This document shows, in pieces, positions 1-64,000 of a stretch of 64,000 bases of DNA. The notes beneath the pieces were generated by a model. The model saw nothing but the letters and a program-made list of their open reading frames with translations. It had not been told where the DNA came from and ran no database searches. Origin of the DNA: Bdellovibrionota bacterium (lineage in GTDB: Bacteria > Bdellovibrionota > FAC87 > UBA2466 > JACKAF01); the NCBI GenBank assembly GCA_041751875.1, contig JBGSIC010000029.1, positions 2,598 to 66,597 of the forward strand. Reading direction: 5' to 3'. The position numbers and the translations under genes are program-made. Numbering within the stretch: the stretch's first letter is position 1; every line of letters starts with the position of its first letter.

Positions 1-302
1 TTCGGGCGGGCAGGCTTGCCGGGAAACAGGTCGAATCCTTCCAGTTTAAAAACGTCATTACCCGTTCCGTGGGATACGAAGACGCTGTTGCGGTGGATGT
101 TTACCGACGCAAAGTTCAGGTCGGCGACACTTTCCTTCTTTGTACGGATGGTCTTTCCGGTTTGGTTTCAGCCGAAGAAATGGCCCAAGAAGTTCTCAAC
201 CATGGGTCGCAGGTAGGCCTTAAAAAGCTGATATCCATGGCAAATGCCCGCGGCGGAGAAGACAATATCACCGCAGTGGTGGTCCAAGTCGTATCAAAGT
301 GA
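1..302 (+). CDS. PP2C-family Ser/Thr protein phosphatase, C-terminal fragment (gene begins upstream of the window)
   Basis: The translation ends ...LLCTDGLSGLVSAEEMAQEV...ARGGEDNITAVVVQV, the typical PPM/PP2C C-terminal motif (DG-L, GG-DNIT). The ORF is open to the window edge. Confidence 0.6.
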   Translation, partial: RAGRLAGKQVESFQFKNVITRSVGYEDAVAVDVYRRKVQVGDTFLLCTDGLSGLVSAEEMAQEVLNHGSQVGLKKLISMANARGGEDNITAVVVQVVSK

Positions 303-362
303 GGCGGCATGCAAGCCCCTGGGGGGCACCCCTGACTTGTCTTAAACCCGCCTATCGCCTAT

Positions 363-1412
363 ATGAAATACGCTGTGAAAAATTTTGAATTAAAGAGACC
401 ACCGCGACCGAGTTGGTTGCGCGAGCGTTTTGTGACGCTCATGGTGATTCCCGAGCGCACGCGCCAGGTGCACAAAGTCGTGGTGCCTTTTTTCGTGGTG
501 AAGCTTGGGGTGGTACTCGCCTCGCTCACTGCTCTTTTTATTGGTTTCGTGGGAATCGACTATCTTCGAGTTCTTGGCCAAAGCGCTGAAAACAAGAGAC
601 TCAAAGGACAGAACTTTAAGCTTCGCCAAGAAATCCAACTGATTCGCAACAAAGTCGATTCGATGGAATTTAGTCTGGAACGCGTCCGCAATTACGCCAA
701 AAAACTCCAGATGCTTACGGGGCAGGGGGAAACGCAAGTTCGCAAAGGGGGTAAAACTCCTGTAGCGGCACCTATTTTTGACGATGTTCCGATGGATTCC
801 ACGCGCGTACCCGCCAGTTCAGGATCGGGTGACGGCGAAACAGACGCCGATGACTTGCACTCCAAACTGGAATTGCCCAAACAAGAACCGGTGATTGAAA
901 GTCCGGGGCTACTTAATCAACGCATTGAACGTGTGCGGCTGATGACAGTCGACGCGGAATCGCATCTGTCAGAACTCCAGGACTATTTATTCTCGCGACG
1001 ATCGCTTGCGATGGCGACGCCTTCGCTACTCCCGATTCCCGGTCGCATTTCTTCCAGCTTTGGTTACCGTTCGCACCCTGTGCATGGCAGTACCCGCTTA
1101 CACCGCGGCGTGGATTTGGTGGCGGAACCCGGTACACCTGTTCGGGCGCCTGCGCCGGGAACAATCATTTTTTCAGGCACGCAGCACGGCTACGGGAAAG
1201 TGGTAGTAATCGATCACGGCTTTGGAATTCGCACGCTTTTCGCGCATAACTCCAAGCTTTTCGTGGAACGCGGCCTGAAAGTCGAGCGCGGGCAAATCAT
1301 CTCCCAGGTAGGAAATACCGGCCATTCCACAGGCCCCCATCTGCATTACGAAGTCCGGAAAAACGGCGTTGCGGTCAATCCTGTGCCCTTTTTCTCCGCC
1401 GCCAGCTACTAA
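363..1412 (+). CDS. M23-family (LytM-domain) murein endopeptidase with N-terminal TM anchor and coiled coil (EnvC/NlpD-like)
   Basis: The C-terminal region carries the M23 motifs HRGVDL, DHG and HLHYEV. There is an N-terminal hydrophobic segment and a heptad-like coiled-coil region. Confidence 0.8.
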   Translation: MKYAVKNFELKRPPRPSWLRERFVTLMVIPERTRQVHKVVVPFFVVKLGVVLASLTALFIGFVGIDYLRVLGQSAENKRLKGQNFKLRQEIQLIRNKVDSMEFSLERVRNYAKKLQMLTGQGETQVRKGGKTPVAAPIFDDVPMDSTRVPASSGSGDGETDADDLHSKLELPKQEPVIESPGLLNQRIERVRLMTVDAESHLSELQDYLFSRRSLAMATPSLLPIPGRISSSFGYRSHPVHGSTRLHRGVDLVAEPGTPVRAPAPGTIIFSGTQHGYGKVVVIDHGFGIRTLFAHNSKLFVERGLKVERGQIISQVGNTGHSTGPHLHYEVRKNGVAVNPVPFFSAASY

Positions 1413-1490
1413 ATAATCCAATATATTCAATGCATTACATCCAGCGTGCATCGACATATTTGGGGGCCTCGTGCGTGCTAACATTCCCCT

Positions 1491-2729
1491 ATGGCTTTTA
1501 TTGTACGTTATTCGACAAGCCTGACTTTCCTCCTGTTGATTCTCCTTCTTAATGCTTGTTCCAATGCCCAGCTTGATTGGTCTATGCCGAGCGGCCCCCT
1601 TACAGTGGTGGAATCTCCCATCCTCCCTGAGCACATTTTCACCATTACGTCTTCGACCGCGGTGGTGGAATTGGTTTGGGACGAAGTTCATGCGGATGAG
1701 ACTGCTTCATTTAATCTGAGCTCTTTGAGTGATGGAGCTGGTTTTTTCAGTGCTTTCATTGGCGGGAGTTCCGTGCAATTTGGGGGCGTTTCAGAATTGA
1801 GAAGCTTCGCACTCAATGAAAACTTTCATTCCGACTTTTTTAGCGGAAGCCTCGACTCGGCTCAGCTCCTGCTTATTGATTTGCAAGTTCGCACTAGAGA
1901 CGATCCGATTGCTACCGGTTCGTTTCTCCTTAACTTTGAGGCAACGGAAACTTTGGAACCTTGTGAGGGTTCAAAAGTGAGGCGCGTGAGACTGATCTTT
2001 CCCACTAACTTTTACCCATTAATCGAAGAAAGCTACCAAACATGGTCGAGCTTACCGCCGGACCAAAAAATGAATACTTATCATACTTGGCTCCCGACAG
2101 CTCCCCAAGCGCCAGCGCTGCGGGATCTTAGGGGCTCCATTACCCAAGAGTGTAAACCGGTCGCGGTGGTTAAACCTGCCATTCCCCCTGAGCACGTCTT
2201 CACCCTTTCCACTTCCAATGTTCTGGCAGACATTATTTGGGACGAAGGGCAAGCATGGGACCTTGCGACCCTTATATTGAATTCCGCAGCTTATGGGACT
2301 CGGGAGTCAAAAACGCTTACAAATATCGGTTCGGGATATGCAAGGTTTGGAGATGTAGGGGATGCGCATTCGAGGCAGCTTGATCTCGGCATTGAGCCGC
2401 AGTTTTTCTCCGGAGTGTTAGAGGCGGCTCGGATAGAGTTTATCAATCTACGATGGGACAGCGTTGGCGACTTTAGCTCGGGTACTTTTTTCGTTAATTT
2501 CGAGGCCCCCCATCCGTTGCAACCCTGCCAGGATACAGAAGTTAGGCGGGTGAGACTGACGTTTCCGCCTGATTATTCCAAGGAGCTCCTAGCCCTCCAT
2601 CAGGATTGGGACAGCTCGGGTCGGTCCCGGGATTCCTTCCACGATTGGCTATTTTTCGAAGCTCCTTCCGAGGCGCAGAAGTTTCGGGACCTAAAAGGCA
2701 CCCTGTCTCAAGAATGTATCGTGCGCTAG
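1491..2729 (+). CDS. Lipoprotein of unknown function made of two tandem homologous ~200-aa domains
   Basis: Signal peptide with lipobox LLNAC|S. The two halves align: [20 protein letters not shown] with [39 protein letters not shown] with [19 protein letters not shown], and [14 protein letters not shown] with [14 protein letters not shown]. Confidence 0.6.
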
Positions 2730-3379
2730 GTTGCGGGGCGCGCGACCTTATTCCAGTCGTCTAAAAACTTCTTCAGTCCAATGTCAGTTAAGGGATGCTT
2801 GGTCATCTGCGCGATGACTTTAAGCGGAGCGGTCACGACCCCCGCGCCCAGTTTGGCGGCTTGGAGAATATGCACCGGGTGGCGCACGCTTGCGACCAAG
2901 ACTTCAGTTTTAAATTTGTAGGCGTTAAAAATTTGCACGACATCGGCGATAAGCTGCATGCCGTCCTGGCCTAAATCATCGAGTCTTCCGATAAAGGGGC
3001 TGACATAAGCGGCGCCGGCTTTGGCGGCCAAAAGCGCCTGAAGAGGCTGAAAAATCAGAGTCGTATTAACCGGAATCCCTTCGTCCGAAAGGGCCTTGAT
3101 GGCTTTCAGGCCATCGGGCGTCATGGGAATTTTCACTACGACATTGTTCCCATACTTGCGAAGGGCTTTGCCCTCGGCGATCATTTCTTTCCATTCGAGA
3201 CTGACCACTTCTAGGCTGACCGGGCCATCCACAATTTCACAAATGGAGCGGGCCACTTCTTCGAAGGGCTTTCCCGTCTGGGCGACCAAGGAAGGATTCG
3301 TGGTCACCCCGTCGAGGACCCCCATCTCCTTGGCTTCCCGAATCTCGTCAATATTTCCAGAGTCGATAAAGAATTTCAT
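2726..3379 (-). CDS. tal: Transaldolase / fructose-6-phosphate aldolase (short TalC/Fsa type)
   Basis: 217 aa with N-terminus [31 protein letters not shown], as in short transaldolases. Schiff-base Lys region VVVKIPMT. Confidence 0.85.
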
Positions 3380-3629
3380 GCCCTTTTACTAGCTCATCTC
3401 GCGCTGGTCGTCTACGGCGTACCCAATCTTGACAAGGTTTGCCGAGGGTTCCTAGAATGATGCGGCACTAAATATCTTCATGGGTGCCTTTGGGTAATCC
3501 GAATTTTTATTGTGACGGAAGGGCCGTCGGCGCAGTCTCAAAGAGACGGACTGCGGTATCGGGAGTGCGCAGAGGGGTGCTCAAGCGTTTACTTTCCCCG
3601 CGTATCTCTAGCTATCGGGAGTTCTGGGC

Positions 3630-4550
3630 ATGATACAAGTACAAGACCTAACCAAATATTACGGGGACCGGCCTGCAGTGGACGGCATCTCCTTTCATAT
3701 CGAGAAGGGGGAGATTCTCGGGTTTCTGGGCCAGAACGGTGCTGGCAAGACCACCACGATGAAGATTCTCACCTGCTTTATGCCCGCCACATCGGGAACG
3801 GTGAAAATTGCGGGATTTGATGTTTTTGAAAATCCCTACGAAATCAAAAAACGCATTGGCTATCTGCCGGAAAACCCGCCGCTTTACCAAGAGCTTCTGG
3901 TTTCCGAATATCTTTCGTTTGTTGCAGACTTACGCCTCGTTCCTAAGGCGGAAAAGAAAAAGAAGATAGATGCCGTGATTGAACGTCTCAATCTCGGAGA
4001 AGTGCGCAATCGCCTTATCGGCAACCTCTCAAAAGGGTTTCGCCAACGTGTGGGGCTTGCGCAAGCGCTCGTGCACGACCCACAAGTCTTGGTGATGGAT
4101 GAGCCTACGATTGGGCTCGACCCCAAACAGGTGAGTGAAGCGCGCGAACTGATTCGTTCCATGCGCAACGAACGCACGGTAATCTACAGCACCCATATTT
4201 TATCGGAAGTCGCGGCCACCTGTGATCGCATCATCATTATTGATCGGGGAAAAATTCGTGCGCAGGAGTCTTTGAAGGATTTGGGCGGAAATTCGACTCG
4301 CACCGAAATCGTGGTGCAACAGCTCAATGACGGAGTCGTGAGTGCCCTGCAAAAGGTTGCCGGGGTGAAAACCGTAAAAGCGTCTTCAAACGGGGTACAA
4401 AAACTTCTCATCGAATCCGAATCACGCGAGGACATTATGGCAGAACTTGCCCGTACGGTGGTTGGCCAAAACGTGGGACTGCTTCGCATGTCACCGGTGC
4501 AGTTACCACTGGAAGATTTCTATCTGAATTTGATCGGAGGCAAGGGGTAA
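3630..4550 (+). CDS. gldA: ABC transporter ATP-binding protein (GldA-like, ABC-2 type)
   Basis: Walker A GQNGAGKTT, ABC signature LSKGFRQRV and Walker B LVMDEP. First gene of an ATPase, ABC-2 permease, GldG-like triplet. Confidence 0.75.
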   Translation: MIQVQDLTKYYGDRPAVDGISFHIEKGEILGFLGQNGAGKTTTMKILTCFMPATSGTVKIAGFDVFENPYEIKKRIGYLPENPPLYQELLVSEYLSFVADLRLVPKAEKKKKIDAVIERLNLGEVRNRLIGNLSKGFRQRVGLAQALVHDPQVLVMDEPTIGLDPKQVSEARELIRSMRNERTVIYSTHILSEVAATCDRIIIIDRGKIRAQESLKDLGGNSTRTEIVVQQLNDGVVSALQKVAGVKTVKASSNGVQKLLIESESREDIMAELARTVVGQNVGLLRMSPVQLPLEDFYLNLIGGKG

Positions 4551-4551
4551 T

Positions 4552-5325
4552 ATGAGAGGCCTATTAGCGATCGTAAAAAAAGAACTCAAAAGTTATTTCT
4601 ACTCGCCCGTAGCGTATGTGCTTCTGGCGATATTTCTTTTTATTATGGGTCTGATTTTCTCGAAGTTTGTGGGAATTTATCAGAGCTATAAGATGGCAAA
4701 CCAGTTCGGAGCAGCCCAGGATATTACTCTCGATAAGCTCGCTCTTTTTCTCTACCAGAACATGGCGTTCATGCTTTGTTTTATCACGCCGTTTATTACC
4801 ATGCGTTTGTTTGCGGAAGAGCGGCGTCAAAACACTTTTGAGCTCCTTTTGACTGCTCCTATCAGCAGTTTTCAGCTCGTGCTCGGGAAGTTTATCTCAG
4901 CGTATATTGTGATCGGCATTATGGTGCTTGCGTCCTTTGCGTACGCGTTTTTCATGATTCTTTGGGGTAATCCGGATGTTTACATTATCCTCTCCACTTA
5001 TTTGGGACTGCTTCTTGCGATGGGTTGTTACATCGCGCTTGGGGCGTTGATTTCCTCCTTCACAAGTAACCAGCTCATCGCCGCTGCCATTACCTTTATC
5101 GCTCTAATTTTCTTGTGGCTGCTTCAGAGCTTCGCGCAGGGAATCAACTTTAAGTTGGGTTGGCTGGAGCTCGGACCAGCTCTTGTGTATGTATCACCTT
5201 TAACCCATTTGAACAGTTTTCATGAAGGCGTGATTCATATCAAGCACGTGGTTTACTTCTTGAGTTCAATCGCGCTCATGCTCTTTTTCACAAACCGTGT
5301 GATCGAAAGTAATCGCTGGAGATAA
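4552..5325 (+). CDS. gldF: ABC-2 family permease (GldF-like)
   Basis: About six predicted TM helices, 257 aa. It starts 2 nt after the ATPase stop. Confidence 0.65.
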   Translation: MRGLLAIVKKELKSYFYSPVAYVLLAIFLFIMGLIFSKFVGIYQSYKMANQFGAAQDITLDKLALFLYQNMAFMLCFITPFITMRLFAEERRQNTFELLLTAPISSFQLVLGKFISAYIVIGIMVLASFAYAFFMILWGNPDVYIILSTYLGLLLAMGCYIALGALISSFTSNQLIAAAITFIALIFLWLLQSFAQGINFKLGWLELGPALVYVSPLTHLNSFHEGVIHIKHVVYFLSSIALMLFFTNRVIESNRWR

Positions 5326-5327
5326 GA

Positions 5328-6923
5328 ATGGATAAGAAAAACATGACTTCCCTCGCTGGTTACCTCGGTGTCGGGGCTCTTTTGCTCTCTGGCTTAGCCG
5401 CCTATTTGGTTCCTCATCTTGCGCTCATCTGGCAAATTGCTCTTGGTGTGGCGTTGGTTTCGCTTATCGCATTCATCGTTTTGGATCGAAAAAGTTTTCA
5501 GACCTCGCTTTCTCGCAAGACCACTCGGTACGGCATCAACGCTATCGTGATGAGCGTGATCATGCTTTTTATTGTCATTTTCATCAACGTGATCGCTAAC
5601 GAGTACGATCTTAAAAAAGATGTAACAAAAAACAAATTAAACACGCTTTCGGATGAAACCTTGAAGGTCCTTAAGGGGCTAGATTCCGAAATTACGGTTA
5701 AGGCATTCCTGCAGCCCACTCAGATTCCGATGTTCGATAGGATTTTCGAAAAGTACTCCTATCACACCGACAAACTGAAAAAAGAATATGTGGATCTCGA
5801 CAAAGATCCTCTCGCGGTAACCCGTTACAAAGTTAAGAGCGCGGGCACGTTGGTATTTGAGAGCCCCACGCGTTCCGCTCGCGTCGAAAATCTTCAGGGT
5901 GCGGATGACCCGAAGATGGAAGAAAAGGTCACCAACGCCATTGTGCAAGTAGCGAAAGGCGACAAGAAGAAAGTTTATTTTCTCAAGGGACATGGAGAGC
6001 GTTCGATCTCAGATACCGGTCGCGATGGTTACTCACAGATGAGAGAAACGTTGGAAAGCGGCCGTTATAAGGTGGAAGAATTGATGCTTCTGGATAAGGA
6101 TCAAATCCCTTCCGATGCGGATATGCTGATTATCGCGGGTCCGAAATCGGATTTCACCAAACATGAAACCGATTTACTCGAGAAATTTTTCCAGGCGGGG
6201 GGAAAAGGCATTGTGATGCTCGATCCGACTTCGACGCCCACGGTGGGAAGTTTACTCAAAACCCTCGGTACAACCTGGTCCCCCAATAGCACTATTTACG
6301 AGACTAATAAGTTGCAGCAATTAGCAGGGGGTAATCCACTTGCGCCGATTATCACTTCCTATGATCCCCGACACGAGATTACCAAGGAGAACCGCGAGCT
6401 AAGCATTTTCCCCGTCGCAAGCCCTGTAGAAAAAGCGGAAAAGGGACCAGATAATCTCCGTGTGCAGTCCTTGTTTAAGACCAGCGATCGCAGTTTGGTC
6501 GCAAACCTTAAGGGCAACCGCCTAGATGTGAATGAGAAAACCTCACGACGCGGCCCGATCTCTATCGCCGTAGCGGTTACAGGGACAGCCGGGAAGGATC
6601 CCGCTGTTGCCGATAACACGATCGCAAAAGAAGAACCTGCGGCTAAGAAAAAAGAAACGCGTGTCGTGGTAGTCGGGGACTCGGATTTCCCGGCCAATGG
6701 AGTGAGCCGTTTCGGCATCAACTCAGATATTTTTCAGAATATGCTGAGCTGGGTGGCACATGAAGAAGATTTGATTTCCGTTCGCCCGAAAGACACCAGC
6801 GTGAGTGAACTGGAAATCACCGATGCCCGTTTGCGGGTCATTCACGTGGCCTCCGTGTTTCTGCTGCCGATTCTGGCAGTTGTTGCCGCCATCGGTATCT
6901 CAATTAGCCGGCGACGCAAGTAG
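5328..6923 (+). CDS. gldG: GldG-like ABC-transport auxiliary protein
   Basis: 531 aa with an N-terminal TM segment and a C-terminal TM anchor (LLPILAVVAAIGISISRRRK) around a large periplasmic domain. Third gene of the triplet. Confidence 0.6.
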   Translation: MDKKNMTSLAGYLGVGALLLSGLAAYLVPHLALIWQIALGVALVSLIAFIVLDRKSFQTSLSRKTTRYGINAIVMSVIMLFIVIFINVIANEYDLKKDVTKNKLNTLSDETLKVLKGLDSEITVKAFLQPTQIPMFDRIFEKYSYHTDKLKKEYVDLDKDPLAVTRYKVKSAGTLVFESPTRSARVENLQGADDPKMEEKVTNAIVQVAKGDKKKVYFLKGHGERSISDTGRDGYSQMRETLESGRYKVEELMLLDKDQIPSDADMLIIAGPKSDFTKHETDLLEKFFQAGGKGIVMLDPTSTPTVGSLLKTLGTTWSPNSTIYETNKLQQLAGGNPLAPIITSYDPRHEITKENRELSIFPVASPVEKAEKGPDNLRVQSLFKTSDRSLVANLKGNRLDVNEKTSRRGPISIAVAVTGTAGKDPAVADNTIAKEEPAAKKKETRVVVVGDSDFPANGVSRFGINSDIFQNMLSWVAHEEDLISVRPKDTSVSELEITDARLRVIHVASVFLLPILAVVAAIGISISRRRK

Positions 6924-7056
6924 AGCGGCTTAGGCACTTGTCCAAAGACTTAGGCGGGACAAGGCGTTCCGCGTGGCTTAGCGCATTATTTATTCCTTGC
7001 CCTTTTCTTAGAAACCCCCCTATCTAATGGGTAGGTAACTACGCAAAGGGGTAAAT

Positions 7057-8697
7057 ATGTTTCAGGCGTCCTCGGTCTTGAAAGCTTTTCTCGTGGCAAT
7101 TTTCTTGCTGGGAGGAAGCAGTGTTTGGGCCCAGAACGAAAATGAAACGGAATTTGCCTTACTCCCCGTTTACAAAAAGCTGATTGAAAGCGGAAGCACT
7201 GCCGAAAAAATAGGCGCTCTCAAGGCGCTTGAAAAAGCGGAAGTGGACTCTCCAGAAGTACTCGACATGGTCGCCATTGCTTTGGAATCCACCCAAGATG
7301 ACGAAGTAAAGCTAGCTGCTTTCGCGGCGCTTTCTCAAATTCTTTTTGCCGATCACATTGATTATCCTAAGCTCGCAGAGCGCATTGTTCCTCTTCTTGC
7401 GCACCAGGATCCGACGTTTGCCGAGAAGGCGGCCCACGCCTTGTACAGTGTGGGTTATCGCCATGACTTTTCAGAAGAAGAACTGGATTTTTTTGTTGGG
7501 GTGCTCCAATCAAAGGATCTAAAAACGATTTCAACGCTGCTCTGGACGGTCCAGGCGCTTAACCAAAAAGACCTCAAAGTACTCACTCCGGCTCTCATCG
7601 AGTTGATCTCGCACGAGAACGATTCTCTGCGGGAGGATGTGGCCTATGCGATTGAAGAGTCGAAGACCTTTGACCCCGATTTTGTTTCTCCTCTCTGCAT
7701 TCAGCTGGACAAGGAAGAACACGCGGCAGCAGCGCTAAAGCAGATAGCGGCGCTTGCAAACTTTAAGTACACAGATCAAACAGGAGAAAGTTTTCTGAAG
7801 GTTCTAAAATCACAGGACGCACAAGTTCGCAGTTTCGGGGCGATGACTTTAGGAAGATTTGGAAAAGGGGCCACGCCCCTCGTGCCGCGTCTCATTGAAC
7901 GCGTCAATGGGCTCGGCGAAGACCGGGCGGCGGCGGCAGTTTCTTTACTGCTGCTGCGAACGGTGGTGGGTAAGAACGATCCCTTGCCCGCTCTTAAAAA
8001 AGCCTATGTCGTAGAAGCCACGGGTTTTAAGAAAACATTCGCAGTGGTGATTCTGGCGTTTGCCAATTCTAAAGACCCCAAGGAAACAGAACTCCTTGAG
8101 AGTGCAGTTAACTATCTTAGCGGAGAAATAAAACGCACTTATAAGCGGGAAGAGGCGCAATCTCTCCGTAGTCTTATCGAACTCATTTCCTTCTCGGGTG
8201 CGCCGGCCTTGCTTTTAAAAGACGAGCTTCTGCAAGCCGGCGAAAGCTTACCTCCCGATGTGAGTCCCTATTACCCGCGTATGGCGATAGAGACCACTGT
8301 AGCGGAGTGGCTGCTTTTGCAAGGCCCGGAGCTCAAGGGCAAGGAGTTGCCTCTGTTCGTGGAATATGTTTCCTCACTTAGTTTAGACGACGAAATGAGC
8401 AGAATGGTGCTTCCCAGCCACGCCTTTGACGGAGCAGCCGAGTCCGTCCGGTTGTATCCGCATCTTTTTAACTACGAACTAGAAGCCTACACGGACGCAT
8501 TTTTTAGGGTCATTGAAGATCCCTCTGCCCCTGAAGATGTGCGACTATTTGCCTTAAATCTCTTTCAGAGCCTGGCGGTATCAGAATCGCACGCCGTTAT
8601 TCCGTACTTAGCCCGGTTAGAAGTGCTCAAGCAAAGTGCGTCCGAAGAGGTGGGGAAGGCGATAGATCAGATTCTAGAAAGCGCGAAACGTAACTAA
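7057..8697 (+). CDS. Secreted HEAT/ARM-repeat protein, function unknown
   Basis: Signal peptide followed by repeated alpha-helical HEAT-like units (ALKALEKAE...EVKLAAFAALSQI etc.). Confidence 0.5.
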   Translation: MFQASSVLKAFLVAIFLLGGSSVWAQNENETEFALLPVYKKLIESGSTAEKIGALKALEKAEVDSPEVLDMVAIALESTQDDEVKLAAFAALSQILFADHIDYPKLAERIVPLLAHQDPTFAEKAAHALYSVGYRHDFSEEELDFFVGVLQSKDLKTISTLLWTVQALNQKDLKVLTPALIELISHENDSLREDVAYAIEESKTFDPDFVSPLCIQLDKEEHAAAALKQIAALANFKYTDQTGESFLKVLKSQDAQVRSFGAMTLGRFGKGATPLVPRLIERVNGLGEDRAAAAVSLLLLRTVVGKNDPLPALKKAYVVEATGFKKTFAVVILAFANSKDPKETELLESAVNYLSGEIKRTYKREEAQSLRSLIELISFSGAPALLLKDELLQAGESLPPDVSPYYPRMAIETTVAEWLLLQGPELKGKELPLFVEYVSSLSLDDEMSRMVLPSHAFDGAAESVRLYPHLFNYELEAYTDAFFRVIEDPSAPEDVRLFALNLFQSLAVSESHAVIPYLARLEVLKQSASEEVGKAIDQILESAKRN

Positions 8698-8700
8698 ACT

Positions 8701-9363
8701 TTAAGCTCTGAAATGATCATCGGCGTAGTAAGTGGGTTGCGCGCGGATCCAATCTTCAATTTGAGGCAAAGATTTTCTGGTTTGGGATTGAAGCAAGTAA
8801 GTTCCTAGATCCGCCGCCTGTAGTGCATACAAATTCGGCGAAGGGTTACCTTCATCGCGAATGAGCAGCGTTTCCTTTTCCACGCTTTCCAGCCGATCAT
8901 TTTCTACCATCAAATCTTTTTGAAAGAGCACACGTTCGGTCTCGCACGCAAAAAGAGAAACCACGCCTTTTCGCGGCGTCATGCGCGTGAGCACACCGAT
9001 CTGCTTGGGGCCCTTAAACTCAGGCTGCTTTTTAATCCAGCCCCAAACACGGGGTTCGGCGCTGTGAACTGTTTCGATGGTGGCGTTCCAGGCCATGGCG
9101 AGCGCTTTAGCGGAGGAAAAACCGACGCGCAGACCAGTAAAGGAGCCTGGACCGTCGCTTACGATCACGCGTGATACCCGGGAAATCCCGGCTTCCCCCA
9201 TCAGGCGTCCGGCTGCGGGAATAAGTTCGCTCGCGTGCCGCGACCCGGACGAAAATAGAACCGAACCCAGGACCACGGGCTGTGCTCCGCTTTCAAAGCG
9301 ATGAAGCGCCACGCTGCCAGGGCTTTGGGCGACCGCAAAACTCAGCCAGTACTCAGATTCCAT
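8701..9363 (-). CDS. tsaB: tRNA threonylcarbamoyladenosine biosynthesis protein TsaB (YeaZ)
   Basis: GPGSFTGLRVG motif, about 220 aa, N-terminal ...VALHRF... pattern of inactive Kae1/YgjD paralogues. Confidence 0.8.
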   Translation of the reverse strand: MESEYWLSFAVAQSPGSVALHRFESGAQPVVLGSVLFSSGSRHASELIPAAGRLMGEAGISRVSRVIVSDGPGSFTGLRVGFSSAKALAMAWNATIETVHSAEPRVWGWIKKQPEFKGPKQIGVLTRMTPRKGVVSLFACETERVLFQKDLMVENDRLESVEKETLLIRDEGNPSPNLYALQAADLGTYLLQSQTRKSLPQIEDWIRAQPTYYADDHFRA

Positions 9364-9744
9364 GACCTGGGTGTTAGCATTCTTGCCTAAAATAGGGGAA
9401 AAAAAGAGACGAAAAAGTAGGGCGGCAGAAAAGAACGTTGGCCAAGCGAGGGGTAGTGCTTGGCCGGGTATCTGGTTTCGGGGGTTGTCCTTTTTTTAAG
9501 ACGAAAGTTAGGGGAACTTCCGCCACTCTGCCGCCCCCGTGTAGAAACTCCGAGCCTCGTAAGAGGCTTCCCTCAAGACATTCTTATTATAACGCGGCGA
9601 ATCAGGGGGCCGCAATACACAGCTTGTATACACCCAGAGGTCCTTTTTTTGTGTTATATTAAAGCGTTACGCGTTGACTGGCGCGTAGCCGGCCCCCTTT
9701 TTGACAGCTGGGGGGCGCGTTGGCCAAACGCGGGCGAATCCACT

Positions 9745-10029
9745 ATGCTGGCGCCGGGAAACGAACCGGTGGTGCCGATGCAATGTGAAATTCGCGTTTT
9801 GAAGGGTAAACAGTGGCACCGTTTTCAGGTGACTCGCGGGGTAACATTGCGAGAAGCGCTTCTGGATCAGGGACTTTCCCCGTATCAGGGACGCTTTCGC
9901 AAATTGAACTGTCGCGGGTTGGGTGTTTGCGGAAGCTGCAAGGTTTATCAAAAAGAAAATGGCCAATATTGGGAACGTCGGGCCTGTCAGCTGAAGTGTT
10001 TTGCCCCGATCGAAGTGAAATTGCCATGA
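9745..10029 (+). CDS. Small [2Fe-2S] ferredoxin-like protein
   Basis: C-x4-C-x2-C motif (CRGLGVCGSC) plus distal Cys residues. The annotated ORF start at 9460 is probably too far upstream; I chose the internal ATG at 9745. Confidence 0.45.
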   Translation: MLAPGNEPVVPMQCEIRVLKGKQWHRFQVTRGVTLREALLDQGLSPYQGRFRKLNCRGLGVCGSCKVYQKENGQYWERRACQLKCFAPIEVKLP

Positions 10030-10045
10030 AAGAGAGCGCACCACG

Positions 10046-10747
10046 ATGATTATCAAAGCCTACGCCCGAAGCGTGATTGGTAGCCGCGAAAAGAACCAAG
10101 ATTCTTATTTGATTGAAGATGATCGCCAGCTATACGCGATTGCCGATGGTGTGGGAGGAGGCGTGGGCGGTGAAGTCGCATCGTCGATGGCTGTCGAGGG
10201 CATAAAGGAACTTGCCCTTGATCACACAAAATTGAAAGAAGCGCTCGAAACCTGTCAGGAACGTATTTTGAGAAAGGCGCTAAAAGAGCATGGTGCCCCC
10301 GTGATGGGAACAACACTCACGGTGGTTTGTGTCGAAGGTAATCGGCTTCATCTTGTGCATGCAGGCGACTCTCGATGCTATTTATTCCGAGGAACACACC
10401 TCGAACTGAAAACGGAGGACCACGAGTTTTTTGATGATTCGTTGGGGGCCACCGTTCTAGGCTCGTATTTGGGAATTCCCACGGACGAGCATACGCTGCA
10501 AATTTTGCAGGACACCTTTGAAATTCTTCCCGGTGATCGCGTGCTTCTTTGCACCGATGGGCTCTACCGGCAAATCGAAGAGCCTCGTTTAGTTGAACTC
10601 ATTAAAACCTATGAGCATAACCCGGAAGAGCTTCTCGAAAAAATGACACAAGAAGCGGCCGAGCATCCACACTCCGATAACATTTCCATCGTTTATATTG
10701 AAGCTAAGGCCAAGGACGCAGGCACAAAAACCCCTACTCAAGAGTAA
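10046..10747 (+). CDS. PP2C-family Ser/Thr protein phosphatase
   Basis: Motifs SREKNQDSY, AIADGVGG, HAGDSRCY and LCTDGL in the PPM-family order. Confidence 0.8.
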   Translation: MIIKAYARSVIGSREKNQDSYLIEDDRQLYAIADGVGGGVGGEVASSMAVEGIKELALDHTKLKEALETCQERILRKALKEHGAPVMGTTLTVVCVEGNRLHLVHAGDSRCYLFRGTHLELKTEDHEFFDDSLGATVLGSYLGIPTDEHTLQILQDTFEILPGDRVLLCTDGLYRQIEEPRLVELIKTYEHNPEELLEKMTQEAAEHPHSDNISIVYIEAKAKDAGTKTPTQE

Positions 10748-10790
10748 CTCTTGTCTTCGGCTCTGGTCGGGATCTATAGTTTTGACCTAT

Positions 10791-11147
10791 ATGGGACAGG
10801 TCATAGCGATCAATCAGAGGCGGTTTTTTACGCTGGAGGAAGCCCAGGAGCTTCTCCCCGTTGTTCGTCGCGTGACGAGGCTCGCTGTGGAACGTGCGAA
10901 GTTTCTCAGCACTCAACTCAGCGTGGTTCAAAACCCAGAAAAGAAGCAAGCCCTAGAGGAAGACGTCTACCTAGTTTTTAAAGAGTGGCATGAAAAGGTT
11001 AAAAAACTCGGTGCGGATGCCAAGGGAATGTGGCTGGTCGATTTCGATACTGGGCGTGGGTACTATTGTTGGAAATACCCCGAAAAGGAAGTTTGCCATT
11101 ATCATGGCTACGAAGAGGGGTTTCGAGGTCGAGTTAAAATCCATTGA
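10791..11147 (+). CDS. Conserved hypothetical protein (DUF2203-like)
   Basis: Internal ATG at 10791 chosen. The ORF track starts at 10698, which would overlap the upstream phosphatase gene. Confidence 0.4.
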   Translation: MGQVIAINQRRFFTLEEAQELLPVVRRVTRLAVERAKFLSTQLSVVQNPEKKQALEEDVYLVFKEWHEKVKKLGADAKGMWLVDFDTGRGYYCWKYPEKEVCHYHGYEEGFRGRVKIH

Positions 11148-11509
11148 GTTCGCTTGAGTCTAATCGTTTCGTGCTGGTTTCTACCAAGAAATTTGCGGAC
11201 CTCACCACACGTACTTTCAGTTTTAAAGTAAGAGGCAAAACCTACCAAGGATTCGTAGTGAGAAAAAAGGGAACCTATTTTCCCTACCTGAACCGTTGCC
11301 GTCACCTACCGGTCACTCTTGATCTCGAAGATAATCAGTTTTTTAATCACGATCAGTCCGCACTTCAGTGCCATATGCATGGCGCTGTTTATGAAATTGA
11401 AACCGGCCTTTGCGTCGGAGGACCATGTGTGGGAGCTTCTTTGCGAGCCTTAAGCTTCGAAGAGGAGGGTGACCAGTTGGTCATCGCTATCCCTGATGAA
11501 ATTGAGTGA
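11144..11509 (+). CDS. Rieske [2Fe-2S] domain protein
   Basis: CRH ... CHMHG, a CxH-x(n)-CxxH Rieske ligand pattern. Confidence 0.5.
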   Translation: MSSLESNRFVLVSTKKFADLTTRTFSFKVRGKTYQGFVVRKKGTYFPYLNRCRHLPVTLDLEDNQFFNHDQSALQCHMHGAVYEIETGLCVGGPCVGASLRALSFEEEGDQLVIAIPDEIE

Positions 11510-12497
11510 ATCAGAAATCCTTGTTGTGGGTGGCGGCCTATGGGGGCTTTTGCTCAGTGAGCGGCTTAGCCGCAAAACAACTTCGCTTTGCTTTCTGCCC
11601 ACACCGGAACCTTCCCATTTGGCTCCCCCGCTTCCCGTTCATATCGGTACGGGAGAACCCCCACGAAATGCGGAGAAAGTTTTTGGGGAATCTTTATTCC
11701 GAGCGGTTTGGTCAGCGAGCGAAAAAAATATGCAGATCGCAAAAAGTCTCTGCGCAGACTTGGGCGTTGATTGCCAATTGGACACGCTTATCTGGGAAGA
11801 AGGAACACTTGAACGCTCTCAAGCGCTTCAACTCGATTTCCAGGCACTGCAAAAAGCTCTACGAAAAAAATTGGAAAGCCGGAAAATCGCTATTCATGCA
11901 GTGGAAAAACCCATTCAGGTTTCTGGAGCGCAGCCCTTTAAATACACGCTTCGTGGTGGTTCCGGTCTCACGTACCAAAGTTCACTCGTCATTTGGCTAG
12001 ACGAACCCAACCTGGGGAATTTCTTTGCCTCGTTTAAAGATAAGTTGATTCCTGCAACACTGAGTTCCTTTCTTTACCCCGCCTCCCCAAAGACCCAAGG
12101 GGTGCTTCACCTTTTTAATAAAGGGGCGGATTTTGCAGCAGTGGAACCGACGGGTTTGCGACTGGGAAGCTACCGCAACCTGTACAGCGATACCGGGGTG
12201 GGCTTGCGCGAAGGGATCGATCCCAAAACCTTACAAGGTGTGAAGGCTTTTTTTAAAACCAAGAAATGGATTGGCGACGAGGAACCCCTTCAGAGTTTTG
12301 TTAACTGGGAGCACTTGAGCTGCGACGGACTGGGCTGCGTGGGATCACTCAGTGAAGCGCCCGGCGTGTACGTTGCGGCGGGGTTCGCCGGCCGCATGCA
12401 GAATTTTATTTTTCTGATCAGTGAAGCGATGGCACGATGGGCGAGTGGTGAAAAGTTCAGCGACCTAGATGTTTTCTCGCCCCGCCGTTTTGTTTAG
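11469..12497 (+). CDS. FAD-dependent oxidoreductase
   Basis: N-terminal dinucleotide-binding motif ILVVGGGLWGLLLSERL. It overlaps the Rieske gene by 41 nt, so the true start may be downstream. Confidence 0.55.
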   Translation: MTSWSSLSLMKLSESEILVVGGGLWGLLLSERLSRKTTSLCFLPTPEPSHLAPPLPVHIGTGEPPRNAEKVFGESLFRAVWSASEKNMQIAKSLCADLGVDCQLDTLIWEEGTLERSQALQLDFQALQKALRKKLESRKIAIHAVEKPIQVSGAQPFKYTLRGGSGLTYQSSLVIWLDEPNLGNFFASFKDKLIPATLSSFLYPASPKTQGVLHLFNKGADFAAVEPTGLRLGSYRNLYSDTGVGLREGIDPKTLQGVKAFFKTKKWIGDEEPLQSFVNWEHLSCDGLGCVGSLSEAPGVYVAAGFAGRMQNFIFLISEAMARWASGEKFSDLDVFSPRRFV

Positions 12498-12502
12498 AGG
12501 GA

Positions 12503-13645
12503 ATGATGAAAGACAGTACGATTGGAATTCATGCAGGCGAGCCGAAAACAAAGGCGGGCGATCCTGTCGTTCAACCCATTTACCAGAGCGCAAATTATAT
12601 TTCAGGAGGAGAGGAAGAAAGCTACGAAGATGTCCGGTACATGCGACTGAATAACTCTCCTAATCACGAAACCCTTCATACGAAGTTAGCCGCTCTGGAG
12701 GGAGCGGAGGACGCGCTAGTGCTCGGCTCCGGGATGGCCGCTATTTCCAACGCTCTTTTGGCTTTGATCCCACTTGGGGGTGAACTGCTAGCCCAGAAAT
12801 GTCTGTACGGCGGCACCGCTCACTTTTTGAACGATTTTTTCCCGAGCTTAGGGCGAAAGGTTCGTTATTTTCGGGATGAGGATGATTTGGAATCTTTGGT
12901 TAACTCTCACACCAAAGCCATTTACGTAGAATCTATTTCAAACCCTCTTCTGGGTGTTCCTGACTTCGACCAAGTCGTATCGGTAGCGAAGAAGTACTCC
13001 CTTCTTACTTTAGTCGATAACACGATTCCCTCGCCCATCAACTTCAAGCCCCTTTCGATGGGTTTTGATATTTCTCTTCACAGCGCTACGAAGTATCTCA
13101 ACGGTCACAGCGATATTGTCGCCGGTGCCGTGATCGGAGCCAAAAAACATTTAAAAGAAGTACGTCACCTGGCCGTGGAGTTGGGGGGGAGTCTTGATGC
13201 CAACGCGTGCTTTCTACTGAATCGGGGACTGAAGAGCTTGGCACTGCGGGTAGAGCGGCAGACGTCGAGTGCCACCAAGCTCGCCCAAGCTCTGTCTGGC
13301 CACCACAAGATAGCAAAGATCCATTATCCTGGTTTGGCCTCGCATCCCGACGCTAAACGTGTCGCCCGCTATTTCAAGGGCGCTGGCGGTGTGCTTTCCT
13401 TTGAGTTTAACGGCAGTGTGGCGCAGGCCGATGAGTTTATCCACCGCTTGGAGCTCCCCAAAATAGCGGCGAGCTTGGGGGGAGTGGAAAGCCTCATCAC
13501 CCGACCGGTGACGACATCCCACCGGGCCCTGAGCAAAGAACAATTGAATGAATTAGGCATCAAAGATACACTTGTTCGCGTTTCTGTGGGCTTGGAAGAC
13601 CCCTCAGATCTGGTAACTGATTTTTTGAAAGCTCTAGAGAGCTAA
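12503..13645 (+). CDS. Cys/Met-metabolism PLP-dependent enzyme (cystathionine gamma-synthase / beta-lyase / methionine gamma-lyase family)
   Basis: PLP-Lys motif SATKYLNGHSD, about 380 aa, and the GGVESL motif near the C-terminus. Confidence 0.8.
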   Translation: MMKDSTIGIHAGEPKTKAGDPVVQPIYQSANYISGGEEESYEDVRYMRLNNSPNHETLHTKLAALEGAEDALVLGSGMAAISNALLALIPLGGELLAQKCLYGGTAHFLNDFFPSLGRKVRYFRDEDDLESLVNSHTKAIYVESISNPLLGVPDFDQVVSVAKKYSLLTLVDNTIPSPINFKPLSMGFDISLHSATKYLNGHSDIVAGAVIGAKKHLKEVRHLAVELGGSLDANACFLLNRGLKSLALRVERQTSSATKLAQALSGHHKIAKIHYPGLASHPDAKRVARYFKGAGGVLSFEFNGSVAQADEFIHRLELPKIAASLGGVESLITRPVTTSHRALSKEQLNELGIKDTLVRVSVGLEDPSDLVTDFLKALES

Positions 13646-13658
13646 AAGGAACCTTGCG

Positions 13659-14219
13659 ATGAAACACTTTTTGATGACTTGGGCCGGGATTGCTTTCACC
13701 TGCTTTTTCATTACTGCCTGCACCCAGTGCGGTAGCAAACAAACGCTAAAAGACGCGACCGCCCCTGTGGCCGAGTCGCCTGAAACACAAGGAAAGAACA
13801 ACATGCTGATTGAACTCTCTTCTGGCGGAAACGTCGAAATCGAATTCTTCCCTCAGGAAGCGCCCAAAACAGTCGCGCGCATAAAGCAATTGGTGGCGGA
13901 AGGTTTTTACAACGGTCTTAATTTTCACCGCGTAGTTCCCAACTTTGTGGTCCAAGGTGGCGATCCCAAAGGGGACGGAACGGGCGGTTCCGGAACAAAA
14001 TTGCCTGCCGAGTTTAATCAGCACAAGCATGTTGAGGGCACGGTCGCCATGGCACGAGCCGCCGATCCTAACTCAGCGGATAGCCAGTTTTATATTTCCT
14101 TGGGAACCCATCCCCACCTGGACAACAACTACACGGTGTTTGGGAAAGTCACGTCGGGCATGGATCTCGTGAAGAAGATCAAGCCGGGCGACAAAATGGC
14201 GAAAGTTACATTGAAGTAG
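13659..14219 (+). CDS. ppi: Cyclophilin-type peptidyl-prolyl cis-trans isomerase, lipoprotein
   Basis: FHRVVPNFVVQGGDP, SQFYISLG and lipobox ITAC. Confidence 0.85.
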   Translation: MKHFLMTWAGIAFTCFFITACTQCGSKQTLKDATAPVAESPETQGKNNMLIELSSGGNVEIEFFPQEAPKTVARIKQLVAEGFYNGLNFHRVVPNFVVQGGDPKGDGTGGSGTKLPAEFNQHKHVEGTVAMARAADPNSADSQFYISLGTHPHLDNNYTVFGKVTSGMDLVKKIKPGDKMAKVTLK

Positions 14220-14249
14220 TTCTAAAAGGTGCCTGGCACCTTTTGGAAC

Positions 14250-14540
14250 TTAGGATAAATGAGACAGGTCGGTGACCTGAAACTGCTGGCTGAGTTTGCG
14301 GAAATCAGGTTCCGTTTCGGCGACTAATTCCACGGTATGGCAGACCCACTGGTATTTCTCGCCCACTTTGCGGGCCGTGACGTCGAAGACGACTCGCTGC
14401 ATCGGGCTAATGACGTGCCACAACTCGCGACGCAGGTCAGCACCAGGCTCTCCTAGCTGCTTATCAAGATCGGAAACAAAACCACGGACTTGGTCCAGGT
14501 CTTCAGGCTTAGGCCGTCTAATTATATAGCGCATCGACAT
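14250..14540 (-). CDS. Hypothetical protein
   Basis: 96-aa ORF with no competing ORF and a plausible intergenic context. Confidence 0.3.
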   Translation of the reverse strand: MSMRYIIRRPKPEDLDQVRGFVSDLDKQLGEPGADLRRELWHVISPMQRVVFDVTARKVGEKYQWVCHTVELVAETEPDFRKLSQQFQVTDLSHLS

Positions 14541-14765
14541 GTGAGGGTCCTTCTGGAGGATTTATACTTTAGGATGACGGGACTTACAAAACTTTTTGGT
14601 GCTGCCTTCCTTGATCCCCTTCCTTGGAGCATGGGATAATAAGGACTGATCCAGCGGGATCCCAAAGAGCCGCTTTTCCAGCTCCTTGCCGCGTCTCGGG
14701 CAACAGCCTCTTTACGACGCCCCTTTTCAATTCAAATTCAGATTCTGCATCTCTAGGAGCCTCTC

Positions 14766-15035
14766 ATGTCGAAGAAACTTTACGTTGGTAATCTCAGTTA
14801 CGAAGTCACCGAAGATGAACTTTCCCAGCTTTTCTCCCGCTGTGGTCGAGTTGATGGCGTTCGCATTGTTAAAGACCGTGATACCGGACGGTCCAAAGGT
14901 TTTGGTTTCGTCGAAATGGTGGATGCGGATGAAGCTCACCAAGCCAAGGAATCGATGACCGGACAAGATTTGCGGGGGCGCCCCCTGACGGTTGATTTTG
15001 CTCGCGAAGAACAAGGTCGCAGCCCGCGACGGTAG
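14766..15035 (+). CDS. RRM-type RNA-binding protein
   Basis: RNP-2 LYVGNL and RNP-1 KGFGFVEM. Confidence 0.85.
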   Translation: MSKKLYVGNLSYEVTEDELSQLFSRCGRVDGVRIVKDRDTGRSKGFGFVEMVDADEAHQAKESMTGQDLRGRPLTVDFAREEQGRSPRR

Positions 15036-15050
15036 TGATAAGGAGTCTCG

Positions 15051-15653
15051 ATGAAAATCTCTTTTCGGCCGCTGGCGCGGTATGCCTTTTTGGCTTTCTT
15101 AGCCCTGCCGGTTTCTGCAGGTGCCGTTGAGGTATTCGCCAAGGGGTCTGCTTCACGGACGATGGTGAGTCAAGACCAATGGACGATAAGCATTAAAGCC
15201 ACGGGCGGTTTTGCCTTTTACTTAGCGGACGGGATTCGCCTTGAAGCCCGCTACACAAACATAAGCTCGCTTCAAAATAAGTTGGAGGTTGCCGACGCCG
15301 GCGTCTCGGGAACCGTCTCGGACATCTTAACCGAAACGGCTATCTACAGCGGAGGCGTTAACATTGATCTGTTTAGCCGACGCGCGCGATTTCGGCCTTA
15401 TCTCTACTTAGGAGCGGGCTACGCGATTGCCAAACGCAGCTATGATTTCCAACTTTCCACCAGTCCGAGCAAAACCTATTTTGAAGAACCCGAACAGCGG
15501 GGACTCTCAGGTAACGTGGGCTTGGGTGTCGACTGGGAAGTGGCAAAAAGTTTCGCAGTCGAGCTTGAAGTGCTTTCCTACATCACAAACTTCGAAGACG
15601 ACAAACCGCTTATCAACCTCTACGGAAGTCTAGGCGTCCGGCTTCTCCTCTAG
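15051..15653 (+). CDS. Outer-membrane beta-barrel protein (porin/OmpA-like family)
   Basis: Signal peptide followed by alternating amphipathic strands. Confidence 0.45.
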   Translation: MKISFRPLARYAFLAFLALPVSAGAVEVFAKGSASRTMVSQDQWTISIKATGGFAFYLADGIRLEARYTNISSLQNKLEVADAGVSGTVSDILTETAIYSGGVNIDLFSRRARFRPYLYLGAGYAIAKRSYDFQLSTSPSKTYFEEPEQRGLSGNVGLGVDWEVAKSFAVELEVLSYITNFEDDKPLINLYGSLGVRLLL

Positions 15654-16949
15654 GTCCTTGGGTTGCTGAGGCTTTCCCCTTTCCCCCAAAAATTCTTGAA
15701 AGCGTTTCTCTACGCCTCGGTTGCTAGGGATATAAAAGCGCTTGTCCTTAATCTCGTCAGGTAAGTAAGTCATTTTCACCCAAGCGTTCTCACCCTTGTG
15801 CGCGTATTGGTATCCCGCCCCGTAACCCCATTCCTTCATCGCTTTCGTGGGAGCGTTTCGCAGGTTCATCGGGATCTGCAAATGGCCTGTCGTTTTCACT
15901 TCAGCTAGGGCGGCATCGATCGCCTCGTAAGCACGATTGCTCTTTTCCGAACACGCCAAATAAGTCGCTGTCTGCGCCAGCACAATACGCGCCTCAGGCA
16001 TTCCTATCGCGTGCACCGCTTGAAGGGCGGAAGTGGCGAGTACAAGACCCATCGGATTCGCGTTGCCTATGTCTTCCGAGGCTAGGATGAGCAGCCTGCG
16101 GGCGATAAACACAGGGTCTTCGCCACCGGCAATCATTCTCGCCATATAATAGAGAGCGGCATCGGGGTCGCTTCCTCTCACGCTTTTAATGAAAGCGGAG
16201 ATGGTGTCGTAGTGTGCTTCTGATTTCTTATCGTAATAAAGTTCCTGGGCGTGACTGAGCTGATCGAAGTCTTCCAAAGTCACATCCGCTTTGGATCCCA
16301 CTGTCATTTTAAGATGATCCAAAAGCGTCAAAGCGCGCCTGGCATCCCCCACAGAAGAGGCAGCAATTTTTTCTAATACTTCCAAAGGGACGTGCGGCGG
16401 ATTTTTATCGGCGCGTTTGAGAAGCGAAACGAGATCGTCTTGAGAGAGTGGTTCCAAATGAAAAATGAGACAGCGAGAGCAAATCGCGTTGTTAATTTCA
16501 AAAGAAGGATTTTCTGTAGTCGCTCCAATAAAGCGAATGGTTCCGCTCTCTAGGTGAGGAAGAAGCACATCTTGTTGCCCCTTGTTGAGCCGGTGCACTT
16601 CATCAATAAATAAAATCCACGCGGGTTTTCCCGAACTCACATCTTTTTGAGAAGCTTCTAAAATAGCGCGAAAGTCCTTCACTCCTGCGGTGACCGCGGA
16701 AGAGGCGCGGAAAGGGCGTTGAGTGAGATTGGCAATGACGGTCGCAAGCGTGGTTTTACCCGTGCCTGGAGGACCCCAAAAAATGAGACCGGTCCACGTG
16801 TCTCCCGTGAGAAGACGTGCGAACTTTTCGTTCAAAAAATGCCTCTGTCCGACGACATCCCCCAGAGACTGAGGGCGCATGCGATGGGCAAGGGGGCCTT
16901 CAGCGACTTGGGAGAAAAGAGAGTCTTGATTTTGGTCTTCCATAGGCAC
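15630..16949 (-). CDS. rarA: Replication-associated recombination protein A (MgsA/RarA AAA+ ATPase)
   Basis: Walker A GPPGTGKTT, Walker B LFIDEVH, about 440 aa with C-terminal MgsA helical domains. Confidence 0.85.
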   Translation of the reverse strand: MPMEDQNQDSLFSQVAEGPLAHRMRPQSLGDVVGQRHFLNEKFARLLTGDTWTGLIFWGPPGTGKTTLATVIANLTQRPFRASSAVTAGVKDFRAILEASQKDVSSGKPAWILFIDEVHRLNKGQQDVLLPHLESGTIRFIGATTENPSFEINNAICSRCLIFHLEPLSQDDLVSLLKRADKNPPHVPLEVLEKIAASSVGDARRALTLLDHLKMTVGSKADVTLEDFDQLSHAQELYYDKKSEAHYDTISAFIKSVRGSDPDAALYYMARMIAGGEDPVFIARRLLILASEDIGNANPMGLVLATSALQAVHAIGMPEARIVLAQTATYLACSEKSNRAYEAIDAALAEVKTTGHLQIPMNLRNAPTKAMKEWGYGAGYQYAHKGENAWVKMTYLPDEIKDKRFYIPSNRGVEKRFQEFLGERGKPQQPKDLEEKPDA

Positions 16950-17031
16950 TCACCGGCGTTATAATGGCCCGGCTTGAACATTTCAAGAATCTCACCGGAG
17001 AGCGGTTCCGGAAGAGGAGCGAGTAACAACG

Positions 17032-18147
17032 TTGCGCAATCGGCTGAGCCTGACTTCACGCTACTTATGGAAGTATCTCTTTGGCGAGGTACTCGTAACG
17101 TTCATGCTCGGAACGGTGGTGTTTTTGGGGCTGATGTGGGCCCTACAATCTTTAAAATTCTTCGAGTTTGTTGTTCTTCAACAAGTTTCAATTCTCAATA
17201 TTTTCAAGCTCAGCTATTACCTTGCGCAGTCGGCAATCACGATTGCCATTCCCGTCGCTTTTTTGTTTGCGATTATTTGGGGAATATCCCGCGCCAAGAG
17301 CGAAGGGGAGATCCTCGCCCTTGAAGCTTCCGGCGTAAGTGCGCTGAGCATTTATCTCCCTATTTTGTTGATGTCGTTGGCCCTCACCGGGCTTTGTATT
17401 TGGCTGTCTTTATTCATTGTTCCCAACGGGCAAAACCGTTTGGAAATTATGTTGCGGCAGATGGGCGTAAAAACCGTTATCAGTGGCTTTAAAACGGGAA
17501 CGTTTACAGAAGGTTTTGCTGGCATGATTTTTTATGCCGAAGAGGCAGAAAACGATCAAATCAAAAGAGTCTTTATCTACGACAAACGTGAGCCTAACGC
17601 GCACTTTGCGATCACCGCGCAGAGTGCAAGCCTTAAGAAGAAAAAGGATGAAGACGCGATAACCTTGCGATTAGCCGATGGTTCAATTCATGTGATTCCC
17701 AAAGGGCAGCAAGAATTTCAGCAGAAGATTGATTTTGATATCTATGACGTAAACCTCGATATCAACTCAGGCAAAGGAATTGGAGGCTGGCATACTGTAC
17801 CGGAATTTACGTACCCGATGCTCATCGCCAAACGTAAAGAAACGGAAGACAGCGTTTATCGCATCAAACTAGAACTAGAACTTCACCGTCGTTTTGCGAT
17901 GGCCTTTGCGTGCGTGGTGTTTGGTGCGTTGGGATATTTCATCGGACTCAAAAGTAAAAAGGGCATGGGCAGTTCTTCGGTCGTGTTGTGCCTGCTCATC
18001 GCAGTGATTTACTGGCTCGGTTACCTTTGGGCGACCGCCGCTTCGCTCAGCGGAAGCATTCCCCCGTGGATTGGGGTCTGGATTCCCAACTTCGTTTTCT
18101 TACTGATTCCCCTGTATTTTGCCCGAAAATTCCGCCTCGCGCCCTAG
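17032..18147 (+). CDS. LptF/LptG-family LPS export permease (YjgP/YjgQ)
   Basis: Six-TM topology with a large periplasmic loop. The N-terminus LTSRYLWKYLFGEVL is typical. Confidence 0.7.
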   Translation: MRNRLSLTSRYLWKYLFGEVLVTFMLGTVVFLGLMWALQSLKFFEFVVLQQVSILNIFKLSYYLAQSAITIAIPVAFLFAIIWGISRAKSEGEILALEASGVSALSIYLPILLMSLALTGLCIWLSLFIVPNGQNRLEIMLRQMGVKTVISGFKTGTFTEGFAGMIFYAEEAENDQIKRVFIYDKREPNAHFAITAQSASLKKKKDEDAITLRLADGSIHVIPKGQQEFQQKIDFDIYDVNLDINSGKGIGGWHTVPEFTYPMLIAKRKETEDSVYRIKLELELHRRFAMAFACVVFGALGYFIGLKSKKGMGSSSVVLCLLIAVIYWLGYLWATAASLSGSIPPWIGVWIPNFVFLLIPLYFARKFRLAP

Positions 18148-18308
18148 CCGTTCAGTTCATGTCACCTTGTATTCACCCTGAATACACCCCAGTTTCGTGG
18201 TCCCCTCACGAAAGCTTGGGCGGTTGTGCATAAATTCGACGAATTTCACAGTTTAAGCCATTGAAATTATAGATAAAAACGTGGCATTTCGGTTGCATTC
18301 TTTTAGGG

Positions 18309-20378
18309 GTGAGAACTCATCAAAAGACGATGCAACAGAGACACTTCATCCCGGCGCTGATTAACAGCCTCATTTTAGCCCTCGTTTTTGGGCCCGTTTC
18401 CGCGCACGCGGGATCGGTAAGCACCGCTCGCAATCTGGGCACGTCTACTACACAAAGCCGCCAGCAACTTTTAAATACCCTTCGCAATTTTGGCGATCGG
18501 GCGCCGCAAAGTTTCAGTAACGCCTTTACCGGTCAACCGGTTCAGCCGCAAACTACCGATTCGGTTACCAATCCGACAACGCTGCAAGCGCCGCAGCTTC
18601 CTTCTTTGGATCTTTTGGATTTTACTGGCGCAAAAACGCCTTCCACGGTCCCACCTTCTTCGAACTTGCCTCCGCTCACCATTGCTCCTGCTAGTGGAAC
18701 GAGTGCTGCTGCGGGTGTCGATGACGAAATCCAACAAGTTGTTTCGGATCCTTTTAAAGTTTCAAAGACGCGTCGTCCGCCTTCGACTCCGTTACCGCCC
18801 AAAGCACCGATGACACCGCTACCGCCGGACAAAACAAAATCGCCCCCAAAAAACATTACGGGTGAGGGCGCGCAGGGTGGGTCACAGGTTTTGCCGAGGT
18901 GGAAGCCGTTGTGTTTTTTGATTGAGCCGAACTACAAGGATCCTAACAAGCTGATAAAAGGCGTGGTCGACACTTACGCAAGCTGTGGCGTGGTCGCAGA
19001 AGTATTTCCCTTTACCGTAAAGAACATGCCGTGGGGCCCAGATGAAACAAACGAAGCGGCCCGCACGGTTTGTAATCTAGCAGAAACCTTTGGCGTAGCC
19101 GAAACCTCAATTCAAACGTTGCACAAGAATCCCCTCGCCGATGACGAAATGTGCGGAGAGCCACCGGGAAAAGATGGTGGAACAGCGGGTTGCGCGGAAT
19201 TCGCTCCCCCTCGCACTGGCGGCTTCTCTAAGTCAGACACAGACAAATTGAATGAAAAACTTAAAGCCGGCGGCGGCGGGCACTTTGGTGGTGCCGGCAA
19301 GAGTGGCGGTAAAGATCTGGTTTCTATTCTCTCTCCGGGGCAAGGCACCTCTACGTCAGTTCACGAATTTCAACACAACAATGGTGGTGTGAACGTGGGT
19401 GAGGGCGATCCGAAGAAACCGCACGGTGATTATGGCATTGAATCGGTGAAAAAGGATGGAAGTGCGCACAACGGCCATGGCGGTTTAGGGAACATGGCTA
19501 GTGGAGGGGGATCGGGTGCAACAATGACAGCCGAAGGCTGCGCACATCTTGTGGGTGCTTCCAATAAGAACGATGGTACGCACGCGTACACCCCGAGCCG
19601 AGAGATTTATTACAAAAAGATTGAAGATCCGCAGTACCAGTACGATATGGCGGGCGGACGAAGCTTCTTTGAAGGAGCGGGGGGCGGTTTACCTCCTCCG
19701 CCAGCGCATCCGCCTCGGGGAATTCAAGGCGATCTCGCCTTTGATCCTCCTGCGAAAGCCACCTTGCCGCCGCCTGGAAAAAGCAGCGGTCACCAACGTC
19801 CGCCCAAGGGCGGCTCAACTTCTGCTGGCAAAGTGTCGTCGCCCGAGCTCGATAGTGGTTTTTTCGGAAAGAACGAAGACGAGCTTTTTGGAAAATCGGA
19901 AGATGTTTTTGCTGAAACAGATGTCCCTTTGAAAACAAAGGTTGCGGGTGCCCCTCCTGCCGGTAAAGGCAAAGGGTCGAACAAACTTTTCTTTGACGAT
20001 GAAGAGCCCGCGGAAAAAAAGAAAGACGGGGAATCCAAAGGTAAAAAGGGTTCGGGTAGCAGCACGGCGACGCTTGGGGGAACCTCTGTGGGCGGCACCA
20101 GTATCGGTGGTGCGGGCACTCAGTCGGGAACCGATGTTTCCGGAACCAGTTTGCGTGAACCTGCTTCTGCCGGAGGAGCCGCAGGCGCGGAAGGCGATGG
20201 CCTTGAAACCACAGAAGCAAGTCTCGATGGCGGCTTTTTCTCTGGCGGTTTGGGTTCGTGGCTGAAAGATGACGATGAAGACGCGGATACTGAGGGAATG
20301 GACGGAGATTTCTGGGCGAAGAAAGCACCCAAAGCGAAACCTAAGGCGACTGACCGAAAAGTTCGGGCGGTGAAATAG
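18309..20378 (+). CDS. Large secreted low-complexity protein (Pro/Gly/Thr/Lys/Asp-rich), function unknown
   Basis: Signal peptide followed by extended PxxP tracts and Gly-rich tracts. The C-terminus is acidic then Lys-rich. Several long reverse-strand ORFs here are compositional shadows. Confidence 0.55.
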   Translation: MRTHQKTMQQRHFIPALINSLILALVFGPVSAHAGSVSTARNLGTSTTQSRQQLLNTLRNFGDRAPQSFSNAFTGQPVQPQTTDSVTNPTTLQAPQLPSLDLLDFTGAKTPSTVPPSSNLPPLTIAPASGTSAAAGVDDEIQQVVSDPFKVSKTRRPPSTPLPPKAPMTPLPPDKTKSPPKNITGEGAQGGSQVLPRWKPLCFLIEPNYKDPNKLIKGVVDTYASCGVVAEVFPFTVKNMPWGPDETNEAARTVCNLAETFGVAETSIQTLHKNPLADDEMCGEPPGKDGGTAGCAEFAPPRTGGFSKSDTDKLNEKLKAGGGGHFGGAGKSGGKDLVSILSPGQGTSTSVHEFQHNNGGVNVGEGDPKKPHGDYGIESVKKDGSAHNGHGGLGNMASGGGSGATMTAEGCAHLVGASNKNDGTHAYTPSREIYYKKIEDPQYQYDMAGGRSFFEGAGGGLPPPPAHPPRGIQGDLAFDPPAKATLPPPGKSSGHQRPPKGGSTSAGKVSSPELDSGFFGKNEDELFGKSEDVFAETDVPLKTKVAGAPPAGKGKGSNKLFFDDEEPAEKKKDGESKGKKGSGSSTATLGGTSVGGTSIGGAGTQSGTDVSGTSLREPASAGGAAGAEGDGLETTEASLDGGFFSGGLGSWLKDDDEDADTEGMDGDFWAKKAPKAKPKATDRKVRAVK

Positions 20379-20383
20379 AGTTT

Positions 20384-20450
20384 GTCATTGCGAGGCTTCG
20401 GAGAAGCCGAAGCAATCTCATTGGGATTGCTTCGCTCCGCTCGCAATGAC
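20384..20450. terminator. Nested palindromic structure between convergent genes (probable bidirectional terminator or REP-like element)
   Basis: The outer stem is gtcattgcgag...ctcgcaatgac. Two inner hairpins are gcttcggagaagccgaagc and gaagcaatc..gattgcttc. Confidence 0.4.
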
Positions 20451-20455
20451 TGGCG

Positions 20456-21388
20456 TCAATTTTCTTCGTTAAAAGGAACTTCTTTAAGTCTTACCTGCGC
20501 CGGAGGCGGAGTGAAATCGCTGGTTATCAGAACATTTAAACCAAACTGAAAATAGCTCGGTGCCCGGCGTCCCCAGAGCGAGCGTTCCAGTTTTGCTTCG
20601 ATACCGATTGTTTGAGAAGCTTTCACACCTAGTTTCAACCCGGCCGCTACCAAGCTGGGACTGCCGGAAAAACGTGAGTAAGAACCCGCGGAACCTTTTG
20701 CGGTGTGGGTATTAAGCGACGAGCCCAATAAAAAAGTTTCCGATAGCGAGAAGCTTGTATCCAAAAACACCGCGCCGTAAACTTCGTTGTAGCGCCCCCC
20801 TGCGGCCAAGGAGAAAAGGAATGCCGAGGAATAGCCCCCAAACCGGAGGTTAAGGCCGAGTGCCCCAGTGACAAACATGCGGTTAAAACGGTAACCCGCG
20901 TGCGTTTTCAACAGCACGTCAGCGTTGCCGTCGCCCGGACTGAGTTCGTCTACCGCACGCCCTCTCATATGATAAGTCGGAATCTTGATGCGCGTTTCAA
21001 TCGTGACGGGGAACTGGTCGGTGTTAAGCCGCCATTTCAGTCCCGCAGCCAGATCACCGATGCTTGTGCTTCCAAAACCACTTCCCACACTGATAGGGGT
21101 TGCAGAAGCCGAAACAAATTCCACGCGTAGCATTCCTGCGAGATCGGGCGCAAAGGTATATTCGGGTTCTATCCAAAAGCGATGATCACTCAGAGAGATG
21201 TCATAGTTTCCCGGATAAACCGTGATGGGTTCCAAAACACTGTCACTCGCGTAGTTTTCAGTGGAGTGAAAATAAGTCCAGCCACCACGAAAGAACAACG
21301 ACTCTTCTTTTGGAATCCAGGCAAAATCAGCAAAAAGGGGCGTGGTGAGCAGGAATAAGAGCCCAATGATGCGGTAACAAGTCGTCAA
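20456..21388 (-). CDS. Secreted/outer-membrane hypothetical protein
   Basis: Signal peptide (LLFLLTTPLFA) and a beta-rich composition. Confidence 0.45.
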   Translation of the reverse strand: MTTCYRIIGLLFLLTTPLFADFAWIPKEESLFFRGGWTYFHSTENYASDSVLEPITVYPGNYDISLSDHRFWIEPEYTFAPDLAGMLRVEFVSASATPISVGSGFGSTSIGDLAAGLKWRLNTDQFPVTIETRIKIPTYHMRGRAVDELSPGDGNADVLLKTHAGYRFNRMFVTGALGLNLRFGGYSSAFLFSLAAGGRYNEVYGAVFLDTSFSLSETFLLGSSLNTHTAKGSAGSYSRFSGSPSLVAAGLKLGVKASQTIGIEAKLERSLWGRRAPSYFQFGLNVLITSDFTPPPAQVRLKEVPFNEEN

Positions 21389-21413
21389 ATCGATGCAGCC
21401 TCAACGTAAAAAA

Positions 21414-22796
21414 TTAATTTAGAGTAACAGGCTTTCCCACCAAATCGTAGTCCAACGCCTTTTCTATTTGCACCGGAATGATTTGGCCCTGCTTGAAGTC
21501 GCCGCTGTGCAAAAGCACACAACCATCGACCTCGGGAGCCTGTCCGTTATGACGCCCTTGCCAGAGGAAGGGGGTGTCTTCGGAGGGGCCTTCGACAAGC
21601 ACTTGAAGGACTTCGCCTACATGATCGCCTATTACTTTATGGGAAATTTTCTGCTGCAGTTCCAAAATTTCGTTGCGACGGGCTTCCTTCACTTCTTCGG
21701 GAAGGTGTCCGTCGAGCAGGTAAGAAGCCGTATTTTCCTCAAGTGAGTAAGCAAAAACACCTAAATGTTCAAAGCGCGCTTCTTTTACAAACTCTCGCAA
21801 CTCTTCAAACTCTTCCTGCGTCTCTCCTGGGTAGCCGACCAAAACCGTGCTGCGAAGACTCACGTGAGGCACCTTTTCCCGCAACCGCGCAATGCGCTCG
21901 CGAATTTGCGCGCCCGTGACTTTTTTTCGATTCATTCGCTGCAACATGCGGTCGTTGATGTGCTGAACGGGCATATCAAGATACTTACAAATCTTGGGTT
22001 CTGAGGCGATGAGTTCCAAAAGGCGATCGGAAAGTTCATCGGGATAGACGTAAAATAGGCGAATCCACTGCAGGCCCTCTATTTTGGCCAGTGCTTGGAG
22101 CAGATCGTAAAGACCATCGGTGTAGCGCAAATCAATCCCATAATCGGTCAGATCCTGACCAATTAAATTAAGCTCGACGGTTCCCGCTGCGACAAGCCGC
22201 TCGGCTTCTTCCACAAGCGATTCAATGGAACGGCTGCGTAATGTACCGCGAATTTTGGGAATGATGCAGAACGCGCAGTTCTTGATGCAGCCCTCTGAAA
22301 TTTTTAAGTACGCCCGATAAAACGGCTGGGAATTGATGCGCGGTGTGTGTTCCGAATGGATGTAGCGCGGATTTTCAAAATCAAAGTTTTCTTCTCGTTT
22401 GCCTGCGATAAATTCTAAAATGTTTCCGTATTGTCCTGTGCCTACAAACGCATCGACTTCCGGAAGGCACACTTTGAGGTCAGCTTTATACCGTTGTGGT
22501 AAACAGCCCGTTACAATCAGCCGCCGGCAGCTCCCTTTTTCTTTAAATTGAGAGAGCTCTAAAATGGTGTCAATCGACTCTTGTTTGGCGTCGTTAATAA
22601 AGCTGCAGGTATTAACGACAATCACCGAGGCAGCTTCTGGCTCCTGAACTACCGTGAAATTATCCTTCTTAGTGATACCCAGCATGACTTCGGTATCCAC
22701 AAGATTTTTCACGCAACCCAAGCTTTGAAAAAAGATCGTGCGCGGAATGCTTGTTTTGGCAAGCACGTCGTCGGAATGTGTGACAACGTTACTCAC
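21414..22796 (-). CDS. rimO: Radical-SAM methylthiotransferase of the MiaB/RimO family (RimO-like)
   Basis: N-terminal MTTase domain, radical-SAM CxxxCxxC region (CIKNCAFC) and a C-terminal TRAM domain. The N-terminal [11 protein letters not shown] resembles RimO more than MiaB. Confidence 0.7.
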
Positions 22797-23277
22797 GAAA
22801 ATTGGTGAACTGGAAATCTAGACCGAGGTCCGTTTTTTTGACGATGCTCATGGCTTCTTGCAGGTCGTCACGTTTTTTACCAGAAACACGCACCTGTGAA
22901 TCTTGAATTTGAGGCTGCACTTTTATCTTCGAGTCCTTAATAGCCTTAATAAGGCTTTTAGCTTTATCGTCAGGAATACCCTGCTGGACGGTAATTTTCT
23001 GACGAGCCATTCCGCCCATGGCGGTTTCAACGGTTCCGTAAACTAAATTTTTGATGGAGATGCCGCGTTTAATCATCTTGCTTTGCAAGATGTCCACAAC
23101 GGTGGAGAGCTTGAACTCATCATCAGCGGTCACAACGACTTCGCCTTTTTTATCCCAATCCAGCTTGCTCTTGCTGCCACGAAAATCATAGCGCTGGGCG
23201 ATTTCTTTCTGGGTTTGGTTGATAGCGTTGTCCGCTTCTTGCAAATCTAATTCAATAACGATGTCGAAAGACGGCAT
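22789..23277 (-). CDS. yajQ: YajQ-family (UPF0234) nucleotide-binding protein
   Basis: [35 protein letters not shown] is the diagnostic YajQ N-terminus. Confidence 0.8.
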
Positions 23278-23289
23278 TCGATTCCTCTT

Positions 23290-23946
23290 TTATTTGTGGC
23301 GGTTGACGATGTCATCCGCCGCCGGCTGATAGCTGAAAAGCCCTTCATCGATGCTGGCATTGGTCTGGGGGTCCTTGAACTCCATGCGTGTCAGCGTGCT
23401 CTCGTCTTCGTAGCTTAGGGCGAGCAGAAGATAGCCTTTCTTACTTATTTCCGCAATATAGCTAGGCTGGTCGGCCTTCTTCGCTTTGAGGTCTACAACG
23501 ACCTGGGTGTCGTTTTGGCTAATAAATTTCGGGGTGTATTGCTGGGCAAGGTCCACGGTTCCCGCCAGGAGATCCAAGAACTTGGGGTCGGCTTGCTTAG
23601 AAAAATCGGGGTAAATATCCACGACCGTTTTACCTCGTTGGGCTTTGGGTTGGACCAAGGTTAGCTCCTTACCCTTTAGGATCTGGATGCTGCCGTCGGT
23701 TTTAGATTCCCACCGGAAGCGGTCCGGTTTGACTACCGTAATGGTTCCTTCAGAAACATCGGAGGTTCCCATAAACTTGGATTTAACGCTCTGCGAGAAG
23801 GGGGACTTAAAGGTCTTGGCGGCTTTCCAGGCTGCTTGGGTTTCCTTCAAAAGCTTGGGCATGTCGGGCGTGGGCGGCGTGGCGGCGAGAAGATTAAACG
23901 CCCCAATCATGAGAAAAAGGGCCCAAACTTTGGTTATGTGACACAT
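23290..23946 (-). CDS. LolA-like outer-membrane lipoprotein carrier protein
   Basis: Signal peptide, about 200 aa, LolA-like beta-rich pattern (TITVVKPDRFRWE). Confidence 0.5.
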   Translation of the reverse strand: MCHITKVWALFLMIGAFNLLAATPPTPDMPKLLKETQAAWKAAKTFKSPFSQSVKSKFMGTSDVSEGTITVVKPDRFRWESKTDGSIQILKGKELTLVQPKAQRGKTVVDIYPDFSKQADPKFLDLLAGTVDLAQQYTPKFISQNDTQVVVDLKAKKADQPSYIAEISKKGYLLLALSYEDESTLTRMEFKDPQTNASIDEGLFSYQPAADDIVNRHK

Positions 23947-24163
23947 AGCTCCACTTTATCCGAAAGGGCCTAAAACGCAAAGATGTGGCCTATTGGGAGC
24001 GGTTTGCCTTTTTAACAAGTGCTAAAAGATTCCCCCTTTTTTCCCCCGAGTTTTGTCAAAGATTGGTATCCTAGTATAGGTAAGCATCTAAGAAGCGCCC
24101 TTATCTTCGGGCCTACTCTCAAACGACCAATCCCTACAATTTGCCCTTCAATTCCAAGGAGCT

Positions 24164-25765
24164 GTGCCGATGCGCACCCGCACCATCCAGTTGATCTCTC
24201 TTTTTGCCTTCTTCTTTTTAACTTCACCGGTCCTGGCTTCTCGGCTGATCAACGGAACGGTGGTCACCGAAGGATATGACCACGTGGTTTGGATCGTCTC
24301 CGGCGGGGCCGGTTGTACGGCGACGGTCGTAGGTCCGCGCACGATTCTTACCGCGGGCCATTGTGCCTCCACCGGGCAAACAGCAAAATTCAAAATTGGG
24401 GGGACCGAATACAGCGCGAAAATTACGCGACACCCTGACTACAACGATTCGAACGTGGAAAACGATTTGGCTCTTGGTCTTACCAATGTGGATATCGTGG
24501 TGAAGGAACGCTCCACCATCAGCAAGACTGCCCCCAAAGTGGGCGATGCTATTACGCTTTTAGGTTACGGGTGCACGAAACCCAACGGACAGGTCGACGG
24601 CAAATTGCGCAAGGGTGATTCTGTGATCACCAAGTTTCAAGGTAAAGACATGGGCTCTCACAAAGAGAGTGGAGCCACTCTCTGCCCCGGGGATTCCGGT
24701 GGACCCGCGTATATCTCTGTCGGCGGCAAAGATTACCTTGCAGGTGTCAATTCCACTGTGACCGTGGACTACCACACGAGCTACGATGAGCGCACGGACG
24801 TGCCGACTGCTCAGCAGTTTTTCTCGAACTACGCCCAAAGTAATGGTGTGAAAATCTGCGGTGTAAACGAAGATTGCCAGGGCACAACACCCACAGCACC
24901 CACCTGCCAACTCGCCGCCAGTCCCAGCACGATTAATAAAGGACAAAGTATTACGTTTACGATGAACGTCTTAGGCGAAGTGACCTCGGCCGATATCGGC
25001 GGCGTCGCTGTGACCGCCCCGAACTGGGCGATGACCACAACGCCTCCGAACGCCGGTAATTTCACCCAAACGGGCAAAGTGACCGGACCGGGGGGCAGCA
25101 ACACCTGTACGGCTGCCTATGAAGTAAAGGGGGATCCCACGCCTACCAATCCGACTTGTGAAATTGCGGCCAACCCGTCTCAGATCAAGATTGGAAACAG
25201 CACGCTTCTTACGCTCAAAGCGAAAGGCAATGTCACCCAAGCCGCCATTAACGGCATGAACGTTTCCTTTCCGGAAGGTTCCCTCTCCGTTCAGGGCACA
25301 ATAAAGGGACAGCAGCAGGCCACGGGTTTTGTCGCGGGTCCTGGTGGCGTGGGCACCTGCCAAACCACTTTTAACGTCGATGACGGCACGCAACCGGTCA
25401 TTCCGCCTTATGCGGTGGTGCCGAGTTACTGTGGTCCGAATACGGCACCTAATTCTTCGGTCATGAAAGCGTGTTTGGGGGTGATTAAGCGCGACGGCAC
25501 CCAAGGTTTGCGCGAAGCCGTAAAAGTCACCTACGCTGACGGCTCCGAAGAAGTGTTGCCTCTGGTCGCGAAGACGAGAAACAACTCCGCTGTCATCGAA
25601 GATGCGCTTACCCTGTACGCGAATTCCAGCTACCAAAAAGATCAGTATTGGGTACTTAACAGCCGCGTAGGACGCGTGACCTACAATGCAAACAATACTC
25701 CGGTCACCCTCGAAGGAACCACTGCGGGTGGCGAGCTCTTCTCCGTTTCGCAGTTACAACCATAG
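24164..25765 (+). CDS. Secreted trypsin-like (S1) serine protease with repeated C-terminal Thr/Pro-rich domains
   Basis: Signal peptide, His-site LTAGHC, Ser-site GDSGGP. Two similar about 90-aa C-terminal modules begin with PT..C..AA.PS.I..G. Confidence 0.8.
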   Translation: MPMRTRTIQLISLFAFFFLTSPVLASRLINGTVVTEGYDHVVWIVSGGAGCTATVVGPRTILTAGHCASTGQTAKFKIGGTEYSAKITRHPDYNDSNVENDLALGLTNVDIVVKERSTISKTAPKVGDAITLLGYGCTKPNGQVDGKLRKGDSVITKFQGKDMGSHKESGATLCPGDSGGPAYISVGGKDYLAGVNSTVTVDYHTSYDERTDVPTAQQFFSNYAQSNGVKICGVNEDCQGTTPTAPTCQLAASPSTINKGQSITFTMNVLGEVTSADIGGVAVTAPNWAMTTTPPNAGNFTQTGKVTGPGGSNTCTAAYEVKGDPTPTNPTCEIAANPSQIKIGNSTLLTLKAKGNVTQAAINGMNVSFPEGSLSVQGTIKGQQQATGFVAGPGGVGTCQTTFNVDDGTQPVIPPYAVVPSYCGPNTAPNSSVMKACLGVIKRDGTQGLREAVKVTYADGSEEVLPLVAKTRNNSAVIEDALTLYANSSYQKDQYWVLNSRVGRVTYNANNTPVTLEGTTAGGELFSVSQLQP

Positions 25766-26005
25766 AAATCCCTCAAGCAGGAGAAAAAACTTCCAGCGCC
25801 CAACCTTCAAAGGGGGCCACATCCCTGGCGCCCCTGCCCATTTGGAAAGCATTGGGTCCGCGCTCATGCGCTAACCGTTCCGGAAAGTGCCAAAGGACCT
25901 GAGAGAACGACAATCCGCAGTGGCCACTGCCGCACCAATCCTAGCCGGCATGAAATTTTCGTAGCGGATGAGTTTGATGAAATTGCGCTGCAGCATTTCA
26001 AAACC

Positions 26006-26527
26006 TTGAGCGGAGATTCTAAAGTGCTGCCGACGCCCTACAATCTCGGTTTTTCAAACGGGAATGAGTTTGATTTGCCCATCGCGGGATGGACAAAATT
26101 CTGGAACGACATCTTCCAGCCCAAGATTTCTTTGGATCCCAACCTTGTAAAAGCCCTTGTGGCGTCAGAGTCTGGATTTCGCACCAAAGTACAGCTCCCA
26201 AGCAAAGCGGGGCCGGCGCGCGGCCTTATCCAGGTTACGGAACAGGCACGCAAGATTCTTGGAAACTCCGAGGGCGAGCTTCGCGACTTTTTGATCACTA
26301 TCACTAAAGAGCAGGTCAATGAGCCAAATACAAATATTGCATCGGGGATCCGTTGGCTATTTCATAAAAAGGAGCTCGCGAAACATCGATTGAAGCGGGA
26401 GGCGACATGGGAAGAAGCCATTGCCGAGTATAAGGGTATCTTGAATCAGCTCGGAAAAATAGAGAAGGCAGATAGCATCATGGAAAAGCTCCAAGATTAT
26501 TACACACGCTTGAGAGAAAAAAGATGA
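26006..26527 (+). CDS. SLT-domain lytic transglycosylase-like protein
   Basis: Catalytic-Glu motif LVASESGF followed by GLIQV (the SLT ES..GLMQ signature). Confidence 0.55.
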   Translation: MSGDSKVLPTPYNLGFSNGNEFDLPIAGWTKFWNDIFQPKISLDPNLVKALVASESGFRTKVQLPSKAGPARGLIQVTEQARKILGNSEGELRDFLITITKEQVNEPNTNIASGIRWLFHKKELAKHRLKREATWEEAIAEYKGILNQLGKIEKADSIMEKLQDYYTRLREKR

Positions 26528-27003
26528 AGTTGCTTTTACTTCTTTTACTTTTGGTTTCAGCGTTTGCTTCGGGCAACGTTAAGGTACACAAGCAGACAAA
26601 ACAATTCATTGATATTGAGGTTCCAGTAGGAGACGTTTTTATTCATTGTACGAATGTTAATCCGGAGGAGAAAAACTTCCTTTTGACAGTTTACCTTTTA
26701 GATGGCCGAAGTTTACACGAGTTTGACTATCGGACGGTACGGAGTGAGGTGGAATGCCAAGAAGAAAAAGCCACCTATCACGGACTTTTAAAGGAAAGCC
26801 GAACCGCGCGGCTCGTTGGTATCTCACCCCTGCCTCGTAAAATGAGCCCAGCTCCCAAGGGTGCACCAGTGAAATTTCGTGCTGTATCCTCACGAATCAT
26901 TTGGACCTTTATACGGCTTCAGACGCCAAGAGCATGTAAGCCCTACTTCACAATCGATTGTACCCTTCCGGAAAACTATTGGGGTGGAGTCATTCCAGAG
27001 TAG
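26524..27003 (+). CDS. Small secreted Cys-containing hypothetical protein
   Basis: Signal peptide MKLLLLLLLLVSAFASG. There is an ATGA start/stop overlap with the upstream SLT gene. Confidence 0.45.
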   Translation: MKLLLLLLLLVSAFASGNVKVHKQTKQFIDIEVPVGDVFIHCTNVNPEEKNFLLTVYLLDGRSLHEFDYRTVRSEVECQEEKATYHGLLKESRTARLVGISPLPRKMSPAPKGAPVKFRAVSSRIIWTFIRLQTPRACKPYFTIDCTLPENYWGGVIPE

Positions 27004-27146
27004 CTCTATGAAGAAGGTTTCGATGCCTCTCCATTGCGGGGTTAGAGTCCTAACTCTCCCGCAAGTTTTTCTTTTAAATGTAATGCCTTACCTATACCTG
27101 ACAATTAAATGTATATTAGCCTGACAATGACTGTTACAATGTCTCA

Positions 27147-28178
27147 ATGAGTACCCGAGATAAAATCTTGGTCGAAGCGAGGCGAAAGAGGGAAATCCGC
27201 ACGCGTGAGCTTGTCGAAAAGCTGGGGATCTCGCGTCAGAGCGTTGCTGCACAACTAAAATCTCTAGTAGATTCGGGTGTGCTCTCACGGAGTGGTTCTA
27301 CCCGAAGCGCCTGCTACCGCCTTGCGAGTCAAGCCCGAAAAAAAACGGTCGTTGAGTTATCTCTTATAAAGAAAACCAAAGGGCTTGAAGAGGACCGAGT
27401 TTTTCTCGAGGCGGATCGCAAGCTCGGCCTATCGAGAGAGTTGAACAGGAACGCCTTTTCGATTCTTTCTTATGCATTCACCGAAATGTTGAACAACGCC
27501 ATCGATCATTCGGGCAGCGAAACTGCGTCCGCACGTTTTTGGATGGAAAAGGGAAATATTCAGTTTGAGGTGCGTGATTTCGGGATTGGAATCTTTCGCA
27601 AGGTTTCAAGAGACTTTAGGCTAGAGAACGAATTTGAGGGCATGGAGCATGTTCTAAAGGGTAAACAGACGTCGCAGCCTTCGGCTCACTCGGGCGAGGG
27701 AATTTTCTTCACGTCTCGCATTGCGGATGTATTTACTTTGCGCAGTCACCATTTGCAGGTCAGAATCGACAATAGAGTAAGTGATACTTTTGTCTCAGAA
27801 CCCAAAAAGATTGTGGGTACCAGTGTACAATTCTCGATTTCTATAAACACGAAGAAGCATTTGAGCAAACTCTTTGCGAAACATACCAACGCAGATTTCA
27901 TGTTTGATCGAGCAGATCAACGGCTGAAGGTTGCGGCTTTCGGAGGTGCCTTATCTCGGTCACAAGCCAAGCGACTTCTGCAAGGTCTAGAGTCTTTCGA
28001 CCGCCTGACGTTCGATTTCAAAGGGGTCACCGAAATCGGCCAAGGCTTTGCCGACGAGGTTTTCCGTATTTACTCGCAAGCGAACCCAAAGAAACAACTG
28101 GACTACACGAACGCCAGTCCTGCAATTGAGCTGATGATCCAGCGAGCAAGGAAATCCGCAAAAAAAGTAAGTTTATGA
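27147..28178 (+). CDS. Single-polypeptide regulator: winged-HTH + GHKL (RsbW-like) ATPase/kinase + C-terminal STAS-like (DUF4325-type) domain
   Basis: HTH region RELVEKLGISRQSVAAQLKSL. GHKL N-box EMLNNAIDHS and G-box RDFGIGIF. The C-terminal module DFKGVTEIGQGFADEVFRIY is STAS-like. Confidence 0.55.
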   Translation: MSTRDKILVEARRKREIRTRELVEKLGISRQSVAAQLKSLVDSGVLSRSGSTRSACYRLASQARKKTVVELSLIKKTKGLEEDRVFLEADRKLGLSRELNRNAFSILSYAFTEMLNNAIDHSGSETASARFWMEKGNIQFEVRDFGIGIFRKVSRDFRLENEFEGMEHVLKGKQTSQPSAHSGEGIFFTSRIADVFTLRSHHLQVRIDNRVSDTFVSEPKKIVGTSVQFSISINTKKHLSKLFAKHTNADFMFDRADQRLKVAAFGGALSRSQAKRLLQGLESFDRLTFDFKGVTEIGQGFADEVFRIYSQANPKKQLDYTNASPAIELMIQRARKSAKKVSL

Positions 28179-28355
28179 CGAGAGAGTATAGGTTTGGGAA
28201 GATTATCTACTTTGTTTCATAGCAACTTCGCGAGAGCAGTTGAACGCCGCCATTCCCGCTCGGCTTTAAGCCAGATTTCTGAAACCATTCAAAGCAGGAG
28301 TCATTTCCAAAAGAGCAGGAGCAAACGGCGAGGACAAAGGAAATGAATAACTTTC

Positions 28356-29144
28356 TCATCCTGGTTTAGGGCTGACGGTTATAAAGACCAACTCGGGGCG
28401 CGAAAGAAATCTAATGGGCAGGATAGAAGTTCCTAATCCCCGGCTTACGTACATTTTTGTTGCGTCCGATTCATACCAGCCGGAAACGTAATCTCCGCTC
28501 CCACGAGGCAGCCAAAGCGGCCCTATCCCCGGCAATAATACCTGCCCTCCGTGCGTGTGGCCCGAGAGTGCTAACGGACAGACATCCTTTACGGAATCAA
28601 AAAACTCCGGCGAATGAAAAAGCGATATACAAAAATTATCATTGTTGTGTTCGGAAGCAATCGCCCGTGAAGGCTGGCCCGCATTACTATCGTCGAAGCC
28701 GTAAAGGGTAAGATCCTTTCTAGGAGTGGCCGTTTCGTTTAATAAAAGGTGAATACCTAGTTTTTCGAATTGTGAGGGGGCAACCATGTTCTGCCAGTGC
28801 TCCCAATTTCCTAAAGCCGAATAAATTCCTAGCGGAGCACTTAAGTCCTTGAAAAACTCTGCGGCAGCATCCGCACTTTTTTCACTATCCAGTGTGTCAC
28901 CGGTAATCAGAATGATGTCTGGTGCTTCCGCTTTTAGGGCAGCGATCACTTTTCGTTCAAGAAAACCAACTTTGCGGAGATGAAGGTCGCTTAGATGAGC
29001 AATTTTTAGAGGGGCATCGACGGGTCCCAAAACTTCCAGCGAGGTAATAGAAAGCAGGTGGGGTTCGAGAAGGGAATAGGAAAGAAGAATGACCGAGGAC
29101 AATGCTACGCCAAGAAGGATGCGACGAATACCCATTGAGCCCAA
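28356..29144 (-). CDS. Calcineurin-like metallophosphoesterase (membrane-anchored)
   Basis: Motifs DLH, GDTLD, GNWEHW and GHTHGG. Confidence 0.75.
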   Translation of the reverse strand: MGSMGIRRILLGVALSSVILLSYSLLEPHLLSITSLEVLGPVDAPLKIAHLSDLHLRKVGFLERKVIAALKAEAPDIILITGDTLDSEKSADAAAEFFKDLSAPLGIYSALGNWEHWQNMVAPSQFEKLGIHLLLNETATPRKDLTLYGFDDSNAGQPSRAIASEHNNDNFCISLFHSPEFFDSVKDVCPLALSGHTHGGQVLLPGIGPLWLPRGSGDYVSGWYESDATKMYVSRGLGTSILPIRFLSRPELVFITVSPKPG

Positions 29145-29198
29145 TTATAGTCCCAATCGGGCCCGGGGGCGCAATCCCTAATGTTCTAGACCGTAGGT

Positions 29199-31529
29199 CT
29201 AAAGTGAACCCACCAAAACAGATCGGCGTTTAGCGGGGCCTGCAGCAGCCCCCACCACCCCTTCTTTTTCCATCTGTTCCATGAGTGTCGCGGCACGGTT
29301 GTAGCCAATCTTAAGATGGCGTTGGAGTAAGGAAATGCTCGCTTCGCCCCTATCCGTGACAATGCGCACGGCTTGGTCGTAGAGACTTCCGCCATCCCCG
29401 CCTTCGCTCTCCTCGAGTTCCATGCTCTCTTCGAGGTTAGCCAAGATCGCTTCATCGTAATCCGGGCCCGCTTGGGCTTTGAGGTGTGAAATCACGCGAT
29501 CGAGGTCGGCATCCTCAATATAAGAACCCTGCATACGTTTCAGTGTGTTGAATCCGGCCGAATGGAAAAGCATGTCACCGTTACCAAGTAAGCGCTCCGC
29601 ACCCGGGCGATCCAAAATCGTTTTGGAATCCACGCCGGAGGCTACGCGAAACGATATGCGGCTGGGGAAGTTGGCTTTGATTGTTCCCGTGACGACATCG
29701 GTGGAAGGACGTTGCGTGGCAAGCACCATGTGAATGCCGCTCGCGCGCGCCTTTTGCGCGAGACGCGCAACCGAATGCTCCACTTCTTTGGGTACAACGG
29801 CCATGAGATCCGCGTATTCGTCGATTACGGTGACGATGTAAGGCATAAACGCCAAGTCCAAGGCTTCGCCTTGTTTCTGGAGTTCATTGAGTTTGGCGTT
29901 GTAGGAATCCACGTGTCTTACGCCGGACTTATGCAGAATGTGATAGCGACGTTCCATCTCGTCGATAAGCCAACGCAAAGCCAATACGGCTTTTTTCGCG
30001 TCTACCACTACTGGTAGCATCAAGTGCGGAATGCCTTCGTAATGCGAAAGCTCCACCATCTTGGGATCGACCAAAATGAGTTTGAGCTGCTGCGGGGCAA
30101 AGCGGTACAGCAAACTACAAATCAGTGTGTTTACGAAAACGGATTTACCGGTACCCGTGGCTCCCGCGACCAGCAAATGCGGCATTGCTGCGAGATCGGT
30201 AAGAATAGGTTCGCCAGAAGCCAGACGGCCGAGGGCAATCGGAATGCGTCTATCGCTTTTATAAAAAGGCGTTTCTTGAACGATATCTTTGAAAAACACC
30301 ATTTCACGTTCCGGAGTCGGAATTTCAATACCAACAACAGGTTTCCCGGGAATGGGGGCGACGATACGAACGCTCAGGACACTCAACGCTAAAGTGAGAT
30401 CATCAGAGAGATTCGCGATTTCACGAATTTTAATACCGCTCGCGGGTTTAAATTCGTAAACGGTGATCACCGGACCGGGAGCGACATTTACAATTTCCCC
30501 ATCCACACCGAAGTCGGCTAGTTTTTCGACTAAGAGTTTTCCCTTGTCGATGTACCACTGCTTATCGATGCCGCGTTCTTTGCGGTTACTTCGCCCAGAA
30601 AGAAAATCAGCAGAAGGCAATTGGAAGTTTTTTGTCGCAAGGGGCATGCGAAGTTGTTTCGGGCGGCGAAGTACCTTTTCTTCGGCATCCTCAATATGGG
30701 CAAAATCTTCATCGCGTGGGTGTTCCACAAAAGAGATCACTTCGGCAGGCGAAATAGGTGACGTAACCGAAGGCGCTTCCGTGGGGGTTGTGGCAATAGG
30801 AGCGGGCGACAGAAAGGTGTCGGAAGGCGCTTCAACCTGCTTTTTCCAAAACTTAGGGATACGAATGCGTACGGGCGGAATCTTCTGGATTGCCGATTTA
30901 ACGACGAGATAAAGTTTCATAGGTGATTTTACAATCGACCAGAAGATCTCTTTCTTGTTCATTTCCTTTTGTGAAAAGGGGCGCCACTCAAAAAGGATAA
31001 TCAAAGACGAGATAAATCCGAACACACCCAAGACAAGTGCGCCCAGCCAACCTAAAGGGTAGAGCAGGCCATGGTAGATAAAGCGTCCAACAAGTCCGCC
31101 CGCCAAATTGAGATTCCACGGTAGCGCGGTGGCCGGGTAGAGCACGTGAAATAGAGTGGTGGTCGATACCACAAATAGCAAAGCGCCAATGGACCATAAG
31201 CGATCATCTTGCGCTTCATCGGCTTGGCGTTTCACGCCTGCGATGATGAGAAGAAAAGGGAAACAGAACGCGCCCAAACCAAAAACAAGATACGCGAGAT
31301 CCGCGCTCATGCTTCCTAGACGTCCCATCCAGTTCTGCACGGCGTTTTTTGTTGTCCACGTGCTCCACGAAGGATCGGAGGCGGAGTAACTAACGAGTGC
31401 CGCGATGAGTACGATGGCAGCAGCAAAATAAAGTAGATGATGAATTTCTTCCCACACCCCTTTTTTGTTTTCGGGCACGTAGGGAAAAAATGGATTCGAC
31501 GGCTGCGAGCGGTTTGATCGTGTTGCCAT
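29199..31529 (-). CDS. ftsK: DNA translocase FtsK/SpoIIIE
   Basis: N-terminal TM domain plus linker. Motor domain with Walker A GATGTGKS, and a C-terminal gamma (wHTH) domain. Confidence 0.9.
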   Translation of the reverse strand: MATRSNRSQPSNPFFPYVPENKKGVWEEIHHLLYFAAAIVLIAALVSYSASDPSWSTWTTKNAVQNWMGRLGSMSADLAYLVFGLGAFCFPFLLIIAGVKRQADEAQDDRLWSIGALLFVVSTTTLFHVLYPATALPWNLNLAGGLVGRFIYHGLLYPLGWLGALVLGVFGFISSLIILFEWRPFSQKEMNKKEIFWSIVKSPMKLYLVVKSAIQKIPPVRIRIPKFWKKQVEAPSDTFLSPAPIATTPTEAPSVTSPISPAEVISFVEHPRDEDFAHIEDAEEKVLRRPKQLRMPLATKNFQLPSADFLSGRSNRKERGIDKQWYIDKGKLLVEKLADFGVDGEIVNVAPGPVITVYEFKPASGIKIREIANLSDDLTLALSVLSVRIVAPIPGKPVVGIEIPTPEREMVFFKDIVQETPFYKSDRRIPIALGRLASGEPILTDLAAMPHLLVAGATGTGKSVFVNTLICSLLYRFAPQQLKLILVDPKMVELSHYEGIPHLMLPVVVDAKKAVLALRWLIDEMERRYHILHKSGVRHVDSYNAKLNELQKQGEALDLAFMPYIVTVIDEYADLMAVVPKEVEHSVARLAQKARASGIHMVLATQRPSTDVVTGTIKANFPSRISFRVASGVDSKTILDRPGAERLLGNGDMLFHSAGFNTLKRMQGSYIEDADLDRVISHLKAQAGPDYDEAILANLEESMELEESEGGDGGSLYDQAVRIVTDRGEASISLLQRHLKIGYNRAATLMEQMEKEGVVGAAAGPAKRRSVLVGSL

Positions 31530-31789
31530 GATTTTTATGTGAATGTTAGGTGATTGAAATTAAGAAGATGGGGCTACGCCGGATGGCTTTCGAAAATTCC
31601 CCACATCTATATAAAGTATAACTCAGTGACAAGCGGAGTCAATCGACTTAGTTGACACGCTGAAGGCCGTTGTTATCATCTATTTGTAAGAAAACAACAA
31701 CTTACCTTTATGTTGCCGCCTATTGTGGAGTGGGGTTGCTGAAAAAGCGGCAGGAATGGTTGGGTAGGGGGTTTTGGGGGGATATAGCA

Positions 31790-32002
31790 ATGCCGACAGG
31801 GTTCGTGAAGTGGTTTAACGACAATAAGGGTTACGGATTTATCGAACAAGAAGGTGGCGCGGATGTGTTTGTGCACTTCAGCGCGATCGAAGGGGAAGGC
31901 TACAAGTCTTTGGCCGAAGGACAGGAAGTCGAATTCGACATGTCAGATGGTCCCAAAGGACCGCAAGCCACCCGCGTAAAGAAGCTCGAAGCTAACGCTT
32001 AG
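31790..32002 (+). CDS. cspA: Cold-shock protein (CspA family)
   Basis: [15 protein letters not shown] and [11 protein letters not shown] motifs. The roughly 260-nt upstream region is consistent with a long csp 5' UTR. Confidence 0.9.
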
Positions 32003-32277
32003 CGTCTTTCCACTTAGATTTTGGGGCCCCTTCGGGGGCCCTACAAAATCTCTTGACACGCCACGTGCCTTTTTCTAGTTTTACCCTGCGGTAAAGCCTT
32101 AATATCAATGCCCAAGAGGTTACCTCGAGCGAACCGCACGAGAGAGGAATACGTCGTTCCTTTTTTCGTTGTAGTGAACAGGGTGAATAACTAACAACCA
32201 GATACCTAGACACTATTTTTAACCAATCATTCTCTTCGATTAGATCTCTCGATCATCGATCCTAGGAGATAACTCCC

Positions 32278-33561
32278 ATGCCTCAAGCCACTGAACCCAC
32301 CGAAGGAGCTGTAATGCGTTTGCAGGAGCTCAAACAGAAAAGTATTTCTGAGCTCGCAGAACTCGCCCGCTCTCTAGGAGTAGAGTCCCCCGGAGGACTT
32401 CGCCGACAAGAATTGATTTTTGCAATTCTTCAGGCGCAAACCGAACAAAATGGACAGATTTACGGACAGGGTGTTTTAGAAACCTTACCCGATGGTTTTG
32501 GTTTCCTTCGCGCTCCTGACTACAATTATCTTCCTGGTCCAGATGATATTTACGTTTCGCCTTCTCAGATTCGCCGCTTCATGTTGCGAACGGGCGATAC
32601 GATCGAAGGTCAAATCCGACCTCCCAAAGATTCCGAGCGCTATTTCGCGCTTTTGAAAGTTGAGAAGATCAACTTCGAAGAACCCGATTTGACCCGGGAC
32701 AAAATTCTCTTTGATAACCTTACGCCTGTTTATCCGGACGAAAGATTTAAGCTCGAATGCCATCCCAAAAAGTATTCAAGCCGCATCATTGATCTCTTAG
32801 CGCCTATTGGAAAAGGGCAGCGCGGGTTGATCGTAGCGCCTCCTCGCGCTGGTAAAACCATGCTGTTGCAGGAAGTTGCCAATAGTATTACGGCGAACCA
32901 TCCTGAAGTTCTCCTTCTGGTTCTTCTCATCGACGAACGTCCGGAAGAAGTGACCGATATGGAACGTCACGTGAAGGGTGAAGTAGTTAGCTCAACTTTC
33001 GATGAGCCCGCGACCCGCCACGTACAAGTTGCCGAGATGGTAATTGAAAAAGCGAAACGCTTAGTAGAGCACAAGAAAGATGTCGTCATCTTGCTTGATA
33101 GCATCACGCGTCTCGCGCGCGCTTACAACACGGTTGTTCCCCCGAGCGGAAAGATTCTCTCCGGTGGTGTCGACTCCAACGCGCTTCACAAGCCCAAGCG
33201 TTTCTTCGGTGCGGCCCGTAACATTGAAAACGGCGGCAGCTTAACGATTATCGCCACAGCGCTCATCGATACCGGAAGTCGCATGGACGAAGTGATTTTC
33301 GAAGAATTCAAAGGTACCGGTAACCTCGAAATCACGCTTGACCGCAAGCTGATGGAAAAGCGCATCTTCCCGTGCATCGACATCAACAAGTCGGGTACAC
33401 GCAGAGAAGAATTGCTCTTGGGCAAAGATATTCTCAATCGCATCTGGATTTTGAGAAAAGTGCTGCAGCCTATGAATCCTGTCGATAGCATGGAGTTCTT
33501 GCTCGATAAGGTCATGGCGACCAAAACGAACCAAGAGTTCCTTGATTCGATGAGCAGTTAA
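32278..33561 (+). CDS. rho: Transcription termination factor Rho
   Basis: Near-identical to canonical Rho across its length (DGFGFLR, Walker [30 protein letters not shown]). Confidence 0.95.
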
Positions 33562-33577
33562 GCTTCGAAAATTCGGA

Positions 33578-34066
33578 TTGAAGCGAAAATACCTCATTCT
33601 CTTTTCATTAAGTGGTCTCATCCTCGCGTGTGATCAGCTCTCCAAGTATTTGGTGCGTACATCCATTTCACCAGGGGAGACGAAGTCGGTCATTGGTGAC
33701 TTCCTGACTCTTGTCTACGTGCGCAACGAAGGCTTTATTTTTGGCACACTCCAGCAGGTTCCTAACCCGTTGCGGGATTTTTTCTTCATCGGCATTCCCG
33801 TATTTGCGTTGATTTTGATTGTTCTCATCTTTGTAAAATTACGCGATGACCAAATTATGACTTCGGTTGCGCTTACCACCATTTTGGGCGGCGCCGTAGG
33901 TAACCTCGTGGATCGCACCGAGCACGGGTTTGTAATTGATTTCATTCAGATACAAGTCGGAAACTGGTTTACCCCACCACCATTTAATATCGCCGACTGT
34001 TCAATCCTCTTGGGTGTGATGATCATGTTTATTAATACCTGGTTTCATGCGAAGATGAAGGATTGA
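33578..34066 (+). CDS. lspA: Lipoprotein signal peptidase (signal peptidase II), copy 1
   Basis: NEGFIFG, GNLVDR and FNIADC motifs with four TM segments. Confidence 0.8.
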   Translation: MKRKYLILFSLSGLILACDQLSKYLVRTSISPGETKSVIGDFLTLVYVRNEGFIFGTLQQVPNPLRDFFFIGIPVFALILIVLIFVKLRDDQIMTSVALTTILGGAVGNLVDRTEHGFVIDFIQIQVGNWFTPPPFNIADCSILLGVMIMFINTWFHAKMKD

Positions 34067-34575
34067 ATATGTCATCTTCGCGATCCAAGTACTTCTTACT
34101 CGCTGGAATTTTCGCCGTGGTCGTGATCATCGATCAATGGACCAAGCACCTTATTCTGATCAATTTCCGGTGGGGCGAATCACTCGCCGTCATCCCTAAT
34201 TTCTTTTCCTTAACCTACGTTCGAAACTCGGGAGCGGCTTTTGGCTTGCTTCACTCCGCACCGGCCGCGTTTCGCGATCCTTTTTTCATCGCCGTCCCCA
34301 TCATTGCGATGGGCGCTATCTTCTATTTATTTTCGCGCCTCAAACCCAGTCAAAAATGGGTCGCGGTGGCGCTTAGCCTCATCCTCTCGGGGGCTTTTGG
34401 AAACCTGGTCGATCGGTTGCGTTTTGGGTATGTAGTCGATTTTTTGGATGTTCACTGGAAAGATTTCTACCATTGGCCAGCTTTCAATGTGGCCGACGCT
34501 TGCATCGTGGTCGGAGTGACAATGATGTTCATCGATTCTTTCACGGCGGGGAAGAAAGCCGCCCAAGCCAACTAA
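34063..34575 (+). CDS. lspA: Lipoprotein signal peptidase (signal peptidase II), copy 2 (tandem paralogue)
   Basis: NSGAAFG, GNLVDR and FNVADA motifs. There is a 4-nt overlap with copy 1. Confidence 0.8.
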   Translation: MNMSSSRSKYFLLAGIFAVVVIIDQWTKHLILINFRWGESLAVIPNFFSLTYVRNSGAAFGLLHSAPAAFRDPFFIAVPIIAMGAIFYLFSRLKPSQKWVAVALSLILSGAFGNLVDRLRFGYVVDFLDVHWKDFYHWPAFNVADACIVVGVTMMFIDSFTAGKKAAQAN

Positions 34576-34691
34576 TCCACTGAATTAATTGAGTAAAATA
34601 AAGCGAAGCGAGAAGCCTAAGCTTGTAGGCTGCACCGAGTCATGGTACAAACAATCGCTTTTTCGGCCTTAAAATAGTAAGAAAGCGGCAA

Positions 34692-35996
34692 ATGGATCAC
34701 GAACACAACCACACAGTTCACGTAAAAAAAGTAGATAAGCTTAGCGAAACGCGCGTGCGTCTTGCCGTCGAAGTTCCGCAGGAGGCTGTGCAGTCTCACG
34801 TCCAAAGCACTGCCCATCAGTATCAGCAAAAGGCGAGCATTCCGGGTTTCCGTCCCGGCAAAGCCCCGCTTACCGTCGTGCAAACAAAGTACAAAGCGCA
34901 GATTGAGCAAGACGTTGTCTCGCATCTGCTCGAAGCAGGTCTTCACGAAGCGGTGAAGGAAGCCAAGCTGATGCCCATTAATCGTCCCCGCGTGGAAATC
35001 AAAAGCAGCGGCTTTGATGGGAAATCGGGCTTGGTCTTTGAAGCGGAATACGAAGTCCGCCCCGAAATTAAATTGAAAGACTACAAAGGCATTAAGCTCA
35101 CGGAAAAATCTTTGGATGTACCGGACAAAGAAATAAACGATTCGTTGACCCAATTGCGCGATCGTATGGCGACCCTTGAGCCGAGTGACGCTAAAAAAGC
35201 AGAAAAGGGAATGTTTGCAGTCGCCAAGATTGCGATCGAAATGCTTGATGGCGACAAGAAAAAAGAAGAAGCCAAAGAGTACACTCTTGAACTCGGTGCG
35301 GATCAGCTGTTGCCGGACTTGGAAAAGGCTCTTCTTCAAACAGAAGTGGGAGGAAAGAAAGAAATTTCCTCGAAGTTTCCCGCCGATTACAGCGACAAGG
35401 GACTTGCGGGGCGTCCAGTCAAATTTAATATCGAAGTCCTTGAACTAAAAAAGAAAAATCTTCCTGCGTTGGACGACGATTTTGCCCGTCAATTGACCAA
35501 CGGCAAAGACCTCGCGACGCTCAAAGAAGAGCTGAAGAAAGATTTGGTTGAAAATAAGCGTCGTGAGCAAAAAGACGAGCAGCGCAAACAGATTTTGGAC
35601 CACTTGATTGCGAAGCATAACTTTGAAGTTCCCGCTTCGATGGTCGCACAGCGCATGAAAGATTTGGTGGAACAAGTCACTGCCGATATGAAACGAAGAG
35701 GGCAGGCTTTTCCCGAAGTTTCTGAAGACGAAGTGAAGATCCTTAAGCAACAAGCCGAACGCCAAGTGAAGGGTTCTTTGCTGCTGGCGGAACTTTCCAT
35801 GAAAGAAAAGATCGAAGTCGATCCTAAGCAAGTCGATGAACGTGTTTCCCAGGTGGCCACGCAGTTAAATAAGCCACCCGAAGAAGCACGGAAGTGGTTG
35901 GAAGGGAAAGGGTACCTCACCCAGATTCGCGAAGAAGTGCTGACCGACCAGCTTTTCGCTTATCTTGCCGAACACGCTTCTTCAAAGAAGGCGTAG
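34692..35996 (+). CDS. tig: Trigger factor
   Basis: About 430 aa. N-terminal ribosome-binding-domain pattern (GFRPGKAP), a central FKBP-like domain and a C-terminal domain. Lies immediately upstream of clpP-clpX. Confidence 0.85.
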   Translation: MDHEHNHTVHVKKVDKLSETRVRLAVEVPQEAVQSHVQSTAHQYQQKASIPGFRPGKAPLTVVQTKYKAQIEQDVVSHLLEAGLHEAVKEAKLMPINRPRVEIKSSGFDGKSGLVFEAEYEVRPEIKLKDYKGIKLTEKSLDVPDKEINDSLTQLRDRMATLEPSDAKKAEKGMFAVAKIAIEMLDGDKKKEEAKEYTLELGADQLLPDLEKALLQTEVGGKKEISSKFPADYSDKGLAGRPVKFNIEVLELKKKNLPALDDDFARQLTNGKDLATLKEELKKDLVENKRREQKDEQRKQILDHLIAKHNFEVPASMVAQRMKDLVEQVTADMKRRGQAFPEVSEDEVKILKQQAERQVKGSLLLAELSMKEKIEVDPKQVDERVSQVATQLNKPPEEARKWLEGKGYLTQIREEVLTDQLFAYLAEHASSKKA

Positions 35997-36260
35997 GGCG
36001 GTTTACCGGACAAAACTTCGCTACGACGGGCCTTGTCAGTTTACGCAGCTTTGAGTTAAATGAGCATAGGGCGAGTCCTCAATTAGGGTTCGTCGCGAGA
36101 CGGTATTGGATAACGCTGCTCCGAGGACGCACAAGGAAGCCACCGGAGGCGACCCGAAAGGGTCGTTGAGGATGGCGACCGCGGAGGACAAAGGAGGAAG
36201 TTATCCAATACTGGCGCAGCAGAACACTAATTGAGGACTTGCCCTAAAGTAAGGAGCCCC

Positions 36261-36938
36261 ATGATTTCCTCCATCGCAAAAGGTTTTGATAACGCAGCGC
36301 GACAAGAACCTACCAATAGTTACCTGGTCCCTGTTGTTATAGAGCAGACCGCGCGGGGGGAGCGTAGCTTCGATATTTACTCCCGCCTCTTGAAAGAACG
36401 CATCATCTTCATCGGCACGCAAATAGATGATGCTATTGCGAATTTGGTGATTGCCCAGCTCCTTTTCCTGGAATCAGAAGATCCCGAAGCGGACATCCAT
36501 ATCTATATTAATTCGCCGGGCGGAAGCGTTTCGGCTGGTTTGGGTATTTACGACATGATGCAGTTCGTCAAACCTGAGATTTGCACCTACTGCACCGGTT
36601 TGGCCGCCAGCATGGGAGCGATTCTGCTCACCGCCGGGACCAAAGGGAAACGGTTTGCTCTCCCTAATGCTCAGGTGATGATTCATCAGCCTTTGGGCGG
36701 TGTACAAGGCCAGGCAACGGATATTGCCATTCAGGCGAAACAGATTTTATTGTTGAGAGAGAAGCTGAACAACATTTTGGTGAATCATACAGGCCAGTCC
36801 TACGAGAAAATTGAAAAGGACACCGATCGGGATAATTATCTTTCTGCTGCAGACGCTAAGGCGTATGGTTTGCTCGATACCGTGATCGAAACGAGGAGAA
36901 AAGTAGCGTCGGGCTCGGACAAGGATAAGAAGAAGTAA
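36261..36938 (+). CDS. clpP: ATP-dependent Clp protease proteolytic subunit ClpP
   Basis: GxSAG active-site Ser (GLAASMG), the His/Asp region, and RBS aaggag 5 nt upstream of the ATG at 36261. Confidence 0.9.
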
Positions 36939-36972
36939 GGTCCTTGAAGATTTCAGAAAGTGAGAGTCGGAA

Positions 36973-38340
36973 ATGAGCCGAAGAGATGGCGATAGTTTTG
37001 GAAATCTGGTTTGCAGTTTTTGTGGTAAGAGCCAGCGAGAAGTAAAGAAGCTGATCGCGGGCCCTACCGTTCACATCTGCGACGAATGTATCGAACTCTG
37101 CAATGACATCATTGCGGAGGAAGCTGAAAAAGAGGATCGCAAGACAGGGGCGGGCAAGATCCCGACCCCGATGGAAATTAAGAATGTTCTCGACGAATAC
37201 GTCATCAGCCAAACGCGCGCTAAGAAGTCTCTTTCAGTAGCGGTTCACAACCACTATAAGCGCGTTGCAGGGGCCAAGCTTCCCAACTCGGTTCACTCCG
37301 AAGTTGAATTAGCAAAAAGTAACATTTTGCTTATCGGCCCCACGGGTAGCGGAAAAACTTTGCTAGCCCAGACGCTCGCCCGTTTGCTCAACGTGCCGTT
37401 TGCGATCGTCGATGCGACCACCTTAACCGAAGCAGGCTATGTCGGTGAGGATGTTGAGAATATCATCCTCTACCTCCTTCAGAACGCTGACTACGATATC
37501 GAAGCCGCGCAAAAGGGCATCGTTTACATCGACGAAATCGATAAGATTTCTCGAAAAGGCGAAAACCCCTCCATTACCCGCGACGTTTCCGGGGAAGGTG
37601 TGCAGCAGGCGCTTTTGAAAATTTTTGAAGGCACGCGCGCGAGCGTTCCGCCCAAGGGAGGCCGTAAGCATCCCCAGCAGGAATTTTTGCAGGTGGACAC
37701 GACGAATATTCTTTTCATCGTGGGCGGCGCGTTTGTTGGCTTGGATAAGATCATTGAATCCCGTCAGCACAAACGAGGAATGGGAATCGGCGCCGATGTA
37801 CCTTCCAAGAAAGAACGCAGCGCGAGCGAATCGATTCATGAGACCCGTCCTGAAGATCTTCTTAAATTCGGCCTCATCCCTGAATTCGTCGGTCGTTTGC
37901 CCGTCATCGCGACGCTGACCGAACTCGACGAAGAGGCGCTGGTTCAGATTCTGACCGAACCCAAGAACGCGCTGATTCGTCAGTATCAAAAGCTCTTTGA
38001 ATACGAAAGCGTGAAACTGACATTTACTGACGTGGCGTTGCGCACGATCGCGCAGCAAGCACTAAAAACCAGCACCGGTGCTCGTGGTTTGCGTGCGATT
38101 CTGGAGCAGTCGATGTTGGAAATCATGTACGAGCTTCCCTCATTGAGCGGGCTTAAGGAATGCATTGTGGATGAGAATGTCATCATTAACAGAACGCGCC
38201 CGCAACTTATCTACTCGGATGATCCGGGAACCGGGTCGGGGACTTCCGGTTCGGGAACCGGAACGCCTGCGCCCTCCAGTGACTCGAGTGCACATAAAGC
38301 GCCGGGTCGCGTAACGAAAAAAGTCGGCTCCGTTTCTTGA
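36973..38340 (+). CDS. clpX: ATP-dependent Clp protease ATP-binding subunit ClpX
   Basis: N-terminal C4 zinc finger CSFCGK...CDEC, Walker A GPTGSGKT, ClpX-specific IGF-loop region. Confidence 0.95.
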
Positions 38341-38571
38341 GCTTGTCACTTTGATTCATGGCGGCACTCCTTAGCTTTGCGAGAGTCACCAAAATTGGAC
38401 ATTGACAAAATTTTTGATCACTTCCTGCGGCGATCGGCTGAAGATATTAGCTTCCGACGACAGTTTTTCACGATATAATATTTCGTAGGGACGCTCGTCT
38501 TTTGAGTGTCCTCCAACTAAAAAAAGTAATCCAAAAAAAGTAGTTTTCGCCTTCAAGGTACGGAGACGCGT

Positions 38572-41004
<2,433 letters not shown>

Positions 41005-41005
41005 C

Positions 41006-41491
41006 ATGCGCTGGGTCCTTCTTTTCCTCTTTCTGTTTCCCGCCTCAGTAATGGCGTCGGGCCGAAGCGAAATCGGTCTGGGCGCAACCGGTGCCGCCAT
41101 CAACTTCTCTTCTGCTGAAGATAATTTTGGCATCCAAGCCGAATATCACTACCTCATCTCCAAGGGTTTTCAATTTGGAACCCAAAGCGCTTTCCTGGTT
41201 CGCGATACTGGTGGCACGACCCACACCGGCGTAGTGGTCATGGTGGGCCCCACCATTAATTTCCCGTTCGATACCTCTCTCATCAAAAGTTTTTTTTGGA
41301 CGACTTTGGTCGGGTTCTCCCACGATAGCGCAACCGCCAGTGGTCTGAAGTTCACCTTCCTTACTAAGCTGGGTAAGCGCTTTGCGATTTCTAACCAAAT
41401 AGCCTATTCGCCTCATGCCGTTCTCACCAAAGTGGCTGGCCAGAAGGTGGCTCTCACCATCAACCTGGTTTCCTTCCGCCTCGTCTTCTAG
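41006..41491 (+). CDS. Small outer-membrane beta-barrel hypothetical protein
   Basis: Signal peptide and C-terminal ...SFRLVF. The Phe terminus is typical of OM barrels. Confidence 0.4.
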   Translation: MRWVLLFLFLFPASVMASGRSEIGLGATGAAINFSSAEDNFGIQAEYHYLISKGFQFGTQSAFLVRDTGGTTHTGVVVMVGPTINFPFDTSLIKSFFWTTLVGFSHDSATASGLKFTFLTKLGKRFAISNQIAYSPHAVLTKVAGQKVALTINLVSFRLVF

Positions 41492-41692
41492 AGCGCAGAT
41501 TCACGCACCCGTATTCTGCTAGAATACAGAAAATTGTGAAATTACAGGCACTTGGGATTGCTGCGATGCAGCAAAAGAGATAATATAATAGTCGACTGCT
41601 TAGTTCTTTTGCATCTGAGCAAGAAACTTCCAGAAGCAGTGGAACGTAAATGGGGAGCTCGCAGGGGCGCGGGCGTTTAAGGGGAGGCTAAC

Positions 41693-41878
41693 ATGTCTGA
41701 ATGCAAAATCTGTAAGAAGAACCATTCCCAATTCCATATGAACAACAAGCTCGTCTGCTTTAGTTGCGACGAGTTGCTATTCGATATCGAAATCGAATGC
41801 GACGAAGAAGTCACAGAAGGTACCGGTACGACAGCGACCATGAAGCTGCCAACACGCGAACTGGCACGTGGGCATTAG
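41693..41878 (+). CDS. Small zinc-ribbon (CxxC...CxxC) protein
   Basis: CKIC ... CFSC with a good RBS (ggggagg) upstream. Confidence 0.3.
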   Translation: MSECKICKKNHSQFHMNNKLVCFSCDELLFDIEIECDEEVTEGTGTTATMKLPTRELARGH

Positions 41879-41916
41879 GAAAGGTGCCTGTGCATTTTCC
41901 GCTTGGACTCTTGAAG

Positions 41917-43089
41917 CTACTTTAAGAGCGCTTTGAGATCATCCACGCGATTGAGGCTTTCCCAAGTAAACCCTTTCGACGAGGTACGGCCAAAGTGCCC
42001 ATAGGCTGCCGTTTCTTCGAAGATGGGACGATTGAGATCAAGCGTCTTGATGATTTCAGCCGGTTTGAGACCGAACATCTCGCGTACGGCGCCCGAAAGT
42101 TTCTCAGTGTTGGTGTTACCTGTGCCGTAGTCGTAGATATAAAGCGAAACGGGTTCCGCGACACCAATCGCGTACGCTAGCTGCACTAAGCAACGCTTCG
42201 CCAAGCCAGCGGCGACAATGTTCTTTGCTACATAACGAGCCATGTAGGAAGCCGAACGATCCACTTTTGTGGGATCCTTTCCGGAGAAGGCACCGCCGCC
42301 ATGAGCACCGTGACCGCCGTAAGTATCGACGATAATTTTTCTTCCTGTTAAACCGCAATCCCCCATCGGTCCGCCCGTGACGAAACGGCCAGTGGGATTG
42401 ATATAAATTTTCGTTTTGTTATCCATGAGCTTCGTGGGAATTGATTTTGCAATCACTTCCTCGCGAACCGCCGCCGCCAAGTCTTCGTGCGGTACATCGG
42501 GGCTGTGCTGGGTGGAAACCACTACCGCTTCCACGCGCTTCATGTTTCCGTTTTCATCGTATTGAATTGAAACTTGTGATTTTCCATCTGGACGCAGGAA
42601 AGCCAAGATGCCTTCCTTACGGCATTCTGAAAGTCTTTTTGTGAGGCGATGAGAGTAAGCAAGAGTTGCCGGCATGTATTCCGGCGTTTCATCACAAGCG
42701 TAGCCGAACATAATTCCCTGGTCACCGGCGCCTTGTTCTTTGAAAAGGCCTTCCCCTTCCGATACGCCCTGAGAAATATCGGGTGACTGTTTACTGATCG
42801 CAGTCATGATGCCGCAGGTTTTGTAATCAAATCCCATTTCATCGCCGCTATAACCAATCTTTTTGACCGTGCTGCGAACGATGTCCGGAATATTAATGAC
42901 GGCGGTAGAGGTAATCTCTCCGCTGACGACCACTAAGCCGGTGGTTAAGAGGGTTTCACAAGCGACGCGTCCTCGCGGATCTTGCGCGAGAATGGCATCC
43001 AAAACGGCATCCGATACCTGGTCAGCCATTTTGTCGGGGTGGCCTTCCGAAACAGATTCTGATGTGAATAGGCAATCCTTAAGGATCAT
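41917..43089 (-). CDS. metK: S-adenosylmethionine synthetase
   Basis: GHPDK, GAGDQG, DTYGG and GGGAFSGKD signatures. Confidence 0.95.
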
Positions 43090-43223
43090 GGGTCTTATCC
43101 TGCTTTCCAGTTTCTAAAATAAGTCATTAGGAATGGCCTTTGAGTTTGGATTTGTCAATCTGAGAGGGAAGTAATGCGGCGCAAAATACGGGTTCTGAAG
43201 AGGGGACGAAGGGCAAAAAAAAA

Positions 43224-43244
43224 GCCCCCTTCGAAGAAGGGGGC
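43224..43244. terminator. Bidirectional rho-independent terminator hairpin
   Basis: gcccccttc-gaa-gaagggggc, flanked by an A9 run upstream and TTTT downstream. Lies immediately 3' of the minus-strand gene ending at 43263. Confidence 0.6.
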
Positions 43245-43262
43245 TTTTGGAACTTCTAAGGC

Positions 43263-44693
43263 TTAGCCTCGCTGAGCCTTGTTAGGCGGCGAGTAGGTAT
43301 CGTCTTCGCGATAGTCTTCTTCCAAGGTCGTGGCCTTCTTGCGACGGTTGATCACAAGCAAGCTGAGAAGGAGAAACACGATGACTCCGCCTACGGCAAA
43401 GCTGAAAAGGTTTTTCTGAATGAGTTTGCCAGTAGCAGACGCTTTTTTCTTCTTCGCGCTTCCTTCGGCAGGAGCGGGGGGGGAGAAAGAGTCGTTTGCG
43501 GGGGGCAATTCAGGTGCTTGCGCGAAATCGTTCCCACCAAGAGGCGCGCCGGCCAAATCCGCCGGAGGGGCGACAACAGGCTGTTCCGGTTGGAACATCT
43601 GCTGTTCGGCAATCGGAGCTTCCGCTGCAGGACGGGAGTTTTGGGCCACCTGCTGACCATCGGTGTATCCACTCAAATCTTTGGGGTAGAGAGAAAGTTG
43701 CGCACCCGGAGCCACGCTATCAGGGCTGGTCAGTCCGTTAACAACCGCAATCTCTTTCCAGCTGCGGAAGTTTCCGTACTTTTGCTCAGCCAATGCCGAC
43801 AACCATTCCCCTCGTTGAAGGGTGTGGGACTCAGGTGTGATGCCTCGTTCTTGATAGAAAGAGCGCATCTGGTAGTCCGAAGCGTCGTTCGGTGAAGCGT
43901 AATAAACGACTTTGCCGGCTTGCCAGCTGCCGCGGTTCCATCTGGCTAAATCGCCAGAGCGTTGGGGCGTTCCATAAATTAATTGAGAAACGGAATCCGA
44001 CGTGTCTCCCTGGCGTACGAAGTAGTAACGGTTAAGGAGCGTGCCATTTTGATCTTTGGCTTGGGTCGGAATTTCAGGGACTTTCGAAACGACCGTGCGA
44101 GGCGCGGGAGTTTCACTTCCACCGAAAAATCCTGTGTCAGATGAGTTATAGTTGTCCCGAGCAGGGGTATCTGAAACGGGAGCTTCGAAGGCCGCCTGGT
44201 CAGTCGACTTGTCGTCCGCAGGAGCGTCAGACAATTCGCTCGCACCATCCATCAAAGAATCCAGTTCACCAGACTCTGTATTCTCAGAGGGAGCTGTCGC
44301 TTCCGTTTCCAAGGCGGCCATTTCGTCGCCTTCCAGACCGTCCATCGAAAAATCTTCAGAAGCGGAGTCGTCGGTCGCTTGGGCTGATTTGTCAGATAAT
44401 TCGCCTTCTAGCGCGGCGAGCTCTTGCTCTTCCTCGGCATTTTCGGCGCCCTCAGCCAAAGACTCGTCGCCGCTCCATTCGTCTTCGCTGTCGCCGCCTT
44501 CTTCAAGCAGCGCTAGATCCTCGCCTTCAGCGGAATCAGCATCGGCCATTTCGCCTGATGCTTCTTCGCCGTTCTCAGACTGGTTGATGGTCTCTTTAGA
44601 CGCACAAGAGATACATACCGCCAGGGAGTAGATGAAAAAGGCGTTTAGTAGCGACTTTAATATCTGTTGAAGTTTCATTTTTCTTCTCATCAA
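43263..44693 (-). CDS. LysM-domain protein with acidic low-complexity N-terminal region and C-terminal TM anchor (FimV-like)
   Basis: Signal/TM region, then a long D/E/S/A-rich tract, two LysM-like segments (YYFVRQGDT..., HTLQRGEWLSALA...), a Pro-rich linker, and a TM plus basic tail. Confidence 0.55.
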   Translation of the reverse strand: MMRRKMKLQQILKSLLNAFFIYSLAVCISCASKETINQSENGEEASGEMADADSAEGEDLALLEEGGDSEDEWSGDESLAEGAENAEEEQELAALEGELSDKSAQATDDSASEDFSMDGLEGDEMAALETEATAPSENTESGELDSLMDGASELSDAPADDKSTDQAAFEAPVSDTPARDNYNSSDTGFFGGSETPAPRTVVSKVPEIPTQAKDQNGTLLNRYYFVRQGDTSDSVSQLIYGTPQRSGDLARWNRGSWQAGKVVYYASPNDASDYQMRSFYQERGITPESHTLQRGEWLSALAEQKYGNFRSWKEIAVVNGLTSPDSVAPGAQLSLYPKDLSGYTDGQQVAQNSRPAAEAPIAEQQMFQPEQPVVAPPADLAGAPLGGNDFAQAPELPPANDSFSPPAPAEGSAKKKKASATGKLIQKNLFSFAVGGVIVFLLLSLLVINRRKKATTLEEDYREDDTYSPPNKAQRG

Positions 44694-44830
44694 CGCTAGG
44701 GTTTTTTTGGGCGCACTTATAGTGCCCTTCAGTCTTCCGTATCGGCACTTGGGGTGAAAGGTTTAGGACTTTGTCCTTATGGTGGAAAAGGACCTTTTGT
44801 TTGAAGGTAAAATGGGGTTTAAGTGTTGAA

Positions 44831-46480
44831 ATGACTTCAGAATTGAAATTCCTTCCGCTGGGCGGACTCGGCGAAATCGGCATCAATTGCCTGGTCATCG
44901 AATGCGACGGGCAAATAGTCTTGCTCGACTGCGGCATTCAGTTTCCTGATGCGTCTCACCCCGGTGTGGAAATTTTCCTCCCCGACCTTACCTACGTGGT
45001 GGAACGCTTTGACCGTCTCAAAGGCGTGGTGGTTACCCACGGGCATGAAGACCACATTGGAGCCATTCCCTATCTCGCACGCCATGGAAAGATTGATGTT
45101 TATTGTACGCAGTTTCCCCGTGGGCTGATTACTCACAAGCTTAGCGAGCACCGGGAGGCCAAAGAGGTCACTTTCCACAATATTGAGCCCGAGAGACCCT
45201 TTAAAGTCGGTCCTTTTGAGTTCCACCCGACGTCAGTTCAACATTCCATCATTGAGGCACTAGGCTTCGGCGTTCGCACTCCTGCCGGACTTTTTGTCCA
45301 CTCAGGGGATTTTAAGCACGACCCGCGTCCGGTGAACGGAAAAGTCATTGGATTGGAGCAGTTTGAGAAGTGGGGCAAGGAAGGGGTGCATCTACTTTTT
45401 GCCGACAGTACCAACGCGGAGAAGGCCGGCCATACGATTTCCGAGCACGAAATCACCGATTCCTTTGAAGGGATGCTCAGTCAGCAGAAATCACGCGTGT
45501 TTATCGCTCTATTTGCGTCCAACGTGCGTCGGGTAGGAAACCTCATGCATCTTGCTCACCGACTGGGCAAGAAGGTCGTTCTGGTCGGTAGAAGCATGCA
45601 TTCTTATACGCGCCTTGCTCACCAACAGAAGTCGCTACAAATTCCTGAAAACACTTTGATTTTGGCGGAGAGTAGTCATGAGTATCCAGATGATCAGGTC
45701 ATCTTTTTAGCGACCGGAAGTCAGGCCGAACCTCAATCTGCGCTATTACGTTTAGCAGAAGGTTCGCACCGGGAAATCAAACTCAAAAAAGGCGACCTCA
45801 TTATGATGTCGAGCCGGTTCATACCTGGAAATGAGAAGGCCATCTCCAACATGATCAATGAGCTGTACCGACTGGGTGCCGAGGTCATGTACGAGTCAAT
45901 TCACCAAATCCATGTTTCCGGACATGGTTTTGCGGACGAGTTACAGATGCTGCACCGTGCCTGCAAACCGAAGTTTTTTGTTCCTGTTCATGGGGAATAC
46001 CGCCATTTAGCCAAGCACGCCAACCTGGCCGTGCAGTCCGGAGTGGCTCCTGAAAATGTCTTTGTTATTGAGGACGGACAAAGTGTCGTTACGGACGGGA
46101 CCAAGCTACGCCTGGGAGAGAAGGTCGATCTCAAGCCTATTCCTGTGGTTCAGGGGGCGCTCATGGAGCAAAGACCCCTCGTTTTTACGCAGCGCAGGGC
46201 ACTTGCCAAGGCAGGGATTGTATTTAGCGTCGTGATGCGCGATGCCAAGAACAAGCAACTGCTCGGTGAGCCTGTGGTGCGCAGTGTAGGGCTACTTTTT
46301 AAACGCGAAAAAGAATTGGTAGAAGCCGAGACAGAGGCAGCGAAATTTCTCAGCAATATCTACATCAAGAACATGAAAGACCCCGAAATTGCGGAAGTCT
46401 TTCGGCGCGAGCTTCGTCGCTTTTTTCGCGACCGAGCCTGCTATAAGCCCACCGTTATCTCCCAAGTATTCGACATCTAA
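44831..46480 (+). CDS. rnj: Ribonuclease J (metallo-beta-lactamase/beta-CASP RNase)
   Basis: The HGHEDHIG motif, a beta-CASP region and the typical C-terminal domain. Internal ATG at 44831 chosen. Confidence 0.85.
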   Translation: MTSELKFLPLGGLGEIGINCLVIECDGQIVLLDCGIQFPDASHPGVEIFLPDLTYVVERFDRLKGVVVTHGHEDHIGAIPYLARHGKIDVYCTQFPRGLITHKLSEHREAKEVTFHNIEPERPFKVGPFEFHPTSVQHSIIEALGFGVRTPAGLFVHSGDFKHDPRPVNGKVIGLEQFEKWGKEGVHLLFADSTNAEKAGHTISEHEITDSFEGMLSQQKSRVFIALFASNVRRVGNLMHLAHRLGKKVVLVGRSMHSYTRLAHQQKSLQIPENTLILAESSHEYPDDQVIFLATGSQAEPQSALLRLAEGSHREIKLKKGDLIMMSSRFIPGNEKAISNMINELYRLGAEVMYESIHQIHVSGHGFADELQMLHRACKPKFFVPVHGEYRHLAKHANLAVQSGVAPENVFVIEDGQSVVTDGTKLRLGEKVDLKPIPVVQGALMEQRPLVFTQRRALAKAGIVFSVVMRDAKNKQLLGEPVVRSVGLLFKREKELVEAETEAAKFLSNIYIKNMKDPEIAEVFRRELRRFFRDRACYKPTVISQVFDI

Positions 46481-46545
46481 GGATTACGGGGCGCGTTGGT
46501 TAAAGCCACGCCCGATTCTGTCCGATAAGAAAAGGGGAGCCACTC

Positions 46546-47586
46546 TTGTCAGTCAAAGCCTTAAAAGAAGACGAAGTACCTATTGAGCCGCAAAAGTATT
46601 TTAAGGTGCGCATCAATTCCATTCCGCTCGAAGTTCCCCTGCAGTTCGACATCCTTTTATATGTCAGTGGAAGACTGACCCTCTTTCGCAAGCCCGGTGA
46701 TGTGCTAACGCGTGACCGGCTGTCTGGTCTTAAAAAGCACGGTGCCAAAGAGTTTTTGATTCCCGACGATCAACGTGGCCTCTACCTGCAAACACTAAAA
46801 GATAGTATTGCCGATCCGGGAACAGACAAAAAAGACAAAGGGCGCATTATCAAAGAAAGTGCGTTCATTCACGTAGAGGATCTTTTCACCAAGCAAGACA
46901 TTCGTCCTGTGGTGGAAACTTCGAAACAGCTAGTTGAAGAAATGGTTTCGTTTGTGACTGAAGATGTCGATGCGGCGGTTTCTCTTATGCGTTTGTCAGT
47001 GCATGACTACTATACGTACAATCATTGCGTCGATGTTGCGGTCTACGCAATCACACTAGCCAAGAAAATTTTTGGTGATGATAAGAATTTACTTTTCCAC
47101 GCAGGACTTGGTGGACTTCTACATGACGTCGGCAAGCGACGCATTTCCAAAGAAATTATTAACAAGATGGGTCCGTTGACCGGCCCCGAATGGCAAGAAG
47201 TCAAAAACCACCCGAAGTACGGTGTAGATTTTTTAAAGAGTGTTAATTCGATTCCGGTAGAAGCCAAACGAGTCGTACATGAGCACCACGAAAACTTCGA
47301 TGGTACTGGTTACCCCCAAGGATTAAAGGAAGAGGAAATTTCTAAACTCAGCCGCATTGTGATGATCGCAGATGTGTTCGATGCTCTGACAACTGACCGT
47401 TCCTACCACAAGGCGATTAATCCCAGTGAAGCATTGAAAACCATGTATTCGATGCAACCGGGGAAGTTTGACCCCAATCTTTTCAAAACGTTTAATAAGA
47501 ATTTCGAAAAGAAGGGCCCAATCCAATTGCCCAAAGATTTTGATCCCTGCCAGACCCGCAAGATGATCAAGCCCACCGAGGAATAG
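46546..47586 (+). CDS. HD-GYP domain c-di-GMP phosphodiesterase-like protein
   Basis: HDVGK and HHENFDGTGYP motifs. The N-terminal roughly 120 aa are of unknown (possibly PilZ-like) function. Confidence 0.8.
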   Translation: MSVKALKEDEVPIEPQKYFKVRINSIPLEVPLQFDILLYVSGRLTLFRKPGDVLTRDRLSGLKKHGAKEFLIPDDQRGLYLQTLKDSIADPGTDKKDKGRIIKESAFIHVEDLFTKQDIRPVVETSKQLVEEMVSFVTEDVDAAVSLMRLSVHDYYTYNHCVDVAVYAITLAKKIFGDDKNLLFHAGLGGLLHDVGKRRISKEIINKMGPLTGPEWQEVKNHPKYGVDFLKSVNSIPVEAKRVVHEHHENFDGTGYPQGLKEEEISKLSRIVMIADVFDALTTDRSYHKAINPSEALKTMYSMQPGKFDPNLFKTFNKNFEKKGPIQLPKDFDPCQTRKMIKPTEE

Positions 47587-47702
47587 CCCACCAAGGCTCA
47601 ACTCGACAGATCTGACCCAGGCGCTTCCCGCCTATAGCAACCCTTCTAATCATGGTGGAAAATTTGGGTAAATCCTTATAAGGTGTGCCTAGTTCCATTT
47701 GG

Positions 47703-47779
47703 GGGCGGATAGCTCAGTTGGTTAGAGCGACGCGTTTACACCGCGTAGGTCCGGGGTTCGAGCCCCTGTCCGCCCACCA
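47703..47779 (+). tRNA. tRNA-Val (anticodon TAC)
   Basis: Cloverleaf with acceptor stem GGGCGGA/TCCGCCC. D-arm AGCTCAGTTGGTTAGAGC, anticodon loop TTTACAC, T-arm GGTTCGAGCCC, and a 3' ACCA. Confidence 0.85.
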
Positions 47780-47854
47780 TTTTTAGCAAGTTCGAGCAGG
47801 GTCTCGGTCTCGCTCAATCTGGTCGTGGCAGGTAAATAGGTTTTGCTCGCGAGG

Positions 47855-47878
47855 TCGAGCCCCTGTCCGCCCACCATT
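47855..47878 (+). repeat. Exact 24-nt direct repeat of the tRNA-Val 3' end (att-like)
   Basis: tcgagcccctgtccgcccaccatt occurs at 47758-47781 inside and just past the tRNA, and again at 47855-47878. Confidence 0.6.
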
Positions 47879-47925
47879 CTCCCTTTGAGCGCCCTGCAAT
47901 TGGGCTTTGGCAGTCTTGTTCTTTG

Positions 47926-49182
47926 TTAAGTTTTAGCCTGTTGCCACCTTCGTGAAAGATGGCAGAGTGTTTTTCCCCATAAGGCGAAACCCGCGCGAAT
48001 ACACGCAACGAGGCGGTAAGGAATAAATTTTTCCTTAAACACAACCGTCGAGAGGGTTTTGGTTACACGTGAATTGCCTATCGCTTGAGCCACGCTCAAC
48101 AATTCTTCCGCGAAGCTCGTCTCGCTAAGCCCCTTCCGAGGACCAAAATAGTAAGTGGATGGCGGTATTTTACTGAGATCAAGGGGGACCGGGAATGTGC
48201 GGTATTTTTTCAGGCTACCGAGGGTTTCCAAAGCGAGCATGGTGCGAAGGCATTTTGCGCAACGCCCACAGTTGTTGTCTTGGGAGGTGTTTTCCCAGCA
48301 GACTCGAAGCGATTGGTATGTGACTTCCCACTGGCTAATGACCCTTAGCTTTTCTATTCGAGAGAGGTTGGAGCCGTGGTGGAAAACCTCCAAGTGGGGA
48401 CGGGAAAGAAGATGATCGGTCATGGGATTGGAGCCAAGCGGAGGCACAATCAGAGAGTAGCGATTGGTTGAACCGATAAAGACACGCCGAATGCCCCTGC
48501 TCATAAGAAGAGCGATCGTGGAAAGAAACGCACCGTGGACCATTAACCAGTCACATTTGGGGTCTAGAAAATGGCGAAGATTAGTGCGTATCGGAATCAT
48601 CTCAACGCCCATGTGCCCAAGAAGGTCCGCGTACTTGGCGCTGAGGCGGTTAAAAACAAATTCCTCCGAAAGGGGGATGTCAAACCCGTGGAGGAAAAAA
48701 CAATACTGGATCTGAAAGGGGGGCAGCGGTTCGTTGTGGGGAAGGTGGCTGTGGAGCGTGTAGAAGGAGTCCACGCCACCGGAGAAAAAACTCGCTGCTC
48801 GTTGATTTATTTCGAGAGAGTTGCCTTGATCAGCGTACGGATTTGCTGAAATATTTATGGTTTCGAAATCCGAGGGCCGCCAAAATTTGAAGTATTTTTG
48901 ATATTCTTTTGCGCCGTAAAGGAAGCGCTCACTCACGCTGCCATCCACCAGAAGGTCTTTCTTTGTGGCCATCGCAGGGAAAAGCAAAGCCGAGGCAAGC
49001 CAGTCCTCCGAGTCCGATAAAAAGCTTTCATATTTTTTTGGCACGGAAAAGTAGAGTTCGTCGGGGAACCCCGTTTCGCTGGTAAGAATTTTCGAGCTCA
49101 GCTTGATCGTTTCGCCAATGGTTTGCTTTTTAGGGTAGGAAGCGTTGAGGGTGTCAGTAATCAATTGGCTCCACCGTTCCAA
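47926..49182 (-). CDS. PP-loop (SGGxDS) ATP pyrophosphatase-family protein with N-terminal extension and C-terminal CxxCxxC
   Basis: FFSGGVDSF PP-loop near residue 150 and CGRCAKC near the C-terminus. This resembles QueC or N-acetyl-sugar amidotransferase-type enzymes. Confidence 0.5.
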   Translation of the reverse strand: MERWSQLITDTLNASYPKKQTIGETIKLSSKILTSETGFPDELYFSVPKKYESFLSDSEDWLASALLFPAMATKKDLLVDGSVSERFLYGAKEYQKYFKFWRPSDFETINISANPYADQGNSLEINQRAASFFSGGVDSFYTLHSHLPHNEPLPPFQIQYCFFLHGFDIPLSEEFVFNRLSAKYADLLGHMGVEMIPIRTNLRHFLDPKCDWLMVHGAFLSTIALLMSRGIRRVFIGSTNRYSLIVPPLGSNPMTDHLLSRPHLEVFHHGSNLSRIEKLRVISQWEVTYQSLRVCWENTSQDNNCGRCAKCLRTMLALETLGSLKKYRTFPVPLDLSKIPPSTYYFGPRKGLSETSFAEELLSVAQAIGNSRVTKTLSTVVFKEKFIPYRLVACIRAGFALWGKTLCHLSRRWQQAKT

Positions 49183-50048
49183 GAAATTTTGAGGAAGTGA
49201 GGTTTAAGAGAATAGTGATAAACACTATCGTTCTTAAAATAGTTATTCGGATGAAAATAAACCCGCTTGTTTAACAGGGTGGCGGCAATGCAAATGTGAA
49301 GGCGATCGGTATGGATGGCGGAGAACTGATTCAAACATTTTAGTAGATTAGCGCTCACCCTGCCGACGATCTCAGGTGTCCACCCCGGCTCGTAAAGATG
49401 GAAGGAAAGGTCCACGTTGCGGCTGGGTAGTGCCTTGCGTAGACTCTCCTTGTCCTGTCTAAAAGCAAAGAGTTCCTCGTTTCCGCACCACCGCCATAAA
49501 AGTAACTTCATTTTTGTTAGGTTGATGTGAGCAGACCGCACGAAGGTCGAAAACGGACTTTGCTGCGAAGCGTGGCTTGGGGGCCGTTGGAGTACTTTTT
49601 TCGTGTCGAGAGCGAACACTAGGTCGGGATGCAGGTGCACTCGACTCCTATTTGCAAGCTTTGTGACGTAGGCGAATGAAACAGGCTCTCGGCAAAACAC
49701 CTCAACGCGTTCATCAAAGGAGCGTATGAGCGTTTCATGCCCTAAGATAGTTTGAGGTAGCAGAATGAGTCTGCGTACTTTTGGAAGGGCCATGCGAATG
49801 AAGTTAGCGGCGTCATTATACAGAGGAACCAAGTTTCCTCCCCCGCCGTAAACAACGATTTTGTTTGTCAGGTCGGTGTGAGGAAAGATTAGCTGATAGG
49901 AAATAGAGTACTGATTAAATAGCTGATAGGTGGCTTCGGCAATTAACTGATCCCCGGCCCACCCAGGGTTCGGGAAATAGTAAACCAGCTCGTCGCTAAG
50001 GCTTTGTAGACATTGACTGAGAGAAGAGAGTGTCTTCCACGTCTTCAT
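49161..50048 (-). CDS. Hypothetical protein, possibly polysaccharide pyruvyl-transferase-like
   Basis: The N-terminal NPGWAGD segment resembles the GN.GD motif of pyruvyl transferases. This is weak. Confidence 0.35.
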   Translation of the reverse strand: MKTWKTLSSLSQCLQSLSDELVYYFPNPGWAGDQLIAEATYQLFNQYSISYQLIFPHTDLTNKIVVYGGGGNLVPLYNDAANFIRMALPKVRRLILLPQTILGHETLIRSFDERVEVFCREPVSFAYVTKLANRSRVHLHPDLVFALDTKKVLQRPPSHASQQSPFSTFVRSAHINLTKMKLLLWRWCGNEELFAFRQDKESLRKALPSRNVDLSFHLYEPGWTPEIVGRVSANLLKCLNQFSAIHTDRLHICIAATLLNKRVYFHPNNYFKNDSVYHYSLKPHFLKISWNGGAN

Positions 50049-51037
50049 ATCTGAGTAGCTGACCGCTTAGATCGGAGGCTGGAAAAAACGGGTCCGAAAG
50101 CCGGCCAATCGATTAGCACAAAAGCCATTAGTACATAGGGAGTGAAAGTGACGTCTAAAAGCCAATCGCTGACAACGTGAAAGACTATTGCGTTACATAG
50201 AAAGAAGTTTCGAAGCCACGGGCCGAAAAGAGCTAGTGGAAACATTAGCTGGATTCCCAGCGAAGCTAGGGCGAGAAGGATTGTAAGAGGGCGATAAGAG
50301 GCGAGGGTGCGGCCGGCCGCTGACGCCGGAGTACTGTAAATATAGTGAGTCAAGCCGAAGCCATCTTTCCAAGTTTCTTCTGGCTCGTTACTGCCAAATA
50401 GCTGGTGCGTGGAGTCTGTTGAGCGACTCAGATAGAAAGTTAAAGTATCGCCTCTAAGCCAAGCCTTGCCACCGTGGCGGATTTTGGCTACCCCAGCGTT
50501 GAAATAGAAGGAACAGATCAGGCAAAGAATAAGAACCGTTCCCCAGCGTGGGACGGGCTCTCCTTTGAGGGCAGTGAGTACGGGCTTTTTCTGGCGTCGC
50601 GCTCGTAGTAGGGAGTCAATCGACCAAGAATCTACTCCGGGGGCGAAAACGAGTGCACAAAGAACAAGGAACACTAGTGCGCTTACGTGATGGAAGGCGC
50701 CCCATGAGGAGAGCAGGCATGAGACGTAGCCGAAGCAGAGTGTTACCCCTAGTAAGGAGAGGCGCGTCACGATACCCAGTAACGCAAAGAGCGCGCACAG
50801 AAAAAAGAAAGCCGTAAACAGCCTAAGGAGTTCAGGCGTCAACGGCGCGTGAAGACCCAACCGCACCAGTATCGACCCGGGATCCATCAAAAAAGAATCC
50901 GCGCCATCATAATGCGCAAGGACGCCGAGATCCCTTCGGATTCGGGGGAGAATGACCAGCGCTACTATCACCATGCGAAGATACGGGGCAGGGTTCCAAA
51001 CTTGTTTTGAAAAGAGAAAAGCCGTCACTGTTTGCAT
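50045..51037 (-). CDS. Polytopic integral membrane protein (HTTM-like?), function unknown
   Basis: About eight predicted TM helices. There is a 4-nt overlap with the upstream gene. Confidence 0.4.
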   Translation of the reverse strand: MQTVTAFLFSKQVWNPAPYLRMVIVALVILPRIRRDLGVLAHYDGADSFLMDPGSILVRLGLHAPLTPELLRLFTAFFFLCALFALLGIVTRLSLLGVTLCFGYVSCLLSSWGAFHHVSALVFLVLCALVFAPGVDSWSIDSLLRARRQKKPVLTALKGEPVPRWGTVLILCLICSFYFNAGVAKIRHGGKAWLRGDTLTFYLSRSTDSTHQLFGSNEPEETWKDGFGLTHYIYSTPASAAGRTLASYRPLTILLALASLGIQLMFPLALFGPWLRNFFLCNAIVFHVVSDWLLDVTFTPYVLMAFVLIDWPAFGPVFSSLRSKRSATQI

Positions 51038-51576
51038 TACAAGTTCGATTCCCAGGTGTGTGTGAAGCGTTGTTCTTCAGGAGAGTAAAAGCCAACGGTA
51101 CGGCGTTTCATTGGCCGTTCTTTCCCGTCAACCGAGAGAATGGAGACCCGCAGTTTGACACCAGGCTCAACCCAAGAGGGTCGCTTCAAATGGAGCTCCT
51201 TAAAAATCGATCTAAAGTACACACTTAAACGTTCACGGAATAAGCTAGGGTTGTCGTTTACGATTGCGGAGTGCGGTGACCGGCCAAGGGCGCCGTAAAC
51301 ATGGAGAAAAAAGTGGCGCATGGTTGGCATCTCCCTCCAGTAGAGGTCGTGGGCACGAAGCTCTCGGTCAGTTCCGTCGGCACTCTGTAACAGCCATTCA
51401 AAGCGATATAGCCTGTCTGTGGGCGAGGCAAACATGGGTGCAGATGTAAACGGCCAGACTTCACCGGCGGTGAAAAGGACCATGATTTGAGGTGACAAAA
51501 GTGCCAAAAACAGAAAATAAACGCCGAAACGCTGATGGCGAGTCACAGTAGGCAGAGGCACAATCTTTTTCACCAT
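51037..51576 (-). CDS. Hypothetical membrane-anchored protein
   Basis: N-terminal TM segment. Its start abuts the downstream membrane-protein gene, suggesting translational coupling. Confidence 0.35.
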   Translation of the reverse strand: MVKKIVPLPTVTRHQRFGVYFLFLALLSPQIMVLFTAGEVWPFTSAPMFASPTDRLYRFEWLLQSADGTDRELRAHDLYWREMPTMRHFFLHVYGALGRSPHSAIVNDNPSLFRERLSVYFRSIFKELHLKRPSWVEPGVKLRVSILSVDGKERPMKRRTVGFYSPEEQRFTHTWESNL

Positions 51577-51618
51577 TTTAGTCTAAAATAGAGCGAACAA
51601 GAAAGGATGGGCGTTGCG

Positions 51619-52578
51619 TCAGGAGGATGGGGATGATTTTTTATCCCCTAGGAGTCTTTCGGCAAGAATGTGCATTAAGGGTTTATCTTTTTCGAAATGC
51701 AAAACCGACTTGTTGGGAGGGAGCCTCCTTAGAAAGTGTCCTGCCGCTGAGGGATCCTCTAACATCTTCTGTTTGTCCGCCGGCAGTTTGGCGTAAAAAT
51801 CAAGAAAGGAGATAGTGAGATTACATTTTTGAGCGAGCAAGCAAAAGAAGAAGTCCTCAGGAAGGTCTGAAAGATAGTGTTCCGTACTCCAAGCCGCTAA
51901 GAGTGCGGTGTGGGCCGTGGGAGAGGACAGTATACGCCGTATCGAATTTGTTCGTAAAAAGTAACATCCCCCCTGAAAATATTTGTGGCCATGTCCAAAA
52001 TGAGTTTGTCCTACTATTTGAGAAGCACAAGAAGCGGCGACTTCAAAAATGTTTGAGTTTAGAAATAAGGTATCGCTATCCGTTTTTACAAGTAGGTCGT
52101 TACTTTTCATTTCTGAATAAATTTCTTTAAAAGCTTGCCGCGTACTAACAATAACGTTGGAACCGCCCCACGAAAAAGGCAGAGGTGTCCGGGTAAGGGT
52201 CGAGCCGGAAGGGCAACGCAGTAAAAGTTGCCTAACTTCATCGGCATTTATGGGATCCTTCCTGTCTTCGAAGAGGCGGACCGAGTAAGCAAAAGGAAGG
52301 TCCAGAGCCAGAAGACTGTCGACCGAAGCCTTTAAGTACCGGAAATGTGCGCCGCAGGTAAAATAGGCGATGAAAAAATGGGGCCTTTCGGAGAAAACTT
52401 CCGGCTTTGGCATCTGAAAGGGAGCCCAAAGCAGAGACTTAAAATCGAGGAGTAACAATCGCAAGCCATGTAAAGGCGTCAGGAGCGCCAGATGGAGAAG
52501 AGACCATAAATTTCTATGTCGTAGAGGCGGGGTCAACAAGGTCTCTTTGAAGCACGATTCCACTGTTTTTAGAGGCAT
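51619..52578 (-). CDS. Hypothetical protein (possible DxD glycosyltransferase-like)
   Basis: A TDSDTLF segment in a Rossmann-like context. This is weak. Confidence 0.3.
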   Translation of the reverse strand: MPLKTVESCFKETLLTPPLRHRNLWSLLHLALLTPLHGLRLLLLDFKSLLWAPFQMPKPEVFSERPHFFIAYFTCGAHFRYLKASVDSLLALDLPFAYSVRLFEDRKDPINADEVRQLLLRCPSGSTLTRTPLPFSWGGSNVIVSTRQAFKEIYSEMKSNDLLVKTDSDTLFLNSNIFEVAASCASQIVGQTHFGHGHKYFQGGCYFLRTNSIRRILSSPTAHTALLAAWSTEHYLSDLPEDFFFCLLAQKCNLTISFLDFYAKLPADKQKMLEDPSAAGHFLRRLPPNKSVLHFEKDKPLMHILAERLLGDKKSSPSS

Positions 52579-52781
52579 CGCGTTGCTCTATAAGTAAGGG
52601 TACTGCCTGACTGATTCTACCGTTTGCTTCGCGCCGTCAAGGTAATAGGTGAAACTGCCTCTCACCTTGGCGATCTCAACGGGAAAGGCGCCTGCGGGAT
52701 TGGTAGGAGACTGTTTACTTAAGGTTTGCTATCGATTCGCATTCGAAACCTTGCTAGACTCTCCTTCAGCCGGGAATCCCA

Positions 52782-54074
52782 TTGCGCCATTTATCTGCTC
52801 AATTTTATTTTATTTTTTTCCTTGGGTTTGCTTCTCAAGCTCTAGGGGTCGGCCTTTTAGTTGGTAAAACACCCGGTGCGTTTCATCGCTCCTCGGTCCA
52901 GGTGGTCTATGTAAAAGAGGGCGACCGTAACACCCTTACTTTCTACAGCGACTTTCGCGGGGAAAACGGATCATTCGTCATTCTGCTGCCGTTTCCTTTC
53001 GCTGTACCAGAAGAAAGCATAGCCTTGCTCGAGCACGCACCGATGGAACAGCTCGAAGCCTTTTCGGCCCCCATTTTATTTGAACAGATGGATCCGGATC
53101 CTTGTTTAGAAGAAAATTTAGCCCCCAAGGCGGCGGGTGGCCCTGTCAAAGCTCACCTTCTGGGCAGTAGTCCGCAACGTCGTACGCGGGGAAGTTACAA
53201 AGCAGTAGCTTTAAGTGCGCCCCAATCTCAAAAAATACAGGATTGGTTGCAAGAAGAAGGGTATCAACCTGCCCCCGAAAGCGTGCCTTGGTTGAAGGAA
53301 CAAGCTAGAAAAAATCATTTCATCGCGATTAAAGTGGAACTCAAGGAACACAGCCGACTGGCGTATCAGTACCTACGGCCTATCCAAGTAACATTTACCG
53401 GCGCTGAATTTAGTTTACCTTTGGAACTGGGACCCGCGCCCCAGGGAGAAGATCAAGACCTTTATCTCTACGTGATCACAGACCAAGGGCAAGTAGCTCC
53501 CGCTAATTACGCGATTACGCAGTTACCCTCGAACAAAGATATTCCTGCTTACATCAAGTATCGATTTGAAGATTTTTACCGGGAAGTATTTTTACAAGCG
53601 AGTCGGAAAAATAAAGGTGCGTTTCTCGAATACGCGGGAAGTGCGTTGCGTTGTGAGAATTGTAATGAGGATACGTTAACGCTTGAATCGCTTTCGGCAT
53701 TGGGCGTGCAGTGGCTATCGGGCTTAAAAGACAAGAAGGCAATTGCTGCTGCAAAAGAAGCATACCTTTCGCGTTACCATCTTCGGGGACGCAAGGAATC
53801 GCTTCCGCAGAAGATCACTTTTCAAGCCGTGGCGGATTTGCCGCCATTTCAGGAAGTGTTTTTGGTACGCCACGCCTGGATGGGTTCGTCGCGCTCTTGC
53901 GCCCAGGCGAATGCTTACGCCAACACGCTCAGTGCCCGCCGCGAAAGCGAAGCGCGCACGCTAGCTAGTTTGACGGGATGGAGCATTGAGCGAATTTTGA
54001 ACAACATGACGCCTGCTCAGAAAGACCAAAAGAAGCATTGGTACGAGAGACTCTTCGATGAAGAAAAAAAATGA
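52782..54074 (+). CDS. Secreted hypothetical protein
   Basis: Signal peptide, 430 aa. The 3' end overlaps the proC start by 17 nt. Confidence 0.45.
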   Translation: MRHLSAQFYFIFFLGFASQALGVGLLVGKTPGAFHRSSVQVVYVKEGDRNTLTFYSDFRGENGSFVILLPFPFAVPEESIALLEHAPMEQLEAFSAPILFEQMDPDPCLEENLAPKAAGGPVKAHLLGSSPQRRTRGSYKAVALSAPQSQKIQDWLQEEGYQPAPESVPWLKEQARKNHFIAIKVELKEHSRLAYQYLRPIQVTFTGAEFSLPLELGPAPQGEDQDLYLYVITDQGQVAPANYAITQLPSNKDIPAYIKYRFEDFYREVFLQASRKNKGAFLEYAGSALRCENCNEDTLTLESLSALGVQWLSGLKDKKAIAAAKEAYLSRYHLRGRKESLPQKITFQAVADLPPFQEVFLVRHAWMGSSRSCAQANAYANTLSARRESEARTLASLTGWSIERILNNMTPAQKDQKKHWYERLFDEEKK

Positions 54075-54876
54075 AAAAATTGGAATTTTAGGCTTAGGCA
54101 GAATGGGACGCTGTCTTGTGCAAGGCATGTTAGAAACAGGCCAAGTGCAGAAAGAGGACCTGCTTTTCACCACCAGAAAGAAAGAGAATGCTACCCTTGC
54201 GACCAAAGAGGTCGGAATAAAAGCCTGTGCGAGTAACAAAGAGCTAGTGAAGAACTGTTCGGTGATTATTTTGGCGGTGAAACCACAGAATCTGGACGAT
54301 TTGTTAAAAGACGTGGGCCAGGACTTTAAAGCGAATCAAACGATCATTTCGATTGTTGCCAGTGTGACAACCAAAGCAATTGAATCGCGAATTCCAAAGA
54401 ATGTGGCTGTCATTCGTGCCATGCCCAACACCCCAGCTTTCGTCCGCTGTGCCATGACGGCGATGTGTCCTGGCGCCGCAGCGGGGAAAGCTCACCAAGA
54501 CATCGCAGAGAAAATTTTCAGTTCGGTGGGTAGGGTGGTGCAGACTGAAGAGCGTCATATGGACGCGGTCACGGGCCTGAGCGGTTGCGGCCCCGCTTAT
54601 ATCTATTTAGTGCTTGAGGCAATGACCGAAGGCGGCATCAAGGTGGGCCTTCCCCGAGAGGTCGCCCTAGAACTATCCGCCCAAACCGTACTGGGGGCGG
54701 CAAAAATGCTTCAGGTGACCGGTCGCCATCCTTCCTCTTTACGCGACGAAGTGACCACCCCAGCCGGGTGTACGATTGATGGCCTTGTGGAATTGGAAGA
54801 AGGGAAGTTGCGGGTCACATTGATGAAAGCCGTTGTTAAAGCGACTGAGCGTGCACACGCGCTTTCCAGTCTCTAG
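54058..54876 (+). CDS. proC: Pyrroline-5-carboxylate reductase
   Basis: N-terminal NADP-binding IGILGLGRMG and C-terminal ProC dimerisation-domain motifs. Confidence 0.85.
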   Translation: MKKKNEKIGILGLGRMGRCLVQGMLETGQVQKEDLLFTTRKKENATLATKEVGIKACASNKELVKNCSVIILAVKPQNLDDLLKDVGQDFKANQTIISIVASVTTKAIESRIPKNVAVIRAMPNTPAFVRCAMTAMCPGAAAGKAHQDIAEKIFSSVGRVVQTEERHMDAVTGLSGCGPAYIYLVLEAMTEGGIKVGLPREVALELSAQTVLGAAKMLQVTGRHPSSLRDEVTTPAGCTIDGLVELEEGKLRVTLMKAVVKATERAHALSSL

Positions 54877-55013
54877 CGATCGGCTTTCGAAAAGAACGGG
54901 CCGTTTGACCGCTTCCGCTCAGCCAACTAGGATATTTTTCGAGCCGACGCGTACCGTGGCAGGTACTCTTTATTACAAACAAATCGACACGTCGACTCGC
55001 ACGGGGAGCAGAG

Positions 55014-56306
55014 ATGGGTGATTCCGCAAAGTTAAATGTAGATGGTAAAGAGTTCGAATTCCCGCTTGTTGAAGGAACCGAAAAAGAGCGGGGTATGGAC
55101 ATTACCAGCCTGCGGTCGAAAACGGGCCTAATCACTTTAGATACCGGCTATATGAACACCGGGTCTTGTTCCAGCGCCATTACCTTTCTGGATGGTGAGA
55201 AGGGGATTCTTCGCTACCGCGGCATACCGATTGAAGTCTTGGCGGAAAAATCAAATTTTGTGGAAGTCAGCTACCTCCTTATTTACGGCGAACTTCCCAC
55301 GGAGTCGCAGCTTAAATCGTTTACCAACAACCTGACTCGTCACACGATGCTCCATGAGGATATGAAGCGCTTCTTCGACGGATTCCCGCGCGATGCGCAT
55401 CCGATGGCGACGCTATCGGCGGCCGTAAACACACTTTCCACTTTTTACCAGGAAGAAACTGCTGGGCTCCAAGGCCGCAGTCTGGAGAATTCCATTTATA
55501 GACTTCTTGGGAAGTTACCGACCATTGCGGCGTTCTCCTACAAGAAATCGATCGGGCAACCGTTCATCTATCCTACGAATGCACTAAGCTATTGCGGCAA
55601 CTTTTTGAAAATGATGTTTGGCGTCCCGGCTGAGGAGTACGAAGTCAATCCGGTGATGACCAATGCGCTACGCCTTCTGTTTTTGCTTCATGCTGATCAC
55701 GAGCAGAATTGCAGTACGTCCACCGTGCGTCTGGTGGGAAGCGCCGGGGCGAACCTTTACGCCTCAGTTTCCGCCGGTATCTCGGCCCTTTGGGGACATC
55801 TCCATGGTGGGGCCAATCAGCGCGTTGTGGAAATGCTTCAAAAGATTAAAAAAGAAGGTATCGGCGCCTCCCAGTTCCTGGAACGAGTGAAGAAGAAAGA
55901 CGAAGGTTCGCGTTTGATGGGCTTCGGACACCGAGTTTACAAAAACTTCGATCCACGGGCGAGCATTATTAAGAAAGCTGCGGATGAAGTGCTGACCAAC
56001 CTGGGTGTGAAAGATCCCTTGCTCGATATCGCCAAGGTGCTCGAAGAAGCAGCGCTTAAAGATGAATATTTCATCGAGCGGAAACTTTATCCCAACGTCG
56101 ATTTCTACTCGGGGATTATCTACCGAGCGATGGGAATTCCGGTAACCATGTTCACCGTGATGTTCGCAATCGGAAGATTGCCGGGCTGGATCGCCCAGTG
56201 GAAAGAGATGATTGGGGATCCTGAGAACAAGATCGGTCGCCCACGCCAGATTTACACGGGATTTAACGAACGCGCTTACACTCCGATTGAGAAGCGAACA
56301 AAATAG
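55014..56306 (+). CDS. gltA: Citrate synthase
   Basis: Active-site His in GFGHRVYK and the LHADHE motif. About 430 aa, type II. Confidence 0.9.
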   Translation: MGDSAKLNVDGKEFEFPLVEGTEKERGMDITSLRSKTGLITLDTGYMNTGSCSSAITFLDGEKGILRYRGIPIEVLAEKSNFVEVSYLLIYGELPTESQLKSFTNNLTRHTMLHEDMKRFFDGFPRDAHPMATLSAAVNTLSTFYQEETAGLQGRSLENSIYRLLGKLPTIAAFSYKKSIGQPFIYPTNALSYCGNFLKMMFGVPAEEYEVNPVMTNALRLLFLLHADHEQNCSTSTVRLVGSAGANLYASVSAGISALWGHLHGGANQRVVEMLQKIKKEGIGASQFLERVKKKDEGSRLMGFGHRVYKNFDPRASIIKKAADEVLTNLGVKDPLLDIAKVLEEAALKDEYFIERKLYPNVDFYSGIIYRAMGIPVTMFTVMFAIGRLPGWIAQWKEMIGDPENKIGRPRQIYTGFNERAYTPIEKRTK

Positions 56307-56309
56307 CGT

Positions 56310-57278
56310 TTAGAAATGAACGAGAAGAGCGCCGAGAAACTGGCTGTTGGCGTTTCCCAAGAAGTCAGAAACTGAAAAATCATCCCGGTTGTATTGCACA
56401 CCAAGCGAAACTTTCTCGAAGAGTCTGTAGTAGGCACCTAAACGGATTCGGCTGAAGGCGGGACCGTTCCCTCCCGCATCTCCCGTAGCGCTATTGATTA
56501 CGCCGTAAATAATATCTGCTGAAATCAAAAAATCTTCGAAAGGGGTAATCTCAATACCGGCGATTCCGTGAATTCCCCTAACACCAAAGCTTAGCGAGTT
56601 TTGGGAACCAGAATCCGTGGTCACGGAGGTCATTCCCAGGATGCTATACCCAACGCCCGCCTTTGCGACCATGCGCATCGATGCAAATTCGAAAGGAAGC
56701 TGCCCTTTGGCACTAAAGCTACCCCCGACCACCTTACCGCTTGTCTCGTTGGTAAAAGAACCGCCAGGAACGGAAGTGAGTTCCGTGTCTGTTTGGGTGG
56801 GATAATTCTGAAAAAAGCCGTCTAGTTCAAATCCGAAATTTTCCCATCGGAGATCGGCATTCAGACCCAGATGCATACTGCTGCCGACTTGACCTTGCCC
56901 GTGGGCAGAAAAGGAAGCATTCGAGATGCCGCCGCTTGCGCCCAACCGAAGCTCCATTTCTTTTTCACTTCGCGGGAGATCGTATTCAGCGGAGGAAAAG
57001 GCGCTAGAGCTGTTCACGCTGGCGAGGCGTCGTCGAGGAATTTGCTTCTTTTTTGTTCGCAGTGTCTTGGCGCGCAACTCATCTTCCGAGTAGACACGTT
57101 TGCGCTTGGGTTCAAACTTCCTGCTTTTAATAGTGCGCAGTCTGTTAATGCGAATTTGATCAGAAGAGATGGGGGCAAACGCGTCGGCATAGAGGTTTGT
57201 CGATGCTATCCACGAAGAGGCATAAATCATGATGTAGGCTAACCGACGCATTTGCGAACCTCGGGAAAAAGAGCTCAA
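56310..57278 (-). CDS. Outer-membrane beta-barrel hypothetical protein
   Basis: Signal peptide. The C-terminus ...GALLVHF ends in Phe. Confidence 0.5.
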   Translation of the reverse strand: MSSFSRGSQMRRLAYIMIYASSWIASTNLYADAFAPISSDQIRINRLRTIKSRKFEPKRKRVYSEDELRAKTLRTKKKQIPRRRLASVNSSSAFSSAEYDLPRSEKEMELRLGASGGISNASFSAHGQGQVGSSMHLGLNADLRWENFGFELDGFFQNYPTQTDTELTSVPGGSFTNETSGKVVGGSFSAKGQLPFEFASMRMVAKAGVGYSILGMTSVTTDSGSQNSLSFGVRGIHGIAGIEITPFEDFLISADIIYGVINSATGDAGGNGPAFSRIRLGAYYRLFEKVSLGVQYNRDDFSVSDFLGNANSQFLGALLVHF

Positions 57279-57509
57279 AAAGGGACCTATATTCAGCTGT
57301 ATTCTGCAAGTGGGGTGCCACGAAATCAGGCTCGGCCAGAGAGGGAAAACTGTCTAACTCGTGGCAAGAAAAGCAATTTTCGACGGCCCAGAGGGGGAGT
57401 ACGGGGCCAAACCCGCATATCTTAGTGAAATCGTAGCGGAAAGAGGGTGTACCCGGCAGGCACGTTCTGGTATCCTTCAGTAAATTTGACTACATAGGTA
57501 CCATCACCC

Positions 57510-59498
57510 GTGGCAAGCAGCAAAATAACGACTTCAAGTACGGCCGAGTATTTCGCGAAGAACCTTCAGCAGGTTGGTTTTTCTTCGTCCACAAAGGCCG
57601 TTCTGACAACTCTGAAAGAAGCAGTCGATAACTCACTCGACGCTTGTGAAGACGCAGGCATTCTTCCTGAAATTAAAATTCTGATCGAAAAAAAGGGCGA
57701 GGGGACAGGTAAGAACACCGATCTCATTCGAGTAAAGATTGAAGACAATGGTCCGGGTTTAGATCTCGAAGACCTACCGAAGGTTTTTGGTGAATATTTG
57801 GCCTCTTCCAAATTTGGTCGAGGGCGTTGTTCGCGCGGGCAGCAAGGGATTGGTATTTCCGCGGCGACTACCTGGGCCCAGCTGACTTCCGCCAAGGGTG
57901 CCAGCGTGATTACCAAAACGAAAAAAATGCGCGCGGCGATCTCTGCGGTGGTGAACGTTGATATCAAGCAAAACAAAGGCATCCTGAAGAACAAAGAAAG
58001 TGTGAATTGGGATCGGCCGCATGGCCTTAGCGTTGAATTTTTGATCGACGGAAGAATGCAGCTTAATGGGGAGGGCGGGTTACTCACCTATATTAACGGT
58101 ACCGCATTAGTAAACCCGCATCTGGATCTCGAATATAAAATTGGCGAAGACGCCAAGCAAAAAATTAAGCGAGTCGCGGACCTAGTGCCCAACATCCCTG
58201 AAGCGACGATGCCCCACCCTCATACGATGAAGTTGGGTGAATTTTTGCATCACTCTCACCTATTCGGAAAAGTTGAGCTTCGCAAGTGGTTGAAAAAAGG
58301 TTTCACGCGTATCTCGGATGGAGTGATTGATGAGATCGTTAAGAACGGACTCAGCAAAGGGTTTCTCACGCGCCCTGTAAACCAGCTCTCCGAAGGCGAC
58401 ATGAAGCAGGTTTACCAGGCCGTTCAGAAAACGGAGCTCATGGCTCCTAGTACGCGGTCGGTAATGATTATCGGCGAACATGCGCTTGCGATGAGCATCA
58501 AGCGCATGGGCGAAATTGATTTCTTCTCGGTCGTTACCCGCAAACCCAAGATCTGTGATTCGAAACCCGTGGCTGTTGAAGTCGCCATCGCGCGATTCTT
58601 GGATCGCTCGGGCTCTTCGGTGCCGGATGAAGAGGTCGGTCCCGTGACCGTTTTGCGTTTCGCCAATCGGGTACCGCTGCAGTTTGATAAGTCGGCTTGT
58701 GCGATTGTTCAAGCGATTGAAACCGTGAACTGGCGCAGCTATGGCCTTTCTCAAGCCAAAAGCAGTTTGCCGAGTGGACCCTACGTCATCGCGGTGAGCG
58801 TGGTCTCACCTTTTATTAAGTTTAAAAACGCCTCCAAAGAAACCATTGATGCGAGTGATGAACTTGTAGAGGAAATCCGTCGTACGCTGATGCAGGCGGG
58901 ACAGAAGCTTTCACGCCACATTAATAAAGAAAATCGTGAAGCCGATCTAGAGAAAAAATTACAGCACATTGAACAGTTCTGTCCGATTCTAGTGGAATGC
59001 TTGTGCCGTATTACAGAAGCTCCCGCGAAAAGAAAGAAAAAGGCTACCGAAGGCATCATGAAGCTTCTGGGTCGCGACGTGAATAAAGCCGAAGAAGAAT
59101 TACAAGCGGCTAAAGAGGGCGTGAACAAGGTCGTCACAAAGCAGAAAGAAAAATTCCAGAAAGCCATTGCGAAGAATAAGAAAGCCTCGGGTGAGGACTC
59201 TGAGCCGGAAGAAGATGTCCGACCTAACGCTGAGGACGTTGTCACGCCTGAAGAGGTGAATGAGGAAATTGAGCCTGAACTAGAGGCCGCGGAAGAAGCC
59301 GAAAGCGAAACGGAAAAGCCCAAAAAGGGCGGAAAGACCAAGAAGGGCAAGACGGCAGCACCTGCCAAAGAGGCAAGTGCGAAGAAAAAGGCGGCGCCCA
59401 AAGCGGAAAAAAAGGCGAAGCCTAGCGAAAAGAAGGCCAAAAAGCCCAAGGGTAAAGCAAAAGACGACGAAGAAGAAGTCGACGAGCTGGAGGTTTAA
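57510..59498 (+). CDS. top6B: Type IIB DNA topoisomerase (topo VI) subunit B, GHKL ATPase, with Lys/Ala/Glu-rich C-terminal tail
   Basis: Bergerat-fold N-box EAVDNSLDA, G1 EDNGPGL and the Top6B-specific G2 SRGQQGIGISAA. H2TH/transducer-length body. The C-terminal roughly 110 aa are KKAxPKAEKKAK-type repeats. Confidence 0.8.
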   Translation: MASSKITTSSTAEYFAKNLQQVGFSSSTKAVLTTLKEAVDNSLDACEDAGILPEIKILIEKKGEGTGKNTDLIRVKIEDNGPGLDLEDLPKVFGEYLASSKFGRGRCSRGQQGIGISAATTWAQLTSAKGASVITKTKKMRAAISAVVNVDIKQNKGILKNKESVNWDRPHGLSVEFLIDGRMQLNGEGGLLTYINGTALVNPHLDLEYKIGEDAKQKIKRVADLVPNIPEATMPHPHTMKLGEFLHHSHLFGKVELRKWLKKGFTRISDGVIDEIVKNGLSKGFLTRPVNQLSEGDMKQVYQAVQKTELMAPSTRSVMIIGEHALAMSIKRMGEIDFFSVVTRKPKICDSKPVAVEVAIARFLDRSGSSVPDEEVGPVTVLRFANRVPLQFDKSACAIVQAIETVNWRSYGLSQAKSSLPSGPYVIAVSVVSPFIKFKNASKETIDASDELVEEIRRTLMQAGQKLSRHINKENREADLEKKLQHIEQFCPILVECLCRITEAPAKRKKKATEGIMKLLGRDVNKAEEELQAAKEGVNKVVTKQKEKFQKAIAKNKKASGEDSEPEEDVRPNAEDVVTPEEVNEEIEPELEAAEEAESETEKPKKGGKTKKGKTAAPAKEASAKKKAAPKAEKKAKPSEKKAKKPKGKAKDDEEEVDELEV

Positions 59499-60638
59499 AT
59501 GACAGAAACAGATATCCCAAAAGTGAGTAAGGCTCTTTGTCAGCGCTTATTAACCGACCTGGAGAACGCACGACGCCCGGTAATGGAAGCGATCAAGTGC
59601 TCTCTCGATAACGCTATCTATTCGCCAAAGGTCGGCTACCTCACGCCGGGAGATAAGAGAGTACGTACCGAACTTAACGTCAGTTCTGTGCAGAAAATGT
59701 CGCGTGCCATTTTCCTCTTGGAGATACTTCTGCGCAACGTAGACACGGGTGCGGTAAACACGAAACGCGAACTCTATTACATCGCAAAAGGTGAAGTAAA
59801 ACACTCGCCCGATCTCAAGCCTTTGGATTTCGCTTCGCAGGAAGAAAGCGATTCCATTATTGATTTCATTTGCGAAATGCTCGTTTGTTACCGAGAAGAA
59901 CTAAACTGTTTTGCGAACGATCGCGGCGGCCAAACCTATTCAGAAGCGTTGGTGGTTACCGAGACCTTGCCGGATGGGAGCAAGGCTCAAGTAGATCTTG
60001 GCTCTTTGGGAACGACACCCTTCCAGCCAAAGAACCGACCCCAAAGCTTGAAGCTTAAAGCCAAGAAGAAAATCGATTTCTGCTTAGTTGTGGAATCGGA
60101 AGGTACGGCTAACACCTTTGTCGCCAATGGGTTCTGTCGGCGTAACAAGGCTATCTTAGTGGGTGCACAAGGGGTTCCTAGTAACGCGGTTCGTGGATGG
60201 GTGAAGCTCATTCAAGAAGAACTTAGCGTTCCTATTTATTTCTTTGGTGATCTGGACGCCTATACTCTTCAAAATATTTATCGCACCCTGAAGGCGGGAT
60301 CAGCAGCCAGTTTGATACGCAATTCGGATTTCTCTGCTCCTAAAGTCCATTTTCTCGGTGTGCTCCCCGAAGACATCAAAAAGTATGATTTGCATGACTA
60401 CGAAGTAAGAGAAGCTGACTTGCAGGAAGCTCGTGCTCTTAAGAAGGCCCGAGACGCCCTAGAGAACGATCCCTTTTTCAAAGATCCTAAAAATAAGGAT
60501 CTCGCCAACATTCTCAAGTGGCTCTTGAAGAACAAGCGCCGTTGCGAGCAACAGGCATTCTTCATGGTTGATCCGCGCGATCCGACTCGCCCGGAGAAAA
60601 TCATCATCGATAAGATCAGAAGAAAGAATTACGTCTGA
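59499..60638 (+). CDS. top6A: Type IIB DNA topoisomerase (topo VI) subunit A / Spo11-like (winged-helix with catalytic Tyr + Toprim)
   Basis: RELYYIAKGE catalytic-Tyr context. Toprim Glu in VVESEGT and DxD in YFFGDLDAYT. The start codon abuts the top6B stop (TAAATG). Confidence 0.8.
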   Translation: MTETDIPKVSKALCQRLLTDLENARRPVMEAIKCSLDNAIYSPKVGYLTPGDKRVRTELNVSSVQKMSRAIFLLEILLRNVDTGAVNTKRELYYIAKGEVKHSPDLKPLDFASQEESDSIIDFICEMLVCYREELNCFANDRGGQTYSEALVVTETLPDGSKAQVDLGSLGTTPFQPKNRPQSLKLKAKKKIDFCLVVESEGTANTFVANGFCRRNKAILVGAQGVPSNAVRGWVKLIQEELSVPIYFFGDLDAYTLQNIYRTLKAGSAASLIRNSDFSAPKVHFLGVLPEDIKKYDLHDYEVREADLQEARALKKARDALENDPFFKDPKNKDLANILKWLLKNKRRCEQQAFFMVDPRDPTRPEKIIIDKIRRKNYV

Positions 60639-60761
60639 GCGAGAAACCACTCGCAAAAAGAATAGAGCGAGCCCCGTTTCGTCCAACCAAATTCAGCCCT
60701 TAGGCCGGGCTTCGCCCGGCCGTCTGGCAAAGGTGCCAGGCCGCCTAAGCTATGGTAGACC

Positions 60762-63062
60762 TTGCTCTATTTGGCGGGAGGAACCCTTTTGGACTATCTG
60801 CGTGGACTAAACGAAAAGCAGCGGCTGGCCGTGGAATACGGCAACGGCCCACTTTTAGTTTTGGCTGGGGCAGGCTCCGGCAAAACCCGGGTTCTTACGC
60901 ACCGGATTGCCCATCTGATTGCGCACCATCGGGTTGATCCGATGCAGATCTTCGCTGTGACCTTCACGAATAAAGCAGCCGCTGAAATGCGGGGACGAGT
61001 GCAAAAGCTGCTCAGCCAGCATTTCAACTGGAATATTAGTGAACGTGAACTCTGGGTTAGCACTTTCCATTCCGCGTGCGTACGCATTCTGCGCTCAGAC
61101 ATCCAACACCTGGGCTACAATCCTCAATTTACGATTTACGACGACTCGGATCAGCTATCGGTCATCAAAGCGGCGATGAAGGAACTTAAGATCGCTGAGC
61201 AGACGATGAGTGCGAAGGCCATTCAATCGCGCATCAATAAGATAAAAAATGATGGAGATGATCACTCCACTTACCGTTCTCAATACGGTGGCCCCCAGGA
61301 AGATGCATTCGTGCGGGTCTTTGAAAGATACGCGCAGGCTCTACAGCTTTCTTCTGCTCTCGATTTTGCCGATCTTATTCTACTTGTTGTGAGGCTTTTC
61401 CAGAGAAACCCTCGTGTTTTAAAAGGGTACCAAGAACGATTCCAACACGTTTTGATCGATGAATACCAAGATACGAACCGGTGTCAGTATTTGTTTATGA
61501 AGCTCCTCGCAGGGGAGAGAGCCAATATTTGCGCCGTGGGCGACGAGGACCAGTCTATCTATCGATGGCGCGGAGCGGATATCTCGAACATTCTAAATTT
61601 TGAACAAGATTATCCGAATGCGCAAATCTTTAAGCTCGAAGAAAATTACCGCTCCACAAAAAATATTATTGAAGCGGCTAGCAGGGTCATTTCCCACAAT
61701 ACAGAGCGTAGAGATAAAGAGCTTTGGACTCAGAATGGGCAGGGCGAGAAGATTAATCTGATTGAGGCTTACGATGAGCATGATGAAGCGTTAAAGGTGA
61801 GCGCGGAAATCAGTGCTCGCTTGGGGCAGAATATTTCGCTCAACCAAATGGCTATCTTCTATCGTACCAATGCGCAGTCGCGTGTGATCGAAGATACAAT
61901 GCGTGCTAAGGGCGTGAACTACCAGATTTTCGGTGGGCTTAAGTTCTACGCCCGTCTGGAAATCAAGGACGCATTGGCCTACCTGCGGCTCTTGGTGAAC
62001 CCAGACGACGATGTTAGTTTTCGGCGTATTGTGAACGTACCTGCGCGAGGGATTGGGGCAAAGTCTCTGGAAAAACTTGCTAGCCGAGCCTCTGAGTTAG
62101 GAATTAGTCACCTAGCACTTCTTCTGCAAATCTTTGAAGGCAAGCAGCAAGTCGATCTCGGGCGAGGCGTGAAAAATTTCAAAACTTTTTACGATATCTT
62201 ACTTAGCCTGAGAAAGTCGTATGAAAATCTTTTGCCCTCTGACCTTTTAAGTGTGGTTTTAGAAGACTCGGGCTACCGCGAAAGTTTGGCGCAGGAAAAA
62301 ACCGTCGAATCACAAAGTCGCTTAGAGAACTTGGCGGAGCTAAAGCAAAGTATCGTCGAGTATGAGCTGCGAGTGGGCGCAGATAATCCTAACGCTCCAA
62401 TTACTCTTGAGGGTTTTCTCCAAGAAATCGCGCTTGTTTCTGATACGGACAAGTTTGATCCCGAAGCGCCGGCTCTCAAAATGATGACCATCCACATGGC
62501 GAAAGGGCTCGAATTCGATTTCGTGTCCATCGTGGGCCTGGAAGAAGAACTTTTCCCTAGCGTGCGTGCTTGGGAGGCTGAAGATCCGGCTAATGTGGAA
62601 GAAGAGCGACGCCTTTTCTATGTCGCGATGACTCGGGCACGAAGAGCCCTGAGCCTCTTTTTTGCGAAAAATCGAACCGTGTTTGGAACCAGCCACTTTC
62701 GCGTCACTAGTCGCTTTGTGGAGGAAATACCCCCAGAGTATGTGGAACTGCATAAGGCGGATTATTTTTCTCGCCGCCGAGGGGGAGGAATAGGGCGTCC
62801 GGGGCTTCCGGGCAGGTCGCTTCAAGATCTCGATGAAGATTTTGATCAATCCAGTCTTTATGAAGGTGCCTACACCGATATCGATGGCGAGAGTGACGGT
62901 GACGATGAGGACGGCTTAAGGGCTGGTAACCGTGTGGTCCATCCCATTTTTGGAGAAGGAATCGTGCGTAAAGTCTACGGAGCAGACAAGCTTTTGGTCG
63001 AGTTTGCAGGCCGCGGAGTGAAGAAAATCTCACGCAAATTTAGTCAATTAAAGGGTGTCTGA
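60762..63062 (+). CDS. pcrA: ATP-dependent DNA helicase PcrA/UvrD (SF1A)
   Basis: Walker A AGAGSGKT, motifs II DEYQDTN and VGDEDQSIYRWRGA, and the C-terminal Tudor-like GNRVVHPIFGEGIV. The true start may be an alternative codon. Confidence 0.9.
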   Translation: MLYLAGGTLLDYLRGLNEKQRLAVEYGNGPLLVLAGAGSGKTRVLTHRIAHLIAHHRVDPMQIFAVTFTNKAAAEMRGRVQKLLSQHFNWNISERELWVSTFHSACVRILRSDIQHLGYNPQFTIYDDSDQLSVIKAAMKELKIAEQTMSAKAIQSRINKIKNDGDDHSTYRSQYGGPQEDAFVRVFERYAQALQLSSALDFADLILLVVRLFQRNPRVLKGYQERFQHVLIDEYQDTNRCQYLFMKLLAGERANICAVGDEDQSIYRWRGADISNILNFEQDYPNAQIFKLEENYRSTKNIIEAASRVISHNTERRDKELWTQNGQGEKINLIEAYDEHDEALKVSAEISARLGQNISLNQMAIFYRTNAQSRVIEDTMRAKGVNYQIFGGLKFYARLEIKDALAYLRLLVNPDDDVSFRRIVNVPARGIGAKSLEKLASRASELGISHLALLLQIFEGKQQVDLGRGVKNFKTFYDILLSLRKSYENLLPSDLLSVVLEDSGYRESLAQEKTVESQSRLENLAELKQSIVEYELRVGADNPNAPITLEGFLQEIALVSDTDKFDPEAPALKMMTIHMAKGLEFDFVSIVGLEEELFPSVRAWEAEDPANVEEERRLFYVAMTRARRALSLFFAKNRTVFGTSHFRVTSRFVEEIPPEYVELHKADYFSRRRGGGIGRPGLPGRSLQDLDEDFDQSSLYEGAYTDIDGESDGDDEDGLRAGNRVVHPIFGEGIVRKVYGADKLLVEFAGRGVKKISRKFSQLKGV

Positions 63063-63114
63063 GCTGAAGCTTCGAAAGCTTGCAAGCCCTGGAGTGGGGC
63101 TGTAGAACACCTTT

Positions 63115-63444
63115 TTGGAAAAAATGTGCCCTATGAGTGAAGAGCGTTTAAGCAAAGAGACCGTAGAACATATTGCACGTTTGGCTCGTTTGGAGCTTTC
63201 TAGTGCAGAACTTGCCCTATATCAAGATCGTCTCGGCCGAGTTTTGGGCTACGTGAAAGAATTAAGCTCCGTAAAGACGGACCCTAAAGCCGTGGTACAG
63301 CACGTTCCGCGCGATGTTGTCGCGCTGAGAGAAGATCGCGTGCTCGATTTTGCAAACACCCGGAAACTTTTGGCAAATGCTCCGGAAAAGTCCGAAGATT
63401 CTTTTCTTTTACCTGCTGTACTAGATGGGTCGAATGAAAATTAA
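63115..63444 (+). CDS. gatC: Asp/Glu-tRNA amidotransferase subunit C
   Basis: [10 protein letters not shown]...LGYV is the GatC pattern. The start is probably the internal ATG at 63124 or 63133. Confidence 0.8.
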
Positions 63445-64000
63445 TGAATGGAATATCGATAGTCTGACGGGAGCGTATCGTAAGCGCAGTCTATCTCCCG
63501 TGGAAGTCGCCAAGTATTGTTTGAGTGCGATCGAAAAGCGAGGGAAAGACCTCAATTGCTTTTTACAGGTGCGTGAAGATGCGGTTTTGGCGAGCGCGGA
63601 AGATCTGGAAAAGAAGTTCAATGACAAAGCGAAACTCCCTTTGTACGGCGTTCCCATCGCGATTAAAGACAATTTTTTGGTAGATGGGTGGCAAGCCACA
63701 GCGGCTTCAAAAATTTTGCAAGGTTATGTTTCACCTTACACAGCTACAAGCGTGGAACGCTTAGAAGCGGCTGGAGCGTTGATTATAGGGAAAACCAACC
63801 TCGACGAATTTGCCATGGGCTCTTCGAACGAAAATAGTGCCTATGGTCCTGTCAAAAATCCCTGGGACACTTCGCGCGTGCCCGGTGGATCCAGCGGTGG
63901 TTCAGCGGCTGCGGTCGCCGCCCATTTATGCTGGGGAGCGCTGGGAACCGACACGGGGGGCTCGATTCGTCAGCCTGCGAGCCTTTGCGGTGTGGTTGGT
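63434..64000 (+). CDS. gatA: Asp/Glu-tRNA amidotransferase subunit A (amidase), N-terminal part; continues past window end
   Basis: The ATG at 63434 overlaps the gatC stop. The translation contains the amidase signature [13 protein letters not shown] and [12 protein letters not shown]. The frame is open to position 64000. Confidence 0.85.

Follow-up and report, generated by a model that had tools for sequence, protein, structure and literature searches.

The open reading frame at 27147-28178 of the window (the whole 64,000-nucleotide stretch of Bdellovibrionota DNA analysed here) encodes a protein that comprises an N-terminal winged helix-turn-helix (wHTH), a SpoIIAB/RsbW-type ATP-binding domain and a C-terminal STAS-like domain. 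It is preceded by short direct repeats that, judging from homologous loci, are very probably the operator of the family protein itself. We explain this locus best, with a confidence slightly above even, as a monocistronic, autoregulated one-component regulator. The coding region displays the following features:

27147..28178, + strand: whole open reading frame, encoding wHTH, RsbW-like GHKL and STAS-like DUF4325 domains (ORF list, Pfam, protein P0001, AlphaFold).
27147..27332, + strand: wHTH, residues 1-62 (HTH_24, MarR and other Pfam models; ArsR/SmtB subfamily match; model secondary structure; conservation).
27234..27272, + strand: predicted recognition helix RQSVAAQLKSLVD, residues 30-42 (model helix, conservation, covariation with the operator).
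27348..27884, + strand: Bergerat-fold GHKL ATP-binding domain of SpoIIAB/RsbW type, residues ~68-246 (HATPase_c_2, HATPase_c, Foldseek, profile alignment).
27483..27512, + strand: N-box EMLNNAIDHS, residues 113-122 (conservation, SpoIIAB alignment).
27576..27596, + strand: G1 box DFGIGIF, residues 144-150 (conservation, SpoIIAB alignment).
27657..27716, + strand: ATP-lid and G2 region KGKQTSQPSAHSGEGIFFTS, residues 171-190 (conservation, model).
27909..28175, + strand: STAS-like DUF4325 domain, residues 255-343, β-α-β-α-β-α (Pfam, domain-only model, PDB folds, column statistics).

The open reading frame, as listed by program on the + strand, is complete, starts with ATG and encodes 343 residues; its product is identical to protein P0001 of a public collection. 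The AlphaFold model of the full-length protein has a mean pLDDT of 87.8 and a pTM of 0.64. A first-pass annotation had proposed that three parts are fused in this polypeptide, and this was borne out, with wHTH, HATPase_c_2 and DUF4325 each scoring above the respective Pfam cut-off. HTH_24 covers residues 6-46 (24.0 bits, cut-off 21.9), and the best PDB sequence matches of the N-terminus are structures of the MarR/ArsR type, with profile matches to AdcR and AspA, in agreement with the winged HTH originally assigned there. The modelled domain comprises helices 3-13, 19-26 and 30-42 and wing strands 46-49 and 56-59, which is the three-helix plus wing topology of the HTH_24/MarR/ArsR clan. The wing motif G50-S51-T52 is nearly invariant across the family, as are R30 and Q31 in the recognition helix. 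A weak match to the N-terminus of the HipA-family protein YjjJ was also observed.

The central domain was recognised by HATPase_c_2 over residues 100-199 (30.2 bits, cut-off 27.4). Structural similarity search using Foldseek revealed that the best match of the model is SpoIIAB (1til_E; E 7.5e-7, TM 0.77 on target), and further top matches include RsbW (6m36) and LvrC (9qih; E 6e-4). The N-box and G1 box of SpoIIAB align with the domain in a profile alignment, so that the RsbW-like GHKL core suggested by the first reading of the sequence is upheld, and both motifs quoted in its favour were located, EMLNNAIDHS at residues 113-122 and DFGIGIF at residues 144-150. Over 76 sequences E113, N116, N117 and H121 of the N-box are invariant, as are G146 and G148 of the G1 box, while D144 is retained in 75 of the 76. 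The lid/G2 region has the family consensus KGKQTTxPxxHSGQGIFFTS, in which G172, H181, G183, G185, F187 and F188 are invariant; the ATP lid is the portion of the AlphaFold model with the lowest confidence. All nucleotide-binding motifs are intact, and the combination of N-box E/N, G1 DxGxG and G2 GxG predicts a Bergerat-type ATP site.

The C-terminal domain matches DUF4325 (PF14213) over residues 273-327 (39.3 bits, cut-off 23; E 5.2e-10), a family annotated in all 120 best homologues. Invariant residues are R271, S272, A274, D290, G298, Q299 and F306, and S270, F291, F301, D303 and E304 are nearly invariant. Modelled alone, the domain reaches a pLDDT of 88.7 and its best PDB folds are RsbR/RsbS, the prestin STAS domain, SpoIIAA (1tid_B; TM 0.63 on query, rmsd 2.9) and the YchM STAS domain, with weak E-values of 0.07-0.9 and probabilities of 0.72-0.97. 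At the sequence level no PDB relative of the domain was found, the best matches (toxin A) being noise. The C-terminal STAS-like/DUF4325 module originally proposed is supported by a DUF4325 score above cut-off and by a domain-only model that lies nearest to STAS folds, at the weak E-values given. I297 occupies the column that we take, from a by-eye alignment to the SpoIIAA sequence, to be equivalent to Ser58 of SpoIIAA, the phosphorylatable residue with which helix 2 starts. This column holds I, V, L or M in 76 of 76 aligned members, and the two preceding columns are variable. Since the STAS-like domain lacks a serine at this putative Ser58-equivalent, and with Ser or Thr absent from it throughout, a canonical partner switch driven by phosphorylation appears unlikely, if the equivalence holds.

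The region upstream of the gene contains the following features:

27034..27075, + strand: terminator-like hairpin followed by a U-run, 3' of the open reading frame 26524-27003 (RNA fold, inverted repeat I3).
27074..27084, strand unassigned: weak feature TTAAATGTAAT, opposite which both closest relatives show an inverted site, TTAATTGTCAG, in the alignment.
27097..27105, + strand: putative operator site 1, CCTGACAAT, with the core TGACAAT at 27099 (repeat search, weight matrix, alignment).
27120..27128, + strand: putative operator site 2, CCTGACAAT, 23 bp after site 1 (repeat search, weight matrix, alignment).
27133..27140, + strand: putative operator site 3, GTTACAAT, 12 bp after site 2 (repeat search, alignment).

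The hairpin has a folding energy of -15.4 kcal/mol (z -3.5), and none of 200 shuffles was as stable. Because this terminator-like structure follows the upstream open reading frame, the gene would be transcribed on its own, from a promoter that can only be located in 27076-27146; the gene downstream is convergent. A consensus scan of 27060-27146 revealed no sigma-70 promoter on the + strand, and the sole promoter call, on the minus strand, is the reverse of site 1 and probably an artefact. Read as -35 and -10 elements, sites 1 and 2 require a 19-bp spacer, and no clean promoter assignment can be made in the window. Site 3, whose TACAAT stops 6 nt short of the ATG, is also a candidate -10 element. 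No Rfam match was found in 26000-29500.

The direct repeats of sites 1 and 2 and the related site 3 are present as the first-pass annotation had described them. The exact 9-mer pair alone is weak evidence, at least two copies being obtained in 7 of 100 shuffles. The core T[GT]ACAAT carries more weight. Against an expectation of 13.3, the 64 kb contain 11 occurrences, three of them within 42 bp just ahead of the start codon, and not one of 1000 first-order shuffles gave a same-strand triple within 45 bp. The three sites at 27097-27140 constitute the only cluster of this core in the 64-kb window, of which site 1 is also the top position-weight-matrix match (13.8 bits). When the window is aligned with the two closest relatives (L001 and L004; 67% and 64% protein identity, respectively), the three sites appear as invariant blocks and the spacers vary; both relatives share the G-G-T site layout with 23 and 12 bp spacing. 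The weak feature TTAAATGTAAT, scoring 3.3 bits on the minus strand, is probably a decayed inverted site copy. A fourth in-phase site at 27110-27117 (TGTATATT) was considered and dropped, having only 4 of 7 core bases and no conservation in L001 or L004.

That the repeats exceed chance is settled by comparison with homologous genes. In the 150 nt ahead of 77 such genes, drawn from many phyla, forward T[GT]ACAAT sites average 2.75, compared with 0.061 in 879 other upstream regions taken as controls from the same loci, a 45-fold enrichment, and two or more sites within 150 nt were found at 61 of 77 loci versus 4 of 879 controls (Fisher p = 5e-76). Copies range from 2 to 11 per locus and are mostly direct repeats in 11-bp phase, the spacing displaying peaks at 11 bp (44 cases), 12 bp (11), 21-24 bp (49) and 32-35 bp (9), and 7-36 nt separate the last site from the ATG. 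At spacings of 20-24 bp a G-type site (TTGACA) precedes a T-type site (TACAAT) 20 times, against 4 in the reverse order. Sites also covary with the predicted recognition helix: in members with SRQ-type helices ACAA is followed by T in 178 of 209 sites, versus 0 of 14 for the SR[AT]Y..RFF type, which has C in 10 of 14 and uses inverted site copies as well. Similarly, on viral contigs the SRQ-type members retain the sites, whereas members with other helices do not. In some clades the 3' end of the gene carries a further array, and ~1.1 Mb of flanking DNA from family loci contains almost no further site clusters. As the repeats recur in helical phase before relatives across many phyla, we read them as an operator; the operator-like character noted at first sight is strongly backed by this conservation, by the phasing and by the covariation, which together argue for a link between repeats and protein that is correlative in nature.

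A metagenome scan for TTGACAAT-N3-TTGACAAT retrieved at least 120 loci. Among the matches listed, 15 are linked to a family gene, 14 of them with three or more sites, and 105 lack one; 90 of the latter are bare pairs and probably due to chance. The genes after the few unlinked three-site arrays listed are heterogeneous (DEAD-box-like, zinc-finger and ECF-sigma-like), and no regulon could be defined from these matches. One of them, the metagenomic locus L173, carries a three-site array 186 nt upstream of an ECF-sigma-like open reading frame.

The family is large, comprising 984 clusters at 50% identity (E <= 1e-30), and members from different phyla share 36-47% identity and a length of 335-350 residues. 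Its distribution is patchy, and it is especially common in Patescibacteria, which are genome-reduced and have few regulators. The first-pass annotation had proposed a search of the genomic neighbourhoods. Clustering of the open reading frames of 81 homologous loci (±8 kb) revealed neither a conserved neighbour nor a recurrent sigma factor, yet some relatives lie near toxin-antitoxin genes or in prophage-like contigs. A conserved operon partner was accordingly rejected, and so was a multi-gene system, because nothing recurs beyond a Fic/DOC gene within 8 kb in 8 of 81 loci. One member (47% identical) is flanked by BrnT/BrnA and MNT/HepT toxin-antitoxin pairs plus transposases, and two family copies (L032 and L039) lie on one contig. 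More distant relatives occur on 50 viral or prophage contigs in IMG/VR, some between a phage regulator and a small terminase and others beside recombinases, and phrog_3364, a phage family of unknown function, matches the GHKL part. In the window the gene is surrounded by housekeeping genes (LolA, FtsK, Rho and others) in DNA of unbroken composition, and the open reading frames of 22000-34000 (~5 kb on each side) include no sigma factor gene.

A tblastn search of 72,556 plasmids and 50,697 phage genomes found nothing, and the reading of the gene as cargo of sequenced plasmids or phages was rejected. In PADLOC-DB v2 only the wHTH finds matches (Csa3, CARF-associated and SoFic models) and no defence-system model matches residues 90-343; a known anti-phage defence system was rejected on the grounds that the match is confined to the wHTH. 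Our literature search found no paper on the wHTH-GHKL-DUF4325 architecture, with DUF4325 mentioned in passing only, and nothing on a fusion of HATPase_c_2 and STAS, or on STAS plus HATPase in an anti-phage setting.

As an autoregulated one-component regulator, the protein would act as follows. The comparison of sites and recognition helices strongly suggests that the wHTH would read T(T/C)[GT]ACAAT sites that are spaced by roughly a turn of the helix (11-12 bp) or multiples of it and span the 50 bp ahead of the start codon. Adjacent binding of several subunits would then occlude RNA polymerase and repress the gene, because the sites cover the only possible place for a promoter and resemble -35 (TTGACA) and -10 (TACAAT) hexamers. 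With less certainty, the GHKL and STAS-like domains would form a partner switch in cis. The STAS-like domain has no serine at the mapped phospho-acceptor and therefore would act as a pseudo-substrate that docks on the kinase domain but cannot be phosphorylated. Docking would depend on which nucleotide is bound, or on a ligand or protein recognised by the conserved face of the STAS-like domain. The docking state would set oligomerisation and DNA affinity, or would free the GHKL domain for another partner.

Several points speak against the one-component regulator. The promoter in the window has no clean assignment, the full-length model reaches a pTM of only 0.64, which weakens the proposed docking of the STAS-like domain on the GHKL domain, and the STAS fold matches come with weak E-values and no sequence-level PDB relative. 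Regulation of itself only provides no obvious output, a second site cluster being absent from the 64 kb and nearly so from the ~1.1 Mb of flanks, and the patchy distribution, the prophage copies and the toxin-antitoxin neighbours fit a selfish or defence gene equally well. Because relatives reside in prophage-like contigs and beside toxin-antitoxin genes, a fused single-gene addiction or anti-phage module stays a live rival, one that we consider conceivable but rather improbable. Here the effector that arrests growth would be the RsbW-like kinase, acting by phosphorylation or sequestration of a protein of the host or of a phage; the STAS-like domain would serve as an in-cis antidote or pseudo-substrate released by a trigger, and the wHTH would only keep expression low, as type II antitoxins do. 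A self-contained cassette that carries a conserved operator into many phyla and into variable genomic contexts is consistent with this, as are the member between BrnT/BrnA and MNT/HepT pairs with its transposases, the Fic/DOC neighbours, the 50 IMG/VR contigs, the phrog_3364 match and the two copies on one contig. Transcriptional coupling of DUF4325 genes with one group of PIN (VapC-like) genes has also been reported (PMC5499597), which points the same way. In contrast, the PADLOC match is limited to the wHTH, the tblastn searches of plasmids and phage genomes were empty, the gene in the window sits among housekeeping genes in DNA of unbroken composition, and sequence and length are unusually conserved across phyla, unlike those of fast-evolving defence genes. 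A more elaborate proposal, which we likewise consider rather improbable, is a three-in-one mobile conflict module, in which a fused STAS pseudo-substrate that cannot be phosphorylated would restrain the RsbW-like kinase effector, the fused autorepressor would limit its copy number, the operator would imitate the -35 and -10 elements of the host, and a phage or stress trigger would displace the STAS-like domain.

It is unlikely that the protein is a DNA-tethered anti-sigma factor, whose GHKL domain would sequester a sigma factor, with the cis STAS-like domain competing for the same surface and the wHTH sitting on promoter-like repeats. The closest structures (SpoIIAB, RsbW and the Rec-fused putative anti-sigma factor LvrC), the resemblance of the operator to sigma-70 -35 and -10 hexamers and the array before the ECF-sigma-like frame of L173 would agree with such a role; against it, a sigma gene is neither beside the window gene nor recurrent in the 81 loci, no binding partner can be named, and the single ECF case may be chance. 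That the repeats are merely strong or duplicated promoter elements, or chance similarity in AT-rich DNA, is already disfavoured and very improbable. In its favour, TTGACA and TACAAT are contained in the site, shuffles do not make the exact 9-mer pair significant when taken alone, and 90 of 105 unlinked pairs among the matches listed are bare and look like chance. Against it stand the enrichment over same-locus upstream regions, the 11-bp phasing, the covariation with the recognition helix, the blocks kept while spacers drift, the up to 11 copies per locus and the 3'-end arrays of some clades.

Partner-switching modules, composed of an anti-sigma kinase and a STAS antagonist, are textbook elements of sigma-factor control. 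The family presents the Bergerat fold and motifs of SpoIIAB and RsbW in its middle domain and a C-terminal STAS-like fold whose leading matches include RsbS and SpoIIAA, but differs from the SpoIIAB/SpoIIAA and RsbW/RsbV pairs in that both domains are in one chain behind a wHTH, with no adjacent sigma gene. Being encoded with a cognate sigma factor and/or a separate antagonist gene is a mark of SpoIIAB and RsbW; here the open reading frames of 22000-34000 of the window include no sigma gene, and no neighbour recurs in the 81 loci. Unlike SpoIIAA and RsbV, the family has a hydrophobic residue in the mapped phospho-acceptor column of all 76 members, and its STAS-like domain is of the short DUF4325 type, with no sequence-level PDB relative. 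The first-pass annotation considered the arrangement not to be a textbook one; the architecture is nonetheless not rare, given a large family of constant length, and the kinase-STAS fusion has a precedent in Rv1364c of M. tuberculosis. Rv1364c combines a sensor, a PP2C phosphatase, a GHKL kinase and an anti-sigma antagonist in one protein, and autophosphorylation and autodephosphorylation of its antagonist domain have been reported (PMC7693655). It thus provides a case of a kinase and its STAS-type substrate fused in cis, but has a phosphatase, a sensor and a phosphorylatable antagonist domain and no DNA-binding domain, whereas the family lacks phosphatase and sensor and adds a wHTH with a conserved putative operator. 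In Leptospira LvrC (Rec plus RsbW-like Bergerat domain), described as a homodimer with bound ADP and a putative anti-sigma factor (PMC13269768), an RsbW-like domain is likewise fused to a regulatory domain, and the protein is among the best structural matches (9qih); its control domain is an N-terminal phospho-receiver, with neither STAS nor HTH.

The N-terminal domain resembles MarR/ArsR/Lrp-type autorepressors, matching HTH_24, MarR and ArsR models and having putative sites that would overlap its own promoter. These wHTH families typically bind palindromes as dimers. In contrast, the sites of the present family are mostly direct repeats in 11-bp phase, in 2 to 11 copies, and the effector is an ATP-binding kinase-like module. 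The combination of HTH, effector and in-cis inhibitor logic in one polypeptide is shared with HTH-fused kinase toxins such as the HipA-family protein YjjJ and with CapRel-type proteins, which are fused toxin-antitoxins, but there is no homology in the catalytic part and the PADLOC match is limited to the HTH.

In this family partner-switch domains are fused to a DNA-binding domain, apparently without a phosphorylation step or a sigma factor, and the fusion suggests a wider role for the module, as a switch of general use that responds to a nucleotide or ligand and controls DNA binding without an intermediary. With a putative operator that is nearly universal in the family, (T)T[GT]ACAAT in 11-bp phase, one protein and one 90-bp fragment would suffice to test binding, stoichiometry and signal response together. 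If the conflict-module reading were true, the family would represent a defence or addiction system of a new, single-gene type that is widespread in Patescibacteria, Bdellovibrionota, Nitrospirota and prophages. Either reading gives DUF4325, a domain of unknown function, a concrete and testable function.

The open reading frame at 27147-28178 (+) starts with ATG and encodes, without interruption, a protein of 343 residues. The first-pass annotation had read it as a fusion of a winged helix-turn-helix (wHTH), an RsbW-like GHKL ATPase and a STAS-like DUF4325 module, and this architecture is correct: all three domains score above the Pfam curated cut-offs. The N-box and G-box that it had named were located within the second of them.

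Residues 6-46: HTH_24 (Pfam, above cut-off)
Residues 100-199: HATPase_c_2 (Pfam, above cut-off)
Residues 113-122: N-box, EMLNNAIDHS
Residues 144-150: G1 box, DFGIGIF
Residues 273-327: DUF4325 (Pfam, above cut-off)

NCBIfam holds no model specific to the protein, which matched only generic wHTH models. The full-length AlphaFold model is confident (pLDDT 87.8) and has as its top PDB match the anti-sigma F kinase SpoIIAB (E 7.5e-7, TM-score 0.77 on the target), with RsbW and LvrC also among the best matches; in a profile-based comparison, the GHKL part aligns with the N-box and G1 box of SpoIIAB. An alignment of 76 sequences shows complete or near-complete conservation of N-box residues E113, N116, N117 and H121, G1 residues G146 and G148, and the lid and G2 segment KGKQTTxPxxHSGQGIFF, with D144, also in G1, found in 75 of 76 sequences.

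The C-terminal 92 residues, modelled in isolation (pLDDT 88.7), find their best folds among STAS domains, including RsbR/RsbS, prestin STAS, SpoIIAA (1tid_B) and YchM, at TM-scores of ~0.6 and weak E-values (0.07-0.9); no sequence-level relative of this domain was found in the PDB. When the loop preceding STAS helix 2 was aligned by eye with the SpoIIAA sequence, I297 fell at what we take to be the position of the phosphorylated Ser58. This column is hydrophobic in 76 of 76 members, and the two columns before it are variable. The module would work like the SpoIIAB/SpoIIAA and RsbW/RsbV pairs, but the lack of a serine at the inferred phospho-acceptor position would constitute an important difference from the canonical partner switch. 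Within the same alignment, R271, S272, D290, G298 and Q299 are invariant and S270, F291, D303 and E304 nearly so. They occupy the N-terminal ends of helices 1 and 2, presumably the kinase-contacting face, judging from SpoIIAB-SpoIIAA structures.

The family is large. A public protein search returned at least 7,996 significant matches among 8,000 scored candidates, and an exhaustive profile search of cluster representatives recovered 984 clusters (50% identity) at E <= 1e-30 and 2,312 at E <= 1e-10. The best 120 matches, almost all of 310-360 residues, all contain DUF4325, nearly always alongside HATPase_c_2 or HATPase_c, and carry no annotation beyond "DUF4325 domain-containing protein" or [quoted passage not shown]. 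For comparison, 80 homologous loci (numbered with the prefix L) were taken from species-representative genomes, all metagenome-assembled; ~35 belong to Patescibacteria and the others include Bdellovibrionota, Omnitrophota, Nitrospira, Verrucomicrobia and Gamma-, Beta- and Deltaproteobacteria.

The repeats proposed as operators directly upstream of the gene lie where they had been placed.

27034-27075: hairpin plus U-run, terminator-like
27097: site 1, CCTGACAAT
27120: site 2, CCTGACAAT
27133: site 3, GTTACAAT

The exact 9-mer pair alone is unimpressive, because two copies arise in 7 of 100 shuffles. The T[GT]ACAAT core is more informative: of its 11 occurrences in the 64-kb window, against 13.3 expected, three lie within 42 bp directly 5' of the start codon, and no comparable same-strand triple arose in 1000 shuffles. 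In the two nearest relatives (67% and 64% protein identity) the layout is likewise CCTGACAAT, 23 bp, CCTGACAAT, 12 bp, (G/C)TTACAAT; the three sites form invariant blocks while the surrounding DNA drifts.

Across the homologous loci, the 100-200 nt 5' of each start codon carry, in nearly every case, 2-11 copies of (T)T[GT]ACAAT in the gene's orientation. Forward sites number 2.75 per 150 nt upstream of family genes against 0.061 in control upstream regions of the same loci (n=879), and two or more sites are found in 61/77 family loci and 4/879 controls (Fisher p = 5e-76). Successive sites are spaced by 11 bp (44 cases), 12 bp (11), 21-24 bp (49) or 32-35 bp (9) and therefore lie on one helix face. 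The consensus of 179 sites is G-T-T-[G/T]-A-C-A-A-T-[T/A]. Site specificity tracks the predicted recognition helix (residues 30-42 in the window protein): where this contains SRQ, T follows ACAA in 178 of 209 sites; eight loci have an SR[AT]Y..RFF helix, and their 14 sites show T at that position in no case and C in 10 (TTGACAACTT), with inverted copies present as well. Of the more distant relatives encoded on viral contigs, those whose helix is SRQ keep T[GT]ACAAT, and those with an ISLNTVYRYI-type helix have other repeats. Enrichment across loci, phasing, helix covariation and block conservation together argue strongly, though indirectly, for binding of the wHTH to these sites, as the operator reading had supposed.

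Other arrangements were observed. L209 (gene 5001-6014) has a symmetric operator of two inverted and two direct sites spaced by 23, 11 and 23 bp; in L205 (gene 5001-6032) only a single inverted/direct pair, 11 bp apart, is equally clear, with more sites at 35 and 22 bp. At the end of locus L179 (10985-11106), at least ten tandem TGACAATctgt units follow an exact 11-bp period, and a 1.2-kb contig without a family gene carries a three-site array (L173:296-330) 186 nt 5' of an ECF-sigma-like ORF. In one non-Patescibacteria subclade a second array (spacing ~24 and 11 bp) overlaps the stop codon, so that the gene is flanked by arrays.

L032:9011-9046: three TTGACAAT sites
L039:3495-3530: three TTGACAAT sites
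L049:3055-3089: three TTGACAAT sites
L050:2101-2134: three TTGACAAT sites
L067:9008-9042: three TTGACAAT sites
L056, about 5405-5436: two sites

No conserved ORF lies 3' of these arrays. Their presence at both ends might point to looping of the DNA, to a transcript starting downstream or to the border between tandem cassettes. L032 and L039 are paralogous copies ~11 kb apart on contig CAYHGV010000043.1, each with 5' and 3' arrays bordered by odd pyrimidine-rich CTACGC/CTTACG-type tracts.

The hairpin at 27034-27075 (-15.4 kcal/mol, z -3.5) follows the upstream ORF 26524-27003 and was missed by a simple terminator scan, a 3-nt bulge interrupting its stem. Bounded by this hairpin and a convergent gene downstream, the family gene is monocistronic, which leaves 27076-27146, where the sites lie, as the only place for its promoter. 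A common Patescibacteria layout is TTGACAAT, 11 bp, TTGACAAT, 22 bp, TTTACAAT, 11 bp, TTTACAAT, in which sites 2 and 3 form -35 TTGACA and -10 TACAAT hexamers with a 17-18-bp spacer; among pairs at 20-24 bp the G-type precedes the T-type in 20 cases against 4 of the reverse. Since the sites resemble promoter hexamers, bound protein would cover -35, -10 and +1, which would argue for autorepression. A consensus scan called no + strand promoter in 27060-27146, and the assignment among the window's sites is ambiguous. The TACAAT of site 3 ends 6 nt 5' of the ATG (27135-27149), and as no Shine-Dalgarno sequence can be seen, the mRNA may be leaderless or have a very short leader; a gap of 6-10 nt separates the last site from the start codon in ~20 of 64 SRQ-type loci, pointing to such mRNAs in the family.

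Taken as a whole, we lean slightly towards an autoregulated one-component regulator. Its wHTH domains would line up, as an oligomer, on the phased direct repeats across the promoter; such binding is very probable, and repression by the bound oligomer fairly likely. The RsbW-like ATP-binding domain and the putatively non-phosphorylatable STAS-like domain may act together as a switch in cis, either setting the affinity for DNA or making the GHKL domain available to another partner, a step we put forward tentatively. The weakness of the regulator model is its missing output, because no second site cluster besides the gene's own was found in the sequence examined.

When all ORFs within ±8 kb of 81 loci were clustered, no conserved neighbour emerged, the commonest and sole recurrent one being a Fic/DOC protein (HPFxxGNGR motif, C-terminal wHTH) in 8/81 loci, within 1 kb and on the same strand in six of the eight.

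Fic/DOC genes: L029:6709-7782, L034:9311-10363, L041:6701-7762, L055:3843-4898
Fic/DOC genes: L061:1451-2401, L070:9761-10879, L030:1143-2174, L063:3758-4645

Among these genes, two TTTACAAT sites are present 5' of the L030 copy alone. A 47%-identical member (L205-L207, gene 5001-6032; L209, gene 5001-6014) is bordered by BrnT/BrnA and MNT/HepT toxin-antitoxin pairs and has transposases in its vicinity; another family gene lies between ndk and pyrD. IMG/VR yielded 50 predicted viral or prophage contigs (L210-L259; 31 groups) with relatives 29-38% identical, whose GHKL part matches phrog_3364, of unknown function. In a Firmicutes-like group (e.g. L248:5908-6957), whose recognition helix and upstream repeats (CTATAGTTAAA-like) both differ, the gene is flanked by a phage transcription regulator (phrog_36) and a small terminase (phrog_51); in other groups it adjoins recombinases. 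Sequenced plasmids and phage genomes gave no matches to the protein, and defence-system models none outside the wHTH. The window neighbours are housekeeping or envelope genes (by Pfam: YajQ, LolA, trypsin-like protease, SLT domain protein, metallophosphoesterase; named by eye from translations: RimO/MiaB-like, FtsK, cold-shock protein, Rho), with no compositional break around the family gene. Just 5' of it, an SLT lytic transglycosylase domain ORF (26006-26527) overlaps ORF 26524-27003, a signal-peptide-bearing, secreted hypothetical protein without a Pfam match; both are preceded by the trypsin-like protease (24164-25765), with repeated Thr/Pro-rich modules.

The main rival to the regulator model, a fused addiction or defence module with the kinase as effector, is unlikely. 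A DNA-tethered anti-sigma factor, to which the SpoIIAB-like fold might point, is more improbable still; unlike the SpoIIAB/SpoIIAA and RsbW/RsbV pairs, the family has no associated sigma gene, none adjoining the gene in the window and none recurring among the 81 loci. That the repeats, for all their hexamer resemblance, are merely promoter elements is scarcely credible beside their covariation with the recognition helix.

Precedents for such fusions exist in Rv1364c, a kinase-STAS fusion (PMC7693655), and LvrC, in which an RsbW-like domain is fused to a control domain, namely a receiver (PMC13269768); unlike the family protein, neither has a DNA-binding domain. Our literature search found no paper on the three-domain architecture or its operator. 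The family is already in databases under automatic annotation and is functionally unstudied; what is new here is the recognition of its widely conserved putative operator.

Follow-up and report, generated by a model that had tools for sequence, protein, structure and literature searches.

A decayed array of tRNA-Val 3'-end copies in an uncultured Bdellovibrionota bacterium probably records serial site-specific integration

What does an exact repeat of a tRNA 3' end a short way downstream of its gene tell about the history of a genome? The question is raised by a tRNA-Val locus in the window, i.e. the whole stretch of 64,000 nucleotides that was analysed, which stems from an uncultured Bdellovibrionota bacterium without a close sequenced relative. 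An initial annotation had interpreted the repeat as the att-site footprint of a tyrosine-integrase element, either as a remnant or as a very small insertion. An overview of the locus is provided in Table 1.

The only tRNA gene of the window was identified by ARAGORN as tRNA-Val(TAC). It is canonical and full length (Rfam RF00005, 69.8 bits), a second tRNA was detected neither by Rfam nor by ARAGORN, and matches to Rfam are confined to tRNAs. The 24-mer TCGAGCCCCTGTCCGCCCACCATT consists of the last 22 nt of this gene plus two flanking nucleotides (TT) and has two exact occurrences in the 64 kb, designated copy 1 and copy 2, with 97 nt from start to start and a spacer of 73 nt that contains no ORF. 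The repeat starts at the second T of the T-loop (TTCGAGC), where GGGGT is followed by TCGAGCCCC, covers the 3' strands of the T-stem and the acceptor stem, the discriminator base and CCA, and ends two nucleotides after CCA; sequence identity breaks off exactly at either end. Among 100 dinucleotide shuffles not a single match was obtained, a further match with up to three mismatches is absent from both strands of the 64 kb, and at up to seven mismatches only chance-level matches were found elsewhere in the window, again on both strands. The identity that runs past CCA, by 2 nt in the window and by 4 nt in the related locus L009, indicates that the template was DNA and not a mature tRNA. A minus-strand gene cluster had been reported to start immediately behind the repeat, and its first gene indeed ends at 47926, 47 nt past copy 2.

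Table 1. Features of the tRNA-Val locus (coordinates of the window) and exact partial tRNA copies in the window and in related loci (positions within the tRNA)
Feature	Position	Strand	Length	Spacer or interval	Remarks
HD-GYP-type protein gene	46546..47586	+			conserved left backbone anchor
tRNA-Val(TAC)	47703..47779	+			CCA encoded; ARAGORN, Rfam
Exact repeat copy 1	47758..47781	+			T-loop (ARAGORN position 56, standard ~55) through CCA + TT
Linker TTTAGCAA	47782..47789	+	8 nt		from copy 1 to decayed copy
Decayed third copy GTTCGAGCAGGGTCTCGGTCTCGCTCAATCTGGTCGTG	47790..47827	+			end-to-end alignment with L003/L005-type tRNA-Val from T-loop to CCA + native flank
Spacer remainder	47828..47854	+	27 nt		no tRNA relic, no database match
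Exact repeat copy 2	47855..47878	+			displaced tRNA 3' fragment
Gap	47879-47925		47 nt		from copy 2 to A–E cluster
Five-gene cluster A–E	47926..52578	-			lineage-specific
DUF2330 gene + proC	52782..54876	+			conserved right backbone anchor
Citrate synthase gene	55014-56306				next after proC
Window tRNA-Val, 3' fragment downstream	from position 56		24 nt	73 nt
L009 tRNA-Val, 3' fragment downstream	from position 57		25 nt	161 nt	4 nt beyond CCA
L008 tRNA-Gly, 3' fragment downstream	from position 58		18 nt	~220 nt
L010 tRNA-Gln, fragment downstream	anticodon arm		21 nt	2.77 kb	no integrase
L011 tRNA-Val, 5' fragment upstream	positions 1-19		19 nt	49 nt
L018 tRNA-Val, 5' fragment upstream	positions 0-19		20 nt	93 nt

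Two Logan contigs of run SRR28170465 match the window base for base, one from 45431 to 47727 and the other from 47741 to 50742. Contig L001 spans the region from the HD gene into the 5' end of the tRNA, and contig L002 runs with 0 mismatches from the 3' half of the tRNA through the spacer and copy 2 and across three genes further downstream. An independent assembly thus contains both copies and both junctions, which confirms the exact repeat described by the initial annotation. It is true that the Logan graph breaks within tRNA-Val, namely at 47727/47741, as would be expected for a chimeric join at a repeated tRNA, but this break is explained by the identity of tRNA positions 1–50 in Bdellovibrionota of the same community such as L018. 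The two contigs carry the structure independently, the flanks of the tRNA belong to one conserved syntenic locus in at least 12 relatives, and the 24-nt repeat is shorter than the assembler k-mer; an assembly artefact is accordingly so improbable that it can be neglected. Two structural models were likewise rejected. The first is a tandem duplication of 97 bp, for which the alignment of the spacer with the 73 nt behind copy 2 scores 16 (shuffle mean 16.3). The second is a decayed second tRNA-Val gene, given that the 27 nt upstream of copy 2 are unlike tRNA positions 1–55 (score 10, null mean 11.2).

The spacer harbors a third copy of a tRNA 3' end, which is decayed and corresponds to the tRNA-Val type of the closest relatives L003 and L005 (72% over MetK, RNase J and HD). 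In both relatives CTGGTCGTG/A is located directly 3' of CCA, and the same 9-mer is present within the spacer of the window. The query for the alignment was the L003 sequence from the T-loop to CCA together with 9 nt of its flank (33 nt). The resulting score of 29 exceeds the maximum of 24 that was obtained over 5080 real 75-nt segments of the window and corresponds to a z of 4.1–4.8, or about one in 1000 shuffles. The acceptor strand of the decayed copy is of the L003 type (CTCGC.CA) and not of the window type (TCCGCCCA). Under strict scoring, the spacer is similar neither to the window's own tRNA nor to the spacer of L009, and a family-wide scan for decayed copies at other loci yielded none that survives correction for multiple testing. 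This third copy was missed by the initial annotation, as was the inversion of the tRNA module described below.

The genomic context of the repeat was retraced by comparison with related loci. Strain-level relatives could not be found via the flanking proteins, and of the 5.8 billion proteins that were compared with the HD protein, none apart from the window's own exceeds 70% identity. Scanning a genome collection with the same protein retrieved 78 loci, nearly all of them from Bdellovibrionota MAGs and the best one 70% identical. We mapped the window proteins onto 21 related loci (L003–L023), 13 of which contain tRNA-Val. The backbone of the relatives has the conserved order ClpX – 810-aa – metK(−) – ORF(−) – rnj – HD – variable stretch – tRNA-Val(TAC)(−) – (DUF2330) – proC – gltA. 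The genes flanking the variable DNA of the window have housekeeping functions: the HD-GYP-type gene is preceded by the genes for ClpP, ClpX, the 810-aa ORF, MetK and RNase J, and the variable stretch is followed by DUF2330, proC, citrate synthase and topoisomerase VI-like genes. The size of the variable stretch ranges from 36 nt in the effectively empty L015 to 7.6 kb in L003–L005, and its content differs by clade; the encoded proteins comprise TetR together with a 1211-aa helicase and a flavin monooxygenase, DUF285/TIG and beta-propeller repeat proteins, a DegT aminotransferase, an epimerase, RPE65 and a polysaccharide deacetylase. Integrase and mobility genes are absent from the ten variable regions that were scanned at this site. 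In 12 of the 13 related loci the variable DNA is confined to the 3' side of the tRNA, and the same holds true for the window; the exception is L018 with variable DNA on both sides of tRNA-Val. This one-sided distribution is indicative of an insertion hotspot, and tRNA-Val(TAC) represents an integration hotspot in this poorly sampled clade of predatory bacteria.

The orientation of the hotspot is different in the window, where tRNA-Val is located on the + strand and abuts the HD gene, while the variable DNA lies between the tRNA 3' end and DUF2330. Compared with 12 of the 13 relatives, the tRNA and its 3' variable flank hence have the opposite orientation. Since the variable DNA is still found 3' of the tRNA in the flipped module, the inversion supports a targeting of the tRNA 3' end and not of the intergenic gap. 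Significant inverted repeats around the module and tRNA relics at its borders were not found. A candidate relic on the minus strand near DUF2330 (52579–52590, 11/12 match) was rejected on account of a shuffle fraction of 0.3 and about 30 chance matches per window, and the comparison of tRNA-upstream regions for a promoter that moved with the inversion did not exceed a z of 2.1.

The variable DNA of the window consists of the cluster A–E, which encodes a 418-aa protein (A418), a polysaccharide pyruvyl transferase, an HTTM-domain protein and two proteins of 179 and 319 aa. It has a size of 4.7 kb and lies outside the interval bounded by the exact copies. Homologues of the five genes are missing at this locus in all 21 related loci. 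No family of Pfam or NCBIfam matches A418. The identity to its homologues, which are phylogenetically scattered, does not exceed 40%, and the few of them with a source name belong to Chloroflexota, CPR bacteria and archaea. The compositional comparison of the cluster with its surroundings, as proposed in the initial annotation, gave a mixed result. The GC content is unremarkable, whereas codon usage and tetranucleotides are mildly atypical: the pooled synonymous-codon distance (0.099) is larger than that of all other contiguous five-gene sets in the window (maximum 0.098), and the tetranucleotide distance ranks among the top 2% of 4.7-kb segments. These data fit an older, partly ameliorated islet of horizontally acquired genes. 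The closest relatives possess neither the duplication nor the same flanking genes, which together with the mildly atypical composition of A–E speaks against the ancient pseudo-tRNA fragment that had been named as the alternative. A third copy of the 24-mer as far boundary of an island, for which a search of the genome and of the DNA beyond 52.6 kb had been proposed, is absent from the window, and because the conserved backbone begins at about 52.7 kb, the island cannot extend beyond this position.

The duplication at tRNA-Val is not a singular case. Exact partial copies of at least 16 nt are located near six of the 22 tRNAs in the window and 80 loci (Table 1), against a chance expectation of about zero. 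The investigated loci extend over only about 10 kb, so that intervals up to about 8–10 kb are detectable. MAG assemblies are prone to breaking at large variable islands. The short-range cases all have very small spacers (49–220 nt). All six fragments are found on the side and the strand that site-specific integration predicts, each of them matches the tRNA variant of its own species, and the spacers of the window, L009 and L008 are mutually unrelated in sequence. The left boundaries of the three 3' fragments (window, L009, L008) correspond to three consecutive positions of the T-loop (standard 55–57). The repeat boundary is placed one to three bases inside the loop and not at its edge. Both 5' fragments (L011, L018) end at D-loop position 19 and continue with homologous sequence, namely CCCAAGGGAGCGAAGCGACCG in L011 and CCCCAGGGAGCGAAAGCGACCG in L018. 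These two loci belong to different clades (64% identity) whose respective sister species lack the insert; the same junction has accordingly arisen at least twice, thereby pointing to a site-specific mechanism. The use of L006 as an empty-site comparator for L009 was abandoned due to the strong divergence of its intergenic DNA.

The distribution of fragment boundaries bears directly on the alternative that integrases were never involved. Illegitimate recombination or template switching during repair could locally copy a portion of the tRNA and leave short filler DNA behind. The same outcome would be expected of homology-facilitated illegitimate recombination, in which the conserved tRNA gene provides the anchor for incoming DNA from a relative, whose other end is then joined illegitimately. 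Such a route agrees with the tiny spacers, with the lack of an integrase at the hotspot in eleven species, and with the presence of a related lineage's tRNA 3' end and flank in the spacer, which resembles imported DNA of a relative. It is also consistent with a cargo of sugar-modification and surface genes without mobility genes, comparable to the variable region of polysaccharide genes without mobility genes in Halobacteriovorax (PMC5760749). But it does not account for three independent 3' fragments whose starts, with about 75 positions available, occupy three consecutive ones in the T-loop, for two independent 5' fragments that share the D-loop end and the conserved sequence behind it, or for the uniform side and strand of all six fragments. 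Moreover, a single anchored recombination cannot give rise to two recipient-type copies around a donor-type copy, and the structure is not a tandem duplication. We therefore consider an integrase-free origin unlikely.

If site-specific integration is responsible, where is the integrase? The statement of the initial annotation that none is present holds for the 30 window ORFs of 179 to 569 aa that were scanned with Pfam. The search for a cognate element was equally negative. The exact 24-mer has 0 matches in viral and JGI metagenome contigs, the cores of L009 and L008 have 0 matches in viral contigs, and a degenerate pattern that covers the window and the L003 types produced six matches, all of which are unrelated tRNAs or due to chance. 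A BLAST search of positions 47740–47930 against phages and plasmids recovered the tRNA portion only. A parent element of the remnant was not found in the viral, metagenome, phage and plasmid collections. One match of the BLAST search is Paracoccus phage vB_PbeS_Pben1, which contains a tRNA-Val segment beside its integrase gene (82% similarity). Its attP comprises the same part of tRNA-Val as the window repeat, but the similarity is due to the conservation of the tRNA and Pben1 is not the cognate element. The phage illustrates that the 3' segment of tRNA-Val serves as attP in known phages.

The small size of the inserts raises the possibility that the 97-bp unit is a complete, att-flanked miniature element in itself and not the remnant of a deletion. 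It would be an integrase-dependent counterpart of a MITE, or else a cis-mobilizable element of minimal size, which an integrase acting in trans moved or created in one step. Five of the six fragment intervals measure 49–220 nt and none contains an integrase gene or pseudogene, the 100% identity of the fragment copies suggests recent events, and the inserts of L011 and L018 share a conserved arm-like start. By contrast, the spacers of the window, L009 and L008 have no sequence in common and are hence not copies of one element, and neither the window nor the 86 retrieved loci nor the collections of phages and plasmids contain a second copy of the 73-nt spacer. The detection is furthermore biased towards short intervals by the length of the loci (~10 kb). 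Circles of less than 200 bp are poor recombination substrates. A self-contained miniature element is thus improbable. A related and similarly doubtful proposal is that a dedicated site-specific process repeatedly produces att-flanked micro-inserts of 49–220 nt at the tRNAs of Bdellovibrionota. This process may generate junctions in the T-loop (3' type) or the D-loop (5' type), with a conserved arm in two clades. Instead of slowly eroded islands, its products could represent integrase-dependent miniature elements with mobilisation in trans, or abortive integrations in a single step.

A selected function of the fragment has also to be considered. The trailer might pair with the 5' acceptor strand of the tRNA and thereby modulate precursor processing, or the fragment might shield the tRNA gene by acting as a decoy or a secondary attB. 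Copy 2 is conserved in 24 of 24 positions while the neighboring copy is decayed, the fragments agree with the tRNA variant of their own species, and co-transcription is possible because no terminator is predicted between tRNA and fragment; a scan of the region for promoters and terminators revealed nothing. However, within the family only two of 14 tRNA-Val loci have the feature, the closest relatives lack it, the spacers are unrelated in sequence and length, the folding of spacer plus fragment (z = -1.5) is no better than that of shuffles, and there is no Rfam match. A functional role is hence very improbable.

We therefore regard it as probable that the locus represents a decayed att-site array that was left by successive events of site-specific integration at the 3' end of tRNA-Val(TAC), with A–E as an older islet beyond it. 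The interpretation of the initial annotation is right in kind but incomplete: the geometry of the repeat, the hotspot, the parallels in relatives and the third, decayed copy all support an att-site footprint, whereas the mechanism is only probable; no integrase, attP-bearing element or polymorphism between occupied and empty sites was found. From the arrangement of the copies we infer the involvement of a tyrosine integrase and the following order of events. The older A–E islet would have been integrated at tRNA-Val, and its far att copy would have decayed since then. A later element of the tyrosine-integrase type would have crossed over in the T-loop of the regenerated tRNA gene and supplied a new segment from the T-loop to CCA (copy 1), whereby the previous 3' end was presumably pushed downstream (copy 2). 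Nearly all of this latest element would subsequently have been deleted apart from 73 nt, which include the eroded L003-like tRNA 3' end with its native flank. The eroded end was probably carried by the element from an earlier host or left over from an earlier accretion.

The tRNA-Val gene represents the integration target in this scenario; its 3' end would be the attL core and copy 2 the attR core of the vanished element, and under the serial model copy 2 would earlier have served the A–E islet as its attL core. Copy 2 directly abuts A–E, exactly as serial integration predicts. The location of a decayed copy between two exact ones is an awkward observation for a simple series of integrations. 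The negative searches for an integrase, a cognate element and a strain-level relative with an empty or filled site, the small size of the short-range intervals and the position of the boundary inside the T-loop also weigh against the array. Altogether, no fewer than two or three recombination events are recorded in the locus. In its present form the array is probably inert; the extra core could still be used as a landing site, and a loss of 97 bp would join GGGGT plus TCGAGCCCCTGTCCGCCCACCATT directly to CTCCCTTTGAGC.

How does this array compare with known systems? Islands and prophages are reportedly bounded by a regenerated tRNA gene and a displaced 3' fragment, as described by Reiter in 1989 and Williams in 2002. 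In the Islander study of tRNA-integrated islands, displaced 3' fragments (3760) by far outnumber 5' fragments (159), and attP sites fall into two main classes, i.e. the T-stem region (1836) and a class centred on the anticodon (2083; PMC4383910). The window resembles these islands in the presence of an intact tRNA and an exact, cognate 3' fragment on the same replicon, which lies downstream in the same orientation and is identical from the T-loop region to just beyond the 3' end. It is likewise situated in a hypervariable hotspot, and it has several copies of the fragment, as tandem arrays do. The differences are the interval of 73 nt instead of kilobases, the lack of an integrase and of any cargo gene in it, the missing cognate element or attP, and the decayed copy between the exact ones. 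The filters of Islander concern the side, the orientation and the length of a candidate and whether an integrase is present (PMC4383910); the window fragment agrees with them in side and orientation and fails in length and integrase. Fragment-based island finders of this kind would discard the locus as too short and devoid of an integrase.

A second system for comparison are CIMEs, which are att-flanked, integrase-less derivatives of ICEs and IMEs at the tRNA-Lys and fda hotspots of streptococci, and which are larger and carry genes. The direct repeats of the attL and attR type without recombination or transfer genes and the accretion-type array beside other cargo (the A–E islet) correspond to this type of element, whereas the remnant in the window is nearly empty and its mobilisation in cis is only putative. 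Fragments of tRNAs have moreover been recognised as pervasive leftovers of element integration in prokaryotes (van der Gulik et al. 2023, PMC9897764). These cases also comprise a partial, non-functional 3' segment beside a canonical tRNA gene and are attributed to the integration of incoming DNA, but they flank inserts of about 9–23 kb (up to 121 kb) instead of 73 nt. Hotspots with integrases and degraded integrase genes have been reported for related predators (PMC5760749).

The kind of feature is accordingly known, namely a tRNA-fragment scar or CIME-like remnant in an accretion array, and only its small size, the three copies and the inverted tRNA module are unusual. The recurrence of tRNA micro-inserts in the phylum is the sole aspect that could go beyond the ordinary. 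For the bacterium investigated here, the scar flags the A–E genes as horizontally acquired flexible DNA. Should micro-inserts prove to be the product of a distinct, dedicated process, extra att cores would pile up as landing pads and drive the accretion of genes at tRNA-Val without resident integrases, which would bear on the build-up of integrase-less gene islets beside tRNA genes.

Relative to the conserved backbone of the related loci L003-L017 and L023, the tRNA-Val of the window and the variable DNA on its 3' side are inverted. The tRNA-Val lies on the strand opposite to the HD-GYP-type gene, the left backbone anchor, in 12 of the 13 relatives, all 12 of which share the order HD-GYP-type gene, variable DNA and tRNA-Val 3' end. 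In the window, the tRNA-Val directly adjoins the HD-GYP-type gene and shares its strand; the variable cluster occupies the side facing the DUF2330 gene. The related locus L018 also carries its tRNA-Val on the plus strand. No inverted repeats were found to flank the inverted unit of the window. Of the five proteins encoded by its variable (A–E) cluster, one is a pyruvyl transferase, one has an HTTM domain and three have no Pfam or NCBIfam match; the 418-aa protein has homologues in Chloroflexota, Paceibacterota and Woesearchaeota, at no more than 40% identity. Beyond the cluster follows the DUF2330 gene on the opposite strand.

The independent Logan assembly of run SRR28170465 breaks in the D/anticodon region of this tRNA-Val, where its contigs L001 and L002 end, likely because other Bdellovibrionota in the sample carry exactly the same tRNA positions 1-50. 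The break could hide population heterogeneity at the tRNA-Val locus.

Elsewhere in the window, a gene for a 662-aa protein adjoins one for a topoisomerase VI subunit A/Spo11-like protein with TP6A_N and Toprim domains. Both proteins are kept in related Bdellovibrionota loci at 68-85% identity; type IIB topoisomerases are not common among bacteria.

Fragments of tRNA genes recur in the related loci (see table). The exact repeat CGACCCCTGTTGCGCCTACCATTTA of L009 spans the tRNA-Val from the T-loop to 4 nt beyond the CCA, and its second copy, 161 nt downstream of the gene, stands immediately ahead of an NAD-dependent epimerase gene. It is a parallel case independent of the window. The same epimerase is present in the sister genome L006 (88% identity), which lacks the duplicate and carries a tRNA gene without encoded CCA. 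The fragment of tRNA-Gly in L008 starts at T-loop position 58, about 220 nt downstream of the gene, and a long palindrome opens the spacer, covering the 3' end of the tRNA as well as a terminator-like hairpin.

Positions of the features in the window and in the related loci
Locus	Feature	Position	Strand	Associated tRNA
Window	inverted unit	47587-52781		tRNA-Val
Window	A–E cluster	47926-52578	minus	
Window	Logan assembly break	47727/47741		tRNA-Val
Window	662-aa and Spo11-like protein genes	57510-60638		
L009	25-nt exact repeat	11967-11991 and 12154-12178	minus	tRNA-Val, 12158-12234
L008	18-nt exact 3'-end copy	17136-17153		tRNA-Gly(GCC), 17375-17448, minus
L010	21-nt exact anticodon-arm copy	10430-10450 and 13221-13241		tRNA-Gln(CTG), 10405-10478
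L011	5' fragment (positions 1-19)	14668-14686	minus	tRNA-Val, 49 nt downstream
L018	5' fragment (positions 1-19)	10739-10758		tRNA-Val, 93 nt downstream
L009	motif	~12074	minus	tRNA-Val
L012	motif	~14025	minus	tRNA-Val
L011	motif	~14653	minus	tRNA-Val
L018	motif	~10763		tRNA-Val

An anticodon-arm copy is present in L010, 2.77 kb downstream of the original, with a decayed T-arm-like stretch after it. Between the two copies lie a methyltransferase gene and small ORFs, among them one of 170 aa and two of 113 aa; a Pfam scan of the methyltransferase and the 170-aa ORF detected no integrase. The interval resembles a small decayed island of the anticodon-centred class.

The 5' fragments of tRNA-Val in L011 and L018, which belong to two different clades, both run into the common conserved sequence CCC(A/C)AGGGAGCGAA(A)GCGACCG. 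In L011, the conserved promoter-like block of the tRNA (TAGAGTACCAAT...GGCAATGAT) precedes the fragment instead of sitting immediately before the gene. Just four copies of the motif AGGGAGCGAA(A)G / GGGRRCGAAAGYCG turn up across 1.3 Mb of loci, none of them in the window; each is no more than about 170 nt away from a tRNA-Val and on the strand of the tRNA. The motif may represent the arm or end sequence of a family of elements that target tRNA-Val.

What the first reader, a model, noticed from the sequence alone, without database searches (positions are those of the whole stretch)
57510..60638. Complete two-subunit topo VI (type IIB topoisomerase) operon in a bacterial chromosome
Two adjacent, translationally coupled genes (stop/start TAAATG) encode a Top6B-like GHKL ATPase and a Top6A/Spo11-like subunit. 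The B subunit carries the diagnostic SRGQQGIG box, N-box EAVDNSLDA and DNGPGL. The A subunit carries the catalytic Tyr in RELYYIAKGE and a Toprim E...DxD. Topo VI is the archaeal and plant type II enzyme and is only sporadically present in bacteria. Here it sits among ordinary housekeeping genes (gltA, pcrA, gatCA), not on an obvious mobile element. Whether it is a chromosome-decatenating enzyme, a Mks/Wadjet-type accessory nuclease paralogue, or something else is open.
Basis: partly seen in the sequence, partly recalled or inferred. Interest (0 to 1): 0.7.

Follow-up and report, generated by a model that had tools for sequence, protein, structure and literature searches.

The report
Ordinary bacterial topoisomerase VI operon
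These two genes encode a genuine, intact topoisomerase VI (a DNA-untangling enzyme best known from archaea and plants), but the enzyme is already documented in Bdellovibrio and is conserved across that bacterial phylum, so the call is correct and not new.

Summary
Profile, PDB-sequence and fold searches all give topo VI B and A as the only strong matches. The MutL/MORC, JetD/MksG, topo VIII, Mini-A and Spo11-like alternatives all fail.

The window is core chromosome of an uncultured Bdellovibrionota bacterium. Close orthologues (A subunit at least 75% identical among the 80 loci listed), with B-A adjacency preserved, occur in at least 419 species-level genomes spanning the Bdellovibrio, Bacteriovorax and Oligoflexus lineages. 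Codon usage is native, and no plasmid or phage relative exists. In this lineage the enzyme is therefore an old, vertically inherited housekeeping gene pair, not a sporadic acquisition.

Topo VI in Bdellovibrio bacteriovorus is published (Allen & Maxwell 2024; a 2023 FEMS review). Its B subunit is among 201 putatively essential genes in a 109J Tn-seq screen. The most likely role is an ATP-dependent decatenase/relaxase standing in for the topo IV that Bdellovibrio lacks.

Two minor clade features are worth recording. A lineage-variable, predicted-disordered tail on Top6B carries a histone H1-like Lys/Ala/Pro stretch. A conserved non-basic loop replaces the M. mazei 'KGRR' T-segment sensor.

Novelty: already known. 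Interest: low.

The parts
57510..59498 (+). top6B, DNA topoisomerase VI subunit B (662 aa, GTG start)
   Evidence: ORF. NCBIfam equivalogs NF003218 (509 bits, cut-off 274) and TIGR01052 (386.3, cut-off 380.7) both pass. PDB M. mazei 2q2e_B E=3.7e-82. Foldseek top 16 hits are all Top6B, E 1e-27 to 1e-35.
57597..58199 (+). GHKL (Bergerat) ATPase domain, aa ~30-230. N-box E37/N41, G1 D79-N-G-P-G, G2 G110-Q-Q-G-I-G.
   Evidence: Pfam HATPase_c and HATPase_c_3. Alignment to S. shibatae E38/N42. Motifs invariant in 74/74 clade sequences. Block pLDDT is mostly 74-94, but the model has a low-confidence segment at aa 96-126 (block means 33-54) that includes the G2 box.
58212..58445 (+). Helix-two-turn-helix (H2TH) domain, aa ~235-312. 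K262 and R267 correspond to M. mazei R263 and K268.
   Evidence: Gap-poor HMMER alignment to M. mazei Top6B 214-313. Domain boundaries from PMC13040014. Block pLDDT is 63-94 and exceeds 84 only from about aa 250; helices at 242-250, 257-264, 270-278, 283-287 and 295-307. K262/R267 conservation.
58446..59015 (+). Transducer domain with switch lysine K443 (FKNASKET), W408-R-S-Y411 (WKxY motif) and long stalk helices
   Evidence: Pfam Topo-VIb_trans 2e-45, covering aa 313-483 and profile positions 1-159 of 159. K443 aligns to S. shibatae K427. FKNASKET is present in 73/74 sequences; W408 and Y411 are invariant.
59025..59180 (+). Clade-conserved C-terminal helix (aa 506-557; 'RITKAP..RKKKA.EGL.KLLGRD' region) extending the stalk
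   Evidence: Conserved across 74 loci and in alignment A1. Predicted helix H506-557.
59181..59495 (+). Low-complexity, predicted-disordered tail (aa 558-662): an acidic stretch, then a Lys/Ala/Pro-rich histone H1-like stretch (~603-650), ending in the acidic sequence DDEEEVDELEV
   Evidence: Composition. Tail length (measured from the residue-500 equivalent) and content vary from 55 to 331 aa across loci. This is the longest tail among the 120 closest homologues. pLDDT is below 40 with no secondary structure. No DNA tandem repeat.
59489..59501 (+). Coupling junction: GGAGG Shine-Dalgarno inside the end of top6B, TAA stop (59496-59498) directly followed by the top6A ATG (59499-59501)
   Evidence: Sequence. 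Junction spacing in the 81 sequences analysed: -4 nt in 25, -1 in 14, 0 in 4, and most others under 40 nt.
59499..60638 (+). top6A, DNA topoisomerase VI subunit A (379 aa)
   Evidence: ORF. Pfam TP6A_N 5e-13 and TOP6A-Spo11_Toprim 6e-38. NCBIfam NF003335 E=1.3e-117 at 392.9 bits, just under its 424 cut-off. PDB 1d3y E=1.6e-30. Foldseek hits at E<=0.001 are all Top6A.
59694..59906 (+). Winged-helix (5Y-CAP) DNA-cleavage domain with catalytic Tyr94 in R90-E-L-Y-Y94
   Evidence: Pfam TP6A_N aa 66-136. Y94 aligns to the second Tyr of M. jannaschii REAYY (chain residue 35, i.e. Y103, assuming the 1D3Y construct starts at residue 69, which is recalled and not given by any tool). R90, Y93 and Y94 are invariant in 81/81.
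60078..60572 (+). Toprim metal-binding domain: E199, D251-L-D253
   Evidence: Pfam PF21180 aa 194-358. Aligns to M. jannaschii E197/D249/D251. Invariant in 81/81.

Best explanation
The two genes encode a canonical, catalytically intact DNA topoisomerase VI. Two Top6A subunits (winged-helix Tyr94 plus Toprim E199/D251/D253) would cleave a gate DNA duplex through 5'-phosphotyrosine links. Two Top6B subunits (GHKL ATPase, H2TH, and a transducer with switch Lys443) would dimerise on ATP, capture a second duplex and drive it through the break. The genes are translationally coupled, which favours equal amounts of the two subunits. In this organism, an uncultured Bdellovibrionota bacterium, the pair is an old, vertically inherited core-chromosome gene pair. 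It most likely serves as the cell's dedicated decatenase and relaxase alongside gyrase, filling the role that topo IV has in most bacteria. The disordered Lys/Ala/Pro-rich tail on Top6B probably adds non-specific DNA affinity. Shown here: gene structure, domain content, every catalytic residue, clade-wide conservation, and the chromosomal, non-mobile context. Inferred: enzymatic activity, the decatenase role, absence of topo IV in this particular genome, and the function of the tail.
For: Identity: Pfam and NCBIfam hits; PDB sequence hits to Top6B at 3.7e-82 and Top6A at 1.6e-30, with residue-level alignment of E37/N41, G1, G2, K443, Y94, E199 and D251xD253; AF2 models whose only strong structural matches are Top6B and Top6A. 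Purifying selection: all catalytic residues are invariant in 74 B and 81 A clade sequences. Across the syntenic loci Top6A is 80-86% identical, against GltA 71-78%, PcrA 63-74% and ProC mostly 57-65% (one truncated hit at 84%). Vertical, chromosomal inheritance: 419 species genomes carry close relatives, the 80 listed being nearly all labelled Bdellovibrionota, including Bacteriovorax, Oligoflexus and Pseudobacteriovorax. B-A adjacency holds in 80/81 loci and proC-gltA...pcrA-gatC synteny in about 20-24 loci. Codon usage and GC3 lie within the window's own range. There are no flanking repeats or tRNA, no bacterial plasmid or phage relatives, and the window encodes FtsK, Rho, Tig, ClpPX, Lon, MetK and RNase J. 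Clade depth: the next-best Top6B among 1.84 billion representatives is only 38-39% identical. Role: Allen & Maxwell 2024 report that topo VI-bearing bacteria outside Pseudomonadota and Terrabacteria, with B. bacteriovorus as an example, have gyrase but no ParC/ParE. They also report, as unpublished data, that M. mazei topo VI complements an E. coli parE(ts) mutant. 'DNA topoisomerase VI subunit B' has zero transposon insertions and sits in the list of 201 putatively essential genes of B. bacteriovorus 109J. M. mazei topo VI is a preferential decatenase (PMC8837201 abstract).
Against: No biochemical data exist for any bacterial topo VI (Allen & Maxwell state that further work is needed to establish its role in bacteria). 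Absence of parC/parE was not tested in this genome, because only 64 kb is available. The Bdellovibrio Tn-seq essential list contains the B subunit but not the A subunit, and the full fitness table is truncated in the held copy. The M. mazei KGRR loop, reported as essential for strand passage there, is replaced here by a conserved non-basic R-x-Q-L-N-G-E-G-G loop, so T-segment handling may differ. NCBIfam's Top6A equivalog score is slightly below its cut-off. A FEMS review lists a 'Top IV (Bd0005)' in B. bacteriovorus, which conflicts with Allen & Maxwell's classification.
Confidence: 0.85

Rival explanations
1. Topo VI here is a specialised accessory enzyme and not the general decatenase. For example, it could be tuned to the polyploid filamentous growth phase or to the histone-coated nucleoid reported for Bdellovibrio, while another type II enzyme (gyrase or an unrecognised topo IV) handles routine decatenation.
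For: [quoted passage not shown] The clade has distinctive Top6B features: a non-basic KGRR-equivalent loop and a variable H1-like tail. In plants topo VI is tied to endoreduplication. A review lists a 'Top IV (Bd0005)' and histones in B. bacteriovorus.
Against: Allen & Maxwell's GyrA-box classification finds no ParC/ParE outside Pseudomonadota and Terrabacteria. Top6B is putatively essential even in axenic host-independent growth. Conservation is very strong across lineages. By my own knowledge rather than any test here, not all of those lineages are filamentous predators.
Confidence: 0.12
2. The pair is a Spo11/Top6B-like double-strand-break generator: a nuclease that breaks DNA without strand passage, for example for recombination or programmed rearrangement.
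For: Top6A and Spo11 cannot be separated by any single motif. A yeast Spo11 core-complex structure appears as a weak fold hit (8urq, E=2.9e-3).
Against: Top6B-like partners of Spo11 lack the N-box and the H2TH domain and have degenerate G1/G2 boxes. Here the N-box, G1, G2, switch Lys and H2TH are all intact and invariant. All strong sequence and fold hits are to true topo VI.
Confidence: 0.02
3. The A subunit is a Wadjet/MksBEFG-type (JetD/MksG) or Gabija-type Toprim nuclease, and the locus is a defence system.
For: JetD and MksG share the Toprim fold with Top6A. PADLOC gives a marginal JetD hit (E=0.036, 11 bits, aa 217-265 only).
Against: The hit is restricted to about 50 Toprim residues and is not significant. 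Top6B has no defence-profile hit. No JetABC/MksBEF genes are adjacent; the neighbours are gltA, an outer-membrane beta-barrel candidate and pcrA. No MksG/JetD structure appears among the fold hits listed.
Confidence: 0.005
4. It is a mobile-element-borne type IIB enzyme (topo VIII or a Mini-A relative) recently integrated into the chromosome.
For: Topo VIII and Mini-A are the type IIB forms typically reported in bacteria on plasmids and integrated elements.
Against: There are two separate canonical subunits that match Top6B/Top6A models. Codon usage is native. There are no flanking repeats, tRNA or integrase. No bacterial plasmid or phage homologue exists. Synteny and adjacency are conserved across hundreds of species.
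Confidence: 0.005

Closest known systems
Bdellovibrio bacteriovorus topo VI (Bd2864; adjacent Bd2865 listed as 'Top II' in the review; EP01_RS10260 = Top6B in strain 109J)
   Same: Same phylum-level clade. The two adjacent genes are annotated as topo VI A and B. The enzyme is listed in Allen & Maxwell 2024 (Pseudobdellovibrionaceae) and in a 2023 FEMS review, and Top6B is putatively essential by Tn-seq. Relatives labelled Bdellovibrio are about 79-82% identical in Top6A.
   Different: This copy comes from a different, uncultured lineage; the closest MAGs are 85-86% identical in Top6A. It has the longest Top6B tail among its 120 nearest homologues. The B. bacteriovorus proteins themselves were not aligned here.
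Methanosarcina mazei topo VI (PDB 2Q2E; cryo-EM 9O0G/9O8P)
   Same: Same domain order in both subunits, all catalytic residues conserved, and the best PDB sequence match for Top6B (3.7e-82; fold E=1.7e-35). The H2TH basic residues R263 and K268 are conserved as K262 and R267, and WKxY is conserved as WRxY.
   Different: Identity is roughly 30% for Top6B (28-30% in the Foldseek alignments) and about 21-23% for Top6A. The Ig-like Top6B C-terminal domain is replaced by a helix plus a disordered Lys-rich tail. The KGRR loop (K186/R188/R189) aligns to non-basic L-N-G-E. K399 corresponds to N407 and R457 to Q465.
Methanocaldococcus jannaschii Top6A (PDB 1D3Y)
   Same: Best solved match for the A subunit (E=1.6e-30, against about 1e-17 to 1e-18 for M. 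mazei and S. shibatae). Y103, E197, D249 and D251 align to Y94, E199, D251 and D253. This fits the published placement of one bacterial Top6A cluster near the Methanococcales.
   Different: About 26-27% identity in the Foldseek alignment. The bacterial protein has roughly 65 extra N-terminal residues relative to the crystallised fragment.
Bacterial topoisomerase IV (ParC/ParE, type IIA)
   Same: The inferred cellular job is the same: ATP-dependent decatenation of sister chromosomes and relaxation of supercoils alongside gyrase.
   Different: The cleavage core is not homologous (type IIB versus IIA). By textbook knowledge, topo VI uses a two-gate instead of a three-gate mechanism and makes a 2-nt instead of a 4-nt stagger. 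It is not a member of this family.
Streptomyces/actinobacterial TopA C-terminal lysine repeats
   Same: A Lys/Ala/Pro-rich low-complexity C-terminal tail on a topoisomerase. In TopA these repeats stabilise the enzyme-DNA complex and confer processivity (PMC5714199).
   Different: It is a different enzyme class (type IA). The analogy applies to the tail only, and tail function is untested here.

Membership tests
Topo VI subunit B (Top6B) | GHKL/Bergerat ATP-binding motifs: N-box (E, N), G1-box (DxGxG) and G2-box (GxxGxG) | tested here: met
   E37/N41 in EAVDNSLDA, D79-N-G-P-G83 and G110-Q-Q-G-I-G115 align to S. shibatae E38/N42 and to the M. mazei motifs. They are invariant in 74/74 clade sequences. 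The G3-box was not checked separately.
Topo VI subunit B (Top6B) | H2TH domain between the GHKL and transducer domains (absent from Spo11 partners of the Top6B-like type) | tested here: met
   Continuous HMMER alignment to M. mazei residues 214-313. The AF2 model shows a helical domain at about 242-307 with block pLDDT 63-94, mostly above 76. Foldseek full-length matches to Top6B chains.
Topo VI subunit B (Top6B) | Transducer domain carrying the switch lysine that contacts the ATP gamma-phosphate | tested here: met
   Pfam Topo-VIb_trans 2e-45 over the full profile. K443 aligns to S. shibatae K427. K443 is invariant, within FKNASKET present in 73/74 sequences.
Topo VI subunit B (Top6B) | Score above the curated equivalog cut-offs | tested here: met
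   NF003218 509 bits (cut-off 274); TIGR01052 386.3 bits (cut-off 380.7).
Topo VI subunit B (Top6B) | Basic 'KGRR' T-segment-sensing loop. This is functionally required in M. mazei but is not a formal family criterion. | tested here: not met
   It aligns to L185-N-G-E188. The clade consensus is R-[IVL]-Q-L-[NQ]-G-[ED]-[GA]-G in 74/74 sequences. Most other Top6B clusters are basic at this position, but a minority are not, so this marks a clade variant and does not exclude membership.
Topo VI subunit B (Top6B) | Stalk WKxY DNA-binding motif | tested here: met
   W408-R409-S-Y411. W and Y are invariant; position 409 is R in 65 and K in 9 of 74 sequences.
Topo VI subunit A (Top6A/Spo11 superfamily) | Winged-helix (5Y-CAP) domain with the catalytic tyrosine | tested here: met
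   Pfam TP6A_N 5e-13. Y94 aligns to M. jannaschii Y103. It is invariant in 81/81 sequences.
Topo VI subunit A (Top6A/Spo11 superfamily) | Toprim domain with the acidic Glu and the DxD metal-binding motif | tested here: met
   PF21180 6e-38. E199, D251 and D253 align to M. jannaschii E197, D249 and D251. They are invariant in 81/81 sequences.
Topo VI subunit A (Top6A/Spo11 superfamily) | Score above the curated NCBIfam equivalog cut-off | tested here: inconclusive
   The best model, NF003335, scores 392.9 bits (E=1.3e-117) against a cut-off of 424. Both Pfam gathering thresholds are passed.
Topo VI holoenzyme | A and B subunits encoded together and present as a pair | tested here: met
   The genes abut as TAA|ATG. 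Adjacency holds in 80/81 related loci.
Topo VI holoenzyme | ATP-dependent strand passage (relaxation or decatenation) via a 2-nt staggered break and A2B2 assembly | not testable with these tools
   Requires biochemistry. No bacterial topo VI has been characterised.
JetD/MksG (Wadjet/MksBEFG nuclease) | Match to JetD/MksG profiles and adjacency to JetABC/MksBEF SMC-like genes | tested here: not met
   PADLOC JetD E=0.036, 11 bits, Toprim residues 217-265 only; no hit for the B subunit. The neighbours are gltA, a beta-barrel outer-membrane candidate and pcrA.
Topo VIII / Mini-A (mobile-element type IIB) | Carried on plasmids, viruses or integrated elements; non-canonical architecture (by my recollection, a fused B-A polypeptide for topo VIII and a stand-alone A for Mini-A) | tested here: not met
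   Two separate canonical subunits. No bacterial plasmid or phage relatives. Native codon usage and conserved chromosomal synteny.
Spo11 / Top6B-like meiotic-type complex | B-like partner lacking the N-box and H2TH, with degenerate ATP-binding motifs | tested here: not met
   The N-box, G1, G2, switch Lys and H2TH are all intact. Criteria taken.
MutL/MORC-type GHKL ATPases | Best profile or fold matches to MutL/MORC | tested here: not met
   MutL TIGR00585 E=0.0012 at 17.9 bits, against a cut-off of 180. MutL, GyrB and Hsp90 fold hits are about 20 orders of magnitude weaker than the Top6B hits.

The most novel reading that the evidence does not exclude
Topo VI was acquired once by the ancestor of Bdellovibrionota, became the phylum's sole and essential decatenase in place of topo IV, and has since diverged mechanistically from the archaeal enzyme. 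The basic T-segment-sensing loop was replaced by a conserved acidic/Gly loop, and DNA capture was delegated in many lineages to a disordered histone H1-like tail on Top6B. This could be an adaptation to a gyrase-supercoiled, histone-bearing nucleoid, or to segregating many chromosome copies from a polyploid filament, paralleling the link between plant topo VI and endoreduplication.
Probability: 0.2. Interest if true: 0.5.

Novelty: already known. Interest (0 to 1): 0.2.

Why it matters
As a discovery it matters little. Bacterial topo VI has been known since at least 2009, was catalogued in 17 bacterial families in 2024 (including one represented by Bdellovibrio bacteriovorus), and these genes are routinely auto-annotated as topo VI.

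The residual value is contextual. The data here show that in Bdellovibrionota the enzyme is phylum-wide, strongly conserved, native in composition and probably essential. It is not a sporadic import. That makes the group a good bacterial system in which to ask why a type IIB enzyme can replace topo IV, a question the literature still describes as open.

The clade-specific Top6B features (the non-basic KGRR-equivalent loop and the variable Lys-rich disordered tail) give concrete, cheap mutagenesis targets. Because the enzyme has no human orthologue with topoisomerase activity, it is also a conceivable selective target. That is of limited practical interest for a predator of bacteria.

Tried and rejected
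1. The PADLOC defence-profile scan gave only a marginal Toprim-restricted JetD hit, so the Wadjet/Mks idea is rejected.

2. tblastn of Top6A against 72,556 plasmids and 50,697 phage records found three haloarchaeal megaplasmids at about 27% identity and no phage, so the mobile-element origin is rejected.

3. Island hallmarks were absent. GC is flat, codon usage is native, there are no direct repeats, the only tRNA is about 10 kb away, and no integrase-like domain was found in the neighbours scanned.

4. The promoter/terminator scan of 57200-60900 found no convincing sigma-70 promoter upstream of top6B and no + strand terminator after top6A, so it was uninformative.

5. I considered whether loss of the basic KGRR loop is unique to this clade. 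It is not: a minority of other Top6B clusters also lack basic residues there.

6. I considered whether the Lys-rich tail arises from a DNA tandem repeat in this window. No repeat was found.

7. The AF2 model of Top6A was only moderate (pLDDT 63, TM about 0.4-0.5 to 1D3Y). It was used only as a qualitative check.

8. Tn-seq status of the B. bacteriovorus A subunit: it is not in the essential list, and the full table is truncated in the held copy, so it is unresolved.

9. Presence or absence of parC/parE in this genome could not be tested.

Full report
**Observation**

The window contains two same-strand ORFs at exactly the reported coordinates: 57510..59498 (GTG start, 662 aa) and 59499..60638 (ATG, 379 aa). 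The first ends in TAA at 59496-59498, and the ATG of the second follows immediately. A GGAGG Shine-Dalgarno sits 5 nt upstream of that ATG, inside the last codons of the first gene. The GTG start is supported by the N-termini of homologues.

**Identity of the two proteins**

- Pfam assigns the B protein Topo-VIb_trans (2e-45, whole profile) plus HATPase_c. It assigns the A protein TOP6A-Spo11_Toprim (6e-38) plus TP6A_N (5e-13).
- In NCBIfam the Top6B equivalogs NF003218 (509 bits against 274) and TIGR01052 (386 against 381) both pass. The best Top6A equivalog, NF003335, scores 392.9 bits (E=1e-117), just under its 424 cut-off. MutL reaches only 17.9 bits.
- Against PDB sequences, Top6B matches M. 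mazei 2Q2E_B at 3.7e-82 and S. shibatae Top6B at about 1e-60. Top6A matches M. jannaschii 1D3Y at 1.6e-30.
- Counting through those alignments, S. shibatae E38, N42 and K427 correspond to E37, N41 and K443. M. jannaschii Y103, E197, D249 and D251 correspond to Y94, E199, D251 and D253. The M. jannaschii numbering assumes the 1D3Y construct starts at residue 69, which is my recollection and not a tool result.
- An AlphaFold2 model of Top6B has confidently folded GHKL and H2TH domains and a long helical stalk, with one low-confidence loop at aa 96-126. Its 16 best PDB fold matches are all Top6B (E 1e-27 to 1e-35), followed by a gap of about 20 orders of magnitude to GyrB, MutL and Hsp90.
- The Top6A model is only moderate (pLDDT 63). 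Even so, its significant matches are exclusively Top6A, with yeast Spo11 next at E=2.9e-3.

**Rival readings**

- JetD/MksG: the defence-system profiles give only a non-significant JetD hit on about 50 Toprim residues (E=0.036) and nothing for the B subunit. No SMC-like genes are adjacent.
- Spo11/Top6B-like complex: excluded by the intact N-box, G1, G2, switch lysine and H2TH, which are the features the literature uses to separate true Top6B from Top6B-like proteins.
- Topo VIII or Mini-A: excluded by the two-subunit canonical architecture and the absence of any mobile-element context.

**Source organism and distribution**

The Top6A protein has more than 2,500 database relatives. The best 120 are all at least 81% identical, and where they are named they are called topo VI of Bdellovibrionales, 'Deltaproteobacteria' or similar. 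A scan of one genome per species found 419 genomes encoding a close relative. The 80 listed are all 75% or more identical and nearly all carry Bdellovibrionota labels, including Bdellovibrio, Bacteriovorax, Oligoflexus and Pseudobacteriovorax.

- top6B lies immediately upstream of top6A in 80 of 81 loci; the exception is cut by a contig end. The junction is usually an overlap of 4 nt or 1 nt, or a short spacer.
- In the closer relatives, the wider neighbourhood (proC-gltA upstream, pcrA-gatC downstream) is also retained.
- In those same loci Top6A (80-86% identical) is more conserved than citrate synthase (71-78%) and PcrA (63-74%).
- Every catalytic residue is invariant in 74 Top6B and 81 Top6A sequences.
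- In a search of 1.84 billion cluster representatives, the clade's own representatives are 59-77% identical to the query. Apart from two short fragments at 42-48%, the next proteins are only 38-39% identical; the few that carry names are euryarchaeal Top6B (Marine Group III, Methanolinea).
- GC, GC3 and codon usage of both genes lie inside the distribution of the other 34 window genes analysed.
- There are no flanking repeats and no adjacent tRNA, and no bacterial plasmid or phage carries a relative.
- The rest of the window is core chromosome: FtsK, Rho, trigger factor, ClpP, ClpX, Lon, MetK, RNase J, ProC, GltA, PcrA and GatCA.

In this lineage the enzyme is therefore an old, vertically transmitted housekeeping function, not a sporadic acquisition.

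**What is already known**

- Forterre & Gadelle (2009) already noted topo VI in three bacterial genomes as clear lateral transfers.
- Allen & Maxwell (2024) catalogued it in 17 bacterial families, including Pseudobdellovibrionaceae (B. bacteriovorus). They placed one bacterial Top6A cluster near the Methanococcales, which fits 1D3Y being the best PDB hit here. They also showed that topo VI-bearing bacteria outside Pseudomonadota and Terrabacteria have gyrase but lack ParC/ParE, and they report as unpublished data that M. mazei topo VI complements an E. coli parE(ts) mutant.
- A 2023 FEMS review lists topoisomerase VI (Bd2864) in B. bacteriovorus.
- In the Tn-seq study of strain 109J, 'DNA topoisomerase VI subunit B' (EP01_RS10260, next to Bd2866) has zero insertions and is in Data Set S3, the 201 putatively essential genes. 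The A subunit is not in that list, and the full table is truncated in the held copy.
- No bacterial topo VI has been characterised biochemically.

**Most likely mechanism**

By homology, an A2B2 enzyme binds and bends a gate duplex across the Top6A dimer and the Top6B stalk and H2TH surfaces. ATP-driven dimerisation of the GHKL domains traps a transport duplex. Tyr94 and the Toprim Mg2+ site (E199, D251, D253) make a transient staggered double-strand break. The transport duplex passes through, and the break is resealed (mechanistic framework).

The cellular role is inferred from three things: the reported lack of topo IV in Bdellovibrio, the Tn-seq result, and the strength of purifying selection. 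On that basis the enzyme most probably decatenates chromosomes and relaxes supercoils alongside gyrase. I put about 97% on the identity and about 70% on this role.

**Clade-specific details**

1. The M. mazei 'KGRR' loop (K186/R188/R189), reported as essential for strand passage and for T-segment and supercoil sensing, aligns here to L185-N-G-E188. All 74 clade sequences have R-[IVL]-Q-L-[NQ]-G-[ED]-[GA]-G, which is conserved but non-basic. Most other Top6B clusters are basic at this position, but a minority are not, so this is a variant feature and not a unique one.
2. WKxY is kept as W-R/K-x-Y, and two of the three H2TH basic residues are kept.
3. After a clade-conserved C-terminal helix (to about aa 557), Top6B ends in a low-complexity tail predicted to be disordered (pLDDT below 40). 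In this window the tail is acidic and then Lys/Ala/Pro-rich like histone H1, and it is the longest among the 120 nearest homologues. Across the phylum the C-terminal region, measured from residue 500, ranges from 55 residues with no Lys-rich tail to 331 residues. Some Oligoflexus-like genomes have long (KAAKAP)n-type repeats.

Two published parallels are suggestive. Archaeal Top6B C-terminal extensions occur only in gyrase-containing archaea. Lys repeats on Streptomyces TopA raise DNA affinity and processivity. Both are analogies only. The paper by Allen & Maxwell does not describe this tail.

**Verdict**

The finding is real and correctly interpreted, but it is an instance of an already described situation. 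Novelty is 'already known' and interest is low (0.2). The most novel reading the evidence does not exclude is a mechanistically diverged, sole essential decatenase adapted to Bdellovibrionota chromosome biology. It has modest probability (about 0.2) and moderate interest if true.

Noticed in passing
window 59181-59495 (Top6B aa 558-662); related loci L028, L057, L063, L065, L050, L077: Top6B carries a lineage-variable, predicted-disordered C-terminal tail. Here it is an acidic stretch, then a Lys/Ala/Pro-rich H1-like stretch, then DDEEEVDELEV. Oligoflexus-like loci have 200-330 aa tails with (KAAKAP)n or (AKTKAKSG)n repeats, while many Bacteriovorax- and Bdellovibrio-like loci have none. The topo VI papers read here do not describe it.
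   Followed up: partly
window 58053-58085 (Top6B aa 182-192): The loop equivalent to the M. mazei KGRR T-segment sensor is non-basic (R-M-Q-L-N-G-E-G-G) and strictly conserved in 74/74 clade sequences. A minority of unrelated Top6B clusters also lack basic residues at this position.
   Followed up: yes
window 60639-60761, compared with loci L008-L010 and others: Here pcrA starts only 123 nt after top6A. In the closest relatives it starts about 1.1 kb or more further downstream (2.3-6.6 kb from the top6A start), so one or more genes present between top6A and pcrA in relatives are absent here.
   Followed up: no
window 52782-54074 (+): A 430-aa DUF2330 protein (5.7e-24) overlaps the proC start by 17 nt. 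It is syntenic, at about 33-35% identity, in 9 related loci upstream of proC-gltA-top6BA.
   Followed up: no
window 49161-51037 (-): An HTTM-domain protein lies next to a polysaccharide pyruvyl transferase. Neighbouring ORFs 47926-49182, 51037-51576 and 51619-52578 have no Pfam hit. This may be a surface-polysaccharide cluster.
   Followed up: no
window 1491-2729, 11469-12497, 18309-20378, 20456-21388, 40973-41491, 43263-44693: Several sizeable ORFs (172-689 aa) have no Pfam family at the thresholds used (E<=1e-5 or E<=1e-3, depending on the call).
   Followed up: no
window 363-1412 and 24164-25765: An M23 peptidase and a 533-aa trypsin-like serine protease. By general knowledge, hydrolases of these classes are abundant in predatory Bdellovibrionota.
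   Followed up: no
window 27147-28178 (+): A protein combining an HATPase_c_2 (anti-sigma-factor-kinase-like) domain with a STAS-like DUF4325 domain.
   Followed up: no
NCBIfam models NF003332-NF003337; plasmid hits H1-H3; FEMS review: Several NCBIfam Top6A models and the haloarchaeal plasmid annotations name the protein 'DNA topoisomerase IV subunit A'. The FEMS review lists 'Top IV (Bd0005)' and 'Top II (Bd2865)' in B. bacteriovorus, whereas Allen & Maxwell find no ParC/ParE. This is a naming inconsistency that can mislead topo IV presence/absence calls.
   Followed up: partly
window 47703-47779 (+): tRNA-Val (anticodon TAC) is the only RNA family or tRNA detected in the 64-kb window.
   Followed up: yes
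L040 (labelled candidate division WWE3) and L079 (labelled Myxococcota): Two loci with 75-79% identical Top6A carry non-Bdellovibrionota labels. These are probably MAG binning or labelling errors and not real cross-phylum occurrences.
   Followed up: no
L025 (Top6B tail region): The Top6B tail in this locus runs through a stretch of X (masked or N bases) followed by an Arg-rich out-of-character sequence. This is probably an assembly or frame artefact.
   Followed up: no
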